A DNA stretch of 48,436 bases from Candidatus Portnoybacteria bacterium RIFCSPLOWO2_01_FULL_43_11 (GTDB lineage: Bacteria; Patescibacteriota; Minisyncoccia; Portnoybacterales; UBA2143): contig MHNE01000002.1 of the NCBI GenBank assembly GCA_001819605.1, forward strand, positions 1 through 48,436, in the 5' to 3' direction. The position numbers were made by a program, and so were the translations under genes. How positions within the stretch are numbered: position 1 is the first letter of the stretch; every line of letters begins with the position of its first letter. The notes under the pieces are model-generated. The model saw only the letters and a program-made list of their open reading frames with translations, was not told the origin of the DNA and searched no databases. Positions 1 through 48,436 of the stretch are shown piece by piece.

Positions 1-3000
1 AGAAATATAGTACAGACGCTACTTCACCCACAATCTCCTCTATTTTATCTTCAAGCATTACTTCTAATTCATCCATTATTACATGGATAACCAATGAATC
101 GGCAACCTCGCAAGTCGAATACGGGCTAACTATAAGTTATGGCTCTCAAACAACTTTAGACACAAATTTAGTTGCTTCTCATTCAGTTAATCTTACTGGC
201 TTAACAGCAAACACAACTTATCATTATAGAGTTAAATCAAAAGACGCGGCTGGAAATCAAAGCGTAAGCGGGGATTATAGTTTTAAGACTCAATCGGCTC
301 CAGCTGGCCTTACAGTTCAAGTTGATGCAAATTCAGTTATAACAGAACTTAGCCCTTTGCTTTATGGTTGGTCAGGCAGTGGGGATTTTAGAAGCAGTGA
401 ACAGTTTATTTCTGCGGCAAAAGCTTATGGAGCAGATTCCTACCGCGTCGCAAGCAGTTATGATGTTGGCGCAAGAATGTTAGTTAAAATTGAAAATGGA
501 AAATACACTACTTTAACTAGCGATAATATCCCTCGTCAAAACTACGGACCTGTTTACAATTTAAAATTTGAAGCGACAGGCAATAGATTGAAAGTTTTTA
601 TTGATGGTCAAGAGATATTTAATGTTTTAGACTCAGATAATATTTCACCCCAAGGCAAAGTTGCCTTGATTGGATTTGGCGGCGATACAGTTTTATTTGA
701 CGACGCTTTAGTGAAAGATTCTTCGGGCAATATTCTTTTATCGAATAATTTTGAAAGCTCATCTTCTTTTTTAGGCGACGCTCAATGGACATTATCATCC
801 GGGCAATTTAAGTTTACTTCCTCTGATGGATGGATAAAAAGACCGGAATACGCGGTAGCTGGAAATTCTAATTGGAATAATTATTCTTTTGAAGTAAAAC
901 TTAAGCCCAGAATGTGGAATGGTTCATATACCGGCATTGCGGTAAGATATAACAGCGATAGCAGAGGAGTTACCAGCGGTTACCTATTTTTATGGCGTGA
1001 TTCTGAAATATGGAGAAACAGCAGTCTGCCGAGCAATGGATGGGAAGTGAAAGATTTCCCCGGAGCTTTAAATTTCGTTAATCAAACAGGCGTTAAACCT
1101 ATAATGATTGTAGGCATGAAAGCTGATGCAAAGTTTGCCGCTGATTTAGTAAGGGAAATGAACATTAATAGAGGTTACAACATTAAATATTGGGAATTGG
1201 GCAATGAAGAGTATTTTTGGGAGATGAGAAATTTTCCCGAACAATATGTGAAAGTAGTTAAAGAATTTTCTCAGGCGATGAAAGCGGTTGACCCTACGAT
1301 TAAAATAGGCGCCACTTTTAATTTTAATGAGGATGCTAAAATTTCGAGCTGGGATATACCTTTACTGCAAAATAATATTGCGGATTATATTGATTTTATC
1401 ATCACGCATTATTATTCTTTTCATGGAGAATCTCCAAACGCAAGTTATTTACAGACCGTGGCTGTCCCTTACGCCTTTGGTTACAATCATAGGGGAAAGG
1501 GAATAGGGAAGAAAGAAATAATAGAGAATTTTATAATGACTTATGCTCCGAATCGGGCGGGAAAGTTGGAGGTTTTGCTTACCGAATACCATCCGCGTTC
1601 ACCCAGAAACCAGGACATGACATTAGATGTGGGTATAGCTACGGCAGATATGTTGGGAATTTTAGGAGAACAGGGTTTTAAAGAGAGCGGTATTTATCGT
1701 TTAAACGCGGTAAGCGGTAGCAGTATTACTGGTATTTTTTCTGTTTTTGACAGTGATTACCAACCTAAACCTCATCAATTAGCAATATCTTTATTCCATG
1801 ATTATTTTCAGGATTTGGCTGTTAATGCAGATGTATATAATTCGCCTACTTTTTCTATCACCGGCGTAAGTAATGAATTACGAACTATGAGTGGCATTCC
1901 TTATCTTACAGCTTACGTAAGCAAAAGTAATGATGGGAAAAAACTTTCTTTGGCAGTAATCAACAAGCACGAAACTGATAATTTAACAAGTAGAATAGTT
2001 TTAAATGGCTTTATGCCTGAAGGTTCGGCTAATGTACGGACATTAAATGGAGCAACTGCAGATTCGATAACAGCAATCCTAACTTCAACTATATTGAACA
2101 CAGCGTCAAGTGATTTTTCATATAGTTTTCCTGCGCATTCAGTAACTATGATGGAGTTTAGTTCTGCTGTTTCAACCGACACCACTCCTCCAACAGTCTC
2201 AATCACCTCTCCAACATCAGGACAAACAGTTTCAAACACAACCGCTGTTTCCGCTTCCGCTTCGGATAATGTCGGAGTATCAGGAGTCCAGTTTAAACTT
2301 GACGGAGCCAATCTCGGAGCTGAAGACGCGACTTCACCTTATTCAATTTTTTGGAACACAACCTCTGCCGCAAACGGAACTCATACTTTAACAGCCACAG
2401 CCAGAGACGCGGCCGGGAATCAGACAACTTCGGCGGGAATCACAATCACAGTTAACAATGTTGTTTCAACCAAATTCTCAATCAATGACAGAATTATAAC
2501 CACAGATGTCCTTAATGTCCGCTCAACTCCTTCAACCTCGGGGACTCTTCTGGGAACACAACCTCTCGGAGCTTTGGGAACAGTCATCGGAGGTTCAACC
2601 TTTGCTGACGGCTACAACTGGTGGCAGATTAACTTTGACAACGCTCCTGACGGCTGGGCAGCGGAGAATTGGATGGAGAAATATACTGTTTCAGCGGGCA
2701 ATGTTTATTATGTTGATACCCAAGGTTTAGGAGGCGCGCCATCCGATGCCAATAATTGCACTTCTTTGTCTACTCCGTGTAAAACTATCCAAGCCGCAAT
2801 CAACAAAGGATGGGGATCAGGCGACACGATAAATGTCAGAGAAGGCGAATATTATGAGTATGTATTGTACACGGGTAGCGGAGGGGCTAATTGGGCAACT
2901 ATACAAAGTTATCCCGGAGAAAGAGCCACAATAGTGGGCGGACAAGTATTTACGGGGGCTTGGAGTGTTGACTCTGGGAATCGATACAAATCCGCTATTG

Positions 3001-6000
3001 GTTCAATAATGTGGACTCCTAACATAGTTGCCGTAGCTTGTCCCAGCGCACCAGAGGTTTTGCTATCGCGTTATGGCAGTAATAGTTCTGCGGATGTCAA
3101 TGCTCCTGGAGAGTGGTGGTATGATAAGGCTAACCAAAGGGCTTTTGTATGGCTTCCTAACGATGAAAACCCAAATACTTGCAGTATCCGATTTTCTAAA
3201 CTGCCCACTACAACCAATGATGGGTTAATACATATAAAGCCCGCTACTTCAGCTACTAGAATAAGAGTTCAAAATTTGGCAATTAAATACTCTAATTGGT
3301 GGGGAATAGACCTTGAGGATACAACACTTGCGGAGCATTCTAATTATACAGAAATCTTGGGTAATACAATTTCCTATGTTTATGATAGGGCGATATCAGG
3401 GAAAGGATTTGATAATGCTTTGTATAAGGACAATACTATATCTTACACAGGAATTAAAAGTGAGACTGCGCTTGAATCGGAAGCTATTTCTGTGGGTTAT
3501 GATGGTGTGAATCAAGTTATTTTAAATAACACACTTCATCATAATTATGGAATCAATCTCATGCTGTGGAAAACATCAAATAATGGGATAATGAAAGGAA
3601 ATACTTTATACACAGCGCTTGGAAAGAATACTGCTGGTGGAGCGGCGATGTATACTGAAGGCGCTGAGAGATCAAGGGTACAAAATAACCTTGTATATGA
3701 TTGGAGTAGTGATACCTCTATTGCTCACATTTGCGCTATATGTATAAATTCAGAAACAGAACAGAGTGGTGATACAAGATATAATACTTATTTAGGGAAT
3801 ATAATTAGTTCCCCCAAAATTGGTGTTTTTTTGCACTTAAATGATTATTTAACTAATGTAAATGATGTCCACCATAATCTCATTGCGCATAATACTATCT
3901 ATAACCCAAGGGGAGGTAGTAGTGGGGGCAACATCAGGGCGGGTTATGGTGTTGGGTATATAGATTTTCAAACATATATAAATAATATCTTAGTAGGATA
4001 CCAAGATAACCCTGCTCGCATGGTCTGGTATCAATCCGGTAGTACGCCAAATAGCGACTTTTTTGATAATAATCTCCATTATTCAACGGCTGTAAACACA
4101 ATGTATGGCAGTAAAACTGGAGATTCGTATAATAATTCTAACGGACAGACTGCGTTTAACTGGTGGCAGGCAAGCGCAGGAGTTGATGAAACTAATAGCA
4201 TTTATGGAAATCCTTTATTTATAGATGCCGCTAATAATAATTTTAAACTTCAGGTTGCTAGCCCGGCTATTAATACTGGGAGAGCTTGGACTAATGTGAA
4301 TGCCCAAGCCGGAACTTGCGCTGCGGGTTCGGCTACCACCATAAAAGTTGCCAATGCCGATTGGTTCCATGGCCCATGGGGAAATGATGGGGCTGGAGGA
4401 AATTATGTTGCCGGAGATTCTATCAGAATAAAAGGAGCGAGTACTGATCAGATAAGAACTGTTTCATCCGTGTCTTGGGCAACAGACGGGGCTTCTGACC
4501 GTACTGGCACGATAACCGTTACATCTCCTCTGGTTTGTCAAGCTGGGGACGGGGTGGCAATTTCGCAGTATTGGTTAGGGAGTAAACCAGATATCGGCGC
4601 TTTAGAGTTTTCAAGCGCTCCAACTAACAATCCTCCTGTTTTAGCTTCCATTGGCAGCAAAACAGTTAATGAAGGACAAACCTTAAGCTTCACTATTTCA
4701 GCCACAGATAGCGATGGAGACGCCTTAACCTATTCTGCTACTGGGTTGCCAACCGGAGCAACCTTTAACTCTTCAACCAGAACCTTCAGCTGGACTCCTT
4801 CTTCTGCCCAATCAGGAACTTATCCTGTTACCTTTTCAGTATCAGACGGAAAAGGAGGAACCGATTCTGAAACTATCACTATTACAGTGAGTGAAGTTGC
4901 AGACACCACCGCTCCAACAGTCTCCATCACCTCTCCAACATCAGGACAAACAGTTTCAAACACAATTACTATTTCCGCTTCCGCCTCGGACAATGTCGGA
5001 GTGTCAGGAGTCCAGTTCAAACTTGACGGAGCAAATCTCGGAACAGAAGACACCACCTCTCCTTATTCAGTTTCCTGGAACACAACTTCTGCCGCAAACG
5101 GCTCGCATACTTTAACGGCCACAGCCAGAGACGCGGCTGGGAATCAGACAACAGCAGCGGGAATTACGGTAATGATTAATAATGACACCACTCCGCCAGC
5201 AATCTCTTCTGTTTCGTCTTCAGGGATTACAACAAACTCGGCAACAATCACCTGGACAACCAATGAACCAACAACAAGCCAAGTTGAATATGGCTTTACC
5301 ATAACTTACGGACAAAGCACAGCCATAACTTTAACATACCAGACTTCTCATTCCGCAACTCTTTCAAGTCTTTCAGGAGGAACAACATATAACTATCGCG
5401 TCCGCTCAAAAGACGCGGCCGGGAACGAATCAATGAGCGTGAACAGAACATTCACGACTCTTCCATTGCAGGATACCACCCCTCCTTCCCAAATCACAAA
5501 CCTTTCCGCATCAGACATAACGGAAACTTCCGTTGTTCTTTCCTGGACTTCTCCCGGAGACGATGGAAACGCAGGAACAGCCTCATCCTACGATATCCGC
5601 TATTCAACGGCTTCTATCAACGGCAATAATTGGGGTAGCGCCGCTCAAGCAACAGGCGAGCCAACTCCATTACCGTCCGGTACTGTCCAAACTTATGTTG
5701 TAGTCGGGCTTTCGCCAAACGCAACTTATTATTTCGCCATCCGTTCTTCAGACGAAGTTCCAAATATTTCCGCTCTTTCCAACGTTGTTTCAGCTAAAAC
5801 CCTAGACACTGCGGCTCCAATAATCTCCAATATTCAAATTACCAACATAACCGAGGACAGCGCTAGTATATCTTTCACAACAAACGAACCGGCAGAAAGC
5901 CAAGTGGAATACGGCCTTACAATAACTTATGGCAACGCAACTCCAAACAATATTAATTTAGTTGAATCGCACAATGTTTCTTTAACCAATCTTTCCCAAA

Positions 6001-7670
6001 ACTCTACTTATCACTTTAGAATAAAAGTAAAAGACGGCTCGGGAAATATCGCCTTTTCCCAGGACTATGAGTTTACGACTTCAGGCCCAATTTTGTCTAT
6101 TTTAAACATTAGTGTTGTAAACATCAAGGCCAATTCCGCGGCAATAGAGTTTGATACCGGAAAAGAAACAACCGCTGTCATAAATTATTCTCTTGACTCA
6201 AACAACCTGAATCAAAAAATTGAAGATACTAATTTCTTAACTCATCACTCTATGACTATTTCAGGACTAAACAGAAACAAGACTTATTATTACAAGATAA
6301 CCGCCAAAGACAGAAACAATCAAACAATTTCAAGCAATGTTTTGTCGTTTGAAACCTCTGTTCGCCTGGCAAAATCTCCTAAAGTAAGCAATCTTCAAAT
6401 AAAGCGCGGCTCTCTTATACTTACTTGGGAAAACCCGATTGAATACGAGTTTTACAAGGAAACAATTGTGTTAAGATTAACAAACGACAAAACAGATATC
6501 GGGCAAATCCCTGAAAGCCATCTTAATTCCGAATTGTTCGCGGGCAACGGCAACACTTTTGAAGACAAGACCGTGGAATACGATAAAACATATTATTACT
6601 GGGTTTTCACTAAAGACGACCAGGGAACGTATTCTGACGGAGAAATGGTTTATGATATGATTTCTTCTCCAGCGTCGTCTGGCGGCGGAGGAGGCGGAGG
6701 CGGAGGCGGAGGAGGCGGAGGCGGAGGAGGTTCAGTTCAAGACACCACCCCGCCATCTTTACCAGCTAATTTTAAAGCCAGTTCCGCAGACAAACAAATC
6801 AATCTCTCTTGGAAAAATCCTCAAGACACAGACTTTGTCAGAGTCCTTATTCTCTCAACCACTACGCCAATAGAAGCAAGCTGGTCAAAAGACACTCTCC
6901 TTGCTAAAGGAGCAAGAATAGTTTATGAAGGAAGTAAAATAGAATTCACAGACACTAATTTAGATAATAATACCATTTATTACTACGCAATCTTTTCCTA
7001 TGACAGAAAACCCAATTATTCAGCTCCGGTAATTATTCAAGCTCAACCGGAAGCCGGAAGAGTCTATATTCCTCAAGAAAGAAAAGAGCAGGAACAAATC
7101 TCAAATCTTCCTTATCCCAACGGCGCTCTTTTAAAAACCCAAGACAGCGATAAAATCTACTTTATCGTTAATAATCAAAAAAGATGGATTATTAACCCGG
7201 CTGTGTTTTTCTCCTACGGCCTTATTCCCAATTCCCAAATCACTGTGTCTCAAAGCGTCTTAGACCAATACCCGGAAGGAAAGGAAATCAAAGAACCTTC
7301 GCTAAGACAAGGAACTCTTGTCAGAGCCAAAAACGATTTTAAGGTCTACATTATCAAACCACCCTACAAAAGACACATCTTTAATCCGGCTATATTTAAT
7401 ATGTACAAGCACTTTAATTGGAATAGCATCCAAGAACTTGAACCAGAGATTGTTTCTTCCTACATTACCTCTGACATCTACCGATCCATAGACGATTTTA
7501 GAGTTTATTCCTTGGAAGAAATAGACGAAGCAAAAGGTAAAGCCATTAAACATCACTTAAATCTCACCCCAACTCAATTCATTGACAAGAACTACAAATG
7601 GGAGCAAATCTTTATCGTGAATCAAGAGGAGAGGGATTATTATGAGACAGGAGGAGATTTAACGGAGTGA
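1..7670 (+). CDS. Giant secreted multidomain surface protein, 5-prime partial (frame open from the window edge; first full codon at nt 3)
   Basis: The frame of ORF 357..7670 stays stop-free back to nt 3 and already encodes an FN3-like repeat there (ITWITNESATSQVEYG...TYHYRVKSKDAAGN). Recognisable modules: LamG/ConA-like region, clan GH-A-type TIM-barrel motifs (WELGNEEY, LLTEYHP), Ig-like domains, an SH3b-like segment, parallel beta-helix repeats, a putative Ig domain (PPVLASIGSKTVNEGQTLSF), many FN3 repeats, a poly-Gly linker and a C-terminal module shared with the next two secreted proteins. Confidence 0.85.
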   Translation, partial: KYSTDATSPTISSILSSSITSNSSIITWITNESATSQVEYGLTISYGSQTTLDTNLVASHSVNLTGLTANTTYHYRVKSKDAAGNQSVSGDYSFKTQSAPAGLTVQVDANSVITELSPLLYGWSGSGDFRSSEQFISAAKAYGADSYRVASSYDVGARMLVKIENGKYTTLTSDNIPRQNYGPVYNLKFEATGNRLKVFIDGQEIFNVLDSDNISPQGKVALIGFGGDTVLFDDALVKDSSGNILLSNNFESSSSFLGDAQWTLSSGQFKFTSSDGWIKRPEYAVAGNSNWNNYSFEVKLKPRMWNGSYTGIAVRYNSDSRGVTSGYLFLWRDSEIWRNSSLPSNGWEVKDFPGALNFVNQTGVKPIMIVGMKADAKFAADLVREMNINRGYNIKYWELGNEEYFWEMRNFPEQYVKVVKEFSQAMKAVDPTIKIGATFNFNEDAKISSWDIPLLQNNIADYIDFIITHYYSFHGESPNASYLQTVAVPYAFGYNHRGKGIGKKEIIENFIMTYAPNRAGKLEVLLTEYHPRSPRNQDMTLDVGIATADMLGILGEQGFKESGIYRLNAVSGSSITGIFSVFDSDYQPKPHQLAISLFHDYFQDLAVNADVYNSPTFSITGVSNELRTMSGIPYLTAYVSKSNDGKKLSLAVINKHETDNLTSRIVLNGFMPEGSANVRTLNGATADSITAILTSTILNTASSDFSYSFPAHSVTMMEFSSAVSTDTTPPTVSITSPTSGQTVSNTTAVSASASDNVGVSGVQFKLDGANLGAEDATSPYSIFWNTTSAANGTHTLTATARDAAGNQTTSAGITITVNNVVSTKFSINDRIITTDVLNVRSTPSTSGTLLGTQPLGALGTVIGGSTFADGYNWWQINFDNAPDGWAAENWMEKYTVSAGNVYYVDTQGLGGAPSDANNCTSLSTPCKTIQAAINKGWGSGDTINVREGEYYEYVLYTGSGGANWATIQSYPGERATIVGGQVFTGAWSVDSGNRYKSAIGSIMWTPNIVAVACPSAPEVLLSRYGSNSSADVNAPGEWWYDKANQRAFVWLPNDENPNTCSIRFSKLPTTTNDGLIHIKPATSATRIRVQNLAIKYSNWWGIDLEDTTLAEHSNYTEILGNTISYVYDRAISGKGFDNALYKDNTISYTGIKSETALESEAISVGYDGVNQVILNNTLHHNYGINLMLWKTSNNGIMKGNTLYTALGKNTAGGAAMYTEGAERSRVQNNLVYDWSSDTSIAHICAICINSETEQSGDTRYNTYLGNIISSPKIGVFLHLNDYLTNVNDVHHNLIAHNTIYNPRGGSSGGNIRAGYGVGYIDFQTYINNILVGYQDNPARMVWYQSGSTPNSDFFDNNLHYSTAVNTMYGSKTGDSYNNSNGQTAFNWWQASAGVDETNSIYGNPLFIDAANNNFKLQVASPAINTGRAWTNVNAQAGTCAAGSATTIKVANADWFHGPWGNDGAGGNYVAGDSIRIKGASTDQIRTVSSVSWATDGASDRTGTITVTSPLVCQAGDGVAISQYWLGSKPDIGALEFSSAPTNNPPVLASIGSKTVNEGQTLSFTISATDSDGDALTYSATGLPTGATFNSSTRTFSWTPSSAQSGTYPVTFSVSDGKGGTDSETITITVSEVADTTAPTVSITSPTSGQTVSNTITISASASDNVGVSGVQFKLDGANLGTEDTTSPYSVSWNTTSAANGSHTLTATARDAAGNQTTAAGITVMINNDTTPPAISSVSSSGITTNSATITWTTNEPTTSQVEYGFTITYGQSTAITLTYQTSHSATLSSLSGGTTYNYRVRSKDAAGNESMSVNRTFTTLPLQDTTPPSQITNLSASDITETSVVLSWTSPGDDGNAGTASSYDIRYSTASINGNNWGSAAQATGEPTPLPSGTVQTYVVVGLSPNATYYFAIRSSDEVPNISALSNVVSAKTLDTAAPIISNIQITNITEDSASISFTTNEPAESQVEYGLTITYGNATPNNINLVESHNVSLTNLSQNSTYHFRIKVKDGSGNIAFSQDYEFTTSGPILSILNISVVNIKANSAAIEFDTGKETTAVINYSLDSNNLNQKIEDTNFLTHHSMTISGLNRNKTYYYKITAKDRNNQTISSNVLSFETSVRLAKSPKVSNLQIKRGSLILTWENPIEYEFYKETIVLRLTNDKTDIGQIPESHLNSELFAGNGNTFEDKTVEYDKTYYYWVFTKDDQGTYSDGEMVYDMISSPASSGGGGGGGGGGGGGGGGGSVQDTTPPSLPANFKASSADKQINLSWKNPQDTDFVRVLILSTTTPIEASWSKDTLLAKGARIVYEGSKIEFTDTNLDNNTIYYYAIFSYDRKPNYSAPVIIQAQPEAGRVYIPQERKEQEQISNLPYPNGALLKTQDSDKIYFIVNNQKRWIINPAVFFSYGLIPNSQITVSQSVLDQYPEGKEIKEPSLRQGTLVRAKNDFKVYIIKPPYKRHIFNPAIFNMYKHFNWNSIQELEPEIVSSYITSDIYRSIDDFRVYSLEEIDEAKGKAIKHHLNLTPTQFIDKNYKWEQIFIVNQEERDYYETGGDLTE
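2181..2460. repeat. Intragenic duplication, copy 1 (Ig-like domain TPPTVSITSPTSGQTVSNT...ARDAAGNQTT)
   Basis: About 280 bp, near-identical at DNA level to 4905..5183 by eye (only scattered substitutions). Confidence 0.85.
4905..5183. repeat. Intragenic duplication, copy 2
   Basis: Same Ig-like domain as 2181..2460. The antisense shadow ORFs 1913..2311 and 4820..5056 mirror each other for the same reason. Confidence 0.85.
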
Positions 7671-7698
7671 GGATTGGATTAAAATCAAGTTGAGATTT

Positions 7699-7732
7699 AA
7701 AATACGGCCAATGAGCCGTATTTTGATTTTTT
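7699..7732 (+). terminator. Rho-independent terminator after the giant gene
   Basis: Stem AAAATACGGC / GCCGTATTTT with loop CAATGA, followed by GATTTTTT. Confidence 0.7.
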
Positions 7733-7763
7733 ATGAGAATTTAGATATACTTAATTGTGCGGA

Positions 7764-9404
7764 ATGAAACGAATTGAGATTATGTTTACCCGGATTTTTA
7801 ATCATCAATCCAAAACTATTTTTTCAGCCGCTGTTATTTTAGGAGCGGCTTCTTTGATGAGCCGTTTTTTGGGTTTAGTCAGGGAAAGTATTTTTGCTTC
7901 TAAATTCGGCGCCGGCGATGTAATGGATATTTATAACGCGGCTTTTAGGATTCCTGATTTAGTTTACGGCTTATTGGTGGTTGGCGCTCTTTCCGCCGGT
8001 TTTATTCCTGTTTTTACCGATTATCTGAATAAAGAAGAAAATTCTAAAGAGGTTTGGTATCTGGCTAACGGAGTTTTAAATATTATAGTAATCGGCACTA
8101 TTATTGTCTCCGGAGTTTTAATTTTATTCGCATCTTTTATAGTGCCTTTAATCGCCCCGGGTTTTAGCCCTGAAAAAACCGCCTTAACCGTTAATTTAAC
8201 GCGGCTAATGTTTATCAGCCCGATTTTTTTGGCCGTGAGCGCGGTTTTGGGCGGCATTCTTCAATCTTTAAAAAAGTTTTTTATTTATTCTCTGGCGCCG
8301 ATTTTTTATAATTTAGGCATTATTTTCGGCGCTTTGGTTTTAGTTAATTTTTGGGGAATTTACGGATTGGGAGCCGGGGTGATTTTAGGCGCGATTTTAC
8401 ATATGTTGATTCAGGCGCCTTCAGTAATTTGGTCCGGTTTTAGATACAGATGGGTTTTTGATTTTACTCATAAGGGTATCCGTCGGCTGGGACGGCTGAT
8501 GATTCCCCGCGTTTTAAGCTTGGCCGCGGCTCAATTAGATTTAATCGTTATGACCATTATCGGCTCCACTTTGGCTTCCGGAAGTATTACTATTTTTATT
8601 TTCGCTTATCATTTACAGAGTTTGCCTTGGGGCGTGATCGGTATTTCTTTTGCTTTGGCCGCTTTTCCCGCTCTTTCCCAATTTGGAGCCAAAAAAGACT
8701 GGGCTAATTTTTCAGAAAATTTTTCAAATACTCTAAGGCAGATTTTATTTCTGGTTATTCCAATGAGCGCTTTGCTTTTGGTTTTAAGAGTTCAAATTAT
8801 TGAAGTAATTTTTGGCCACGGCTTTTTCGGCTTTAATCAATTCAACCGGTCAGCAATTGAGCTGACCAGTCAGTCCCTTTTTTATTTTTCTCTGGGCCTT
8901 TTTGCTTTAAGTTTGGATTCGCTTCTTACCCGTTCTTTTTTTTCTTTGGAAAACGCCAAAACCCCGTTTTTTATCGCGCTTTTGGCCACCGGCGTAAACA
9001 TCGGCGCCAGTTTAATCTTAATCCGTTATTTATCAGTGGCTGGTTTGGCTTTGGGGTTTACCTTGGCTGGTCTTACGAGAGTCGGTCTTTATTGGATTTT
9101 TCTAAAAAAGGAAGTCAGGAAATTTTTTGTTTTGCAAAAAGAAACAGAAATCTTAGACCAAAAAAGAATTTTTGCTTCTTTGGCTAAAATTATTTTCAGC
9201 TCACTTACAGCCGGCTTAGTTTCTTATTGGATTTTATCTTTAACGGCTCCTTTGGTTAATTTAGAAACTACTTCAGGAATTTTTATTCAGGGTTTATCGG
9301 CTGGCATAGCCGGCTTTTTAATTTATTTTATTTTAACTTTTCTTCTGCGTTCGCCGGAAATGATAACTTTACAGAGAAAATTATGGGGTTTTAATAAAGG
9401 TTAA
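7764..9404 (+). CDS. murJ: Lipid II flippase MurJ/MviN
   Basis: Polytopic membrane protein with the MurJ-type N-terminus (LMSRFLGLVRESIFASKFGAGDVMDIYNAAFRIPDLVYGLLVVGALSAGFIPVF). The ATG at 7764 is preferred over the track's TTG at 7755. Confidence 0.85.
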   Translation: MKRIEIMFTRIFNHQSKTIFSAAVILGAASLMSRFLGLVRESIFASKFGAGDVMDIYNAAFRIPDLVYGLLVVGALSAGFIPVFTDYLNKEENSKEVWYLANGVLNIIVIGTIIVSGVLILFASFIVPLIAPGFSPEKTALTVNLTRLMFISPIFLAVSAVLGGILQSLKKFFIYSLAPIFYNLGIIFGALVLVNFWGIYGLGAGVILGAILHMLIQAPSVIWSGFRYRWVFDFTHKGIRRLGRLMIPRVLSLAAAQLDLIVMTIIGSTLASGSITIFIFAYHLQSLPWGVIGISFALAAFPALSQFGAKKDWANFSENFSNTLRQILFLVIPMSALLLVLRVQIIEVIFGHGFFGFNQFNRSAIELTSQSLFYFSLGLFALSLDSLLTRSFFSLENAKTPFFIALLATGVNIGASLILIRYLSVAGLALGFTLAGLTRVGLYWIFLKKEVRKFFVLQKETEILDQKRIFASLAKIIFSSLTAGLVSYWILSLTAPLVNLETTSGIFIQGLSAGIAGFLIYFILTFLLRSPEMITLQRKLWGFNKG

Positions 9405-9416
9405 AATCCTTAACAT

Positions 9417-11243
9417 ATGTCTGATTATCAAAAAAACATCAGAAATTTTTGCATCATTTCACATATTGATCATGGTAAATCCACATTGGCGGACCGGCTT
9501 TTGGAATTAACCGGGACTATTGAAAAAAGAAAAATGCGGGAGCAGTTTTTAGATATGATGGATTTGGAAAGGGAAAAGGGGATTACGATTAAACTTCAGC
9601 CGGTGAGGTTGGAATATAAAAAAACATTCATTCTGAATCTGATTGATACTCCGGGCCATGTTGATTTTTCCTATGAAGTTTCCCGGAGCTTGGCCGCGGT
9701 AGAAGGAGCGATTTTACTGGTTGACGCGAGTCAGGGCATTCAGGCCCAGACATTGGCTAATTTATACTTGGCTCAAGAGCAAAATTTAGTTATTATTCCG
9801 GTAATTAACAAGATTGACTTAGCGAACGCGCGAATAGAAGAAGCGGAGAAGGAAATAAAAAATATTTTAGGGCAGGGGATAGAAATTTTAAAAATTTCAG
9901 CCAAAAACGGCGAGAATATTGAACGGGTTTTAGAAGCGATTATTGAAAAAATACCGGCGCCTCAAGGCAGTTCTATCGTTCCTTTGCGGGCTTTGATTTT
10001 TGATTCTAAATACGACTCGTATAAAGGCGTTATTGCTTATGTGAGGGTTGTTGACGGTCAGATTAAAAAAGGCGAGAAAATTTTAATGATGGCTTCAGAA
10101 GCGGAGAGCGAGGTCGTAGAAGTGGGGATTTTTAATCCTGCTTTAAAGGCAACGGATATTTTAAAAACCGGAGAGATTGGATACATAGCCACGGGCTTAA
10201 AAGAGATTGAGAAGTGCAGGGTAGGGGATACCATAACAAATTCAAAATTCAAAATTCAAAATTCAAAATTTATTGAAATAGAACCATTATTGGGATACGA
10301 AGAACCTAAGCCAATGATTTTTGCGGGTTTTTATCCGATTGAAGGAGATGATTTTGATTTGTTAAAAGACGGTTTGGATAAATTAAAACTTAATGATTCT
10401 TCATTGACTTTTACCCCGCACCTTTCAAAGATAGGCGCGGAGCGCCAATTTAATAACCAATCTTTGAAAGGTGCGGGGTTTAAACTGGAATCTTCAGAAG
10501 CCCTGGGCAGGGGATTTCAGTGCGGTTTCTTGGGTCTTCTTCATTTAGAAATTATCAGCCAACGGCTTAAAAGAGAATATGACTTGAATTTAGTTATTAC
10601 CAATCCTTCAGTTTCGTACCGCCGGATTCAAGGAGAAAACTCTAAAATGGAAGAGCCGTGGGTAAAGTTGGAAATTATTACCCCAAATCAATACTTGGGT
10701 CAGGTGATGAAGCTGGCCTCGGGCTTATTAAACGGGCAATACAAAGATACTCAATATCTTAGCCCGGAAAAAGTTTTGGCGACTTATGAAGCGCCTTTGG
10801 GAGAAATTATTATAGATTTTTACGACCGCTTAAAAGGCGCGACTACCGGCTACGGTTCCATGGCCTATGAGCTGATTGATTATCGGCCGGCTGATTTGGT
10901 CAAATTGGATATTTTAATAGCCGGAGAAAAAGTGGAAGCGTTTTCTAAAATTATTCCAAAACAAAAAGCCGAGCAGGAAGGCCGGGCTTTAGTGAAAAGA
11001 CTAAAAGAAGTGATTCCGCCTCATCAGTTTAGCATTCCTATTCAGGCGGCTATTGGCGGCAAAATCATTGCCAGAGAAACGATTAGGTCTTTGAGAAAAG
11101 ACGTAATCGCCGGCTTGTACGGCGGCGATTATACGCGCAAAAGAAAACTCTTGGAAAAACAAAAAAAAGGCAAAAAAAGATTAAAGCAGTTTGGCGAAGT
11201 TTCTCTTTCTCAAGAAGTATTTTTAAAGGCCTTGAGAAGATGA
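9417..11243 (+). CDS. lepA: Translation elongation factor 4 (LepA), carrying an in-frame palindromic insertion and a heptanucleotide array
   Basis: G1-G4 GTPase motifs (HIDHGKST, DTPGH, NKID) and the LepA C-terminal signature (...IPIQAAIGGKIIARETI...LEKQKKGKKR). Confidence 0.95.
   Translation: MSDYQKNIRNFCIISHIDHGKSTLADRLLELTGTIEKRKMREQFLDMMDLEREKGITIKLQPVRLEYKKTFILNLIDTPGHVDFSYEVSRSLAAVEGAILLVDASQGIQAQTLANLYLAQEQNLVIIPVINKIDLANARIEEAEKEIKNILGQGIEILKISAKNGENIERVLEAIIEKIPAPQGSSIVPLRALIFDSKYDSYKGVIAYVRVVDGQIKKGEKILMMASEAESEVVEVGIFNPALKATDILKTGEIGYIATGLKEIEKCRVGDTITNSKFKIQNSKFIEIEPLLGYEEPKPMIFAGFYPIEGDDFDLLKDGLDKLKLNDSSLTFTPHLSKIGAERQFNNQSLKGAGFKLESSEALGRGFQCGFLGLLHLEIISQRLKREYDLNLVITNPSVSYRRIQGENSKMEEPWVKLEIITPNQYLGQVMKLASGLLNGQYKDTQYLSPEKVLATYEAPLGEIIIDFYDRLKGATTGYGSMAYELIDYRPADLVKLDILIAGEKVEAFSKIIPKQKAEQEGRALVKRLKEVIPPHQFSIPIQAAIGGKIIARETIRSLRKDVIAGLYGGDYTRKRKLLEKQKKGKKRLKQFGEVSLSQEVFLKALRR
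10238..10271. repeat. Heptanucleotide tandem array (AAAATTC, about 5 units) inside lepA
   Basis: The DNA reads caaattc aaaattc aaaattc aaaattc aaaattt and translates to NSKFKIQNSKF. Confidence 0.85.
10414..10478. mobile_element. Palindromic MITE-like element, copy 1 (CCCCGCACCT tips), in-frame in lepA
   Basis: Perfect 18-bp terminal inverted repeat CCCCGCACCTTTCAAAGA / TCTTTGAAAGGTGCGGGG. Flanked by TTTA direct repeats at 10410-10413 and 10479-10482. Element plus one repeat is 69 bp, or 23 codons. Confidence 0.8.
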
Positions 11244-11259
11244 GCGGATTTTGTTAGTC

Positions 11260-11364
11260 TTAGAGAAGGGGAATAAACAAAAAAACAATCATGCTCAACA
11301 CAACCAAGCTGGCTAAAATTATCCAGGCCAAACGGAAAATCTTATTACGAGTAGACCCTTTCAT
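11260..11364 (-). CDS. Possible small membrane protein (34 aa, MKGSTRNKIFRLAWIILASLVVLSMIVFLFIPLL)
   Basis: Not in the ORF track because it is shorter than 60 aa. One hydrophobic helix. An extended -10 (TGATATAAT, minus strand, 11375-11383) ends about 10 nt upstream of the ATG, which suggests a leaderless mRNA. Confidence 0.35.
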   Translation of the reverse strand: MKGSTRNKIFRLAWIILASLVVLSMIVFLFIPLL

Positions 11365-11386
11365 GTTTTAAATAATTATATCAAAG

Positions 11387-11863
11387 ATGTCTAATCAAAG
11401 CAATAAAATTTTCATCAGAAAACTTCTTAGCTCCAAGGTTTTTCTTTTTTTGGTTATTCTGGCGTTAATCTGGCTGGCTTTGGGCGCGGGCCGGGAAAGT
11501 TACCGCAAATATCAATTAACCAAAGAGATTAAAAATTTAAAAGCGGAGATTTCAAAGCTGGAAGGCGGCAATCAGCAGCTTAATAATTTAATAGAATATT
11601 TTCAGGACGAATCTTATTTGGAAAAAGAAGCTCGGTTAAAATTAAATTTAACCAAGCCGGGCGAGAAGGTCGTAATTGTGCCGGAAAGCGGTTCTGCCCA
11701 AGAAGCTCCTTTTCAAGAAGATTCATTAGCCGATAATAATCAAGACAGAGATTTTAATGAAGGAATTGCCGGGCTTAATCCGTCTTTAGTCAAAACAAAC
11801 CAGACAGAATCAGAAACGCCGAATTGGTGGAAATGGTGGGAGTATTTTTTTGCGCGAGAGTAG
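11387..11863 (+). CDS. Septum formation initiator, FtsB/DivIC family
   Basis: N-terminal TM helix followed by a coiled coil (YQLTKEIKNLKAEISKLEGGNQQLNNLIEYFQDESYLEKEARLKLNLTKPGEKVVIV). Confidence 0.7.
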   Translation: MSNQSNKIFIRKLLSSKVFLFLVILALIWLALGAGRESYRKYQLTKEIKNLKAEISKLEGGNQQLNNLIEYFQDESYLEKEARLKLNLTKPGEKVVIVPESGSAQEAPFQEDSLADNNQDRDFNEGIAGLNPSLVKTNQTESETPNWWKWWEYFFARE

Positions 11864-11924
11864 TTTAGCGGCAGAACAGTTCCTTCCCAAGGAACAAATG
11901 GGGGTTCGATTCCCCTCTCTCGCT
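11854..11924 (+). tRNA. tRNA-Gly (anticodon CCC)
   Basis: Acceptor stem GCGAGAG/CTCTCGC, anticodon stem GTTCC/GGAAC with loop TTCCCAA, T arm GGGGG-TTCGATT-CCCCT. No encoded CCA. The 5-prime end overlaps the last 10 nt of the preceding CDS. Confidence 0.85.
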
Positions 11925-12064
11925 TTGAGATTAAATTTTTTGCGTCCATTTTCAATAGAATTTTTGATTTTTTCTCGCAATGTAATATAAAGCCGATCAA
12001 TCATTATTTGCGCGTCGTTTAAAAACATTTCAAGCGCTGCGCAAATATTTTGATTCAAACACAG

Positions 12065-14125
12065 ATGAATAAAAGAAAATTATTTTTAGCAATATGGCTG
12101 GCAATCAGCGCGGCGCTTTTTATTAAAATTCAGCTGGTTCTTGCGGGAGGAGGTGTGCCTCAGATAATTTCGCCTAATGGCGGCGAAACTTGGAATATTG
12201 CTGAAACGCATAAAATTACATGGAATCATCCAAGTGAAACCTTAGGAAAAACAATTCAACTATCAATCCACTTATTGGGCCCGGATAGTTATTTAATAGG
12301 TAGTTCTGCCGCGCCCGGCAAGGATTTACTTTTATATGGTCCGACTAACGTCTTAATTAATTCCTTTTCCGGTGAGTTTTTATGGACCATTCCGAATTCT
12401 TTGGCTGATGGTTCATATAAAATAGAGGTTGAAGAGTATGACCCATCCGCAGGTTTGAATCATATTGATTTAAGCGATGCGCCATTCGGCATCAAGGAAT
12501 CGCTTGTCAACGGCATTGTGAGCGGCGGTTGCGTTGCGTTTTCGGTAGATAATGCTGTTTCAGTTTCTGAAGCAAAAATTAATTTAAACGGAAAATCGTA
12601 TACTATTCCGGCTAGCGCTATAAGCATATCAAAAGACAGCACGTCTATTTACGCGTTTGTTCCGCCAGACGGCACATCTCCTAAATTTCAGCCAAGCATC
12701 GGTACGACCGGAGCGTATTATCAGCAATATGGTTTTATTATCGCCGATATTAGATATCAAGATAACAAGATTTATATTATAAATAACCTTTCGTCAAAAA
12801 GATTGGACTCGGCCGGAACATGCCCAAATTATACGTCAGTCAAAACAGCGGCGCAGGTTAATGTGTCTGGCGATCCTTCGTTTGTAGGCGCAACATTTAG
12901 CCCTGGGCAATCAAATGTAGTTGTTGGCAGATTCAAAATTTCAGCAACTGGAGGAGACGTGATAATAAATAAGTTTGTAATATCGGCTGATACCCGGAAA
13001 GGAAATTTTAAACAACTTGATATTTATGACATTACTTCAGGCGCGGAAAATCATATTTTCGGATTTGGAGGAAATGAATCTGATAATACCTCGCCGAGCG
13101 TATACGAATCAGGCGTATTTAACAACGGGATATTGTTTATTCCGGCCGGAACTACAAAAGTTATTCAGCTCAAGACTAATATTTCATCGTCCGCAACTCC
13201 AAGCGGCTTTAAATTCGCGATAACTTCTTTTGGGTTTAGTAATACTATTACTCCGATAATTTCGGGCCTTACGGCCTATAGCGGTTCTGTTGCGATTCAG
13301 GATAGCTTAACCGGCTTCCTTGATACAAATTTTTCGCAAATTGGATACACTACAAATTACGCGATTAATACAGATGACGGGGTTAAGATTTTATTTATTG
13401 CGGCTAACGCTTCCATTAATGATTCAAACGATGTTCAGCTTACTTATAAAGATTTAAAATCCGGAATGAATGTTAGGGTTTTTGGCAGTAAGAATAGTTA
13501 TTATAGCAATACATGGGATATTAATTCTATCCGGGTACTATCTCCGGTTCCGGTTATATTTCCGTATCCTAATGGCGCTATCGTTAAAACTTCCTCCAGC
13601 GACAAGATTTATCTTATTGAAAGCAACAAGAAAAGATGGATAACTAATACAGAGGCATTTCTTGCTTATGGGCTTAAACCGAATTCTGAAATAATTATCT
13701 CTCAAACTGATCTTGATAAATATCCATTTGGTCCAGATATCACTGCTGCCACTCCTAATTTATCCGAAGGCGCTTTGATTCGCGCTAAAGGAGATATTGA
13801 TGTTTGGATTGTTAAGTATGTCGGCGCCAAGAAATTCAAACGTTTAATTTTAAGTCCAAGCGCATTTAATAGCTACGGCCACCTAAGGTGGAGCAACATT
13901 AAAGATATTGACAGGTCAACGGTTGATTCATTCACGACCTCTGATTTAGTCAGGGCTGTTAATGATTTCAAAGTTTATAAACTCTATCCATCCGGTGACA
14001 CGGGGCAGAAACGTTTAGTTGCCACGGCAGACACTTTTAACCGCCTGGGGTTTGATTGGGATTCAATTTATCAGATAAATCAGATTGACCGAAATTTGTA
14101 TAATGCTGGGCAAATAATAGAATAA
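12065..14125 (+). CDS. Secreted surface protein with the shared C-terminal module
   Basis: Signal-peptide-like N-terminus (MNKRKLFLAIWLAISAALFIKIQLVLA) from the ATG at 12065. The C-terminal part of about 190 aa is homologous to the ends of the giant protein and of 14139..14663. Confidence 0.75.
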   Translation: MNKRKLFLAIWLAISAALFIKIQLVLAGGGVPQIISPNGGETWNIAETHKITWNHPSETLGKTIQLSIHLLGPDSYLIGSSAAPGKDLLLYGPTNVLINSFSGEFLWTIPNSLADGSYKIEVEEYDPSAGLNHIDLSDAPFGIKESLVNGIVSGGCVAFSVDNAVSVSEAKINLNGKSYTIPASAISISKDSTSIYAFVPPDGTSPKFQPSIGTTGAYYQQYGFIIADIRYQDNKIYIINNLSSKRLDSAGTCPNYTSVKTAAQVNVSGDPSFVGATFSPGQSNVVVGRFKISATGGDVIINKFVISADTRKGNFKQLDIYDITSGAENHIFGFGGNESDNTSPSVYESGVFNNGILFIPAGTTKVIQLKTNISSSATPSGFKFAITSFGFSNTITPIISGLTAYSGSVAIQDSLTGFLDTNFSQIGYTTNYAINTDDGVKILFIAANASINDSNDVQLTYKDLKSGMNVRVFGSKNSYYSNTWDINSIRVLSPVPVIFPYPNGAIVKTSSSDKIYLIESNKKRWITNTEAFLAYGLKPNSEIIISQTDLDKYPFGPDITAATPNLSEGALIRAKGDIDVWIVKYVGAKKFKRLILSPSAFNSYGHLRWSNIKDIDRSTVDSFTTSDLVRAVNDFKVYKLYPSGDTGQKRLVATADTFNRLGFDWDSIYQINQIDRNLYNAGQIIE

Positions 14126-14138
14126 ATTCTATATTATA

Positions 14139-14663
14139 ATGAACAACAAAAAGATATTTTTAATAATCGGATTGATAATTATAGGTTATGGCAGTTCTGG
14201 CTTTGGCCAAGATAAGTTTACTGCTTTTCGCGCCTTGGCCGCCGAATCCCTGCCTTCTCTTCCTCCTTCTCAAATTCCTTTTCTTAACGTCTCTATTTTT
14301 GAAGGAGACCTGATTCGCGCTGTTGGCGATATTGACGTTTATATCGTTAAATATGTCGGCTCTAAAAAATTTAAGCGGCTGATTTTAAGTCCGTCCGTAT
14401 TTGATAGTTACGGCCATCTTAAATGGGGTAACATAAAAGACATTGACGAATCTATAGTTGATTCATTCGCGATCTCTGATTTGGTCAGGGCCGCTAACGA
14501 TTATAAAGTTTACAAGCTTATTCCGGAGGGCGACGCTGGCCAGCGTTTGTGGATAAAAACAGCCGAGGTTTTTATTGAACAAGGACTTGATTGGGACGCG
14601 GTCCATCAAGTAAATCAAGTCGAAAGAGATTCCTATGTTGACGGCCCGGCCATAGAAAAATGA
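14139..14663 (+). CDS. Small secreted protein consisting mainly of the shared C-terminal module
   Basis: Signal peptide, then GDLIRAVGDIDVYIVKYVGSKKFKRLILSPSVFDSYGHLKWGNIKDID..., closely similar in protein and DNA to 13780..14100. Confidence 0.75.
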   Translation: MNNKKIFLIIGLIIIGYGSSGFGQDKFTAFRALAAESLPSLPPSQIPFLNVSIFEGDLIRAVGDIDVYIVKYVGSKKFKRLILSPSVFDSYGHLKWGNIKDIDESIVDSFAISDLVRAANDYKVYKLIPEGDAGQRLWIKTAEVFIEQGLDWDAVHQVNQVERDSYVDGPAIEK

Positions 14664-15889
14664 AGAAATCTCTAAGAGACAAAAAAATTATTATTGTCGG
14701 CGCCGGGTTTGGCGGAGTCAGATGCGCTCTGGATTTAATCGCTCAAAAACCGCCCAAGACGAGAATAATTCTTATAAGCGATAAACCTCATTTTGAATAC
14801 AACCCCACTCTTTATCGGGCCGTTACCGGCCGCTCTCCTCTGGAAGTTTGTATCCCCCTTGAAGAAATTTTTAAAAACAAGGAAATAGAAGTGCTTGAAG
14901 ATTTTATTACTGAATTTGACTTAAAAGAGAAAATATTAAAAGGAAAAAGCGGCTCCCGTTATTCTTTTGATTTTCTTGTTTTAGCCATGGGAAGCGAAAC
15001 CGCTTATTTTGACATACCGGGATTAAAAGAATTGTCATTCGGGTTTAAGTCTATTCGCGAGGCGCTCCTGCTTAAAAAACATTTTCACGAATTATTCACT
15101 TTTTATGAAAAAGCCGATCTTGAAGAAAAAGTCAAAGCGGCTCACATTGTCATAGTGGGCGGCGGAGCGACCGGAGTGGAGCTGGCCGGCGAATTGGCCG
15201 TTTATACAAAGAGAATGGCCAAAAATCATAATTTAGACCCTTCTTTGATAACCATTGATATTATTGAGGCCGCCTCGCGGCTTTTGCCGGCTCTTTTAAA
15301 AAATATCTCAGAGAAAGTTGAGAGCCGCTTGCGCGAATTGGGCGTGAATGTTTTCCTTAACAGAAAAGTGGTTAAAGAAGAAGTTGAAGAAGTTTTTTTA
15401 AAAGATATGGAGCTGAAAACAAAAACCGTTATCTGGACAGCCGGAACGCGGCCTAATTATCTTTATACGCAAATCAAAGGATTGGATTTTGACCAAAATG
15501 GGCGGGTAAAAGTAAATGAATTCTTGGAAGCGGAAGAATTTAATGATATTTTTATCATCGGCGACGCGGCCGCTACGACTTATTCGGGAATGGCCCAAAC
15601 CGCTATTCATAACGGCCGCTACGCGGCTAAAATAATCAGCCGTAAAATTCGCTCCCAATCGTTTTTTCCCTATAAAGATAAAAAGCCCGCTTACGCCATA
15701 CCAGTCGGGCCAAGCTGGGCCGCTGTTTTAATCGGCCCTTTGAGGTTTTACGGAAGATTCGGCTGGCTGGTTCGCCGTTTGGCCGATTTGCGGTATTTTT
15801 TATCTATTCTTTCATTTAAAAAAGCGCTTTTGGCTTTTAGAACAGGGAAAATACTTTGGGAATCATGTCCTATTTGTTTCAATGATTAA
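14660..15889 (+). CDS. ndh: Type II NADH dehydrogenase-like FAD-dependent pyridine nucleotide-disulfide oxidoreductase
   Basis: Two Rossmann dinucleotide motifs (IIIVGAGFGGV and IVIVGGGATGVELAGEL) and the IIGDAA motif, an NDH-2-like layout. Confidence 0.75.
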   Translation: MKKSLRDKKIIIVGAGFGGVRCALDLIAQKPPKTRIILISDKPHFEYNPTLYRAVTGRSPLEVCIPLEEIFKNKEIEVLEDFITEFDLKEKILKGKSGSRYSFDFLVLAMGSETAYFDIPGLKELSFGFKSIREALLLKKHFHELFTFYEKADLEEKVKAAHIVIVGGGATGVELAGELAVYTKRMAKNHNLDPSLITIDIIEAASRLLPALLKNISEKVESRLRELGVNVFLNRKVVKEEVEEVFLKDMELKTKTVIWTAGTRPNYLYTQIKGLDFDQNGRVKVNEFLEAEEFNDIFIIGDAAATTYSGMAQTAIHNGRYAAKIISRKIRSQSFFPYKDKKPAYAIPVGPSWAAVLIGPLRFYGRFGWLVRRLADLRYFLSILSFKKALLAFRTGKILWESCPICFND

Positions 15890-15934
15890 GGTTTTTCAAA
15901 AGGTCGAAAATAACTTACGATAAATAGAATAACT

Positions 15935-16381
15935 ATGAGTCAATTTCAAAAAATATCTTTATTTCTGCTTCGCATCTCAATGGGCTGGCTTTTCTTTTAC
16001 GCCGGCATTACCAAAGTTTTAGACCCTAAATGGTCCGCGGCCGGCTATCTTAAGGGAGCAAAAACTTTTACCGGGTTTTATCAATGGCTGGTTGGGTCGG
16101 ATATTTTGCCGATAATCAACTTTATCAATGAATGGGGGCTGACTCTTTTGGGCGTTTCGCTGATTCTCGGTATTTTTGTCCGGATGAGTTCCGTTTTAGG
16201 CGCTGTTTTAATGCTTCTTTATTATTTTCCGATTCTTGAATTTCCTTATGTCGGCCATTCATTTTTAGTTGACGAGCATATTATTTATGCTTTAGCGTTG
16301 ATAATGTTCGCCAGTCTTCGCGTTGAACGACTCTGGGGTTTGGAAAATCTGTTTTTAAAATTAATCCGTTGGTCTAAGTAG
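15935..16381 (+). CDS. DoxX-family membrane protein
   Basis: Four-TM protein with a DoxX-type N-terminus (LLRISMGWLFFYAGITKVLDPKW). Confidence 0.65.
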   Translation: MSQFQKISLFLLRISMGWLFFYAGITKVLDPKWSAAGYLKGAKTFTGFYQWLVGSDILPIINFINEWGLTLLGVSLILGIFVRMSSVLGAVLMLLYYFPILEFPYVGHSFLVDEHIIYALALIMFASLRVERLWGLENLFLKLIRWSK

Positions 16382-16389
16382 GGAATTTT

Positions 16390-16461
16390 GCCAGCATAGC
16401 TCAGCGGTAGAGCAACTCTTTCGTAAAGAGTAGGTCGGGGGTTCAAATCCCTCTGCTGGCT
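16390..16461 (+). tRNA. tRNA-Thr (anticodon CGU)
   Basis: Acceptor stem GCCAGCA/TGCTGGC, D arm TAGCTCAGCGGTAGAGC, anticodon stem ACTCT/AGAGT with loop TTCGTAA, T loop GGTTCAAATCC. Confidence 0.85.
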
Positions 16462-16529
16462 TTATAATTTTATCATGTTTTATTTGACAAATATATTATG
16501 GTATGATATATCTCTGTTAAGTTTAAAAA

Positions 16530-17540
16530 TAGTACGTTTTACCCCGAAGCGCAACACCCGCTATTTAAAAAATTAGCATAGAATACCTCTTTGGGAGTTA
16601 ACCAATTAAGGCATTTTCTCGGTCGGCCGTTAATGGTATCAATGATAGCGGATATTTCCTCGTCAGTGTAATTTTCCAAAGGTCTTTTCTTGGGAATATA
16701 TTCCCGAATAAGTTTAAACGCATTTTCAACCGCTCCTTTTTCCCAAGCGGAATAAGGATGACAGAAGAAAGTTTTAATTCCCAGTTCTTTGTATCTCGCG
16801 TTTTCCGGGCCGCTATCAAACGTTAGGGATTGGACTGGAAGAGATTGAAAAATGTCTTTGAATCCTTCCATCGCGTTCTTTAACCGAGATATTTTTTTAC
16901 TCAGAATGAATCTGGATTTCCTTTCAATAGCGGCGGCTAAAGTTTCCTTGGCCCATTTAGGATAGCCCATAGTATCGGTCTCAAAGTCGCCGTATCTCCT
17001 TCGTTCGGCAATAACCCTCGGCCTTTTATCAATAAATACGCGGTTTTTGATAATTTCTTTTGTCCGTTTAACGTTTGTCCTTTTCTTTCTTCCATATTGC
17101 TTGTATCTGAGATATCCGCGCATATCCTGACCGTATTGACCGTAAAGATATTTGTAAATGACCGTGTAGTGGACAGATTTTCCGATATCTAATTTCATTC
17201 TGCCGGCAATAGATTCCGGCGACCATGAAAGCTTAAGTTTTTTCCGAATATAATTTTCAACCTCTATATCCCTTCTAATTTTCATGCCTTGGTATTTAGA
17301 ATATTTTCTGTTCACATGCGCCTTGTGGCTGGCTTTCTTTGGATTATAGACTCCGTTAGTGGAATTGCGTTTGATCTCACGTCTTACTGAAGACGGACTT
17401 CTTAAAAGAGCATGACTAATGTCTCTTTGGGAATAGCCCTTCTTCAGTAGGATGGCGAGCTCATTTCGTTCATTCTGCGTGAAGCGTTTGTACCTCATAT
17501 ATGTTAATTATGAGGTGTTGCGCTTCAAAAGCAAATTTGT
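16530..17540 (-). mobile_element. IS30-family insertion sequence (ends approximate)
   Basis: Intact transposase flanked by the inverted repeat core GAAGCGCAACACC (16546-16558) / GGTGTTGCGCTTC (17514-17526). Sits between tRNA-Thr and the GC-rich cassette. Confidence 0.8.
16539..17498 (-). CDS. IS30-family DDE transposase
   Basis: N-terminal HTH (ERNELAILLKKGYSQRDISHALLRSPSSVRREIKRN) plus an rve-type catalytic core (FETDTM..., LTFDSGPENA..., WEKGAVEN). Confidence 0.9.
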   Translation of the reverse strand: MRYKRFTQNERNELAILLKKGYSQRDISHALLRSPSSVRREIKRNSTNGVYNPKKASHKAHVNRKYSKYQGMKIRRDIEVENYIRKKLKLSWSPESIAGRMKLDIGKSVHYTVIYKYLYGQYGQDMRGYLRYKQYGRKKRTNVKRTKEIIKNRVFIDKRPRVIAERRRYGDFETDTMGYPKWAKETLAAAIERKSRFILSKKISRLKNAMEGFKDIFQSLPVQSLTFDSGPENARYKELGIKTFFCHPYSAWEKGAVENAFKLIREYIPKKRPLENYTDEEISAIIDTINGRPRKCLNWLTPKEVFYANFLNSGCCASG

Positions 17541-17656
17541 GAAAATTTGATCTTTTAAAAACTTATATTTTGAAGCCCAAAAGGAGGTGAAAATTTTTGG
17601 CTTTGGTGGTTTGTATATTTATATTAAACTTTTTTATTTTAAAGGAGGAAGGAAGA

Positions 17657-18160
17657 ATGGGACAGAAATGGCAGGATTATAAGAGAGCCGCGGAGCGCGG
17701 TCCGATGGCGATTGCTGTTAAGGTAATACTCTCCATATTTGTGTTCGGTGTCCTTATCTCGGTCATCGGATACGGCCTCGGCTGGTTCGGTGAGACGGCG
17801 AGAGTCACCCAGGAGGAATTCGGGCCTCGCGCGATGCTCGAGAAGTACGAGTGGTTCAAGGACGCGGCCGCCCAGCTCGAAAAGAAGCAGGCGGACATCG
17901 CGGTCTACGACGGACGCATGACGGCGATGAACGGGACCTACAAGGACCTCGTTCGCCAGAAGTGGCCGCGCGAAGACCGCGAGCAGTACAACGTCTGGTC
18001 GTCGGAAGTTGCTGGCGTGAAAGCGAGCTACAACTCGCTCGCCGCCGAATACAACGCGCAGATGGTCAAATTCAATTGGCGCTTTACCAATGTCGGCGAG
18101 CTCCCGAAGGGCGCGGAACAACCGCTTCTCCGTGAGTTCAAGCCGTACACCACCCAGTAA
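17657..18160 (+). CDS. GC-rich foreign gene 1: single-pass membrane protein, weakly LemA-like at the C-terminus
   Basis: ATG at 17657 is preceded by AAAGGAGG. One TM helix (MAIAVKVILSIFVFGVLISVIGYGLGWF). The tail YNSLAAEYNAQMVKFNWRFTNVG resembles the LemA C-terminal motif. An in-frame TTG at 17597 with its own SD is an alternative start. Confidence 0.7.
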   Translation: MGQKWQDYKRAAERGPMAIAVKVILSIFVFGVLISVIGYGLGWFGETARVTQEEFGPRAMLEKYEWFKDAAAQLEKKQADIAVYDGRMTAMNGTYKDLVRQKWPREDREQYNVWSSEVAGVKASYNSLAAEYNAQMVKFNWRFTNVGELPKGAEQPLLREFKPYTTQ

Positions 18161-18185
18161 CCCGGAAACGAAAGGAGAAACGAAG

Positions 18186-18740
18186 ATGAAGAAGACACTC
18201 GCAGTTCTCGTCTCGGTCGTCATGCTCGGTTTTTTCGCCGGGTGCACACCTCCGCCGCAATCCGCTTCGGGCGTTGGCAAGGCGGAAGTGAAGGTCCCCA
18301 CGGGACCGGATGGATTGACGGCGGAGCAACGCAACATACGCGAACGCCTTGTCGAGGACAACAAGCCAGGTTCAGTGAAGCATTTCTACGTTATCTCAGC
18401 CTACAGCGGGCAGGTCATCATCTACTCGACTGTACGCGGCAAGGTAACGAGCGGAGGAAAACGTCTTACGCCCACAACAGTCGTGAACAACTGGGGCGGT
18501 ACTTCGCAAGGATTCGGCGTGGACTTCAACAACAACACGATGATCACGCAGGAGGTGCTTCAGGACGACGGTACCTACGGCTCGTCCTCGGAATATCTTT
18601 ACTGGTGGGACACAAAGGGCGTGTACCATCAGCACTATGTCTCCGGCGGCCAGATCGTCCATGTTTCCAACCAACCTCTCGCGGTCAAGGGTATCATCAT
18701 TAACATGGAGTTCACCCAGAAGCCCGAAGAGGAAAAGTAG
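18186..18740 (+). CDS. GC-rich foreign gene 2: predicted lipoprotein of unknown function
   Basis: ATG at 18186 follows GAAAGGAGAAACGAAG. Signal peptide with lipobox (MKKTLAVLVSVVMLGFFAGC). G/C dominates third codon positions. Confidence 0.7.
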   Translation: MKKTLAVLVSVVMLGFFAGCTPPPQSASGVGKAEVKVPTGPDGLTAEQRNIRERLVEDNKPGSVKHFYVISAYSGQVIIYSTVRGKVTSGGKRLTPTTVVNNWGGTSQGFGVDFNNNTMITQEVLQDDGTYGSSSEYLYWWDTKGVYHQHYVSGGQIVHVSNQPLAVKGIIINMEFTQKPEEEK

Positions 18741-18762
18741 CGCGAGCCACGGCTCGCCAACC

Positions 18763-18815
18763 AGCGCCTTGTTGAGTTCGTGATAAACGAATCAATCCGC
18801 AAGGCGCTTTTTTTT
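18763..18815 (+). terminator. Rho-independent terminator closing the GC-rich cassette
   Basis: Long GC stem AGCGCCTTG...CAAGGCGCT with an inner TTCGT/ACGAA stem, followed by TTTTTTTT. Confidence 0.75.
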
Positions 18816-18869
18816 AGAAAAAGAATTTCCGCCAAAGTAGTAAATTTTTTAAAACTCATTTTTCCACAT

Positions 18870-18897
18870 TTGACAAGAAAATTTAAAGGATTAAAAT
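18870..18897 (+). promoter_or_regulatory. Candidate sigma70-type promoter (TTGACA-N16-TAAAAT), near-leaderless for the 18906 gene
   Basis: TTGACA at 18870-18875 and TAAAAT at 18892-18897. The ATG lies only 8 nt downstream of the -10 element. Confidence 0.4.
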
Positions 18898-18905
18898 AAT
18901 AGTAT

Positions 18906-20939
18906 ATGAAACACAAATACATTATTTTAACTTTTTTATCTATCCTTGTCTTATCGGCTAATTTTGTTTCTGTAAAAGCCGCGGAGCTTGAGGATTTGCC
19001 GGATGCCGGCCTGACGCCTCAAAGCTCTTATTATTTTCTGGACCGCTTTGGCGACTGGGTTAAATTAAATATTTTTACTTTTAACGCGGTTAGAAAAGCC
19101 GAGGTGAGAGCGGGAATCGCCGAAGAAAGACTGGCTGAATTAAACGAAGTTTCAGAGAAAACTCCGGAGCAAACGGATATTATTGAAAAATTAGAAGAGA
19201 AGATTCAGGAAATAGTTGAGAAAGTTAATAACGAAACGGAAAGTTTAGACGGAAAAAATAAAGACATTTCGCGCCTGATGGAGATTTTGAACAGTTTTTC
19301 CCTTAAAAGACACGAGGTTTTAGAAAGAGCGATGGAAAAAGCGTCGGATGAGGCAAAAGACAAAATAGAAAAGGCCTTGGAAAATGTTTATGAGCAGGCG
19401 GAAAAAAGGAGAGAGATTTTATTAAAACAAAAAGAAAAAGGATTTATTTCCGAGGAGAAAGCTCGTCTGATTATTGAGAATAACTTAACCAAACTAAAAG
19501 AGCAGCTGGAGCGCCGCAAGGAAAGAATTGAAGAGATTGAAGACGAAGCCCTAAAAGAACGGCTGGAAAATATTATTGAAAAAAAATTAGAGGCGCTGGA
19601 AAACGAAATTTTAGAACTGGAATCAAACGATAATTTAAAAGAAGTTCGGGAAAATATCAGAGAAATTAAAAAAGAGGCGATTAAATCCATTCTTCAAACC
19701 AGACAGGAACTGCGGCTTCATTCAACGACTACTGAAGAAGTTTTAGAAGAAATCCACGAAGACCGGCTTGATTTAAAAGCGCGGGTTCTTGAGATAATCA
19801 AGGAAGTTGAAGAAAAAATTTCAGCCATTGAAGAAAAAATAAATCAGCTTAAAGCAGACGGAGTTTCTGTGCCGGCGAGTGTTGATAGTTTGTTAACCAA
19901 CGGTAAAAAACATTTAGAAAACGGTAAAGCGGCTTTGGGAGAAGAAAAAATCGGTCGGGCTTTTGGTCAGGCCATGGCCGCTTTAAAAAATGTCAGAAAC
20001 GCCCAAAATATTTTAGAAAGAGTTTTAAAAGGATATAAAGAATTGCCGGAAAAAATCCTCGGGCTTAAAGAAGACTTGGCTGAAATTAAAGGGAAAATAG
20101 AATCGCTTGGTCAAGCAATACCCGAGGAAATTAAAAGATTATTTAGAGAAGCCGAAGAAGAAATCAATAAAGTGGAGAGTCTTTTAAGTGAATCTGATTT
20201 TAGAGAAGCTTGGCGGCATTTTGAAATCGCGAAAAAAATTATTAAAAAGCTTGAGCATTTTCTTGACAGATTAGAAGAAGGCGAAGAATTAATAGAAGAA
20301 ACAATTGAAAGACAAAGAGAAATTTTAAAAGACCGGCTGGAAAGGGTAAAAGACATATTAAGATTTAAGCGTCTGGATGAAAGGGAAGAGCTTATTGAGA
20401 AAATGCCGGAACCAATAAGACCAAAACAAGGAGAGGGAATTATCTGCGCTCAAGTGCTTACGCCGGCCAGAAACATCAAGACAAAAGAATGCCGCGTCTT
20501 TAAAAATTCCTGTTTAGCCGAAGGGTGGCAGAGGGATCTTGACTGTCGGGAAAAAGAAAACAACGAACTCAAAACCAGATTAGATTCTCCCGGGTCGGAG
20601 ACGACAACCGATTCTTTAAGAAATTTCAAAGGAGAAGAAGATACCCCGAGGGACGAAATGACAACAAAAACCATTGATTTGACAGCCAAACAATGGGAAT
20701 TTAGTCCTAATCCGATTAAAGTAAAAAAGGGAACGAAAGTCATACTTAACATAAAAAGCATTGACGTTAATCACGGCTTTTCTTTACCGGAGTTTAATGT
20801 AAGCATTGATTTAAAGCCGGGTAAAACGGAAAAAGCTGAATTTCTTGCTTCCAAATCAGGAAGATTTCCGTTTAAATGCAGTGTTTTTTGCGGCGCCGGC
20901 CATCAAACAATGACCGGTGCGCTTATTATTGAAGATTAA
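18906..20939 (+). CDS. Secreted coiled-coil protein with a C-terminal CuA-type cupredoxin domain
   Basis: Signal peptide, a DUF5667-like start (LPDAGLTPQSSYYFLDRFGDWV), then a region of about 450 aa rich in Glu/Lys/Leu heptads. The C-terminus carries NHGFSLPEF ... FKCSVFCGAGHQTM, matching the H...C-x3-C-x3-H-x2-M CuA ligand pattern of cytochrome oxidase subunit II. Confidence 0.75.
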   Translation: MKHKYIILTFLSILVLSANFVSVKAAELEDLPDAGLTPQSSYYFLDRFGDWVKLNIFTFNAVRKAEVRAGIAEERLAELNEVSEKTPEQTDIIEKLEEKIQEIVEKVNNETESLDGKNKDISRLMEILNSFSLKRHEVLERAMEKASDEAKDKIEKALENVYEQAEKRREILLKQKEKGFISEEKARLIIENNLTKLKEQLERRKERIEEIEDEALKERLENIIEKKLEALENEILELESNDNLKEVRENIREIKKEAIKSILQTRQELRLHSTTTEEVLEEIHEDRLDLKARVLEIIKEVEEKISAIEEKINQLKADGVSVPASVDSLLTNGKKHLENGKAALGEEKIGRAFGQAMAALKNVRNAQNILERVLKGYKELPEKILGLKEDLAEIKGKIESLGQAIPEEIKRLFREAEEEINKVESLLSESDFREAWRHFEIAKKIIKKLEHFLDRLEEGEELIEETIERQREILKDRLERVKDILRFKRLDEREELIEKMPEPIRPKQGEGIICAQVLTPARNIKTKECRVFKNSCLAEGWQRDLDCREKENNELKTRLDSPGSETTTDSLRNFKGEEDTPRDEMTTKTIDLTAKQWEFSPNPIKVKKGTKVILNIKSIDVNHGFSLPEFNVSIDLKPGKTEKAEFLASKSGRFPFKCSVFCGAGHQTMTGALIIED

Positions 20940-20957
20940 TGAAAATAAAGGGATTTT

Positions 20958-20988
20958 AAATAGGCAAGAAAAATGCCTATTTTCTTTT
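20958..20988 (+). terminator. Rho-independent terminator
   Basis: Stem AAATAGGCA / TGCCTATTT with loop AGAAAAA, followed by a TCTTTT tract. Confidence 0.6.
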
Positions 20989-21015
20989 GACCGGAAATAT
21001 GTTAAATTAAGAAGA

Positions 21016-21852
21016 ATGACCGAATTTTTTAAAAAGACTGGAGGGGGTCTTGACAATCAATACGACGGCAAAAACGCTATTTTGTCAATTTACGCCGGAG
21101 CCGGAGGAACTGACGCTCAAGACTGGGCTGAAATGCTCTTGCGAATGTATCTAAAATATGTTAAAAATAAGAATTGGCTGGCCCAAGTGCTTCAGATTCG
21201 CTCCGGCAAAGAAGCTGGGATTAAAAGCGCGACAATGGAAATAAAAGCTCCTTCCGCTTACCCCGCACCTTTTGGTGATAAAAAAGTTTTTGCGCAAAGC
21301 GCGATCCCCAAAAGGTGCGGGGCTTACGGAACTCTAAAAGGAGAATCAGGGGTTCATCGGCTGGTCAGAATTTCTCCTTTTAATTCAGCTAAACTGCGGC
21401 ACACTTCTTTTGCTTTAGTGGAAGTTTTGCCGGAAATTGAAGAAGCGGAAGCGAAAATCAGGCCGGAAGATTTAAGGATAGACACTTACCGTTCCTCGGG
21501 TCCGGGCGGACAATATGTTAACGTGACTGAAACCGCGGTTCGTTTGACTCATCTGCCAACTGGTCTTGTGGCCGCTTGTCAGTCAGAAAGACTTCAGGGC
21601 GAAAATAAAAAAAAGGCCTTAAAACTGCTTTATACCAAACTTCATAAATATCTTTCTTTACAAAAAGAAGAAGAGAGAGAAAGACTGCGGGGCGAGCATC
21701 CGTCGCCTGAATGGGGAAGCCAGATTCGTTCCTATGTGCTTCATCCTTACAAAATGGTCAAAGATCACCGAACCGGCGTTAAAGTATCCGATCCTGACAA
21801 AGTTTTAGACGGAAATTTAGATAAATTCATCAAATCAAATGATAGAATTTAA
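21016..21852 (+). CDS. prfB: Peptide chain release factor 2, lacking most of N-terminal domain 1 and carrying an in-frame palindromic insertion
   Basis: SPF tripeptide anticodon (RISPFNS), GGQ motif (SSGPGGQYVNVTETAVRLTHLPTG) and the C-terminal WGSQIRSYVLHPYKMVKDHRTG. The ATG at 21016 is preferred over the track's GTG at 20917, which would overlap the upstream gene and its terminator. Confidence 0.9.
   Translation: MTEFFKKTGGGLDNQYDGKNAILSIYAGAGGTDAQDWAEMLLRMYLKYVKNKNWLAQVLQIRSGKEAGIKSATMEIKAPSAYPAPFGDKKVFAQSAIPKRCGAYGTLKGESGVHRLVRISPFNSAKLRHTSFALVEVLPEIEEAEAKIRPEDLRIDTYRSSGPGGQYVNVTETAVRLTHLPTGLVAACQSERLQGENKKKALKLLYTKLHKYLSLQKEEERERLRGEHPSPEWGSQIRSYVLHPYKMVKDHRTGVKVSDPDKVLDGNLDKFIKSNDRI
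21261..21322. mobile_element. Palindromic MITE-like element, copy 2, in-frame in prfB
   Basis: Inverted repeat CCCCGCACCTTTTGG / CCAAAAGGTGCGGGG (18 of 19 matches when extended). CTTA direct repeats at 21257-21260 and 21323-21326. Element plus one repeat is 66 bp, or 22 codons. Confidence 0.8.
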
Positions 21853-22519
21853 AAACGTTTCAAAAATTTATCCAATTGACTGCGTTGCTTTGGAAAATAT
21901 CAATCTTGTTATTCAGCCAAAAGAATTTATTTCTTTGGCCGGTCCTTCAGGAGCCGGGAAGTCCACTTTATTGCGTCTCTTAATCAGGGAAGAACTGCCA
22001 AGCGAAGGCCAGATTTTTTGGCAGGAACAGGATATTAGCCAGATGCGGCATAAAGAAGTGCCGCAACTGCGGCGAAAAATCGGGGCTATTTTTCAGGATT
22101 TTAAATTACTGTCCAATAAAACCGCTTATGAGAATATTGCCTTTGCCATGGAAGCCGGGGGCCGCTCCAATAAAGACATTGAAGAAGATGTGCCTCTGAT
22201 TTTAAGATTAGTCGGTCTTTCAAACAGGGCTCATCATTTTCCGGACCAGCTTTCAGGCGGGGAAAAGCAAAGGGTGGCCATTGGCCGGGCCCTGGCCCAT
22301 CGGCCGGAAACTCTAATGGCTGATGAGCCGACCGGGAATTTGGACTTAATTCACACTTGGGACATTATTCGGCTCTTGCTGAAAATCAACGAATTAGGCA
22401 CCACGGTTATTTTGGCAACGCACGATCGCGATGTGATAAATAATATAGAAAGACGAGTTATTACCTTGGAAAAAGGAAGACTGATAAGAGATGAGGAAAA
22501 AGGAAGATACATATTATAA
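21839..22519 (+). CDS. ftsE: Cell-division ABC transporter ATP-binding protein FtsE
   Basis: Walker A (GPSGAGKST), ABC signature ([15 protein letters not shown]) and Walker B ([11 protein letters not shown]). Followed immediately by ftsX. Confidence 0.9.
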
Positions 22520-22529
22520 TTTTTAATTT

Positions 22530-23441
22530 ATGCTGACAAAATTATCTCGCATCATCAGATCCGGCTGGATTAATTTCTGGCGAAACAGATGGCTTTCAGG
22601 CGCGGCCATCAGCGTAATGAGCTTGACTATTTTTGTCACCACCAGTTTGCTTTTGGTCAATGTTTTAACCAGCGCTTTGGTAGAAACCCTGCGGGATAAA
22701 ATTGACGTGAGCGTCTATTTTAAATTAAACGTTTCAGAGGAAGAAGTTTTAGAAGCCAGAGAAAGTTTAATCGCTTTAAACGAAGTCCAAAGCGTGGAGT
22801 ATGTTTCAAGAGAGGAAGCGCTTAAAAATTTCAAGGAAAAGCACAAAGAAAACTCCCTTTTAATGCAGAGCTTGGATGAGTTAAATGACAATCCTTTGGA
22901 AGCCAGTTTAAACATTAAGGCGCAAACCGCTTCTCAATACGAGCAGATTGTCAATTTTTTAACCAGTTCAAAACATCAGAAAGACATTGATAAGATTAAT
23001 TACCGGCAGAATCAGACCATAATCAACCGGTTGTCTTCAATCACCGGCGCCATTCAGAGAAGCGGCGTGGTCGTATCCATTGCCTTGGCTTTGGTGGCGA
23101 TTCTTGTTACATTTCATACTATCCGCTTGGCTATTTACAGTTCCAGGGAAGAGGTGAATGTAATGAAGCTGGTTGGCGCGAGCAACTGGTTTATTCGCGG
23201 CCCGTTTGTGGTTGAAGGCGCTCTTTACGGCGTTTCCGCGGTTATTATTATTTTGATTATTTTTTATCCGCTTGTCTGGTTTATTTCTCCTAAAATTACC
23301 ACTTATCTGCCGGGTTCTGACCTCTTTTACTTTTTTAAAGTAAACTTCTGGCAGATTTTCTTAATCCAAATTGCCGTTGGCGTTTCTTTGGGCGTCGTCA
23401 GCAGTTTCGTGGCCATCCGAAGATACTTAAAGAAGGCCTAA
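22530..23441 (+). CDS. ftsX: Cell-division permease FtsX
   Basis: FtsX topology and motifs (NFWRNRWLS..., extracellular domain, MKLVGASNWFIRGPFVVEG). Confidence 0.9.
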   Translation: MLTKLSRIIRSGWINFWRNRWLSGAAISVMSLTIFVTTSLLLVNVLTSALVETLRDKIDVSVYFKLNVSEEEVLEARESLIALNEVQSVEYVSREEALKNFKEKHKENSLLMQSLDELNDNPLEASLNIKAQTASQYEQIVNFLTSSKHQKDIDKINYRQNQTIINRLSSITGAIQRSGVVVSIALALVAILVTFHTIRLAIYSSREEVNVMKLVGASNWFIRGPFVVEGALYGVSAVIIILIIFYPLVWFISPKITTYLPGSDLFYFFKVNFWQIFLIQIAVGVSLGVVSSFVAIRRYLKKA

Positions 23442-23461
23442 TAAGACTCTTAAAAAATCTT

Positions 23462-23538
23462 GTCATTCCGCACTTGATGCGGAATCCAGTAGAATAAAAT
23501 TAGCTTATTTACTGGATTCCTGTTTTCACAGGAATGAC
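23462..23538. repeat. Pair of inverted GTCATYC...GRATGAC hairpin repeats (REP-like)
   Basis: GTCATTCCGCACTTGATGCGGAATCCAGT and, on the other strand, GTCATTCCTGTGAAAACAGGAATCCAGT. Each unit is itself a hairpin. The same family occurs at 27972 and 35511/35562. Confidence 0.75.
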
Positions 23539-23566
23539 ATAAAAGACTTTTTCATAGGTCTCGTAA

Positions 23567-23637
23567 TGGGGAGTAGCCAAGCGGTAAGGCAATAGGCTCT
23601 GGACCTATGATCGCAGGTTCGAATCCTGCCTCCCCAG
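23567..23637 (+). tRNA. tRNA-Gln (anticodon CUG)
   Basis: Acceptor stem TGGGGAG/CTCCCCA with the U1-A72 pair typical of tRNA-Gln, anticodon stem ATAGG/CCTAT with loop CTCTGGA, T loop GGTTCGAATCC. Confidence 0.85.
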
Positions 23638-23876
23638 TAAAATTTTTTATGTGGAATTACCTGATAGCGTTTTTAAAAAACTTTAGCCAAGTTTTTCTTG
23701 TTGAGAATAAGATTTTTGGTTTATTGATACTGGTTTCTCTTTTTATAATACAACCAAGAATTGGGATTTTCTCGGAAAAAAGTCCCGCCTTCGCCAATGC
23801 TTCGGATGGGCAGGTCGGATTTTATTCAGTATAGACGGCCAATTAGAATTAAAAAACAGAAAGGAGGTGATTAATA

Positions 23877-24068
23877 ATGCAAAATATTCAAAACACTATA
23901 GACCATTTAAAGAATCATCAGGAATATCCAGCTGATAAAGCTGATTTAGTGGCTTCTTGTAATGAGCTTTCCGATTTTTCTCCCGAAGATAAAGAGGAAT
24001 TTGCCCAAAAACTTTCTGAACGGACCTATAATTCCGCGGAAGAGGTAATAAAAGAATTGGGATTATAA
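23877..24068 (+). CDS. Small DUF2795-like protein
   Basis: Strong SD (AAAGGAGGTGATTAATAATG). The layout YPADKADLVASCNE...SPEDKEEFAQKLSERTYNSAEEV resembles the DUF2795 pattern. Confidence 0.6.
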   Translation: MQNIQNTIDHLKNHQEYPADKADLVASCNELSDFSPEDKEEFAQKLSERTYNSAEEVIKELGL

Positions 24069-24166
24069 TTTCGTGCTTCGAAAGTATTACAATCATGCGC
24101 AAAAAAGCGGAGGCATGGTAATTTAGATAAAGTTTTATAAATAAAACAAGTCTTTTAATATTCGCT

Positions 24167-24358
24167 TTGGTTTTTATCGTTTATTTGTGGTATACCTTTG
24201 CCACTATTTATCATTTTATCAGATTTGGCGTTGGAACCGGGCCCAAGAAAATTGCTTTTATATTTTTTATCGGCTCTTTTATTTTATTTGTCATCGCTGT
24301 GTTCGCTTACAGCCAAGTTGAATGGTCGGGCATTATATCAATAGATTCGGGAATATAA
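24167..24358 (+). CDS. Small two-TM membrane protein (hypothetical)
   Basis: ORF with two hydrophobic helices, tightly packed ahead of 24362. The start codon is uncertain. Confidence 0.4.
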   Translation: MVFIVYLWYTFATIYHFIRFGVGTGPKKIAFIFFIGSFILFVIAVFAYSQVEWSGIISIDSGI

Positions 24359-24361
24359 ATT

Positions 24362-24877
24362 ATGTCTATATTCACTATTTCAGAAAACAGTTTTGAGGGT
24401 CAATTGCCGGGTGAAAAAGTAGTTTTTTTAACCAGAAAACACTGGTTTGCCATTTTTGTCCCTCTTTTTTTCTCTTTAATTCTTGCGGTTCTGCCTTTCG
24501 CGCTTTATTTTTCAATAAATTCCTCAGAATTTTATGGGAATAATCCTTCCGTTTACTGGTTTTTTGTCTCGGTCTATTTTCTTATTTTGTGGAATATGGC
24601 ATTTTATTCTGTTATGATTTATTCTCTTAATACCCTTATAATCACCGATAAAAGAATAATTGAAAATAAACAGCTTGGCTTTTTCAGGCATACGGTCAAT
24701 GAATTGGAATTAGAAAAGATTCAGGATATTTCCGTAAAGGTTTTCGGGCCGGTAGCCGAGTTTTTGGGTTTTGGCAATATTGAAGTCCAAAGCGCCGGCG
24801 CCCAAGCCAAGTTTTATTTCAATCAAATGCCGGACCCGGAAAAAATAAAAGAGATTATTAGAGGACAAGGGGATTAA
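24362..24877 (+). CDS. Membrane protein with a bacterial PH (bPH/YdbT-like) domain
   Basis: Two TM helices followed by LIITDKRIIENKQLGFFRHTVNELELEKIQDISVKV..., typical of bPH_2-type domains. Confidence 0.55.
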   Translation: MSIFTISENSFEGQLPGEKVVFLTRKHWFAIFVPLFFSLILAVLPFALYFSINSSEFYGNNPSVYWFFVSVYFLILWNMAFYSVMIYSLNTLIITDKRIIENKQLGFFRHTVNELELEKIQDISVKVFGPVAEFLGFGNIEVQSAGAQAKFYFNQMPDPEKIKEIIRGQGD

Positions 24878-24894
24878 TTTAAAAAATACAAATC

Positions 24895-26142
24895 ATGAAA
24901 AACTTTAAAAAACAACTTCAGGAATTAAATAAAGTGATTATTGTGAGTTTTTTAATTTCATCAATCGTGGGTTTTATCGCCGGGGGTTTGGCCAGTCAGT
25001 GGCTTGGAGCTCAACCGGAGAAAATTGAGCAATCAGGATTTGATAAAGAAAGTTCAGCGGTAAAAATAGAAAAGCAGGAAGAAGCAGTGGTTGAAGCGGT
25101 CAAGATTGCTTCGCCGGCCGTGGTCAGCGTAATTGTCAGTAAAGATTTGCCGGTTTTAGAAAAATATTACGAAGAACAAAGTCCTTTTGGCAAAGATGAT
25201 TTTTTCAGAAGATTTTTCGGCGATGATTTCTTTTCTCCGTTTCAAATTCCTCAATACAGAGAAAAGGGGACTGAAAAAAGAGAAATCGGCGGCGGCACCG
25301 GCTTTATTGTTTCTTCAGACGGGTTAATTATCACCAATAAACATGTGGTTTCAGGCGAATCAGCGGATTATACGGTTTTAACCAACGAAGGCGAAAAGAT
25401 TTCCGCTAAAGTTTTAGCCCGCGACCCGGTGGAAGACATCGCGATTCTAAAAATTGAGAAAAAAAATCTGCCGACTTTAAAAATAGGCGATTCTGATAAT
25501 ATTCAAATCGGCCAGACCGCCATTGCTATTGGCAATTCTTTGGGCGAGTTTAGAAACACGGTGAGCGTCGGGGTAATTTCCGGCTTGAAGCGTTCAATTA
25601 CCGCTTCAAGCGGCCTTGGTCAAAGTGAAGAGCTTTCCGAGGTTATTCAGACAGACGCGGCCATTAACCCGGGTAATTCCGGCGGCCCGCTCTTAAATCT
25701 TAGGGGCGAGGTGATTGGGATTAATGTGGCTATGGCTCAAGGCGCGGAAAATATCGGTTTTTCTCTGCCGATAAATAAAGTAAAGAGAGACTTGGAACAG
25801 GTTAAAGCTAAAGGTAGAATCAGCTACCCGTTTTTAGGCGTGCGCTATATTTTAATCAATAAAGAGATTCAGAGGAGCAACAATTTATCGGTTGATTACG
25901 GCGCTTTGATTAGCCGCGGAGAGAATCCGGAAGATGTGGCGGTAATGCCGGGCAGTCCGGCTGATAAAGCCGGTCTTTTAGAAAATGACATTATTCTGGA
26001 ATTTGACGGAGAAAAAATTACGCAGGAAAATTCTCTGGCCAAACTGATTCAAAAACGCCAGGTGGGGGACTCGGTTACTCTTAAAATTTTACACAAAGGC
26101 GAAGAAAAAACAATTCAGGTTAAACTGACTGAACGGGAATAA
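24895..26142 (+). CDS. HtrA/DegP-family serine protease with a PDZ domain
   Basis: Catalytic His, Asp and Ser contexts (GTGFIVSSDGLIITNKHVV, DIAILKI, GNSGGPLLNLRGEVIGIN) plus a C-terminal PDZ (GSPADKAGLLENDIILEFDGEKI). Confidence 0.9.
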   Translation: MKNFKKQLQELNKVIIVSFLISSIVGFIAGGLASQWLGAQPEKIEQSGFDKESSAVKIEKQEEAVVEAVKIASPAVVSVIVSKDLPVLEKYYEEQSPFGKDDFFRRFFGDDFFSPFQIPQYREKGTEKREIGGGTGFIVSSDGLIITNKHVVSGESADYTVLTNEGEKISAKVLARDPVEDIAILKIEKKNLPTLKIGDSDNIQIGQTAIAIGNSLGEFRNTVSVGVISGLKRSITASSGLGQSEELSEVIQTDAAINPGNSGGPLLNLRGEVIGINVAMAQGAENIGFSLPINKVKRDLEQVKAKGRISYPFLGVRYILINKEIQRSNNLSVDYGALISRGENPEDVAVMPGSPADKAGLLENDIILEFDGEKITQENSLAKLIQKRQVGDSVTLKILHKGEEKTIQVKLTERE

Positions 26143-26174
26143 GGAGGGAAAATTAGAATGAAAGGAACCAGAAC

Positions 26175-26220
26175 TTATCCACAGCCCTTAAAAGACAATA
26201 CCTCTGATAAATGATATAAT
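26175..26220 (+). promoter_or_regulatory. Promoter of pilin set 1: TTATCCACAG-N30-TATAAT with an extended -10 (TGATATAAT)
   Basis: TTATCCACAG at 26175-26184 and TATAAT at 26215-26220. The architecture and spacing are identical at 31880-31925. Confidence 0.55.
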
Positions 26221-26256
26221 TGATTGAGGTTGACTTTTGTTTAATTTTTTTAGGGA

Positions 26257-26829
26257 ATGTCTATAGCAAAAATTCAAGACGACAGCAAAGGTTTTACCCT
26301 ACTGGAATTAATGGTGGCAGTGGCTGTTTTTGTGTTCGTGGTTTTAATAGGCACCGGCGCCTTTTTAACCGTTTTAAACGCCCAGAGAAAAGCCAGCTCT
26401 TTAAGAGTGGCTCAAGATAATATTAGATTTACAATGGAATATATGACAAAAGAAATTAGAATGGGGACTTTGTATACTTGCGGCGGAACAGAAGGCGTTC
26501 TTGGCCCGCAGGACTGCGATTTCGGTTCCGGTAAAAATTATTTAACTTTCAGAAACGACGACGGCGCCGTAGTTGTTTATAAACTTAGTGGCGGTAGTAG
26601 CGGCAGACTGCAAAAATCCGTTGGGGGTTCCACCTATTATGTTTCTTCGTCTGAATCTGACCTGACTTTTAAAAGTCTCACTTTTTATGTGACCGGAACC
26701 GGTAATGGTGCTGCCGATCAAGAACAGCCAAAAGTGACAATAACAGCTGAGGTGGAGGCAGACGCTGGAAAAACTAAATCAACTTTTAATCTTCAGACAA
26801 CAGTTTCTCAACGCTCTCTTGATTCATAA
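26257..26829 (+). CDS. Type IV pilin-like (pseudopilin) protein, set 1
   Basis: Prepilin leader and class III signal MSIAKIQDDSKG|FTLLELMVAVAVF, with Glu at +5. Confidence 0.85.
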   Translation: MSIAKIQDDSKGFTLLELMVAVAVFVFVVLIGTGAFLTVLNAQRKASSLRVAQDNIRFTMEYMTKEIRMGTLYTCGGTEGVLGPQDCDFGSGKNYLTFRNDDGAVVVYKLSGGSSGRLQKSVGGSTYYVSSSESDLTFKSLTFYVTGTGNGAADQEQPKVTITAEVEADAGKTKSTFNLQTTVSQRSLDS

Positions 26830-26842
26830 TGCCATAATATTC

Positions 26843-27445
26843 ATGGTGGATGAATTTAAAAAATATAATTCCAGTGCCGGGTTCACCCTCTTAGAACTTT
26901 TAGTTGTTATTGTAATTATCATTATTATTACGATCGTAGCTTTGCTTAATTATCGCGGCATTCAAGAGGAATTTACCCTAAGGCGGGAAGCCCAGAATTT
27001 AACCTCTGCTTTAATAGAAACTCAAGTTTTTGCCATGGCCGTCAAAGAATTTCCTTCCGGCTCGGCAAAATTTCCCGCTCATGGGATTAATTTTAATATA
27101 ATAACAAACGATGATAAATATACTTTTTTTGGCGATAAATATACTTCTTTAGCCGATGATGGCGATAAAATCTATACTGATTCGGCCAATGAAAAAATAA
27201 AAGAATATCTTTTTAAAAATTCCATTAAAATTCAGGAGTTGTGCGGAGACGAGATTTCAAATCCGCCCGGTGATTGTTCTATAAGTAGTTTAGACATTGT
27301 TTTTTTAAGACCCGACCCAATAATTTATCTAACGGGCAACTCGCCCCCCAAAGATTTTGATGATATTAGGATAGAATTACAATCTCCCAATAATAAAACA
27401 AAATCTGTTATATTTAAGAAAATCGGGGAAATATATGTTCAGTAA
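26843..27445 (+). CDS. Type IV pilin-like protein, set 1
   Basis: MVDEFKKYNSSAG|FTLLELLVVIVIIII. The ATG at 26843 is preferred over the track's TTG at 26819. Confidence 0.85.
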   Translation: MVDEFKKYNSSAGFTLLELLVVIVIIIIITIVALLNYRGIQEEFTLRREAQNLTSALIETQVFAMAVKEFPSGSAKFPAHGINFNIITNDDKYTFFGDKYTSLADDGDKIYTDSANEKIKEYLFKNSIKIQELCGDEISNPPGDCSISSLDIVFLRPDPIIYLTGNSPPKDFDDIRIELQSPNNKTKSVIFKKIGEIYVQ

Positions 27446-27962
27446 ATTAAAAAATTATCAAAAAGGATTTACTTTAATGGAAGCTTTGATCGCCATTGCT
27501 ATTTTGGTTATCGCCATAACGGGAGCCACAACTTTAGCCAGCCAGAGTTTAAGAACTGCCAGTTATTTTAAACAGCAGACGGTGGCTTTTTATCTGGCCT
27601 CCGAGGCATTGGAATACATAAGAAACAGCCGCGATACGCATTTATTAGCTGGCAATGAATGGGATAATTGGAAAACAAGCGCTATGTCTCTTTGTTATAA
27701 TGGCAATGATTGCGGCGTTGACGCAATTTTTGAATATACAGACGGCAATGCCTTTATTGATGATTGCAGTAATAGCAATCTTTTATATGATTCTAATAAT
27801 CTTTATAATTATCAAAGCGGGAGCGCAACGGCTTTTGAAAGATGCGTTTATATAAGACCCATTGATTCTTATGAAGTAGAAGTAGAGGTAAAGGTTGAAT
27901 GGAGCGGTCTTTTTGGAAATAAAGTTGTCAGAATAAAAGAACATTTTTTTGACTGGCAGTAA
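27435..27962 (+). CDS. Type IV minor pilin-like protein, set 1
   Basis: MFSKLKNYQKG|FTLMEALIAIAILVIAI. Paralogous to 32594..33142. Confidence 0.85.
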   Translation: MFSKLKNYQKGFTLMEALIAIAILVIAITGATTLASQSLRTASYFKQQTVAFYLASEALEYIRNSRDTHLLAGNEWDNWKTSAMSLCYNGNDCGVDAIFEYTDGNAFIDDCSNSNLLYDSNNLYNYQSGSATAFERCVYIRPIDSYEVEVEVKVEWSGLFGNKVVRIKEHFFDWQ

Positions 27963-27971
27963 GATTTTGTC

Positions 27972-28010
27972 GTCATTTTTAAGCCCGTTCGCCGGCGAGC
28001 GAAGAATTCC
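27972..28010. repeat. Degenerate GTCAT...GAAGAATTC hairpin repeat
   Basis: GTCATTTTTAAGCCCGTTCGCCGGCGAGCGAAGAATTCC, related to the 23462 and 35511 units. Lies between pilin genes. Confidence 0.5.
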
Positions 28011-28016
28011 GTAAAA

Positions 28017-28514
28017 ATGTTAAATTCAAAACTACAATTTGGAACAAAACAAAACGGATTTACTTTAGTTCTCGCTCTTTTCATTATGATTATTATATTA
28101 ACCGCCAGCTTTTTTGTTTCAGAGCTTATGTTGGGAGAACTAATAATTTTTAATATCTTACAAGAGTCCCAGCGCGCTTTTTACGCGGTTGACACCGGCG
28201 TTGAATGCGCTTTGTATTGGGATATTCAACAGGAGGTTTTTCCCGCTTCTGACATCGATCCTGACCCGGCAAGCCCGCTCAACTGTAACAGCGTTGATAT
28301 TACTGCGAGCTCGGCCTGGGGTCTTCAAAAGACACCCACTGCGGCCACCACAAGTTTTAGTTTATTATTTTCAGACAATTCCTGCGCTTTTTTAAATGTA
28401 GGCAGGCACGATGGCGAGACTCTTATTACAGCCGTAGGCCGCAACAGGGGAGACGCTTCGTGCAACCCAACCGGCCCGCGCGTGGTGGAGCGCGGCATAA
28501 GAATAGAATATTAA
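28017..28514 (+). CDS. PilX-like pilus assembly/minor pilin protein, set 1
   Basis: Hydrophobic pilin-like N-terminus without Glu+5 (KQNG|FTLVLALFIMIIIL). Paralogous to 34919..35398 (shared FYA.D...EC..Y and C-terminal VER motifs). Confidence 0.7.
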   Translation: MLNSKLQFGTKQNGFTLVLALFIMIIILTASFFVSELMLGELIIFNILQESQRAFYAVDTGVECALYWDIQQEVFPASDIDPDPASPLNCNSVDITASSAWGLQKTPTAATTSFSLLFSDNSCAFLNVGRHDGETLITAVGRNRGDASCNPTGPRVVERGIRIEY

Positions 28515-28539
28515 CCGCTTTAATGTTAAAATAATAAAA

Positions 28540-29016
28540 GTGTTCAAATCAGACGAGAAATTAAATAGATTCAGTGCCGGCTCGGGATTTTTAGAGAATA
28601 AAACTCTTATTATAATCGCTTTGCTTGTTTTATTAATCGTGGCTTTTTCCGCGGCCGTGTATTTTATATACCGGGAGGAACCGATTCCTTTAGACGAACT
28701 CCCCGGCGTCAGCGGAACTATCAAAGAAATTAAAGAAAATGAAATTGTTATTATAGACCAGTATTGGGCTCATGAAGGCGAAAAATATATTGAGATTAAA
28801 GAAGAAAAAATTATTTTAATTGACGATAAAACTGTTATTAAAAAAACATTCAGAGATTACAGCGAAGATTATGATCCGGAAATAGAAGGAGTAAGAATGG
28901 CTTATAAGGATATTCAGTTAACTGATTTAAAAGCCGGAGATTATATTGAGGCGCTTTATAGAAAAAGCAAAAAAGATAAAATTTTTAGAGCGTTTAAAAT
29001 AATTGTTTTTTATTGA
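28540..29016 (+). CDS. Single-pass membrane protein (hypothetical)
   Basis: ORF with one TM helix (LIIIALLVLLIVAFSAAVYFIY), located inside the pilin locus. Confidence 0.55.
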   Translation: MFKSDEKLNRFSAGSGFLENKTLIIIALLVLLIVAFSAAVYFIYREEPIPLDELPGVSGTIKEIKENEIVIIDQYWAHEGEKYIEIKEEKIILIDDKTVIKKTFRDYSEDYDPEIEGVRMAYKDIQLTDLKAGDYIEALYRKSKKDKIFRAFKIIVFY

Positions 29017-29017
29017 T

Positions 29018-31846
29018 ATGAATTTTTATAAATTTAAAAATATTTTTCAGATCACCCTCGTCCTTTTAATCGCGGCCGGCTGGTTTTTCAGCCAGTCTAA
29101 TTTTACTTGGGATAAGCCGTTTTCTTTTTTGCCGATTGAAAAAGCGTCAGCTGACACTACCGGCGGTTTATTGGCTGTTTATCGTCACGCCAGTCATCTT
29201 ACATCTGACCCCAATAATCCGGCACCGAAATGCGGAACGCTCTCTTATGATCCGACACGGTATAAAGAGTGTTATATTGGGCAGGAATTTTTTGATGATT
29301 TTAGAGATAATAGCAATAATCCGGTAAATTATTTTTCTTTTTATGATAATAATGACCTTGTTCATTTTTTTGCGCAACACGGATTGCCCTCTGATAATAT
29401 TAAAATTGAATGGGAAGGTCTTTTAAAGATTGATTATAATGAGGTTTATACTTTTTATTCCGATGGAGCTAATGATAGTTTCTGGCTGCGAATTGATGAA
29501 ATTGAGCTTATAAATGGAGGGGGGAATAAGGAAGGAAAAATATATTTAGAAGCCGGTTGGCATAAATTCGAAGCAGAACTTAGAGAAGGAACCCTTACGG
29601 CAAAAGTCGCACTTTCTTGGAAGGCGTCATCAATTCCTGTTAAAACACCAATTCCTCTTGACCATTTTTTGCCCATTACCTGGAGCAATGACATTACAAA
29701 TATTCCTTCAGGCGCCAAAGATAAAATTAGTTATAAAACAGCGGGTATCGGCATGGCCGAATGGGATAGCGCCAACGAACGTTTTAAAAATAAAAACCTT
29801 TCTACGGGCGCGAGTATTAGTTTAACTGTGCCGTCAGGAGTTTCTGCCAATAATAAAAAAGACATTTGGCTTTATTGGAGCGGTAATGGCGGTTATTGCG
29901 AAACAATTAAGGTAAACGACAATAATTTAACCGGTATTCCTTTGCTTTTGGGCGATTCTTCCGTTACTTCAGTGGCGCCGGCTGACGTTTACAAAGCGGC
30001 TATACCTGAAACTTGGGTTCCGGACGATGGTCAACCTTGGAATTTGAGTATCACTAATATGGATTGCGGTTTAGACAGAGGAACTTTAGGCGCTTCAAGT
30101 ATTTTAACCTCCGCTTTTTTAACTTCGCCTTACGGCGTTTATATTTTAGAAGATAATAACGAAAAAAATTGGTATTTTAGAACCACGCTTGGTCCTTCAA
30201 GTAAAAATTACAGCGGCACGAAAATCTCAGTTCCATATTTTAGCAGCAATATAAAAATCGTTGAAGCTTCTTTTTATAACCCGGAGGCAGGAGAGACAAT
30301 TGATTGTTTAGACGGAAATAATTCACCCGTTGCCGGGGGTGATAACGTTACGGCCTGCGTAGGTGATATAAAAACAATTTTAATTAATAGCATGAGCGTC
30401 AATGGCACTGGCGGAGTTGATGGTATTAACTTCAAAATAGAAAAATCTAACGGAAAAATCAGCAAAGGCTATATAAAATTTGACATTAATTTTTCAGGAA
30501 CTATTTCCACTGATAATATTTTTATCGGTCAAAATAAAATCAATCCTCTTTCAATCCCTTTTAACTTAAACAGCGGAGGGAACAATGGCGCGGCTTTGAT
30601 TCTGCCGTACAAAGACGAATCTTTGCCCGAAGCCCAGTTCCAGATTAAAGGAGCGAGTTATGGCCACAGTAAATTACTCACGCCAAGTATTTTTACTTTT
30701 CCGGCTTTAAGCGCCCAAGACGCCGGAGCTTTTAACCCTCTTTTTATTATGGGGAATGGCGAGACAATCTTTACGGGAAGTCCTCGTCCAAATTATATCT
30801 TTTTTGCTCATGGGAGCGGCGCGCCGCCCAATGAATTTTCTAACTTAAAAGACAATTTTGGAGGACAAATGATTAGTCCGCAGTCCTACCCCTATAGTTC
30901 TGGCGATACCGCTACTTGGTATCCTTCTTTTGGACGCGAAGAACCCCAATTTGATATTTTGTCTCCAGAATATATTGACAACACTAATAATAGTCTTTCC
31001 TCCTGCGATCCGGATTGCGGTAAAATCAATCCAGTTCTTTTAGATGAAGGAGACACTTGGTTCGCTTTCCAGCTCGCTTCTTTGTCATTGCCGGAATTAG
31101 ACCTTGGCGGGCCTTCTGATTATGAAGGCACTGGCGAATCATCTTTGTTTTTAGGCGCCGGCGGGTATATGACCGGTGAACTGCTTGAAGCAACATCTAA
31201 AATAGAGGTTTCTCAAAACGGAACAGATTGGTTTGAAGATTCGGTAACTATTGATTATGGAAGTAATGCTTATATTAGGTGGAGTTCAACTAATGTTGAT
31301 AGTTGTACGGTGACTCCTGATGGTTGGACAGGAACCTCAAATTCAGAATACCCCGGCGGTAGAGATACTGGCGGCCTTAATGCTTCTAAAACATACTATT
31401 TGGATTGCGTTGGAACGCCTCCGCTTCCTTCGCCGCCGCAAGATTCCGTCACTGTAAAAGTGCGCAATTTTTACATAAACGCCACCACTCCGATTTCCGC
31501 TAAGATCACTGGAGAAGGAGTAACAAAATCTTCAGTTTCTACCGTGACCGTAGTGCCTATTGAAGGATTTGCGGAAAGCGTGAATTTATCCGTTGTTTTA
31601 GATCCCGTTTTATCAGCTATAGGAGCTACCTATGAATTTATAGGCGGTTTTCAAACTGTTACTTTAGAACAGGCGAATTATGCTACTGGTTGGGGTTTTG
31701 ATGTATTTTTGCCGGCTGGTACTGAAATAGAAGGAAGTTATACTATTACAGTAAATGGAGATGCTCCAAGCACCATTATTCCTACCCGTACAGAATCTAT
31801 CCAATTAAACATCGACACTAAAAAACCGGTCTGGAGAGAATTTTGA
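29018..31846 (+). CDS. Large secreted protein with an N-terminal PA14-like domain (candidate pilus-associated adhesin)
   Basis: TM/signal segment, then a PA14-like stretch (IKIEWEGLLKIDYNEVYTFYSDGANDSFWLRIDEIELINGGGNKEGKIYLEAGWHKFEAELREG). The ATG at 29018 is preferred over the TTG at 29003. Confidence 0.7.
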   Translation: MNFYKFKNIFQITLVLLIAAGWFFSQSNFTWDKPFSFLPIEKASADTTGGLLAVYRHASHLTSDPNNPAPKCGTLSYDPTRYKECYIGQEFFDDFRDNSNNPVNYFSFYDNNDLVHFFAQHGLPSDNIKIEWEGLLKIDYNEVYTFYSDGANDSFWLRIDEIELINGGGNKEGKIYLEAGWHKFEAELREGTLTAKVALSWKASSIPVKTPIPLDHFLPITWSNDITNIPSGAKDKISYKTAGIGMAEWDSANERFKNKNLSTGASISLTVPSGVSANNKKDIWLYWSGNGGYCETIKVNDNNLTGIPLLLGDSSVTSVAPADVYKAAIPETWVPDDGQPWNLSITNMDCGLDRGTLGASSILTSAFLTSPYGVYILEDNNEKNWYFRTTLGPSSKNYSGTKISVPYFSSNIKIVEASFYNPEAGETIDCLDGNNSPVAGGDNVTACVGDIKTILINSMSVNGTGGVDGINFKIEKSNGKISKGYIKFDINFSGTISTDNIFIGQNKINPLSIPFNLNSGGNNGAALILPYKDESLPEAQFQIKGASYGHSKLLTPSIFTFPALSAQDAGAFNPLFIMGNGETIFTGSPRPNYIFFAHGSGAPPNEFSNLKDNFGGQMISPQSYPYSSGDTATWYPSFGREEPQFDILSPEYIDNTNNSLSSCDPDCGKINPVLLDEGDTWFAFQLASLSLPELDLGGPSDYEGTGESSLFLGAGGYMTGELLEATSKIEVSQNGTDWFEDSVTIDYGSNAYIRWSSTNVDSCTVTPDGWTGTSNSEYPGGRDTGGLNASKTYYLDCVGTPPLPSPPQDSVTVKVRNFYINATTPISAKITGEGVTKSSVSTVTVVPIEGFAESVNLSVVLDPVLSAIGATYEFIGGFQTVTLEQANYATGWGFDVFLPAGTEIEGSYTITVNGDAPSTIIPTRTESIQLNIDTKKPVWREF

Positions 31847-31879
31847 GAGGAGTTTTTAAAAAATTGATTCACCATTCAG

Positions 31880-31925
31880 TTATCCACAGCTATAGATGAA
31901 GTTTTAGTTATGGATGTGATATAAT
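31880..31925 (+). promoter_or_regulatory. Promoter of pilin set 2: TTATCCACAG-N30-TATAAT with an extended -10 (TGATATAAT)
   Basis: TTATCCACAG at 31880-31889 and TATAAT at 31920-31925. Same 30-nt spacing as at 26175-26220. Confidence 0.55.
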
Positions 31926-31943
31926 ACAACAGAAAGATAAAAA

Positions 31944-32597
31944 ATGAATATGCCAGATCAAAAATTTATAGACCATAATAAAGATAACGGCCTTACTTTA
32001 ATAGAATTACTTGTGGTCATTGGTATGATTGTTATTATTTTAGGTATTGTAGTTTTAAACACCGTCGTTTTGGGTAATAAGGTCAGAATAGAGGCAGCCG
32101 CTAATCAGATTCTTGATATTATAAAAGAAACACGGCATAATTCAGTTTCGGCCAAAGAATTTAAAAACAATCTTTTTCCCAGTTATGGCATTTATTTTGA
32201 TAAGGCTTGGCCCGGAAGCATTATTATCTATGCTGACTGCCTGATTGACGATAATAACGATGAGACAATAGATGAAAACGATAATTTTACTTATAATCCT
32301 TCTTCAACAGACTGCAGTGGAGAAAATGGACTAGTAAAAACAATTACTTTGGATTCTCGTGTTCGGATTGATGAAATTCGTTTAATACCTTCTATTGGTC
32401 TTGGTGGGGGGTCTATAAATAAGGTTTATTTACAATATATTCGGCCTGAACCAACCTTGTGGATTACTGATGATAGGGGTGATTTATTGTCAGCCGGTAA
32501 ATTAGAAATAGACCTAATTGATAGGAGCGGCAAGTTTAAGAAGACAATTATTTTTTGGAGCACTGGTCAGTCTGCCATAAAAAAAATAATTTTATGA
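31944..32597 (+). CDS. Type IV pilin-like protein, set 2
   Basis: Leader ...HNKDNG|LTLIELLVVIGMIVIIL. Paralogous to 26843..27445. Confidence 0.85.
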   Translation: MNMPDQKFIDHNKDNGLTLIELLVVIGMIVIILGIVVLNTVVLGNKVRIEAAANQILDIIKETRHNSVSAKEFKNNLFPSYGIYFDKAWPGSIIIYADCLIDDNNDETIDENDNFTYNPSSTDCSGENGLVKTITLDSRVRIDEIRLIPSIGLGGGSINKVYLQYIRPEPTLWITDDRGDLLSAGKLEIDLIDRSGKFKKTIIFWSTGQSAIKKIIL

Positions 32598-33142
32598 AAC
32601 CCAAGAGACAAAAAAATAAAAATAATTCAGGGTTTACTCTGTTAGAAACTTTGGTGGCTATTTCGGTTCTTGTTATAGTCTTTGGCGCTCTTGTTAGTCT
32701 GATGGTAGCTAGCTTGCGTTCTTTTGAAATGGCTAAGCAAAGGTATACGGCGGCTAAAATTGCTCAAGAGGGCATGGAATTATTAATAAACAAAAAAGAA
32801 AACAATATACTTTGTATTGAAAGCGGTTCTTGTTCTATTCCTAATTGGCGAAATAGACTTATAGGAAGTTGGGAAGTAGACGCAACCAAGCCAGATGAGC
32901 TTTTACCGCTAAGAAGGTTTAATAATTATAATTCTAGGCGTTATCTCTGTCTTACGGGCACAGAGAGCAGATTTGAATATTGCGGCGATCCTGATGAGTA
33001 TATTAATGGTAATTTTCGTCGTGAGGTAAAAGTAATCTCCCGAGGTAGTGAAAAAATCTTAGTTGAAAGCGTTGTTAGATGGCAGAGTAGAGGAGGAGTT
33101 AATAAAGACTTAACATTAACAACGGTGCTTTTCGGCAATTAA
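32594..33142 (+). CDS. Type IV minor pilin-like protein, set 2
   Basis: MKPKRQKNKNNSG|FTLLETLVAISVL from the ATG at 32594, which overlaps the upstream stop (ATGA). Confidence 0.85.
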   Translation: MKPKRQKNKNNSGFTLLETLVAISVLVIVFGALVSLMVASLRSFEMAKQRYTAAKIAQEGMELLINKKENNILCIESGSCSIPNWRNRLIGSWEVDATKPDELLPLRRFNNYNSRRYLCLTGTESRFEYCGDPDEYINGNFRREVKVISRGSEKILVESVVRWQSRGGVNKDLTLTTVLFGN

Positions 33143-33184
33143 AAATTAAATAATTTTATAAAGACCTAAAATAAAATATGAAAC

Positions 33185-34870
33185 ATGAAACTCAAAAGAC
33201 AAAGAAATAAAAATAATTTATATAGCGGGTTTACCATAGTTGAAGTTCTTGTGGCTTTGGGAGTTTTTGCTTTTGCTATTGTTTTAATTATTGGTTCTTT
33301 TTTAGCTTTTAACTTAGCTCAAAAAAGCGTTCAAAGCGCGCAAGAAGTATTAAACGAGCTTCGTTTTTCTATTGACGCGATGGCAAAAGAAATCACTTTT
33401 GGCGGGAATTTTCCAAATGGATGCGAGAATGGATGTGTTCCTGATGTGTCAAATAAGTTTGTATTTTCCTCAAAAGCGAGGTCAGATTTTGATTTGCGCG
33501 TGATAAGTTATCACCTTAATTCCGGAGTACTTATAAAAGGAGAGCAAAAGACATATGGGCCTTGCGAAATTTTGTCAGGAGGAGAGTTGCTTCCGGGCTG
33601 TTACCAGCCATTTACTTCAGATAAAGTAAGAGTGGATTTACTAAAATTTTTTGTTAATAACAAGGATGTAAATTTAAAACCCATTATCAATGTGGCTATC
33701 CAAGGCACAATTCTTCCAGGAAAAAGAGAGGAAAAATCTTTTAAAATGTCTTCTTCTTTTTCTCCTCGGGTTATTACGGATCCTTTTGCTCCGCCGCCCC
33801 TTGAGAATGTGCCGCCGGAAATATATATTACTGACCCAGTTCAGGGAGATAAGACTATTCCAGGTAATAGATATCAAACTTCCGCTTCTTTTGTTGTTTT
33901 AGGAGGAACTGCTTCAGATAATGTGGGCGTGACGAAAGTAACATGGTGGAATGAAACAACAGGCAAAGAAGGAACGGCAGTTTCATTATCCGGCGATTTT
34001 GATACTTGGAGAACTCCAGCCATAGATTTAATTCCGGCTGTCATTAATGTAATTAGAGTTCAAGTTCATGACGCTGAAGGCAATATGAGCTTTAGAGATA
34101 GCGTTGATAAACTGACAGTGCAGTCTATTGCCCCTCCTGAAGCGCCGGAGAATATAACAGCATATAGTTGCGCTATTCCGGTGGGGCAGCCAATAATAGG
34201 TTTGGGTTGGGATTATGCCCGCGGCGCTGATGATTATCATGTTTACAGATGCGAAGGGTCGTCTTGCGATCCCAGGACAGAGATTGGAGCGCCGCGCCGG
34301 GCCGATGAATGTCAACTTCCTCGTCCATGTGGTTTAGGATCGCGATATTGGTGGAGAGATTCAGGTTTTGGGCTAGGTGATGTAGGTGATTCTTACACAT
34401 ATAATCTTAGATCCCATAATCACACTACTGGCCTTTATAGCGATTATTCAGATAAAATAACCCGGGTAGTTAAGTCTAATCCTTGTGGTCCCGGAGGGCC
34501 GCCTCCTCCACCTGGCGAATCATTCTCATTAGATCCTACAAATACAATGATAAAGGTTGATGTGGATGGCAGTGCAGGTTCGAAAAAAAGAACAAGTTCA
34601 ATTCAAATAAGAGTTGATGATGAAGGAGGATTTGATGACCCGGTAACATTTAATGTTTCAGGATTGCCCGCTGATAGTAGATATTTTTTTGTGCCAAATC
34701 CATTAACCAGCGCGCGTTTTAATCTGGGTTCCGTATTTTACGCTATAGTCAAAACTAACACGCAGATCGGTATTTACAATCTCACTATTACAGGCACTGG
34801 AGGAGGTAAATCAGATATAATATATATAACATTAAGAGTTAAGCAAGAAGAAAGCGGTGAAGGAGATTGA
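33185..34870 (+). CDS. Large type IV pilin-like protein with Ig/FN3-like extensions, set 2
   Basis: MKLKRQRNKNNLYSG|FTIVEVLVALGVF. The N-terminal part is paralogous to 26257..26829. Has a long C-terminal extension with a Pro-rich linker (GPGGPPPPPG). Confidence 0.8.
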   Translation: MKLKRQRNKNNLYSGFTIVEVLVALGVFAFAIVLIIGSFLAFNLAQKSVQSAQEVLNELRFSIDAMAKEITFGGNFPNGCENGCVPDVSNKFVFSSKARSDFDLRVISYHLNSGVLIKGEQKTYGPCEILSGGELLPGCYQPFTSDKVRVDLLKFFVNNKDVNLKPIINVAIQGTILPGKREEKSFKMSSSFSPRVITDPFAPPPLENVPPEIYITDPVQGDKTIPGNRYQTSASFVVLGGTASDNVGVTKVTWWNETTGKEGTAVSLSGDFDTWRTPAIDLIPAVINVIRVQVHDAEGNMSFRDSVDKLTVQSIAPPEAPENITAYSCAIPVGQPIIGLGWDYARGADDYHVYRCEGSSCDPRTEIGAPRRADECQLPRPCGLGSRYWWRDSGFGLGDVGDSYTYNLRSHNHTTGLYSDYSDKITRVVKSNPCGPGGPPPPPGESFSLDPTNTMIKVDVDGSAGSKKRTSSIQIRVDDEGGFDDPVTFNVSGLPADSRYFFVPNPLTSARFNLGSVFYAIVKTNTQIGIYNLTITGTGGGKSDIIYITLRVKQEESGEGD

Positions 34871-34918
34871 AAATTATTTTGATTATTATAAGAGATAATC
34901 TTAACGCATTATAAAATT

Positions 34919-35398
34919 ATGAAAAACAAAGGATTTATATTAATCTATGCTATAATTATTACCGGAATTTTAGCTATTATTGTGGGCATTGCGGTTAACT
35001 CAATTTTAAGCGAGCTTAAAATTTCTAGAGACGAAAGCGAATCTCTTAAAGCTTTTTACGCGGCTGATGCCGCTATAGAATGCGTAGAATATTATCAAAA
35101 TAATAATAGCGCTTTTGATACAATGTCTCCTAATAGAAATTATGACTGCGGGGTAGGCAATTTTAGGGCTGGTCTTGGCCGGGCAGGAGATTGCATAAAT
35201 CATACCTATAATTTTACCCTTAATGGATTTTCTAATGGTTCTTGCGTGAATGTTGAGGTAATTGTTGTGCCTAAAGAAATATTTATAGGAGGAAACCCTG
35301 TTTTTGTCTGCGACTTTGAAGTTATATCTATGGGTAGGAATTCTTGCTCTGCCTTAGGAGCAAGTTTAGTAGAAAGAGTTCGCTGGGAAGATATGTGA
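34919..35398 (+). CDS. PilX-like protein, set 2
   Basis: MKNKGFILIYAIIITGILAIIVGIAV. Paralogous to 28017..28514. Confidence 0.7.
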   Translation: MKNKGFILIYAIIITGILAIIVGIAVNSILSELKISRDESESLKAFYAADAAIECVEYYQNNNSAFDTMSPNRNYDCGVGNFRAGLGRAGDCINHTYNFTLNGFSNGSCVNVEVIVVPKEIFIGGNPVFVCDFEVISMGRNSCSALGASLVERVRWEDM

Positions 35399-35417
35399 TT
35401 CCTGCTTTAAATTTTTT

Positions 35418-35443
35418 AAAAACTAAGCCGCGGCTTAGTTTTT
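35418..35443 (+). terminator. Rho-independent terminator after the pilin locus
   Basis: Perfect palindrome AAAACTAAGCCG/CGGCTTAGTTTT followed by a T-rich tract. Confidence 0.75.
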
Positions 35444-35489
35444 CATTTGCCAAAAATATTTTTATTTGCTACTATTATTTTGTAACCTT

Positions 35490-35620
35490 AAACATGAAAC
35501 TTGAAACAATGTCATCCTGAACGAAGTGAAGGATCCCGTAGGTTTTATAATTTTACCGCGAGATTCTTCGCTATCGCTTAGAATGACGAGAATTATGTTT
35601 TAAGTTTCAGATTTCATGAA
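35490..35620. repeat. Composite palindrome of about 130 bp built from two GTCATYC hairpin units
   Basis: Units GTCATCCTGAACGAAGTGAAGGATC (35511-35535) and the reverse complement of GATTCTTCGCTATCGCTTAGAATGAC (35562-35587). Outer arms CATGAAACTTGAAAC / GTTTTAAGTTTCAGATTTCATG. Ends just before the rpmF start. Confidence 0.7.
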
Positions 35621-35622
35621 TT

Positions 35623-35910
35623 ATGCCGGTTCCAAAACAAAGAAAGACTAAATCGCGAAGAAATCAAAGACGTTCGCATCACGCTTTAAAAAAGCGGATT
35701 TTTTCAATTTGCCAGAAATGCAAAAGTCCGGTCTTGGCGCACACGCTTTGCATGAATTGCGGCTCTTATAATAATCGCGAAGTGATTAATGTTTTGGCTA
35801 AGCTGGACAAGAAAGAGAGAAAGAAAAAAGAAAAAGAAATGGCGGTTCAAGAGAAAGAACAAACCGGAGAGAGTAAGGAGTTGAGCGTGGAAGAACTATC
35901 CAAAAAATAA
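35623..35910 (+). CDS. rpmF: 50S ribosomal protein L32 with a Lys/Glu-rich C-terminal extension
   Basis: MPVPKQRKTKSRRNQRRSHHAL... and a Cys-x2-Cys...Cys-x2-Cys zinc ribbon (CQKCKS...CMNCG). Confidence 0.9.
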   Translation: MPVPKQRKTKSRRNQRRSHHALKKRIFSICQKCKSPVLAHTLCMNCGSYNNREVINVLAKLDKKERKKKEKEMAVQEKEQTGESKELSVEELSKK

Positions 35911-35929
35911 ATTCTAATTTTATAAATTT

Positions 35930-36367
35930 GTGGCTAATCGTCATTTATCAAGAAGTATTGCCATGCAGTCTCTTTATGAGTGGGATTTCTGGAAAAAGAA
36001 TCCAGCCAAGTTGGAAGAGATTGTTAATCGGAATATTGAAGAATTTGGGCCAGGCATAGAAGACGCCCAATTTATTTGGAATCTGGTTAACGGGGTGATT
36101 AAACACTTGGATAAACTGGACAAGATTATTGAAAAATCAGCGCCCGAGTGGCCCATTGAGCAAATCACTATTGTGGACAGAAATGTTTTAAGAATCGGTC
36201 TTTTTGAACTTTTATTCGGCAATCGCGAGGAAGTGCCGCCCAAGGTGGCGATAAACGAGGCGATTGAATTGGCCAAAACTTTTGGCGGCGAATCTTCAGG
36301 CAAGTTTATCAACGGAGTTTTAGGAACAATTTACAGGGAAATCGGCGAGCCGGGAAAAGACGAGTAA
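35930..36367 (+). CDS. nusB: Transcription antitermination factor NusB
   Basis: [13 protein letters not shown]..., [15 protein letters not shown]..., [26 protein letters not shown]. The start is GTG. Confidence 0.9.
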
Positions 36368-36368
36368 A

Positions 36369-36503
36369 CGAAAATCCGAAATCCGAAATCCGAAATTCGA
36401 AACAATATCTAATACTCAAAATTCAAACGACCAAAAAAGTTTTTAATTTTGAATTTATGATTTCTCATTTGTTTCTAATTTTGTGCTTCGAATTTCGGAT
36501 TTG
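36369..36503 (+). promoter_or_regulatory. Long imperfect hairpin in the nusB-rnc spacer (candidate RNase III autoregulatory substrate), with a GAAATCC x3 tandem repeat
   Basis: AAATCCGAAATTCGAA (left arm) pairs with TTCGAATTTCGGATTT (right arm). An inner pair is TCAAAATTCAAA / TTTGAATTTATGA. The structure ends 8 nt before the rnc GTG. Confidence 0.5.
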
Positions 36504-36510
36504 ATAATCA

Positions 36511-37197
36511 GTGGATATTTCTCTTTTAGAGCAGAAGATTAATGTAAAATTTAATAATATTGATTTGCTTCAGCAGGCGCTGGTCCATCGTTCGTACATT
36601 AATGAAAATCCGGATTTTCGTCTGGATCAGAACGAAAGACTTGAATTCCTTGGCGACGCCGTGTTAGAGTTGATAGTTACTGAATATCTTTATAATAATT
36701 ACCCTAATCCGGAAGGCGAATTGACGAACTGGCGGGCCGCTTTGGTTAACGCCAAGATGCTGGCTCAAATCGCCAAACGTTTGGAATTAAATAATCATTT
36801 ATTTCTTAGCCGGGGAGAGGCCAAAGATACGGGCCGGGCTCGTCAATACATTTTAGCCAACGCTTTTGAGGCTTTAATCGGAGCGATTTATTTGGACCAG
36901 GGTTATGAAGCGGTTAAAAATTTTATTGAGCGGGAAGTTTTAAAAGAGCTGCCCCATATTCTGGAAAATCAGCTTTTCCGCGACCCCAAGAGCCGTTTTC
37001 AGGAAATGGCTCAAGAGAAAGCTGGAATTACTCCGAGTTATGAAGTTTTGAAAGAGTGGGGGCCGGATCACGCTAAACGTTTCGTGGTCGGCGTTTATCT
37101 GGGCAAAGAATTAGTGGCCCAGGGAGAAGGAAACTCAAAGCAGGAAGCGCAGGAAAAGGCCGCCTGGGAGGGGCTAAAAAATAAAAAATGGGAATAA
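36511..37197 (+). CDS. rnc: Ribonuclease III
   Basis: RNase III signature ERLEFLGDAVLELIVTEYLY and a C-terminal dsRBD (DPKSRFQEMAQ...GEGNSKQEAQEKAA). Confidence 0.95.
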   Translation: MDISLLEQKINVKFNNIDLLQQALVHRSYINENPDFRLDQNERLEFLGDAVLELIVTEYLYNNYPNPEGELTNWRAALVNAKMLAQIAKRLELNNHLFLSRGEAKDTGRARQYILANAFEALIGAIYLDQGYEAVKNFIEREVLKELPHILENQLFRDPKSRFQEMAQEKAGITPSYEVLKEWGPDHAKRFVVGVYLGKELVAQGEGNSKQEAQEKAAWEGLKNKKWE

Positions 37198-37203
37198 AAT
37201 AAA

Positions 37204-37578
37204 ATGTTAATTGTTCGTTTGCTTCGCGTAGGTAAAAAAAACGCGCCGAGTTTCAGAATAGTTCTGATTGAGAAAAGCGCCCCGCCAAAAAGCGGGAAAT
37301 TTTTGGAAATTTTAGGTTTTTACAATCCGCGTTCAAAAGAAATCAATATAAAAAAAGAGCGAATTCTTTATTGGATTTCTAAGGGGGTTAAAGCATCCGA
37401 GACCGTCCATAATTTATTGGTAAGTCAAGATATAATCAAAGGGCCAAAAATTAAAAAAAAGATTAAAAAAGGAAAAGAGACGATAGAGACAAAAGAGGAG
37501 AAGAAACAGGAAGAAAAGGGAAAAGAAGAGGTTGGGGTTGACAATTTAAAAGAAATGAGTAAAATAGATAAAGAATAG
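37204..37578 (+). CDS. rpsP: 30S ribosomal protein S16 with a Lys/Glu-rich C-terminal extension
   Basis: MLIVRLLRVGKKNAPSFRIVLIEKSAPPKSGKFLEILGFYNP. Confidence 0.9.
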   Translation: MLIVRLLRVGKKNAPSFRIVLIEKSAPPKSGKFLEILGFYNPRSKEINIKKERILYWISKGVKASETVHNLLVSQDIIKGPKIKKKIKKGKETIETKEEKKQEEKGKEEVGVDNLKEMSKIDKE

Positions 37579-37637
37579 TAGTATATTGAAAGGTCGGCTA
37601 CTATAGAAAATACGAATATTCACGAATAAAAAGAATT

Positions 37638-37976
37638 ATGGCTAAGACAGCAGTAGATCAAGAATTTTTAGAGTTTGCCATCAAGTCTATTGTCGATAAT
37701 CCTGATGAGGTGAAAGTGACTCGTTCGGTTGATGAAATGGGAGTCCTTTTGACTCTTAAAGTCAATTCGGAAGATATGGGTCAGATCATCGGACGGCAAG
37801 GCTCTACCGCCAAAGCTCTTCGGACTATGCTTCGGGTTATCGGCGCCAAACATAATGCCCGGATTAACCTGAAGATTGAAGAGCCGGAAGGCGGCAGAAG
37901 GATGAGAACTCAAGAAACTGCTTCTGAAAAAGCCCCTAGAGGCGTTGATGAAGTAGTCGATGAATTCAAATTATAA
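37638..37976 (+). CDS. KH-domain RNA-binding protein (YlqC-like)
   Basis: LEFAIKSIVDNPDEVKV...LKVNSEDMGQIIGRQGSTAKALRTMLRVIG. Conserved position between rpsP and trmD. Confidence 0.85.
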   Translation: MAKTAVDQEFLEFAIKSIVDNPDEVKVTRSVDEMGVLLTLKVNSEDMGQIIGRQGSTAKALRTMLRVIGAKHNARINLKIEEPEGGRRMRTQETASEKAPRGVDEVVDEFKL

Positions 37977-38046
37977 AGCGACATTTAAGCTTTATAGATA
38001 AGCAGAAACTGTACTACTATTCGTGGTGCAGTTTTTGTATATTTTA

Positions 38047-38736
38047 ATGACTTTTGACATTATCACCATTTTCCCAAATATTTTTGATTCTTATTTTAAA
38101 GAAAGCATTATCAGGCGCGCGCAGGAGAGAAAAATAGTGAAAATTAATATCCGTAATTTAAGGGATTATACGAAAGATAAACACAAGACCGTTGACGATA
38201 AGCCGTACGGCGGCGGGCCGGGAATGATTTTAAAAGTAGAGCCGATTTTTAAAGCTGTTAAAAATGTTAGAATTGTTGGAGATGTTGGAGATGTTAAAAA
38301 AACATCTCTAACAAAAACAATTTTACTTTCCGCCAAGGGTAAAAAATTTGATCAAAAAATGGCGTATAGATTTTCCAAATTAGACCGGATTATTTTAATT
38401 TGCGGCCGTTACGAAGGAGTGGACGAACGAGTAGCCCAACATATTGCCGATGAAGAAATTTCAATTGGCGATTATATTTTGACCGGCGGTGAACTGCCGG
38501 CTATGATTGTCGTTGACGCGATTAGTCGTTTAATGCCAGGCGTAATTAAAGAAGATTCGTTAAGGGAGGAAACATTTTCTTTTAAAAATAAAAGGGAAAA
38601 ATTGGAAATTAAAATTGAAAAGGAATATCCGCAGTATACCCGGCCGGAAGTTTTTAGGGGATGGCGGACGCCAAAAACGCTTTTATCCGGCAACCATAAA
38701 AAGATTGAAGAATGGAAGAAAAAACACAGGGGTTGA
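38047..38736 (+). CDS. trmD: tRNA (guanine37-N1)-methyltransferase TrmD
   Basis: MTFDIITIFPNIF..., DDKPYGGGPGMILKVEPI, LICGRYEGVDERV, YTRPEVF...LLSGNH. The ATG at 38047 is preferred over the GTG at 38023. Confidence 0.9.
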   Translation: MTFDIITIFPNIFDSYFKESIIRRAQERKIVKINIRNLRDYTKDKHKTVDDKPYGGGPGMILKVEPIFKAVKNVRIVGDVGDVKKTSLTKTILLSAKGKKFDQKMAYRFSKLDRIILICGRYEGVDERVAQHIADEEISIGDYILTGGELPAMIVVDAISRLMPGVIKEDSLREETFSFKNKREKLEIKIEKEYPQYTRPEVFRGWRTPKTLLSGNHKKIEEWKKKHRG

Positions 38737-38760
38737 CATTAAGTTGTATTTTGATAAGAT
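38733..38760 (+). promoter_or_regulatory. Candidate 16S rRNA promoter (TTGACA-N16-TAAGAT with an upstream TG)
   Basis: TTGACA at 38733-38738 overlaps the trmD stop codon. TGATAAGAT lies at 38752-38760. Confidence 0.5.
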
Positions 38761-38792
38761 AGAAACAGAAAGTACTTTTAAAATTTGACAAT

Positions 38793-38814
38793 TGCAGTTT
38801 TGTGCAGTTGTCCC
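38793..38814 (+). other. 5-prime half of the 16S processing stem (partner at 40596-40617)
   Basis: TGCAGTTTTGTGCAGTTGTCCC is complementary to GGGACAACTGCACAAAACTGTA (21 of 22). The pair brackets the 16S gene as RNase III processing stems do. Confidence 0.75.
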
Positions 38815-38905
38815 AAATTACCCGCCTTCATTATGCTTCGCATAGTTTTGGCGGGTCAACTCATGTAATTAAATCTTAATTGATTTATCAATTAAGATTT
38901 AAACA

Positions 38906-40490
<1,585 letters not shown>

Positions 40491-40686
40491 AATTTGTTTT
40501 TAAACAAATTTGGGGTGTCGATTAGAGTTGAAAATTGAGAATTCTATTTTCAATTCTAGGGTGTTGGCCGAAAAGCCCTAAATATCGGCTAAAACGGGAC
40601 AACTGCACAAAACTGTAATAAAACAAAAAATCACAACTTGCTTTAGTTGTGATTTTTTGTTAATGTGAAAATATAAAAAGTTATAC

Positions 40687-40760
40687 GCGCGTGTAGCTCA
40701 GCTGGTTAGAGCGCGTCTCTGATAAAGACGAGGTCCTTGGTTCGAGTCCAAGCACGCGCA
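40687..40760 (+). tRNA. tRNA-Ile (anticodon GAU)
   Basis: Acceptor stem GCGCGTG/CACGCGC, D arm TAGCTCAGCTGGTTAGAGC, anticodon stem CGTCT/AGACG with loop CTGATAA, T loop GGTTCGAGTCC. Confidence 0.9.
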
Positions 40761-40768
40761 CAAAACTT

Positions 40769-40798
40769 ATCCACAGGTCATCTGTGGATTTTTGTGTT
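40769..40798 (+). terminator. Terminator-like hairpin after tRNA-Ile
   Basis: Stem ATCCACAG / CTGTGGAT with loop GTCAT, followed by TTTTGTGTT. Confidence 0.55.
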
Positions 40799-40842
40799 AA
40801 AATATGATTACCGTATTTTATTATAGGAAGGGGGTGAAATAA

Positions 40843-41529
40843 ATGTTTACTATTCCAACTTGGGGAGAAGTTATTACAGATTCCCTTCAGACTCTTTGGA
40901 TGGGATTTATCGGGTTTTTGCCTAATCTTTTAGGCGCTCTTATTGTCTTTATTATTGGCTGGATTATTTCAGCGGCTTTGGGCAAATTGGCGGCTCAAGT
41001 TATCAATATCCTGCGAATTGACCAGATTTTGGAAAAAATAGGATTTAAAAACGCTTTAGACAGAGCCGGGCTTAAGTTGAATTCCGGTAAATTTATCGGC
41101 GAACTGATTAAATGGTTTTTGATTATCGTGTTTCTAATGGCGGCCGTTGATATTCTCGGTTTAGATCAAGTGACGGAATTTCTTAAACGAGTCCTCTTTT
41201 ATATTCCTCAAATTATTGTGGCGGTTTTGATTCTTTTGGCGGCTGTTATGGTGGCTAATTTCCTGCAGAAGTTGGTAAAGGCGAGCGTGGAAGCGGCAGA
41301 CCTCCAGTCGGCAAATTTTTTAGGCGTCGTTACTAAATGGGCTGTTTTGGTTTTCGCGATTTTAGCGGCCCTTCTCCAGCTTGGTATTGCTCCTGGTCTG
41401 ATTCAGACGCTTTTTATGGGACTCGTCGGCGCTTTGGCCTTGGGCGCCGGTTTGGCTTTTGGTTTGGGCGGCAAGGATTTAGCGAGTCAGCTTTTAACTA
41501 AAATAAAGAACGAAATTTCAGGAAAGTAA
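40843..41529 (+). CDS. Membrane protein with repeated TM helices (conserved-TM-helix / MscS N-terminal-like), embedded in the rRNA locus
   Basis: SD GGAAGGGGGTG ahead of the ATG. Five to six hydrophobic helices and a Gly/Ala-rich tail (LVGALALGAGLAFGLGGKDLA). Confidence 0.65.
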   Translation: MFTIPTWGEVITDSLQTLWMGFIGFLPNLLGALIVFIIGWIISAALGKLAAQVINILRIDQILEKIGFKNALDRAGLKLNSGKFIGELIKWFLIIVFLMAAVDILGLDQVTEFLKRVLFYIPQIIVAVLILLAAVMVANFLQKLVKASVEAADLQSANFLGVVTKWAVLVFAILAALLQLGIAPGLIQTLFMGLVGALALGAGLAFGLGGKDLASQLLTKIKNEISGK

Positions 41530-41536
41530 TACGGGG

Positions 41537-41565
41537 TTGACAATGATTTTCAAAGCGAATATACT
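41537..41565 (+). promoter_or_regulatory. Candidate promoter upstream of 23S (TTGACA-N17-TATACT)
   Basis: TTGACA at 41537-41542 and TATACT at 41560-41565. Confidence 0.55.
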
Positions 41566-41675
41566 AATAATATAGTTGAAGATATTTTAGTCTTCAATAA
41601 AATCAATGAAGAAAACAGAAAGACTATTTAATAAAGGAAGCGGTTAAAAGCTGTAAGTTTATTTGTGTCGTTTTG

Positions 41676-41704
41676 AAAAAGACCGCTTCTCTCGCGGTCT
41701 TTTT
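41676..41704 (+). terminator. Terminator-like hairpin between the 41537 promoter and the nested palindrome
   Basis: Stem AAAAAGACCGC / GCGGTCTTTTT with a 7-nt loop and a T run. Confidence 0.5.
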
Positions 41705-41708
41705 GTAA

Positions 41709-41976
41709 GGGAACAGGATTAGAAATAGAATCAGCTTGAGAAGCCAAAAAATGGATGATTTCAAGGCGCGACGACGAAAATTGTACCTAAAAGGTACATT
41801 GAGGAGGAGCAACGAAGAAATCAGCCATTTTTTGGCTTCCCTTCAGGCGGGCGAATTCGGGCAAGCTTCTTTGTTGCTCGTCGCTCACGTACTTTTCAAG
41901 TACGCATCGCTCCTCGCGCCTTGAATCTTACCCGAATTCGCTCCGCTCAATTGATTTTATTTCTAATCCTGTTCCC
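41709..41976. repeat. Nested palindromic element of about 270 bp directly upstream of 23S
   Basis: Outer 19-bp perfect inverted repeat GGGAACAGGATTAGAAATA / TATTTCTAATCCTGTTCCC. Inside are two large hairpins whose cores are inverted copies of the same unit of about 60 nt. Confidence 0.75.
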
Positions 41977-41978
41977 TA

Positions 41979-41990
41979 GCTCTTTAAAAA
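41979..41990 (+). promoter_or_regulatory. boxA-like antitermination motif (GCTCTTTAAAAA)
   Basis: Resembles the rrn boxA consensus TGCTCTTTAACAA. Lies about 35 nt upstream of the 23S 5-prime stem. Confidence 0.5.
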
Positions 41991-42736
41991 CTTAACATCC
42001 GTCGTATTAATTACTAACCGGATGCGGGATAAATATTAAGGGCTTATGAAGGATGCCTTGACATAAAGAGCCGATGAAGGACGTGGCGTGACTGCGATAA
42101 GCCTCGGGGAGGTGTCTAGCAACCTTTGATCCGGGGATGTCCGAATGGGGAAACCCAGCGCAACTCAAACTGCGTTACGCGCCGTTTTCGCTGCTAAATT
42201 TAAAATTTAAAATTAAAAGTTATGGTATAAATTTTTTAATTTTTCACTTTTCACTTTTAATTTAGCGTCGTAAGCGGCGCGAGGGAACCCGCCGAAGTGA
42301 AACATCTCAGTAAGCGGAGGAAAAGAAAAAAATCGCGAAGCAATTTTTTCAGCCACTAGTGACTAATTAATAGTTGATAGTGGTTGGGAATTTTGCTTCG
42401 CAAAATTCCCCAAGTAGCGGCGAGCGAAAAGGGAAGAGCCTAAACCGTTGCTTCGCAACGGGGTTGCAAGGTAATAATGTTTTGGAGCTGAATACATAAA
42501 TTTTATGTATTTAGTTTCAAAAGGAGTTTATAAAATAAAGATTGGTTAGTTGAATCTTTTTGGAAAAAAGAACCAAAGAGGGTAATAGTCCCGTAGATGA
42601 AAACTTCTTTATACTCCTAATTATTATTCTTAAGTACCATGGGACCAGACTATCCCATGGGAAGCCGGCAGTCCTACTATGTCCGCCAAAGCATTAGCGG
42701 AGGCGGACTCTGCCAAGGCTAAATACTCTTTATGAT

Positions 42737-42773
<37 letters not shown>

Positions 42774-44826
42774 CAGCCCGTTGAGGGCGGTGAAATAGAA
42801 CCTGAAATCATAAGCCTACAAGGACTCGGAGCTCTGACATTATGTCGGAGTGACGGGGTGCCTTTTGCAGAATGAGCCAACGAGTGTATATGGGCGGCTT
42901 TGTTTAAGTTCGTCATAGAACGGAAACACAGTGAAAGCAAGGGTTAACAGCCCGCTTTTGTCGCCTACATACGACCCGAAGCCAAAGCGAGCTAACCATG
43001 ACCAGGATGAATCCGCCGTAACTGGCGGAGGAGGTCCGAACCCACTAGCCGTGCAACACTAGGGGATGAGTTGTGGTTAGAAGTGAAAAGCTAATCGAGC
43101 TTGGTAATAGCTGGTTCTCCCCGAAATATCTTTAGGGATAGCCTCAAACTAAAAGTCCGGAGGTAGAGCACTGAATGGTTTGACATGACTTTTGTCTAGT
43201 CTGACCAATCAAACTCCGAATGCCGGGCCAAATAGGTTTGGGAGTCAGACTGTGGGGGCTAAGCTCCATAGTCGAGAAGGAAACAGCCCAGATTGTCGTC
43301 TAAGGTCCCTAAGTTAAGTTCAGTGGTAAAGGAAGTGAAGTTTCTCTAACATCTAGGAGGTTGGCTTAGAAGCAGCCATCCTTTAAAGAGTGCGTAACAG
43401 CTCACTAGTCTAGAGACTCTGCGCCGAAGATTTAACGGGGCTAAACTTAACACCGAAGACACAGATGCCGATGCTTCGCATCGGCGTGGTAGGGGAGCGT
43501 TTCATATTCAGCGAAGCTATTTTGTAAGAAATAGTGGAGAGTATGGAAGTGAGAATGTTGGCATAAGTAACCGCAATTCCGGTGAGATATCGGAACGCCG
43601 AAAGCCTAAGGTTTCCTTGGCAATGTATATCAGCCAAGGGTTAGGCGGGCCTAAGCGCAGCGCAGTTTTTAGCTGTGTGAGCGCGATGGACAGCCGGTTA
43701 ATATTCCGGCCCCCCAATGTTTTTTCAAAAAGGTGACGGAGTTTAGTAGTTTGGGTGAGTTATTGGATTCTCATTGCTTATCTAAGATTTTTCAAGGATA
43801 AGCAGAATGTCTTGCTTTGGCAAGGCAGACCCAAATGAGCAAGCTTCCAAGAAAAGCCTTTGCGAGCTAAAAATGCTGGGTCCGTACCGAAAACCGACAC
43901 AGGTGGGCAGGGCGAGTAGCCCAAGGCGAACGGGTGATTCCTCGTGAAGGAATTCGGCAAAACAGCAGGCGTAACTTCGGAATAAGCCTCACCCTGATGA
44001 TGAATCAGGGTTTCAATAAAAGACTCCTGGCGACTGTTTACCAAAAACACAGGTCCCTGCTAACTCCAAAAGAGGATGTATAGGGGCTGACGCCTGACCA
44101 GTGCTAGAAGGTTAAACCGGACGGTCTTTGTTAGTTTTAAACTAATGATTGCCTGAAGGCCAAGCCCTAGTAAACGTCAGCAATAACTATAATTGTTCTA
44201 AGGTAGCGAAATTCCTTGGCATCTAATTAGTGTCCCGCACGAATGGCGTCACGACTGGGAGACTGTCTCCACGAGGAGCCCGGTGAAAATGCAGTGGGGG
44301 TGAAGATGCCCCCTTCCTGCGGCAAGACGGAAAGACCCTAGAAGCTTTACTATAGCTTGGTATTGAGTTTTGGTTTTGGATGCGTAGCATAGAGGGGAGG
44401 CTTTGAAGTTTGCCTTTCGGGGCAAATGGAGCCGTCAGTGAAATACCCTTCTTTCAAAATCTTAACCCTAATCCGCCAAAAAGCGGTGACAGTGCCAGGC
44501 GGGTAGTTTTAGTGGGGCGCTAGCCTCCTAAAAGGTAACGGAGGCGTTTATAAGGTCGGCTAAGCCCGGATGGAAATCGGGCTGGTCGTGTAAAGGCAGA
44601 AGCCGGCTTTACTGCAAGGCGGACATGCCGCGCAGTTGCGAAAGCAGAACTTAGTGATCCGCTGGTAGGTTGTAGAACCGCCAAAGCTCATCGGCCAAAA
44701 GCTACTCTAGGGATAACAGGCTAATAGGTCCCAAGAGTCCATATCGACGGACCTGTTTGGCACCTCGATGTCGGCTCACCACATCCCGGGGGTGAAGAAG
44801 CTCCCAAGGGTTTGGCTGTTCGCCAA

Positions 44827-45574
<748 letters not shown>

Positions 45575-45910
45575 GAGACAGGTTGGTCCCTATCTGCCGC
45601 AGGCGTTGATACTTGAGGGAAGTCTTTCTTAGTACGAGAGGACCGGAAAGAACAGACCTCTGGTCTGCCAGTTGGCCCGCTCGGGCCATAGCTGGGTAGC
45701 TATGTCTGGCGAGGATAAGCGCTGAAAGCATATAAGCGCGAAGCCTTCCCTAAGATTAGGTATCGTAGATTCGTGGAAGATGACCACGTAAATAGGCTGC
45801 AGGTGTAAGCTTAGTAATAAGTTTAGCCGAGCAGTACTAATCAATCATAATCTATCCCGTATCTGGTTAGTAATTAACAATAATATCTCCGCGCTTTTTG
45901 CGTTTAAATA

Positions 45911-46017
45911 TGGGGATTATACCGAGAATGCTCCACCTGTTCCCATTCCGAACACAGAAGTGAAATTTCTCAAGGCCGATGATAGTGGGTTTTTCCCGCG
46001 AAAGTAGGTCGTCCCCG
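45911..46017 (+). rRNA. 5S rRNA
   Basis: TGGGGATTATACCGAGAATGCTCCACCTGTTCCCATTCCGAACACAGAAGTGAAA...GTAGGTCGTCCCC, with the conserved CCGAACAC and AGTAGGTC blocks. Confidence 0.9.
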
Positions 46018-46080
46018 TTTTTAAGCTCAAAAAGCCGAGAGGATGGACAGAATAGTTTTCAATCATTTGACCCGATGGGT

Positions 46081-46113
46081 AAAAAATCCTATACTTTAAG
46101 TATAGGATTTTTT
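46081..46113 (+). terminator. Rho-independent terminator after 5S
   Basis: Stem AAAAATCCTATAC / GTATAGGATTTTT with loop TTTAA and a T run. Confidence 0.8.
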
Positions 46114-46118
46114 ATATA

Positions 46119-46931
46119 ATGCGCATTATTAAACAACTGATTATTCTTTTGATTTTTTTATCAATTTTATCCGGTATCGGTTTTTTAATTTATTGGTTTA
46201 ACCGCCCTCTTCCAACCTGCTCTGACGGCATTCAAAATCAGGAAGAGGAGGGAGTGGATTGCGGCGGGCCCTGTCAGTCCTGTGAAATATCCGCTCTAAA
46301 ACCCCTAGAAGTTTCAGAGACGCGGGCTCTTCGCGTTAAGGATAATTTCTACGATTTAGCCGCCCGGATTAAAAATCCCAATCAGAATTACGGAAGCGGC
46401 AGAATTGTTTATCATTTTAAACTTTACGACTCCAATAATAATTTAATAAATGAGCGCGAAGGCGCTGATTATATTCTGCCTAATCAGAATAAATATCTTA
46501 TCGTTTCCAAGGTGGAAAGCCCCCGGCCGATTGAAAAAATAGAACTTCTGTTTGACCAATTTGAATGGCAGAAATTACAAGATTATCAGCCTCCTCAATT
46601 GGTTGTTACCCGTAAAGAATATTCCCCTTCCAAGCCGGACGAGCCCGGTTTTAGCCGGGCCACCGGTCTGGTTATAAATAAAACGAATTTTGACTTTGAA
46701 CGAATAGATGTTGATATACTTTTATTAAATTCAAATCGTCAAATAGTCGGTCTTAACACCACGGAAATTCAGACTTTATTGTCAAATCAAGAACGGCATT
46801 TTATCGCCGCTTGGTTTGAACCGATTGAAGACAATATCGTTTCCATGGAGGTAGAAGTCGAGACCAACCTTTTTGATTCTGATAATTATATGAAAAGACA
46901 CGGCGCGCCGGAAGACTTTAAGGATTATTAG
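46119..46931 (+). CDS. Hypothetical membrane-anchored protein with a Cys-rich segment
   Basis: N-terminal TM helix, then CSDGIQNQEEEGVDCGGPCQSC. No family recognised. Confidence 0.6.
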   Translation: MRIIKQLIILLIFLSILSGIGFLIYWFNRPLPTCSDGIQNQEEEGVDCGGPCQSCEISALKPLEVSETRALRVKDNFYDLAARIKNPNQNYGSGRIVYHFKLYDSNNNLINEREGADYILPNQNKYLIVSKVESPRPIEKIELLFDQFEWQKLQDYQPPQLVVTRKEYSPSKPDEPGFSRATGLVINKTNFDFERIDVDILLLNSNRQIVGLNTTEIQTLLSNQERHFIAAWFEPIEDNIVSMEVEVETNLFDSDNYMKRHGAPEDFKDY

Positions 46932-46935
46932 AGAA

Positions 46936-48015
46936 ATGTTTTTTCATCTTAAAAAACTTGACTGGTTTTTAATCGTTATCGCCCTGCTTCTAACCGGAAT
47001 AGGGCTTCTATCTATTTACAGCACGAGTCAGGAAAATTTAGTGAATTTTAAAAAACAGATTCTATTTATCGGTTCGGGATTTTTTTTAATGTTCGGGTTG
47101 AGTCTTTTTGATTACAGAATTTTAAAAAACCATTCAGTAATTTTAATTATTCTTTATGTCTTTTGTTTGGTTTTGCTTGGCGGACTATTTTTTTTAGGGC
47201 GGGAAGTGCGGGGATCGGTTAGCTGGTTTCAGTTTGGTTTTTTAAATTTTCAGCCGGTTGAATTAGCGAAAATAGTCATTATTTTGATTTTAGCCAAGTA
47301 TTTTTCTTTTCGCCACATTGAGATGTACAGAATTCGTCATATTATTATTTCCGGCGTATATATCGGCTTGCCCGCTTTATTGTTATTTCCTCAACCGGAC
47401 TTAGGCTCTGTTCTGATTTTGGGCAGTATTTGGCTGGGCGTAATGCTTATAGCCGGAATTAAGACGCGTCATCTGATTGTTTTAACTTTAGTCGCGATTC
47501 TTTTAGTGGGCGGCAGCTGGTTTTTACTTCTAAGAGATTATCAGAAGCAGAGAATTTTAACTTTTATTAATCCTCAAACAGATCCCTATGGTCAGGGATA
47601 TAATATCGTTCAGTCTTTAATCAGTGTCGGTTCAGGCGGTCTTTTTGGAAAGGGGCAGGGACAGGGTTCTCAAAGTCAACTTAAGTTTCTACCCGAACGA
47701 CAAACGGATTTTATCTTCGCGAGCATTGCCGAAGAAAGGGGATTAGTCGGCGTATTTTTTTTGTCAGTTCTTTTTGCTTTATTGTTTTGGAGGATATTAA
47801 AGATTGCTATTTTTTCAAGTAATAATTTCTCTCGTCTTTTCGCGTCCGGTTTTGTTATTATGCTTTTTTCGCAAATGTTTATTAATGTTGGAATGAATAT
47901 GGCCATTTTACCAATCACCGGTTTAACTTTGCCTTTTGTCAGCTACGGCGGCAGTAGTTTGTTAACCATATTTTTAGGGCTCGGGATTTTACAGAGCATT
48001 AAAGCGAGGAGTTAA
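46936..48015 (+). CDS. SEDS-family peptidoglycan glycosyltransferase (RodA/FtsW)
   Basis: A topology of about ten TM helices and SEDS motifs (FQPVELAKIVIIL, PDLGSVLIL, LPERQTDFIFASIAEERG, LPFVSYGGSS). Confidence 0.9.
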   Translation: MFFHLKKLDWFLIVIALLLTGIGLLSIYSTSQENLVNFKKQILFIGSGFFLMFGLSLFDYRILKNHSVILIILYVFCLVLLGGLFFLGREVRGSVSWFQFGFLNFQPVELAKIVIILILAKYFSFRHIEMYRIRHIIISGVYIGLPALLLFPQPDLGSVLILGSIWLGVMLIAGIKTRHLIVLTLVAILLVGGSWFLLLRDYQKQRILTFINPQTDPYGQGYNIVQSLISVGSGGLFGKGQGQGSQSQLKFLPERQTDFIFASIAEERGLVGVFFLSVLFALLFWRILKIAIFSSNNFSRLFASGFVIMLFSQMFINVGMNMAILPITGLTLPFVSYGGSSLLTIFLGLGILQSIKARS

Positions 48016-48036
48016 ACTTTTTTAATAAATAATAAT

Positions 48037-48073
48037 AAAAACCCTCAAACATTTAACTCGTTAGAGGGTTTTT
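48037..48073. terminator. Bidirectional terminator-like hairpin between convergent genes
   Basis: Stem AAAAACCCTC / GAGGGTTTTT with a 17-nt loop. A/T runs lie on both sides. Confidence 0.55.
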
Positions 48074-48085
48074 AAATTAAGCTGA

Positions 48086-48295
48086 TTAAAATATGTCTAT
48101 TTTTCTTTTAGCTTGTTTGGCTTTACTTAGTTCTAATTGTCTTAAAAAGCCTTCTATCTGATCCAGTCGATAAATCCTATAATTGTTTGCCGGATGGCGA
48201 TATGGCTTTAAAATCCCTCGCCTATCCCAGTTTCTAAGCGTTAGGGGAGTCACATGGAGCAACTTAGCCGCTTTTTTAATAGTAACATATTTCAT
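48086..48295 (-). CDS. Small MerR/excisionase-type helix-turn-helix DNA-binding protein
   Basis: YVTIKKAAKLLHVTPLTLRNWDRRGILKPYRHPANNYRIY matches the MerR-family/Xis-like HTH pattern. Confidence 0.7.
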   Translation of the reverse strand: MKYVTIKKAAKLLHVTPLTLRNWDRRGILKPYRHPANNYRIYRLDQIEGFLRQLELSKAKQAKRKIDIF

Positions 48296-48367
48296 AGTTT
48301 ACGATGTTATTTATTAATGTTTTGTAATCTTACTTATATTTTAGCTTTTATAAATAAAGCATGTCAA

Positions 48368-48430
48368 CCCCGCACCTATTAAGGATAACTAAATTACTTA
48401 TAATAATATTAATCCTTAATAGGTGCGGGG
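48368..48430. mobile_element. Palindromic MITE-like element, copy 3
   Basis: Perfect 18-bp inverted repeat CCCCGCACCTATTAAGGA / TCCTTAATAGGTGCGGGG. TCAA direct repeats at 48364-48367 and 48431-48434. Confidence 0.75.
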
Positions 48431-48436
48431 TCAATA

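Follow-up and report, generated by a model that had tools for sequence, protein, structure and literature searches.

A palindromic insertion within lepA of a Portnoybacteria genome, read as an ORF-less copy of a small transposon with GIY-YIG nuclease-encoding relatives

Palindromic copies in lepA, in prfB, and in an intergenic site

The lepA gene (EF4; 9417-11243, + strand; identified from its translation, with PDB matches at an E value of 1e-178) is open through a 65-bp palindrome, and the question raised by this locus is what such a segment is and what could have placed it within the gene of a translation factor. The ORF-less element, here copy 1, occupies positions 10414-10478 of the window (the whole 48,436-nucleotide stretch of DNA that was analysed), ends in the tips CCCCGCACCT and AGGTGCGGGG, and is flanked by a TTTA target-site duplication (10410-10413 and 10479-10482); no strand is assigned to the elements, duplications, and arms. 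A sequence-only reading of this DNA had described the in-frame, stop-free palindrome correctly, but gave its perfect inverted repeat as 18 bp where it measures 19: the 19-nt left arm CCCCGCACCTTTCAAAGAT (10414-10432) is the perfect complement of the right arm (10460-10478), after which come one mismatch and two further pairs, and with the flanking A/T included the inverted repeat is 23 nt at 96%. In the predicted fold, an inner GC hairpin (GGCGC-GGA-GCGCC, 10434-10446) adjoins the left arm, and hairpins like it are present in many short copies from CPR genomes (L001, L012, L040, L043, L072, L086, and L096).

The window contains three copies with these exact tips, the two further ones lying where that reading had placed them. 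Copy 2 (21261-21322, 62 bp, 15-bp perfect stem) is within prfB (RF2; host ORF 20917-21852, + strand, with the likely true start at the ATG at 21016), and copy 3 (48368-48430, 63 bp, 20-bp perfect stem) is intergenic near the window end. Each has a different 4-bp direct repeat, CTTA for copy 2 (21257-21260 and 21323-21326) and TCAA for copy 3 (48364-48367 and 48431-48434), and the flanks match perfectly in all three cases, against a chance of 1/256 for each. The 10-mer tip, allowing one mismatch, occurs seven times in the window compared with 1.46 expected, a count reached in none of 100 shuffles. The predicted folds of the three copies range from -35 to -42 kcal/mol with z-scores of -6.4 to -8.9 (copy 1, -42.1 kcal/mol and -8.9), and at the gathering score Rfam has no family for the region, the generic miRNA-precursor hairpin matches being far below threshold.

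Together with one repeat, the element in lepA amounts to 69 bp, or 23 stop-free codons (residues 333-355, TPHLSKIGAERQFNNQSLKGAGF), and that in prfB to 66 bp, or 22 stop-free codons (PAPFGDKKVFAQSAIPKRCGAY) that precede the SPF motif by 17 residues. The LepA insert is absent from all 119 other closest LepA homologues, as is the RF2 insert from all 119 other closest RF2 homologues. Solved LepA (2ywe) and RF2 structures align with clean gaps of 23 and 22 residues, respectively, and the LepA register is restored once the element and one TTTA are taken out. The LepA insert maps to a loop of domain III that is modelled with low confidence, the AlphaFold2 pLDDT values being below 50 across residues 328-373. 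In L200, a relative with an 81% identical RF2, the prfB site is empty at the DNA level and has one CTTA only; the window is longer there by exactly 66 bp. By these comparisons of sequences, the lepA and prfB copies are insertions later than the split of the lineage from its closest sequenced relatives, and the orthologue alignment and structural placement that the sequence-only reading had suggested as checks bear out its view of the element as mobile and MITE-like, with 4 bp of the target duplicated. The copies have several properties of a MITE: they are 62-65 bp long with only the host frame open, have perfect terminal arms of 15-20 bp, are flanked in all three cases by a duplication of fixed 4-bp length with an empty site known for one, and are dispersed, with three in 48 kb and at least three loci in one Portnoybacteria MAG.

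The family in other genomes and its long members

A scan of species-representative genomes for the tip pattern, also proposed in that reading, gave at least 119 loci with the element, with various 4-bp duplications. Copy 1 had been regarded as the founder of a family; it is instead one member of a very large family that is not confined to CPR bacteria and extends over many phyla, those among the listed loci being Patescibacteria, Omnitrophota, Planctomycetota, Acidobacteriota, and others, with at least ten copy loci in one Acidobacteria MAG and at least four in one Omnitrophota MAG. The family termini, 5'-CCCC(N)CAC... and ...GTG(N)GGGG-3', are paired as a perfect stem of ~12-24 bp, and short copies are ~50-80 bp in length. 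A perfect 4-bp duplication flanks 53 of the 129 copies listed (1/256 by chance); it is mostly TNNA, with TGAA, TTTA, TTCA, TCAA, and TTGA the commonest. An alternative in which the duplication is 2 bp and the termini are A...T was rejected, as the non-TNNA duplications CTTA, CGTG, TGTG, and CACA would require the termini to vary. The flanking 4-mers vary and are duplicated, unlike insertion of the IS200/IS605 type beside a fixed tetra- or pentanucleotide without duplication. In an ungapped comparison of 92 distinct short copies, positions 11-13 pair in 79-98% of cases vs. 51-75% for shuffled partners; past position 13 the covariation is weak because many copies, especially those of Omnitrophota, have bulges. 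The viral collection matched the pattern only twice, and the idea of phage carriage was dropped. The exact 10-bp tips are common to Patescibacteria, Omnitrophota, Planctomycetota, and Acidobacteriota, which suggests that the family has passed horizontally between bacteria that co-occur in groundwater and freshwater.

Copies that lie deep within genes (flanked on either side by no fewer than about 75 host-ORF codons) were found in lepA, prfB, ArgRS (L081), a membrane protein (L086), and a kinase (L103). Every one of them keeps the frame and carries no stop, and this pattern argues for translation of the inserts rather than their removal, giving statistical support to what the sequence-only reading had put forward from the reading frame. 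A hairpin of -42 kcal/mol within an mRNA could impede ribosomes. Five further short copies occupy the KG|FT site of pilin genes, each of which recreates KGAG|FT.

Long versions of ~280-320 bp have the family tips and duplications and contain a single gene, which encodes a ~85-aa GIY-YIG nuclease of the Slx1/UPF0213 type. In L074, a 300-bp element with the exact window tips and a TTGA duplication contains an 85-aa ORF, the end of which overlaps the right arm, and this element lies 60 bp from a short copy with identical tips. In the long elements of L097 and L047, the tips are compensated variants and the duplications are TTTA and TATA, respectively; here the tips differ between long and short copies of one genome. 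Further long elements with the same ends as the short ones (L120, L121, L123, L135, L145, and others) also have the nuclease as their sole gene. The ORFs match Pfam GIY-YIG (PF01541) with E values of 1e-10 to 1e-16, and the closest solved proteins are the UPF0213 proteins BH0048 (1zg2, 8e-10) and EF2693 (1ywl, 2.5e-7), followed by SLX1 (1.5e-5); the weaker profile matches to I-TevI (0.05) and UvrC (0.5) place them on the Slx1/UPF0213 branch.

Of the best 80 metagenomic relatives of the nuclease, approximately 65 are bracketed by inverted repeats, perfect over 12-24 bp, with tips of the CCCC(N)CAC type, a proportion that describes this clade and not all small GIY-YIG genes because the relatives were fetched by a profile made from tip-bearing elements. 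Ten of the bracketed genes have the exact CCCCGCAC(C) tip of the window, and the commonest flanking repeat around these metagenomic elements is 4 bp. A set of 57 such bracketed ORFs has no internal stops and shares invariant Y5, Y16, R26, H30, E50, R61, E62, and K66, and the catalytic residues of the GIY-YIG domain are intact, a statement that concerns the long relatives only. Among the long elements, 12 of 58 have no duplication, and copies beside tRNA genes have 7-bp repeats. One long element was found at two unrelated sites (L132 and L150), and in L196 a 42-bp palindrome shares an arm with the adjacent long element. An identical nuclease on 24 contigs (P0261) was discarded as evidence of mobility because all are one locus in one population. 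The 48-kb window has no GIY-YIG gene, so the source that would act in trans on its three copies is unseen. We found no earlier description of the element in the literature on the tip motif, on MITEs in these phyla, on GIY-YIG with repeats or duplications, on UPF0213/YhbQ, or on REPIN/RPE.

A conventional transposase was also sought. The sequence-only reading had seen no cognate transposase in the window; a transposase gene of the IS30 family does lie there (16539-17498, - strand), but its inverted repeats (GAAGCGCAACACC..., 16546-16573 and 17499-17526) are unrelated to CCCCGCACCT. The IS30 family makes duplications of 2-3 bp. No transposase lies between such tips at any of the loci examined, and all-against-all clustering of 1205 ORFs from the 119 listed loci gave no recurrent transposase, only pilus and housekeeping clusters. 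Pairing of distant tips with matching flanks gave a single candidate autonomous copy (L030, 3.4 kb, TGAA), which is unconvincing because TGAA is the commonest target in its phylum, and the orphan tips beside ORFs in L069 and L094 have ribosomal and housekeeping genes for neighbours and no transposases. CC ends with a 4-bp duplication are typical of IS1380/piggyBac-type elements, an origin that the data do not support and that was abandoned after the GIY-YIG elements emerged.

Proposed mechanism and its alternatives

Based on these data, we propose that the 65-bp segment in lepA is probably a non-autonomous, ORF-less copy of a small DNA transposon, the long members of which encode a GIY-YIG nuclease. 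As judged from sequence, the most plausible reading of the window copies is that they are derivatives without an ORF, moved in trans, because ~300-bp versions with the nuclease gene share their tips and duplications; we infer the trans step. Specifically, a nuclease encoded by a full-length copy at another place in the genome, or in another member of the community, would recognise the tips, or the stem that they form, and would make the breaks that move long and short copies alike, while a staggered break at the target, filled by host repair, would generate the duplication. Hairpin or cruciform DNA may be the intermediate, as suggested by arms that stay perfectly complementary though their sequence varies between copies. 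Slx1-type nucleases cut branched and stem-loop DNA. GIY-YIG nucleases hydrolyse DNA and do not join it, and we know of none reported as a transposase; one may speculate that the host would have to supply the ligation and repair steps. The copies in lepA and prfB would survive because the element plus its duplication is a multiple of three and stop-free, and they would be translated as extra loops of 23 and 22 residues. In gene-dense genomes, we propose that only harmless insertions would persist, namely as in-frame loops, in prepilin leader peptides, at tRNA 5' ends, and at gene junctions.

We give an even chance to the broader reading that these elements form an unrecognised class of prokaryotic transposon, a ~300-bp unit with perfect hairpin-forming ends that would be moved by its only gene product, a minimal nuclease of the Slx1-like GIY-YIG kind, and that would have given rise to swarms of ORF-less copies of 50-80 bp. 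These would have spread between phyla, and would persist in gene-dense genomes through insertion in-frame in essential proteins, in prepilin leader peptides, and at tRNA 5' ends. At the prepilin leaders and tRNA 5' ends, an end of the element would itself restore the host signal.

Terminal inverted repeats with a fixed short duplication are the classical signature of DDE transposases, and GIY-YIG nucleases are not known to catalyse strand transfer, so that the elements could be ordinary MITEs moved in trans by an unseen DDE enzyme, with the GIY-YIG gene a passenger or retention factor. The window does have an IS30-family transposase, but its inverted repeats are unrelated to the tips and the family duplicates 2-3 bp of target, no transposase lies between tips at the loci examined, the ORF clustering gave no recurrent one, and the nuclease is the sole gene found between tips, in ~65 independent elements and under purifying selection; we consider this explanation unlikely. 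It is quite unlikely, in our assessment, that the short palindromes are primary and spread by a host process, having been invaded by the GIY-YIG gene as a parasite of the homing endonuclease kind. In favour, the GIY-YIG family is a classical source of homing endonuclease genes, the ORF is always between the arms, and the tip-to-ATG distance is variable, at 13-45 nt. Nevertheless, the protein is the ~85-aa catalytic domain alone, without a DNA-binding domain such as that of I-TevI, the overlap of ORF and right arm in L074 indicates a tightly integrated unit, protein and tips co-occur over many tip variants, and no host process is known that inserts palindromes with 4-bp duplications.

The two remaining alternatives concern the inserts themselves. 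Both intragenic copies in the window have a very stable hairpin between identical codons (TTT...TTT in lepA and TAC...TAC in prfB), an arrangement that resembles programmed translational bypassing, and the inserts could be cut from the mRNA or skipped by way of these codons instead of being translated. Such removal or bypassing imposes no constraint on length or stops, and the finding that every deep intragenic copy with its duplication is a multiple of three and stop-free counts against it, as does the lack of a match to any known RNA family in the region; we judge it very improbable. The chance is close to nil that the lepA and prfB segments are artefacts of what is a metagenome assembly, or native conserved protein segments that are palindromic by accident. 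Both inserts are also present in database protein clusters from other contigs (P0001 and P0121, the latter one residue different from the window protein), and an artefact is unlikely because the inserts thus recur in independent contigs and in a slightly different strain; in addition, the element is present at more than 100 loci of unrelated assemblies, and neither segment occurs in any of the 119 other closest orthologues of its protein.

Recent and apparently translated transposon insertions in essential translation factors of an ultra-small bacterium represent a route to new protein loops that was earlier documented mainly in Rickettsia. The finding also offers a concrete and testable role for the very common genes for ~85-aa "GIY-YIG nuclease family proteins", the function of which is a question that dates back to 2006 or earlier (PMC1564403). 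Were the nuclease the mobility enzyme, it would be a new enzymatic class for prokaryotic transposons in a unit of only ~300 bp, and the long element would rank as the smallest known autonomous transposon and as the first in prokaryotes to depend on a GIY-YIG nuclease for its movement. The insert peptides (TPHL...KGAG, PAPF...KRCG, and PRTF...KVRG) are likely to mislead gene annotation of metagenome-assembled genomes, as are the apparent "fusions" of the GIY-YIG-pilin and GIY-YIG-domain types.

Comparison with known systems

Like classical MITEs (Correia, ERIC, RUP, and TIMEs), the elements are small, non-coding, and multi-copy, end in inverted repeats, and duplicate their target. Insertion sequences with DDE transposases are the source of the known MITEs, whereas the gene-carrying relatives of the present elements encode a GIY-YIG nuclease and not a recognised transposase. 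A 2024 review of prokaryotic MITEs mentions neither GIY-YIG nor any other nuclease partner.

With the REPIN/RAYT system they share hairpin-forming, non-autonomous repeats, a small nuclease-type gene flanked by the repeat, and a structure that counts more than arm sequence. RAYTs belong to the HUH tyrosine transposases, have IS200/IS605 as relatives, and are usually single-copy, and REPs have GTAG or CGTC tags and are extragenic, without duplication. The gene described here is instead of the PF01541 GIY-YIG family and not HUH (Y1), insertion duplicates 4 bp, and many of the copies lie within genes. Yeast mitochondria also have mobile GC clusters and "byp" elements, which are short palindromes with GC tips and short repeats on either side, and which insert into protein genes; both kinds are organellar and are not known to have an enzyme, and the byp elements are bypassed and not translated by ribosomes.

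The homing endonucleases I-TevI and the Seg proteins are likewise selfish-element nucleases with the same catalytic fold. They have an extra DNA-binding domain and act at one cognate site via recombination, without inverted repeats or duplications, whereas the present protein is only a catalytic domain of ~85 aa and is found at many unrelated sites with both. It is more like the Slx1-like/UPF0213 proteins BH0048 and EF2693, and is of the "minimal stand-alone" GIY-YIG kind described in PMC1564403; this 2006 paper also remarked on a GIY-YIG domain "very recently inserted" into an HsdR protein, without explaining it. A role in repair was predicted for proteins of this group, and their annotation goes no further than a nuclease family; none is known to have been described as the product of a mobile unit flanked by repeats.

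Rickettsia palindromic elements are ~150 bp in length and lie in-frame in unrelated protein genes, housekeeping genes included, where they are apparently translated; no nuclease or GIY-YIG gene is linked to them in PMC10969869, from which this description is taken. The present elements likewise insert in-frame into protein-coding genes, but differ in their length of 51-80 bp, CCCC...GGGG tips, 4-bp duplication, presence in many phyla, and gene-carrying relatives, and the host of the window copies is a member of the Patescibacteria close to Portnoybacteria. The analogy that the sequence-only reading had drawn with the Rickettsia elements is supported by our analysis as one of behaviour, not of family membership.

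Palindromic insertions in lepA and prfB

The window carries three short palindromic elements that lack an ORF. Copy 1, in lepA, is 65 bp long (10414-10478), with a perfect 19-bp stem (10414-10432 with 10460-10478), an inner hairpin (GGCGC-GGA-GCGCC) and TTTA on its flanks; copy 2, in prfB, spans 62 bp (21261-21322) with a stem of 15 bp between CTTA repeats, and the intergenic copy 3 spans 63 bp (48368-48430) with a stem of 20 bp between TCAA repeats. The positions, tips and 4-bp flanks are as described in an earlier sequence-only reading, which rightly called the inverted repeat of copy 1 perfect but gave its length as 18 rather than 19 bp. Within the window the 10-nt tip, with at most one mismatch, occurs seven times where 1.46 are expected, and none of 100 shuffles gave seven. 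Predicted fold energies of the copies are -35 to -42 kcal/mol (z-scores -6.4 to -8.9). The elements are insertions bounded by perfect inverted repeats that share a conserved tip, usually accompanied by a 4-bp duplication.

In a search of a 5.8-billion-protein collection, the window's own LepA was the only one of the 120 closest LepA proteins with residues at the insert position; the next-nearest relative is 73% identical, and none of the other 119 has the insert. Alignment to the Aquifex LepA structure 2ywe opens a clean 23-residue gap opposite it. The AlphaFold2 model of LepA, with pLDDT below 50 at residues 328-373, shows the insert as an unstructured loop that links a helix to a strand in domain III, which would fit a tolerated surface loop, the location raised in the earlier reading. 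In RF2, the insert is confined to the window's own protein cluster (P0121) and is absent from all 119 other closest homologues, and the alignment to solved RF2 breaks at a duplicated 'AY'. The contig of an 81%-identical RF2 (L200) reads ...GCTCCTTCT GCTTA TGG... with a single CTTA, the window being exactly 66 bases longer, and at the DNA level this is a true empty site for the prfB copy.

Counting one repeat, the lepA insertion is 69 bp and the prfB insertion 66 bp, both without a stop. When element and one repeat were deleted in silico and restoration of a long ORF was scored at the listed loci, all copies flanked to left and right by substantial host ORF were in-frame and stop-free, namely those deep within lepA, prfB, an arginyl-tRNA synthetase (L081), a membrane protein (L086) and a kinase (L103); out-of-frame copies all either have only a short open stretch to one side or are located in GC-rich DNA. 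This argues for translation of the intragenic inserts, in keeping with the earlier proposal that they are translated rather than removed. In five type IV pilin-like genes a short copy occupies one common site in the prepilin motif, KG/FT, between duplicated TTTA repeats; here the right tip plus repeat encodes KGAG/FT, which restores the pilin cleavage site and brings the insert into the leader peptide. The elements are found at sites where they seem to do no harm. We consider it very probable that the element is a mobile one whose insertion is translated.

Other CPR LepA proteins (P0003, P0017, P0025, P0038, P0060, P0071, P0084, P0094, P0112, P0114 and others) have unrelated inserts of 8-44 residues at other sites, especially after PVRMEY, with the recurrent peptides GSHPEQSEGS... 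and VIASEAKQSR...RNDK. These resemble translated copies of other repeat families, and CPR may thus in general accept repeats inserted in frame into their essential genes. It should also be noted that RF2 of the window (21016-21852; homologues P0122-P0216) has about 245-260 residues in this lineage and most close relatives, compared with about 365 in model bacteria, and its alignment to solved RF2 begins near residue 118; from sequence comparison, the N-terminal domain seems either absent or supplied from another locus.

Spread and target duplications of the family

A scan for CCCCGCACCT-N30-60-AGGTGCGGGG, with one genome per species, matched at least 119 loci, and identical 4-bp flanks were present in 53 of 129 copies among the matches listed. 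Among these matches the flanks TGAA (12), TTTA (10), TTCA (8), TCAA (5), TTGA (5), TAAA (3) and TGGA (3) describe a target of roughly TNNA. Since duplications outside TNNA also occur (CTTA in the window; CGTG, TGTG and CACA elsewhere), 4 bp are duplicated and the element proper begins at CCCC. Hosts among the listed matches are Saccharibacteria and many Parcubacteria lineages, among them Candidatus Portnoybacteria with at least three loci (two with arms resembling window copies 1 and 3), as well as Omnitrophota, Planctomycetota, one Acidobacteria MAG with at least ten loci, low-GC Pseudomonadota MAGs and others. Matches in Streptomyces and other high-GC genomes are without duplications and probably reflect chance.

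An Omnitrophota subfamily (L002, L004, L007, L015, L030, L046, L063 and others) has mostly intergenic elements of 70-79 bp, flanked by TGAA/TTCA in nearly all copies and containing a second, degenerate copy of the right tip (AAGGCGTGGGG); L004 shows a tandem tip-TGAA-tip-TGAA.

Long relatives with a GIY-YIG gene and a proposed mechanism

Such ends have so far been seen to enclose no gene other than that of an intact minimal GIY-YIG nuclease. A 300-bp element of a Parcubacteria genome (L074), located 60 bp from a short copy, has the exact window tips, 19-bp arms, a TTGA duplication and one 85-codon ORF. The same layout is seen in L097 (tips CCCCTCACCT/AGGTGAGGGG, duplication TTTA) and L047 (tips CCCCACACCT/AGGTGTGGGG, duplication TATA), where a change in one tip is matched by a compensating change in the opposite tip. 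These ORFs encode GIY-YIG catalytic domains (PF01541, E 1e-10 to 1e-16), and their profile recovered 491 relatives in metagenome contigs. Among the best 80 of these, a sample biased to the clade that served as query, about 65 lie between perfect 12-24 bp inverted repeats in units of 280-320 bp; by our estimate, a 12-bp inverted repeat would arise by chance in a stretch of such size with a probability of about 0.003. Ten of the bracketed units have the exact tip CCCCGCAC(C), and the tips of others are CCCAGCAC, CCCCTCAC, CCCCCACAC, CCCCCCAC or (C/T)GCCACAC. The commonest flanking-repeat length is 4 bp; the ATG is 13-45 nt inward of the left tip, and 7-30 nt separate the stop from the right tip. 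In 57 element ORFs there is no internal stop, and Tyr5, Tyr16, Arg26, His30, Glu50, Arg61, Glu62 and Lys66 are invariant; the nearest solved proteins are UPF0213 BH0048 and EF2693, followed by the structure-specific nuclease SLX1. Copies of one long element, about 90% identical, adjoin a tRNA-Ala gene in L132, L136 and L151 and occupy an unrelated site in L150, hence the long form has moved. At L196, a 42-bp palindrome has a 15-nt arm in common with the adjoining long element, as would be expected for its ORF-less derivative.

We propose, with moderate confidence, that the GIY-YIG protein is the element's enzyme, which would mobilize the long copies and act in trans on the short ones. No GIY-YIG gene is present within the 48-kb window. 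Arm sequence varies freely yet stays perfectly complementary, even 260 nt apart, which leads us to propose physical pairing of the ends, either in a hairpin formed by single-stranded DNA or in a cruciform. Cuts by the nuclease would fall at the base of this structure and, with a 4-nt stagger, at the TNNA target, and host polymerase and ligase might, more speculatively, finish the insertion.

Among less probable alternatives, an unseen DDE transposase could move the palindromes. The earlier reading saw no cognate transposase in the window and missed an IS30-family gene (16539-17498, minus strand; NF033563, E 4e-58) next to a tRNA gene (16390-16461), but the ends of this gene's element, 28-nt imperfect inverted repeats (16546-16573 and 17499-17526), are unrelated to the palindromic elements. 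A homing-type nuclease might instead parasitize older palindromes. RNA-level loss of the inserts, whether by mRNA removal or by ribosomal bypass, is improbable, since neither would require the in-frame, stop-free state observed. That the palindromes are an artefact is very improbable; P0121 is one residue off the window protein, so the prfB insertion is present in more than one assembled strain.

In three long elements with different tips, L139 (1486-1767), L144 (1465-1810) and L097 (2340-2639), a stop-less GIY-YIG ORF crosses the right tip and continues into a type IV pilin-like gene (junctions ...SGAG/FIALITVF, ...DGAG/FTIIELIL and ...KGEG/FTLTEILIV); the nuclease stands where the prepilin leader would be, the G/F peptidase site is kept, and cleavage could release both nuclease and mature pilin. 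Other long elements abut tRNA genes (L132/L136/L151 near 1766, L195 379, L147 333, L185 1766, L190 1772, L167 1773), the right tip's final G's doubling as the first tRNA nucleotides, and have flanking repeats of 7 bp (CCGGTAG) rather than 4. Many tip variants resemble a tRNA 3' end (a C-rich stretch of 6-7 nt, A, CC(A/T)), which, with the tRNA adjacency, may reflect their origin, their targeting or selection for sites where insertion is harmless. In a widespread population (24 contigs), one GIY-YIG element (L201-L205, 1471-1777; tips TCCCGCACC, flanks CATGAA) is fixed at a gene junction, where the downstream gene takes its start codon from the duplicated ATGAA and the upstream gene ends within the left arm.

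Neighbouring features and known systems

Elsewhere in the window, a 34-nt inverted repeat of AAATCCG heptamers (AAATCCGAAATCCGAAATCCGAAATTCG...; 36372-36502, 63 nt between arms) lies between ORFs at 35930-36367 and 36511-37197, and two inverted-repeat pairs of 23-28 nt (41740-41950) lie just upstream of the 23S gene. Within the rRNA operon, the stretch that separates the 16S/tRNA genes from the 23S gene contains a 228-aa ORF (40843-41529) showing TM-helix motifs of mechanosensitive channels. A 2437-aa ORF (357-7670) with many Ig-like, fibronectin III and He_PIG domains presumably encodes a giant surface protein.

The full-text literature searched, which leaves most subscription journals outside its coverage, contained no prior description of a repeat-flanked GIY-YIG element or of the tip motif. 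A 2006 survey of GIY-YIG nucleases described prokaryotic Slx1-like proteins as minimal stand-alone domains and left unexplained one 'very recently inserted' copy within an HsdR protein (PMC1564403), and a 2025 study placed a GIY-YIG protein among genes horizontally donated by Patescibacteria (PMC12455944). Although they seem to lack the defining features of both systems, the short copies are like Rickettsia palindromic elements (PMC10969869) in behaviour and like REPIN/RAYT pairs in logic.

Follow-up and report, generated by a model that had tools for sequence, protein, structure and literature searches.

The locus considered here raises the question of how the gene of release factor 2 (RF2) came to carry a palindromic insert inside its reading frame, and of what became of the protein. 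It lies in the genome of an uncultured, ultra-small Candidatus Portnoybacteria bacterium, on a 48,436-nucleotide stretch of DNA which was analyzed as a whole and is called the window below. With considerable confidence, the locus can be explained by a MITE-like element which jumped into prfB and is read through, RF2 being functional with an extra loop and the insertion having been fixed.

The host gene

The gene hosting the insertion, prfB (21016–21852, + strand; ORF frame 20917/21016–21852, with the insert open in the same frame), encodes a short form of RF2 without domain 1. Pfam domains PCRF and RF-1 were found in its product, which matched RF2 structures in a PDB search at E = 4e-74. The SPF codons for the stop-codon recognition tripeptide (21373–21381, + strand), invariant in 119 homologues, and the GGQ codons for the peptidyl-tRNA hydrolysis motif (21505–21513, + strand) are intact, as are all the 50+ invariant columns of the alignment of these homologues. 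Downstream lie ftsE and ftsX, and the order prfB-ftsE-ftsX is kept. Between prfB and its nearest orthologue, dN/dS is 0.13, and the comparison of the two coding sequences demonstrates that purifying selection acts on the gene. Since TGA is the stop codon of 9/31 ORFs in the window, RF2 is needed.

Regarding its 5′ end, prfB starts about 110 residues "late", the N-terminal domain 1 being absent and the upstream gene only 76 nt away. The programmed +1 frameshift site is absent too, as there is no in-frame TGA. A stretch close to the start, GGAGGGGGTCTTGAC, resembles the canonical frameshift site; it is not kept in the nearest relative and was taken as a chance occurrence.

A gene shorter than the textbook RF2, with a foreign 66-nt insert within a conserved domain, might be taken for a decaying pseudogene, or its insert for an assembly artefact. 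Such a reading is very improbable. The short form (~250 aa) is common to most close relatives, the frame is open, and six loci of independent assemblies carry the element in identical form, with the protein on record in ENA, NCBI, JGI and Logan. The original prediction had raised the prospect of a pseudogene, and none is indicated: because the allele is identical across the assemblies seen, SPF, GGQ and synteny are kept, dN/dS is low and TGA stops are in use, prfB is read as functional, with the element as a passenger. A second, uninterrupted prfB may exist elsewhere in the genome, the view here being that of a 48-kb window.

The insertion and its empty site

The element spans 62 bp (21261–21322), begins with CCCCGCACCTTTTGGTGAT and finishes with ATCCCCAAAAGGTGCGGGG. 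Its two arms (21261–21279 and 21304–21322) are 19 nt each and pair with one mismatch, the outermost 10 bp being perfect, and they enclose a loop (21280–21303). On either side stands a copy of CTTA (21257–21260 and 21323–21326). As had been predicted, the center holds a short GCGC-AAA-GCGC hairpin (21292–21302); it adjoins the right arm on the + strand and thereby marks the orientation of the element. Together with one CTTA, the element amounts to 66 nt, that is 22 codons without a stop, translated as PAPFGDKKVFAQSAIPKRCGAY. The predicted junctions of the insert in RF2 are APSAYPAPFGDK and CGAYGTLK, as compared with SAYGTLK for the insert-free protein. Identical GCT TAC codons (Ala-Tyr) stand on both flanks, and the hairpin begins at the very next base.

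It had been claimed that removing the insert restores a normal RF2. This proved correct: the protein minus the insert, ...IKAPSAYGTLKGESGVHRL..., is collinear with RF2 from E. coli, T. thermophilus and B. subtilis, and PDB alignments of RF2 are interrupted precisely at the insert. Residues A103-Y104-G105 of the query correspond to residues 188–190 of E. coli RF2, in which SPF occupies positions 205–207, and the insert ends 16 codons 5′ of SPF, "just upstream" as originally described. The 22 residues are missing from 119/119 of the closest RF2 homologues, and none of these (0/119) carries the same insert devoid of the palindrome. In the nearest relative (locus L236, 86% aa identity), the empty site, GCTTATGG, is intact: the window reads TCC GCT TAC (62 bp) CTTAC GGA and L236 reads TCT GCT TAT GGG, with a blastn gap of exactly 66 nt. 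The comparison thus establishes both an insertion and a duplication of CTTA.

Six loci from separate assemblies (L237, L238 and L241–L244) carry the element and its two CTTA repeats unchanged; of these, L237 and L238 show a single-base difference elsewhere within prfB. The population is nearly clonal, with 0–1 SNP across prfB. Insert-bearing RF2 forms five cluster variants, with ~26 contigs on record (ENA, NCBI, JGI, Logan); the ENA assemblies ERZ4903055, ERZ4903137 and ERZ27254754 contain this allele, and no empty prfB allele from the same species was found in a database of 5.8 billion proteins. These data show that the insertion is fixed in the host population.

A family of elements across several phyla

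Two further copies are present in the window. The sister copy in lepA (10410–10482) consists of a 65-bp element (10414–10478) flanked by TTTA/TTTA. It lies in frame and lengthens LepA by 23 residues, which are not in the LepA structure 2ywe. Going by where the mini-hairpin sits in the loop, this copy is oriented opposite to the prfB element. The third copy (48364–48434), 3′ of an ftsW-like ORF and outside ORFs of at least 90 aa, has an element of 63 bp (48368–48430) flanked by TCAA/TCAA. A 15-mer of the element, searched with up to 3 mismatches, has seven matches in the window versus 1.08 ± 0.97 in shuffled sequences, 0/100 of which reached seven; these matches are not due to chance.

Beyond the window, related copies turned up in species-representative genomes (at least 119 loci) and in metagenomes (at least 116 loci), assigned (taxon labels as deposited) to Patescibacteria, Omnitrophota, Planctomycetota, Acidobacteriota and others. 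GenBank JACQTF01, JAPLLY01 and MHMZ01 are examples of MAGs rich in copies. Members of the family share invariant 10-bp ends, CCCCGCACCT/AGGTGCGGGG, measure 51–85 bp and contain no ORF. The flanking 4-bp repeats are perfect in 113/214 distinct copies, for a chance expectation of 1/256, with T-N-A-A (TNAA) as consensus across the family. The reverse complement of the prfB element is near-identical to positions 3965–4026 of L086, from a Portnoybacteria MAG, and the flanking 4-mers of the two differ (CTTA in prfB, TTTA in L086); similarly, copies of one subfamily are flanked by TAAA, TTTA, TATA or TTCA, always the same on both sides. Near-identical copies with different matched 4-mers argue for a real target-site duplication. 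The element is therefore small and non-coding, with terminal inverted repeats, a duplication and an empty site, and many dispersed copies, and on its sequence it is a member of a large MITE-like family distributed over several phyla.

Most insertions of this family lie between genes: restored sites fall inside long ORFs in 11/113 cases, so that ~10% of copies are genic and ~90% intergenic. All clear genic copies (8/8) have a length which is a multiple of three and are stop-free, and have demonstrably passed an open-frame filter. Seven of their hosts can be named (RF2, LepA, ArgRS, LeuRS, UvrA, PGK and a GHMP kinase); the remaining one, an L086 ORF with neither a name nor a Pfam match, looks like a membrane protein. 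The original prediction had noted that the codon phase differs between prfB (TAC CCC GCA CCT) and lepA (ACC CCG CAC CTT) and that the palindrome, not the peptide, is conserved. Both observations hold for these two genes (PAPF...KRCG in prfB and PHL...KGAG in lepA) and extend to the family, whose genic copies are read in three phases (PAPF..KRCG, PHL..KGAG and PRTF..KVRG) and both orientations, which excludes a conserved peptide.

Mobilization of the element

In the preferred explanation, a non-autonomous cut-and-paste element would have entered CTTA, within the Ala-Tyr codons of prfB, with duplication of the four bases, and the putative mover would be a DDE-type transposase acting in trans. 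The IS701 family, which is phylogenetically widespread and duplicates exactly 4 bp of its target (PMC2266710), resembles the present elements by this 4-bp duplication and might be a parent type. CCCCGCACCT does not fit in register the published IS701 end consensus, ---YACT-Y--YR, which itself does not span the whole family (PMC2266710), and no IS701-type DDE transposase was found beside any copy (~240 loci).

A parent was searched for in these ~240 loci (up to 21 kb, most up to 8 kb) by means of paired ends 150–5000 bp apart with matching duplications and up to 3 mismatches, of solo ends, of the clustering of every ORF of 220 aa or more, and of the ORFs enclosed by two paired copies. These loci revealed neither an autonomous copy nor a transposase framed by the family ends. 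Apart from ordinary genes, the search yielded just two-MITE pairs along with a few serine recombinases, and end pairs located 0.7–3.5 kb apart contained ordinary genes. As no partner was found, the mobilizing enzyme, and hence the DDE mechanism, is unproven. The window has a transposase of its own, of the IS30 family; its ends, GAAGCGCAACACC, are unrelated to those of the element and it was dismissed as a partner. Phages seem unlikely as vectors, with just 2 hits among 2.9 million viral contigs.

Besides the missing partner, two features fit imperfectly with cut-and-paste transposition. The prfB target, CTTA, is off the family consensus TNAA, and the inner arms covary, which plain transposase-bound terminal inverted repeats do not require. 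Positions 11–19 of the arms vary between copies and nevertheless stay complementary (0.758 vs 0.454 ± 0.016 in 2000 shuffles), and in 48 loop-similar pairs 22 compensated double changes were counted vs 29 one-sided changes, about one being expected by chance according to our estimate. Such covariation, beyond what independent decay would leave, hints that the hairpin itself matters.

The covariation would suit a structure-specific enzyme acting on single strands or hairpins (HUH/Y1, as in IS200/IS605 or REP-RAYT, or another type), for which the 4-mers would be a cleavage or target tetranucleotide. In its favor, the entire element forms one hairpin, and the mini-hairpins in the loops of the family are often GCGAAGC/GCTTCGC, a triloop motif of very high stability in DNA. 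Subfamilies also have specific target sites (TTGAC in 33/35 copies of one, TTCAT in 17/22 of another), and the search for a DDE partner in ~240 loci came back empty. The mechanism is nonetheless unlikely, as near-identical copies with differing, side-matched 4-mers (CTTA, TTTA, TATA, TTCA) fit a duplication and are awkward for a site borne by the element, and as no Y1 or RAYT gene was noticed among ORFs of at least 220 aa. REP/BIME sequences and their RAYT enzymes share with the present family GC-rich stem-loops, covarying stems and a probably structure-dependent mobility. However, REPs are extragenic and 20–40 bp long, their tag (GTAG or CGTC) is fixed and duplications are absent (PMC3733652), whereas the present element is longer, lacks this tag, has a duplication and exists in genic copies.

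A broader and rather doubtful proposal is that the hairpins constitute an unrecognized pan-phylum mobile class. They would spread via a hairpin or cruciform and a structure-specific enzyme instead of a classical IS transposase, and would home to short functional motifs, namely -35 boxes resembling TTGACA and start regions with ATGAA. In-frame copies, translated or occasionally hopped, would then create new surface loops in essential proteins (RF2, LepA, aminoacyl-tRNA synthetases) of genome-reduced bacteria. Whichever enzyme is involved, the same 10-bp ends, the covarying stems and the TNAA duplication, found in several phyla with no transposase detected, point to a horizontally mobile transposition system.

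Reading through the insert

Returning to the preferred explanation, the insert would be translated as part of RF2. As its 66 nt contain no stop in the reading phase, the ribosome would pass straight through, and it is the open-frame bias of the genic copies that suggests translation.

Alternatively, the insert could be left untranslated, with the ribosome hopping from one GCU-UAC to the other or with the segment being cut from the RNA, normal RF2 being made in either case. The arrangement of identical Ala-Tyr codons around a very stable hairpin starting right after the first pair is reminiscent of the bypass elements of T4 gene 60 and of mitochondria (byps), which are also short coding inserts with identical flanking codons and a take-off hairpin. 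In these systems a stop follows the take-off codon and the frame need not be kept, whereas in prfB no such stop is present and the insert is open. Moreover, a segment that is skipped or excised would not have to be a multiple of three and stop-free in all clear genic copies; that these are always in frame and open indicates ordinary read-through. No Rfam family, introns and ribozymes included, was matched in the window at gathering thresholds, and the element gave generic hairpin (miRNA) noise alone at E <= 10. Bypass or excision is accordingly hardly credible.

Read-through would provide RF2 with a 22-residue loop, located 16 residues before SPF, between a β-strand whose terminal turn varies naturally and the conserved segment AYGxLKxExGVHR, which the CTTA duplication would regenerate. 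Among the 119 homologues, RF2 positions 77–80, immediately 5′ of the insert, are locally the most variable (1.7–3.1 bits) and two have a deletion in this region, while the residues after the insert are near-invariant. With the loop at a variable turn and AYGxLKxExGVHR regenerated, the extra residues would be tolerated and RF2 would stay functional, which would have allowed the insertion to become fixed. An AF2 model of the insert-bearing protein built from 120 sequences (mean pLDDT 78.5) was used, a run on 15 sequences being too poor (pLDDT 58.9). It keeps the RF2 fold (TMq 0.76 to 1gqe) and places residues 82–97 of the insert in a coil (pLDDT < 50), flanked by strand 69–77 and helix 103–110. 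On this model, the 22-residue loop is probably disordered.

At the RNA level, the stable hairpin anticipated by the original prediction was recovered: the element folds at -36.9 kcal/mol (z = -6.65), and 0/200 shuffles were equally stable. It is plausible that the hairpin may affect RF2 translation or mRNA stability. It was also considered as a terminator or frameshift stimulator and rejected as such, having no U-tract and no slippery heptamer, with a terminator scan blank at the element.

The hairpin, or the loop in domain 2, might have been co-opted to regulate RF2 synthesis or function, possibly as a translational pause or mRNA-stability element in place of the lost +1-frameshift autoregulation. 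The strength of the fold and an almost perfect stem would agree with such a role, as would the fixation of the allele across all assemblies seen, a prfB with neither the in-frame TGA frameshift site nor domain 1, and the copy carried 11 kb away by lepA, a second ribosome-associated gene. Yet the insert is limited to one species-level population and absent from every one of the 119 relatives, neither a slippery site nor a U-tract adjoins the hairpin, and in a near-clonal population a perfect stem may just mean youth. Genic copies also strike housekeeping genes that have no relation to one another, using three phases and both orientations, as filtered random insertion would, and we consider co-option quite improbable. 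In the passenger reading, the mRNA hairpin of about -37 kcal/mol would be a mild cost at most.

Relation to known palindromic elements

The closest analogy for such genic copies is with the Rickettsia palindromic elements (RPEs), which reportedly were described by Ogata et al. in 2000 as inserted in frame in protein genes. Both are palindromic hairpin repeats present many times per genome, a subset of which lies in frame in unrelated housekeeping genes. The protein survives in-frame insertion of an RPE, gaining a peptide segment (PMC10969869). The likeness is one of behavior. RPEs are ~100–150 bp long, occur in Rickettsia only and have a conserved peptide per family, in contrast to the 51–85 bp, sharp 10-bp ends and 4-bp duplication of the present family, its hosts among the Candidate Phyla Radiation (CPR) and other phyla, its three phases and both orientations, and its ~90% of intergenic copies. 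Selfish DNA inside protein genes, known mainly from Rickettsia, thus operates in CPR bacteria too, where core translation factors (RF2, LepA) and aminoacyl-tRNA synthetases are among the proteins affected. These insertions provide a natural experiment on which protein loops accept 20–25 extra residues. For the annotation of MAGs, they call for caution, since inserts lengthen proteins and may pass for lineage-specific domains.

Bacterial MITEs such as Correia/NEMIS, ERIC/IRU, RUP and Nezha are also small and non-coding, with terminal inverted repeats, a target-site duplication, many dispersed copies, folding into long hairpins and presumed mobilization in trans. While these are confined to one genus or family, often have a known IS and usually duplicate TA, the present family has other ends, a 4-bp TNAA duplication, no parent IS found and the same 10-bp termini across phyla. 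A literature search on the end sequences, on MITEs in CPR and Omnitrophota, on in-frame palindromic elements and on short CPR RF2 returned no description of the family, matches to the end-sequence strings being CRISPR repeats and primers, and the family is apparently undescribed so far. Lastly, removal of the third copy in the window restores the target TGTCAA, the reverse complement of TTGACA, and one subfamily prefers TTGACA-like sites, which suggests that promoters may be affected.

Insertion of a hairpin element in release factor 2

The prfB insertion is real, and the interpretation first drawn from the sequence alone holds; the insert is an in-frame hairpin MITE (miniature inverted-repeat transposable element) within an essential translation factor. 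The host gene (ORF 20917..21852, likely start ATG 21016) has been assigned to release factor 2 (RF2) by Pfam (PCRF and RF-1 domains), solved RF2 structures (E = 4e-74) and gene context, with ftsE and ftsX downstream. Its product is devoid of the entire N-terminal domain 1 (~110 residues) and the gene has no programmed +1 frameshift site, the gap to the upstream cupredoxin-domain gene being 76 nt (20940-21015). Most of the closest relatives are similarly ~245-260 aa and some Portnoybacteria-type homologues retain a domain-1-like extension (~340 aa); a literature search returned no description of a short RF2 form without domain 1.

The 62-bp palindrome CCCCGCACCTTTTGGTGAT...ATCCCCAAAAGGTGCGGGG (21261-21322) is flanked by CTTA repeats (21257-21260 and 21323-21326), all located in the window sequence where the original prediction had placed them. 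Its arms, 19 nt each, contain a single mismatch and its loop includes a GCGC-AAA-GCGC mini-hairpin (21292-21302). The predicted RNA fold reaches -36.9 kcal/mol (z = -6.65; none of 200 shuffles was equally stable), and the complementary strand folds equally well.

As predicted, the element plus one repeat forms an open insert of 66 nt, or 22 codons, encoding PAPFGDKKVFAQSAIPKRCGAY. RF2 structure alignments, in which A103-Y104-G105 corresponds to E. coli residues 188-190 and SPF to 205-207, break precisely at this insert, and its columns are empty in all 119 best homologues. In the gene of the closest relative, P0002 (86% identity across aligned residues), the empty site reads TCT GCT TAT GGG versus TCC GCT TAC[62 bp]CTTAC GGA in the window, and the blastn gap is exactly 66 nt: a textbook filled/empty pair with a 4-bp target duplication.

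An AlphaFold model built from 120 sequences (mean pLDDT 78.5, pTM 0.78; TMq 0.76 on free RF2, 1gqe) places insert residues 82-97 in a low-confidence coil between a strand (69-77) and a helix (103-110). Variability in the region peaks (1.7-3.1 bits) in the four residues directly before the insertion point, where two homologues have a deletion. The downstream AYGxLKxExGVHR segment, whose "AY" is restored by the duplication, is near-invariant. We infer that the insert occupies a surface turn that tolerates additions, where the strand running towards the SPF loop ends, presumably away from the codon-reading tip as judged qualitatively from the general architecture of RF2.

Integrity of the interrupted gene

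That prfB is a pseudogene is contradicted by a dN/dS of 0.13 against the P0002 gene (dS = 0.59) and by the SPF and GGQ motifs and over 50 invariant columns, all of them intact. Furthermore, TGA terminates 9 of the 31 long ORFs of the window, and RF2 activity is therefore required. An assembly artefact is likewise contradicted, the element and both repeats being identical across six loci from separate assemblies. Five protein variants (differing in length or by one residue), on ~26 contigs in ENA, NCBI, JGI and Logan, all carry the insert, and no same-species allele without it was found among matches in a 5.8-billion-protein database. The single prfB polymorphism among the six assemblies, T/G at 21365 (Val to Gly), affects the conserved HRLVR strand; two ENA assemblies (L237 and L238) carry the change.

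A regulatory role of the hairpin or of the extra loop is possible; nothing specific favors it, the insert is restricted to one nearly clonal population, and neither a slippery site nor a U-tract adjoins it.

A widespread family of MITE-like elements

Searching the window with a 15-nt arm (up to three mismatches) gave 7 matches versus 1.08 +/- 0.97 in shuffles. These define complete elements in lepA (10414-10478), in prfB and after an ftsW-like ORF, outside any ORF of at least 90 aa (48368-48430; 48364-48434 with repeats, target TGTCAA). A relaxed search revealed no additional or decayed copies in the window, for a total of three.

Beyond the window, the exact pattern CCCCGCACCT-N30-60-AGGTGCGGGG occurs at no fewer than 119 loci in species-representative genomes, where by our own arithmetic ~17 are expected by chance, and a stricter pattern at no fewer than 116 metagenome loci. 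Some high-GC matches (Streptomyces and others) are probably fortuitous. Among the matches listed, 113 of 214 distinct copies have a perfect 4-bp direct repeat (1/256 expected), with the oriented consensus T-N-A-A preceded by G/A; the prfB CTTA (TAAG on the opposite strand) is an off-consensus site. Duplication-bearing copies occur in MAGs labelled Omnitrophota, Planctomycetia, Acidobacteria, Nitrospira, proteobacterial bins and numerous Patescibacteria groups (Saccharibacteria, Portnoybacteria, Falkowbacteria, Staskawiczbacteria, Doudnabacteria, Tagabacteria), all of these labels being as deposited and open to bin contamination. Each window copy has its closest relative, among the matches listed, at a non-homologous site of one Portnoybacteria MAG (loci L086, L099 and L070); the prfB and L086 copies differ by three bases, two of which together make one compensated pair change, C-G to T-A. 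Its small size, terminal inverted repeats, target duplication, empty site and many dispersed copies identify the element as a MITE-like non-autonomous transposable element, of a family that is unusually widespread and appears undescribed.

Subfamilies each have their own extended target preference (loci L120-L235, among the matches listed). Also among the matches listed, restored TTGA-class sites read TTGAC in 33/35 cases and TTGACA in 18/35, and TTCA/TGAA-class sites, mostly from Omnitrophota, read TTCAT in 17/22. TTGACA is the sigma-70 -35 hexamer; TTCAT is ATGAA on the opposite strand, resembling a start-codon context.

Within Omnitrophota-type elements (L004, L007, L046 and others) lies a degenerate extra copy of the right end, with TGAA behind it (e.g., ...GGCGTGGGGTGAA...GAAGGTGCGGGG TGAA), as if an element had inserted into another's duplicated target and the composite had then spread. 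A Doudnabacteria contig (L105, 1098-4004) has several copies of an apparent sister family with other ends (CCCAGCCCCAGTTTT), also flanked by TTTA.

Copies within genes

When the element and one repeat were deleted from each of the 113 sites, only 11 restored sites, among the matches listed, lay within long open frames. Three are weak (flanks of 70-111 codons) with a "broken" frame; the remaining eight, in the same set, are all stop-free multiples of three. Their hosts are RF2, LepA, arginyl- and leucyl-tRNA synthetases, UvrA, phosphoglycerate kinase, a GHMP kinase and an L086 ORF without a Pfam match, seemingly encoding a membrane protein. The 23 residues added to LepA have no counterpart in the Aquifex LepA structure. 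Three reading phases (PAPF...KRCG in five copies, PHL...KGAG in two, PRTF...KVRG in one) and both orientations are represented, in agreement with the proposal that the encoded peptide is not conserved.

The open-frame filter and the strong depletion from coding sequence are as would be expected if selection acted on random insertions, and this pattern argues for translation of the genic inserts over skipping. A ribosomal hop in prfB from one GCT TAC copy to the other, although formally possible, is unnecessary given the open frame of the insert and unlikely given the frame filter across the whole family.

This behaviour recalls the Rickettsia palindromic elements (RPEs), which also lie in frame in genes (PMC10969869), but the size, conserved peptide and host that define RPEs are not those of this family. 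The RPE-like phenomenon is known, and the host group is new. In L097 (3515-4060), an in-frame copy interrupts a type IV pilin-like protein immediately behind the prepilin motif's N-terminal "GFT", GFT being duplicated by the repeat (MKQRGFT[PHLLRGNKEINFKHIRKGAGFT]IVEIIVVV).

Mobility

No transposase-encoding copy was found among the family loci examined. The window contains a 981-bp IS30-family insertion sequence (16546-17526) with 28-nt imperfect inverted repeats beginning GAAGCGCAACACC, a transposase ORF (17498..16542, minus strand; NCBIfam NF033563, E = 4e-58) and an adjoining tRNA gene (16390-16461); its ends are unrelated to those of the hairpin element, and it was rejected as a partner. 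A duplication of exactly 4 bp is typical of the IS701 family, whose published end signature does not fit the element (PMC2266710). Near-identical elements are flanked by differing 4-mers, each matching on both sides, which favors a true staggered-cut duplication over an IS200/IS605-type element-borne cleavage tetranucleotide.

Arm positions 11-16 are all paired in 34/99 elements, with 23 different perfectly paired hexamers among those 34, and positions 11-19 vary widely yet retain a complementarity of 0.758 (0.454 +/- 0.016 in 2000 shuffles). Likewise, 48 loop-similar pairs show 22 compensated double changes versus 29 one-sided ones, with ~1 compensated change expected by chance on our estimate. 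Such covariation leaves two readings: the two ends evolve jointly to suit a single protein, or the hairpin as such is required. A structure-specific mechanism, which the second reading would allow, is improbable. At many loci (e.g., L122, L132, L149, L220) the loop mini-hairpin is very often either GCGAAGC or the complementary GCTTCGC, GCGC-NNN-GCGC being the alternative form. d(GCGAAGC) is a DNA triloop mini-hairpin of exceptional stability, and a single-stranded DNA stage might be involved.

Elsewhere in the window, the rRNA operon (38906-46020) includes a 23S rRNA gene (42028-44968, Rfam match) with a LAGLIDADG homing-endonuclease ORF (44961-45455) at its 3' end.
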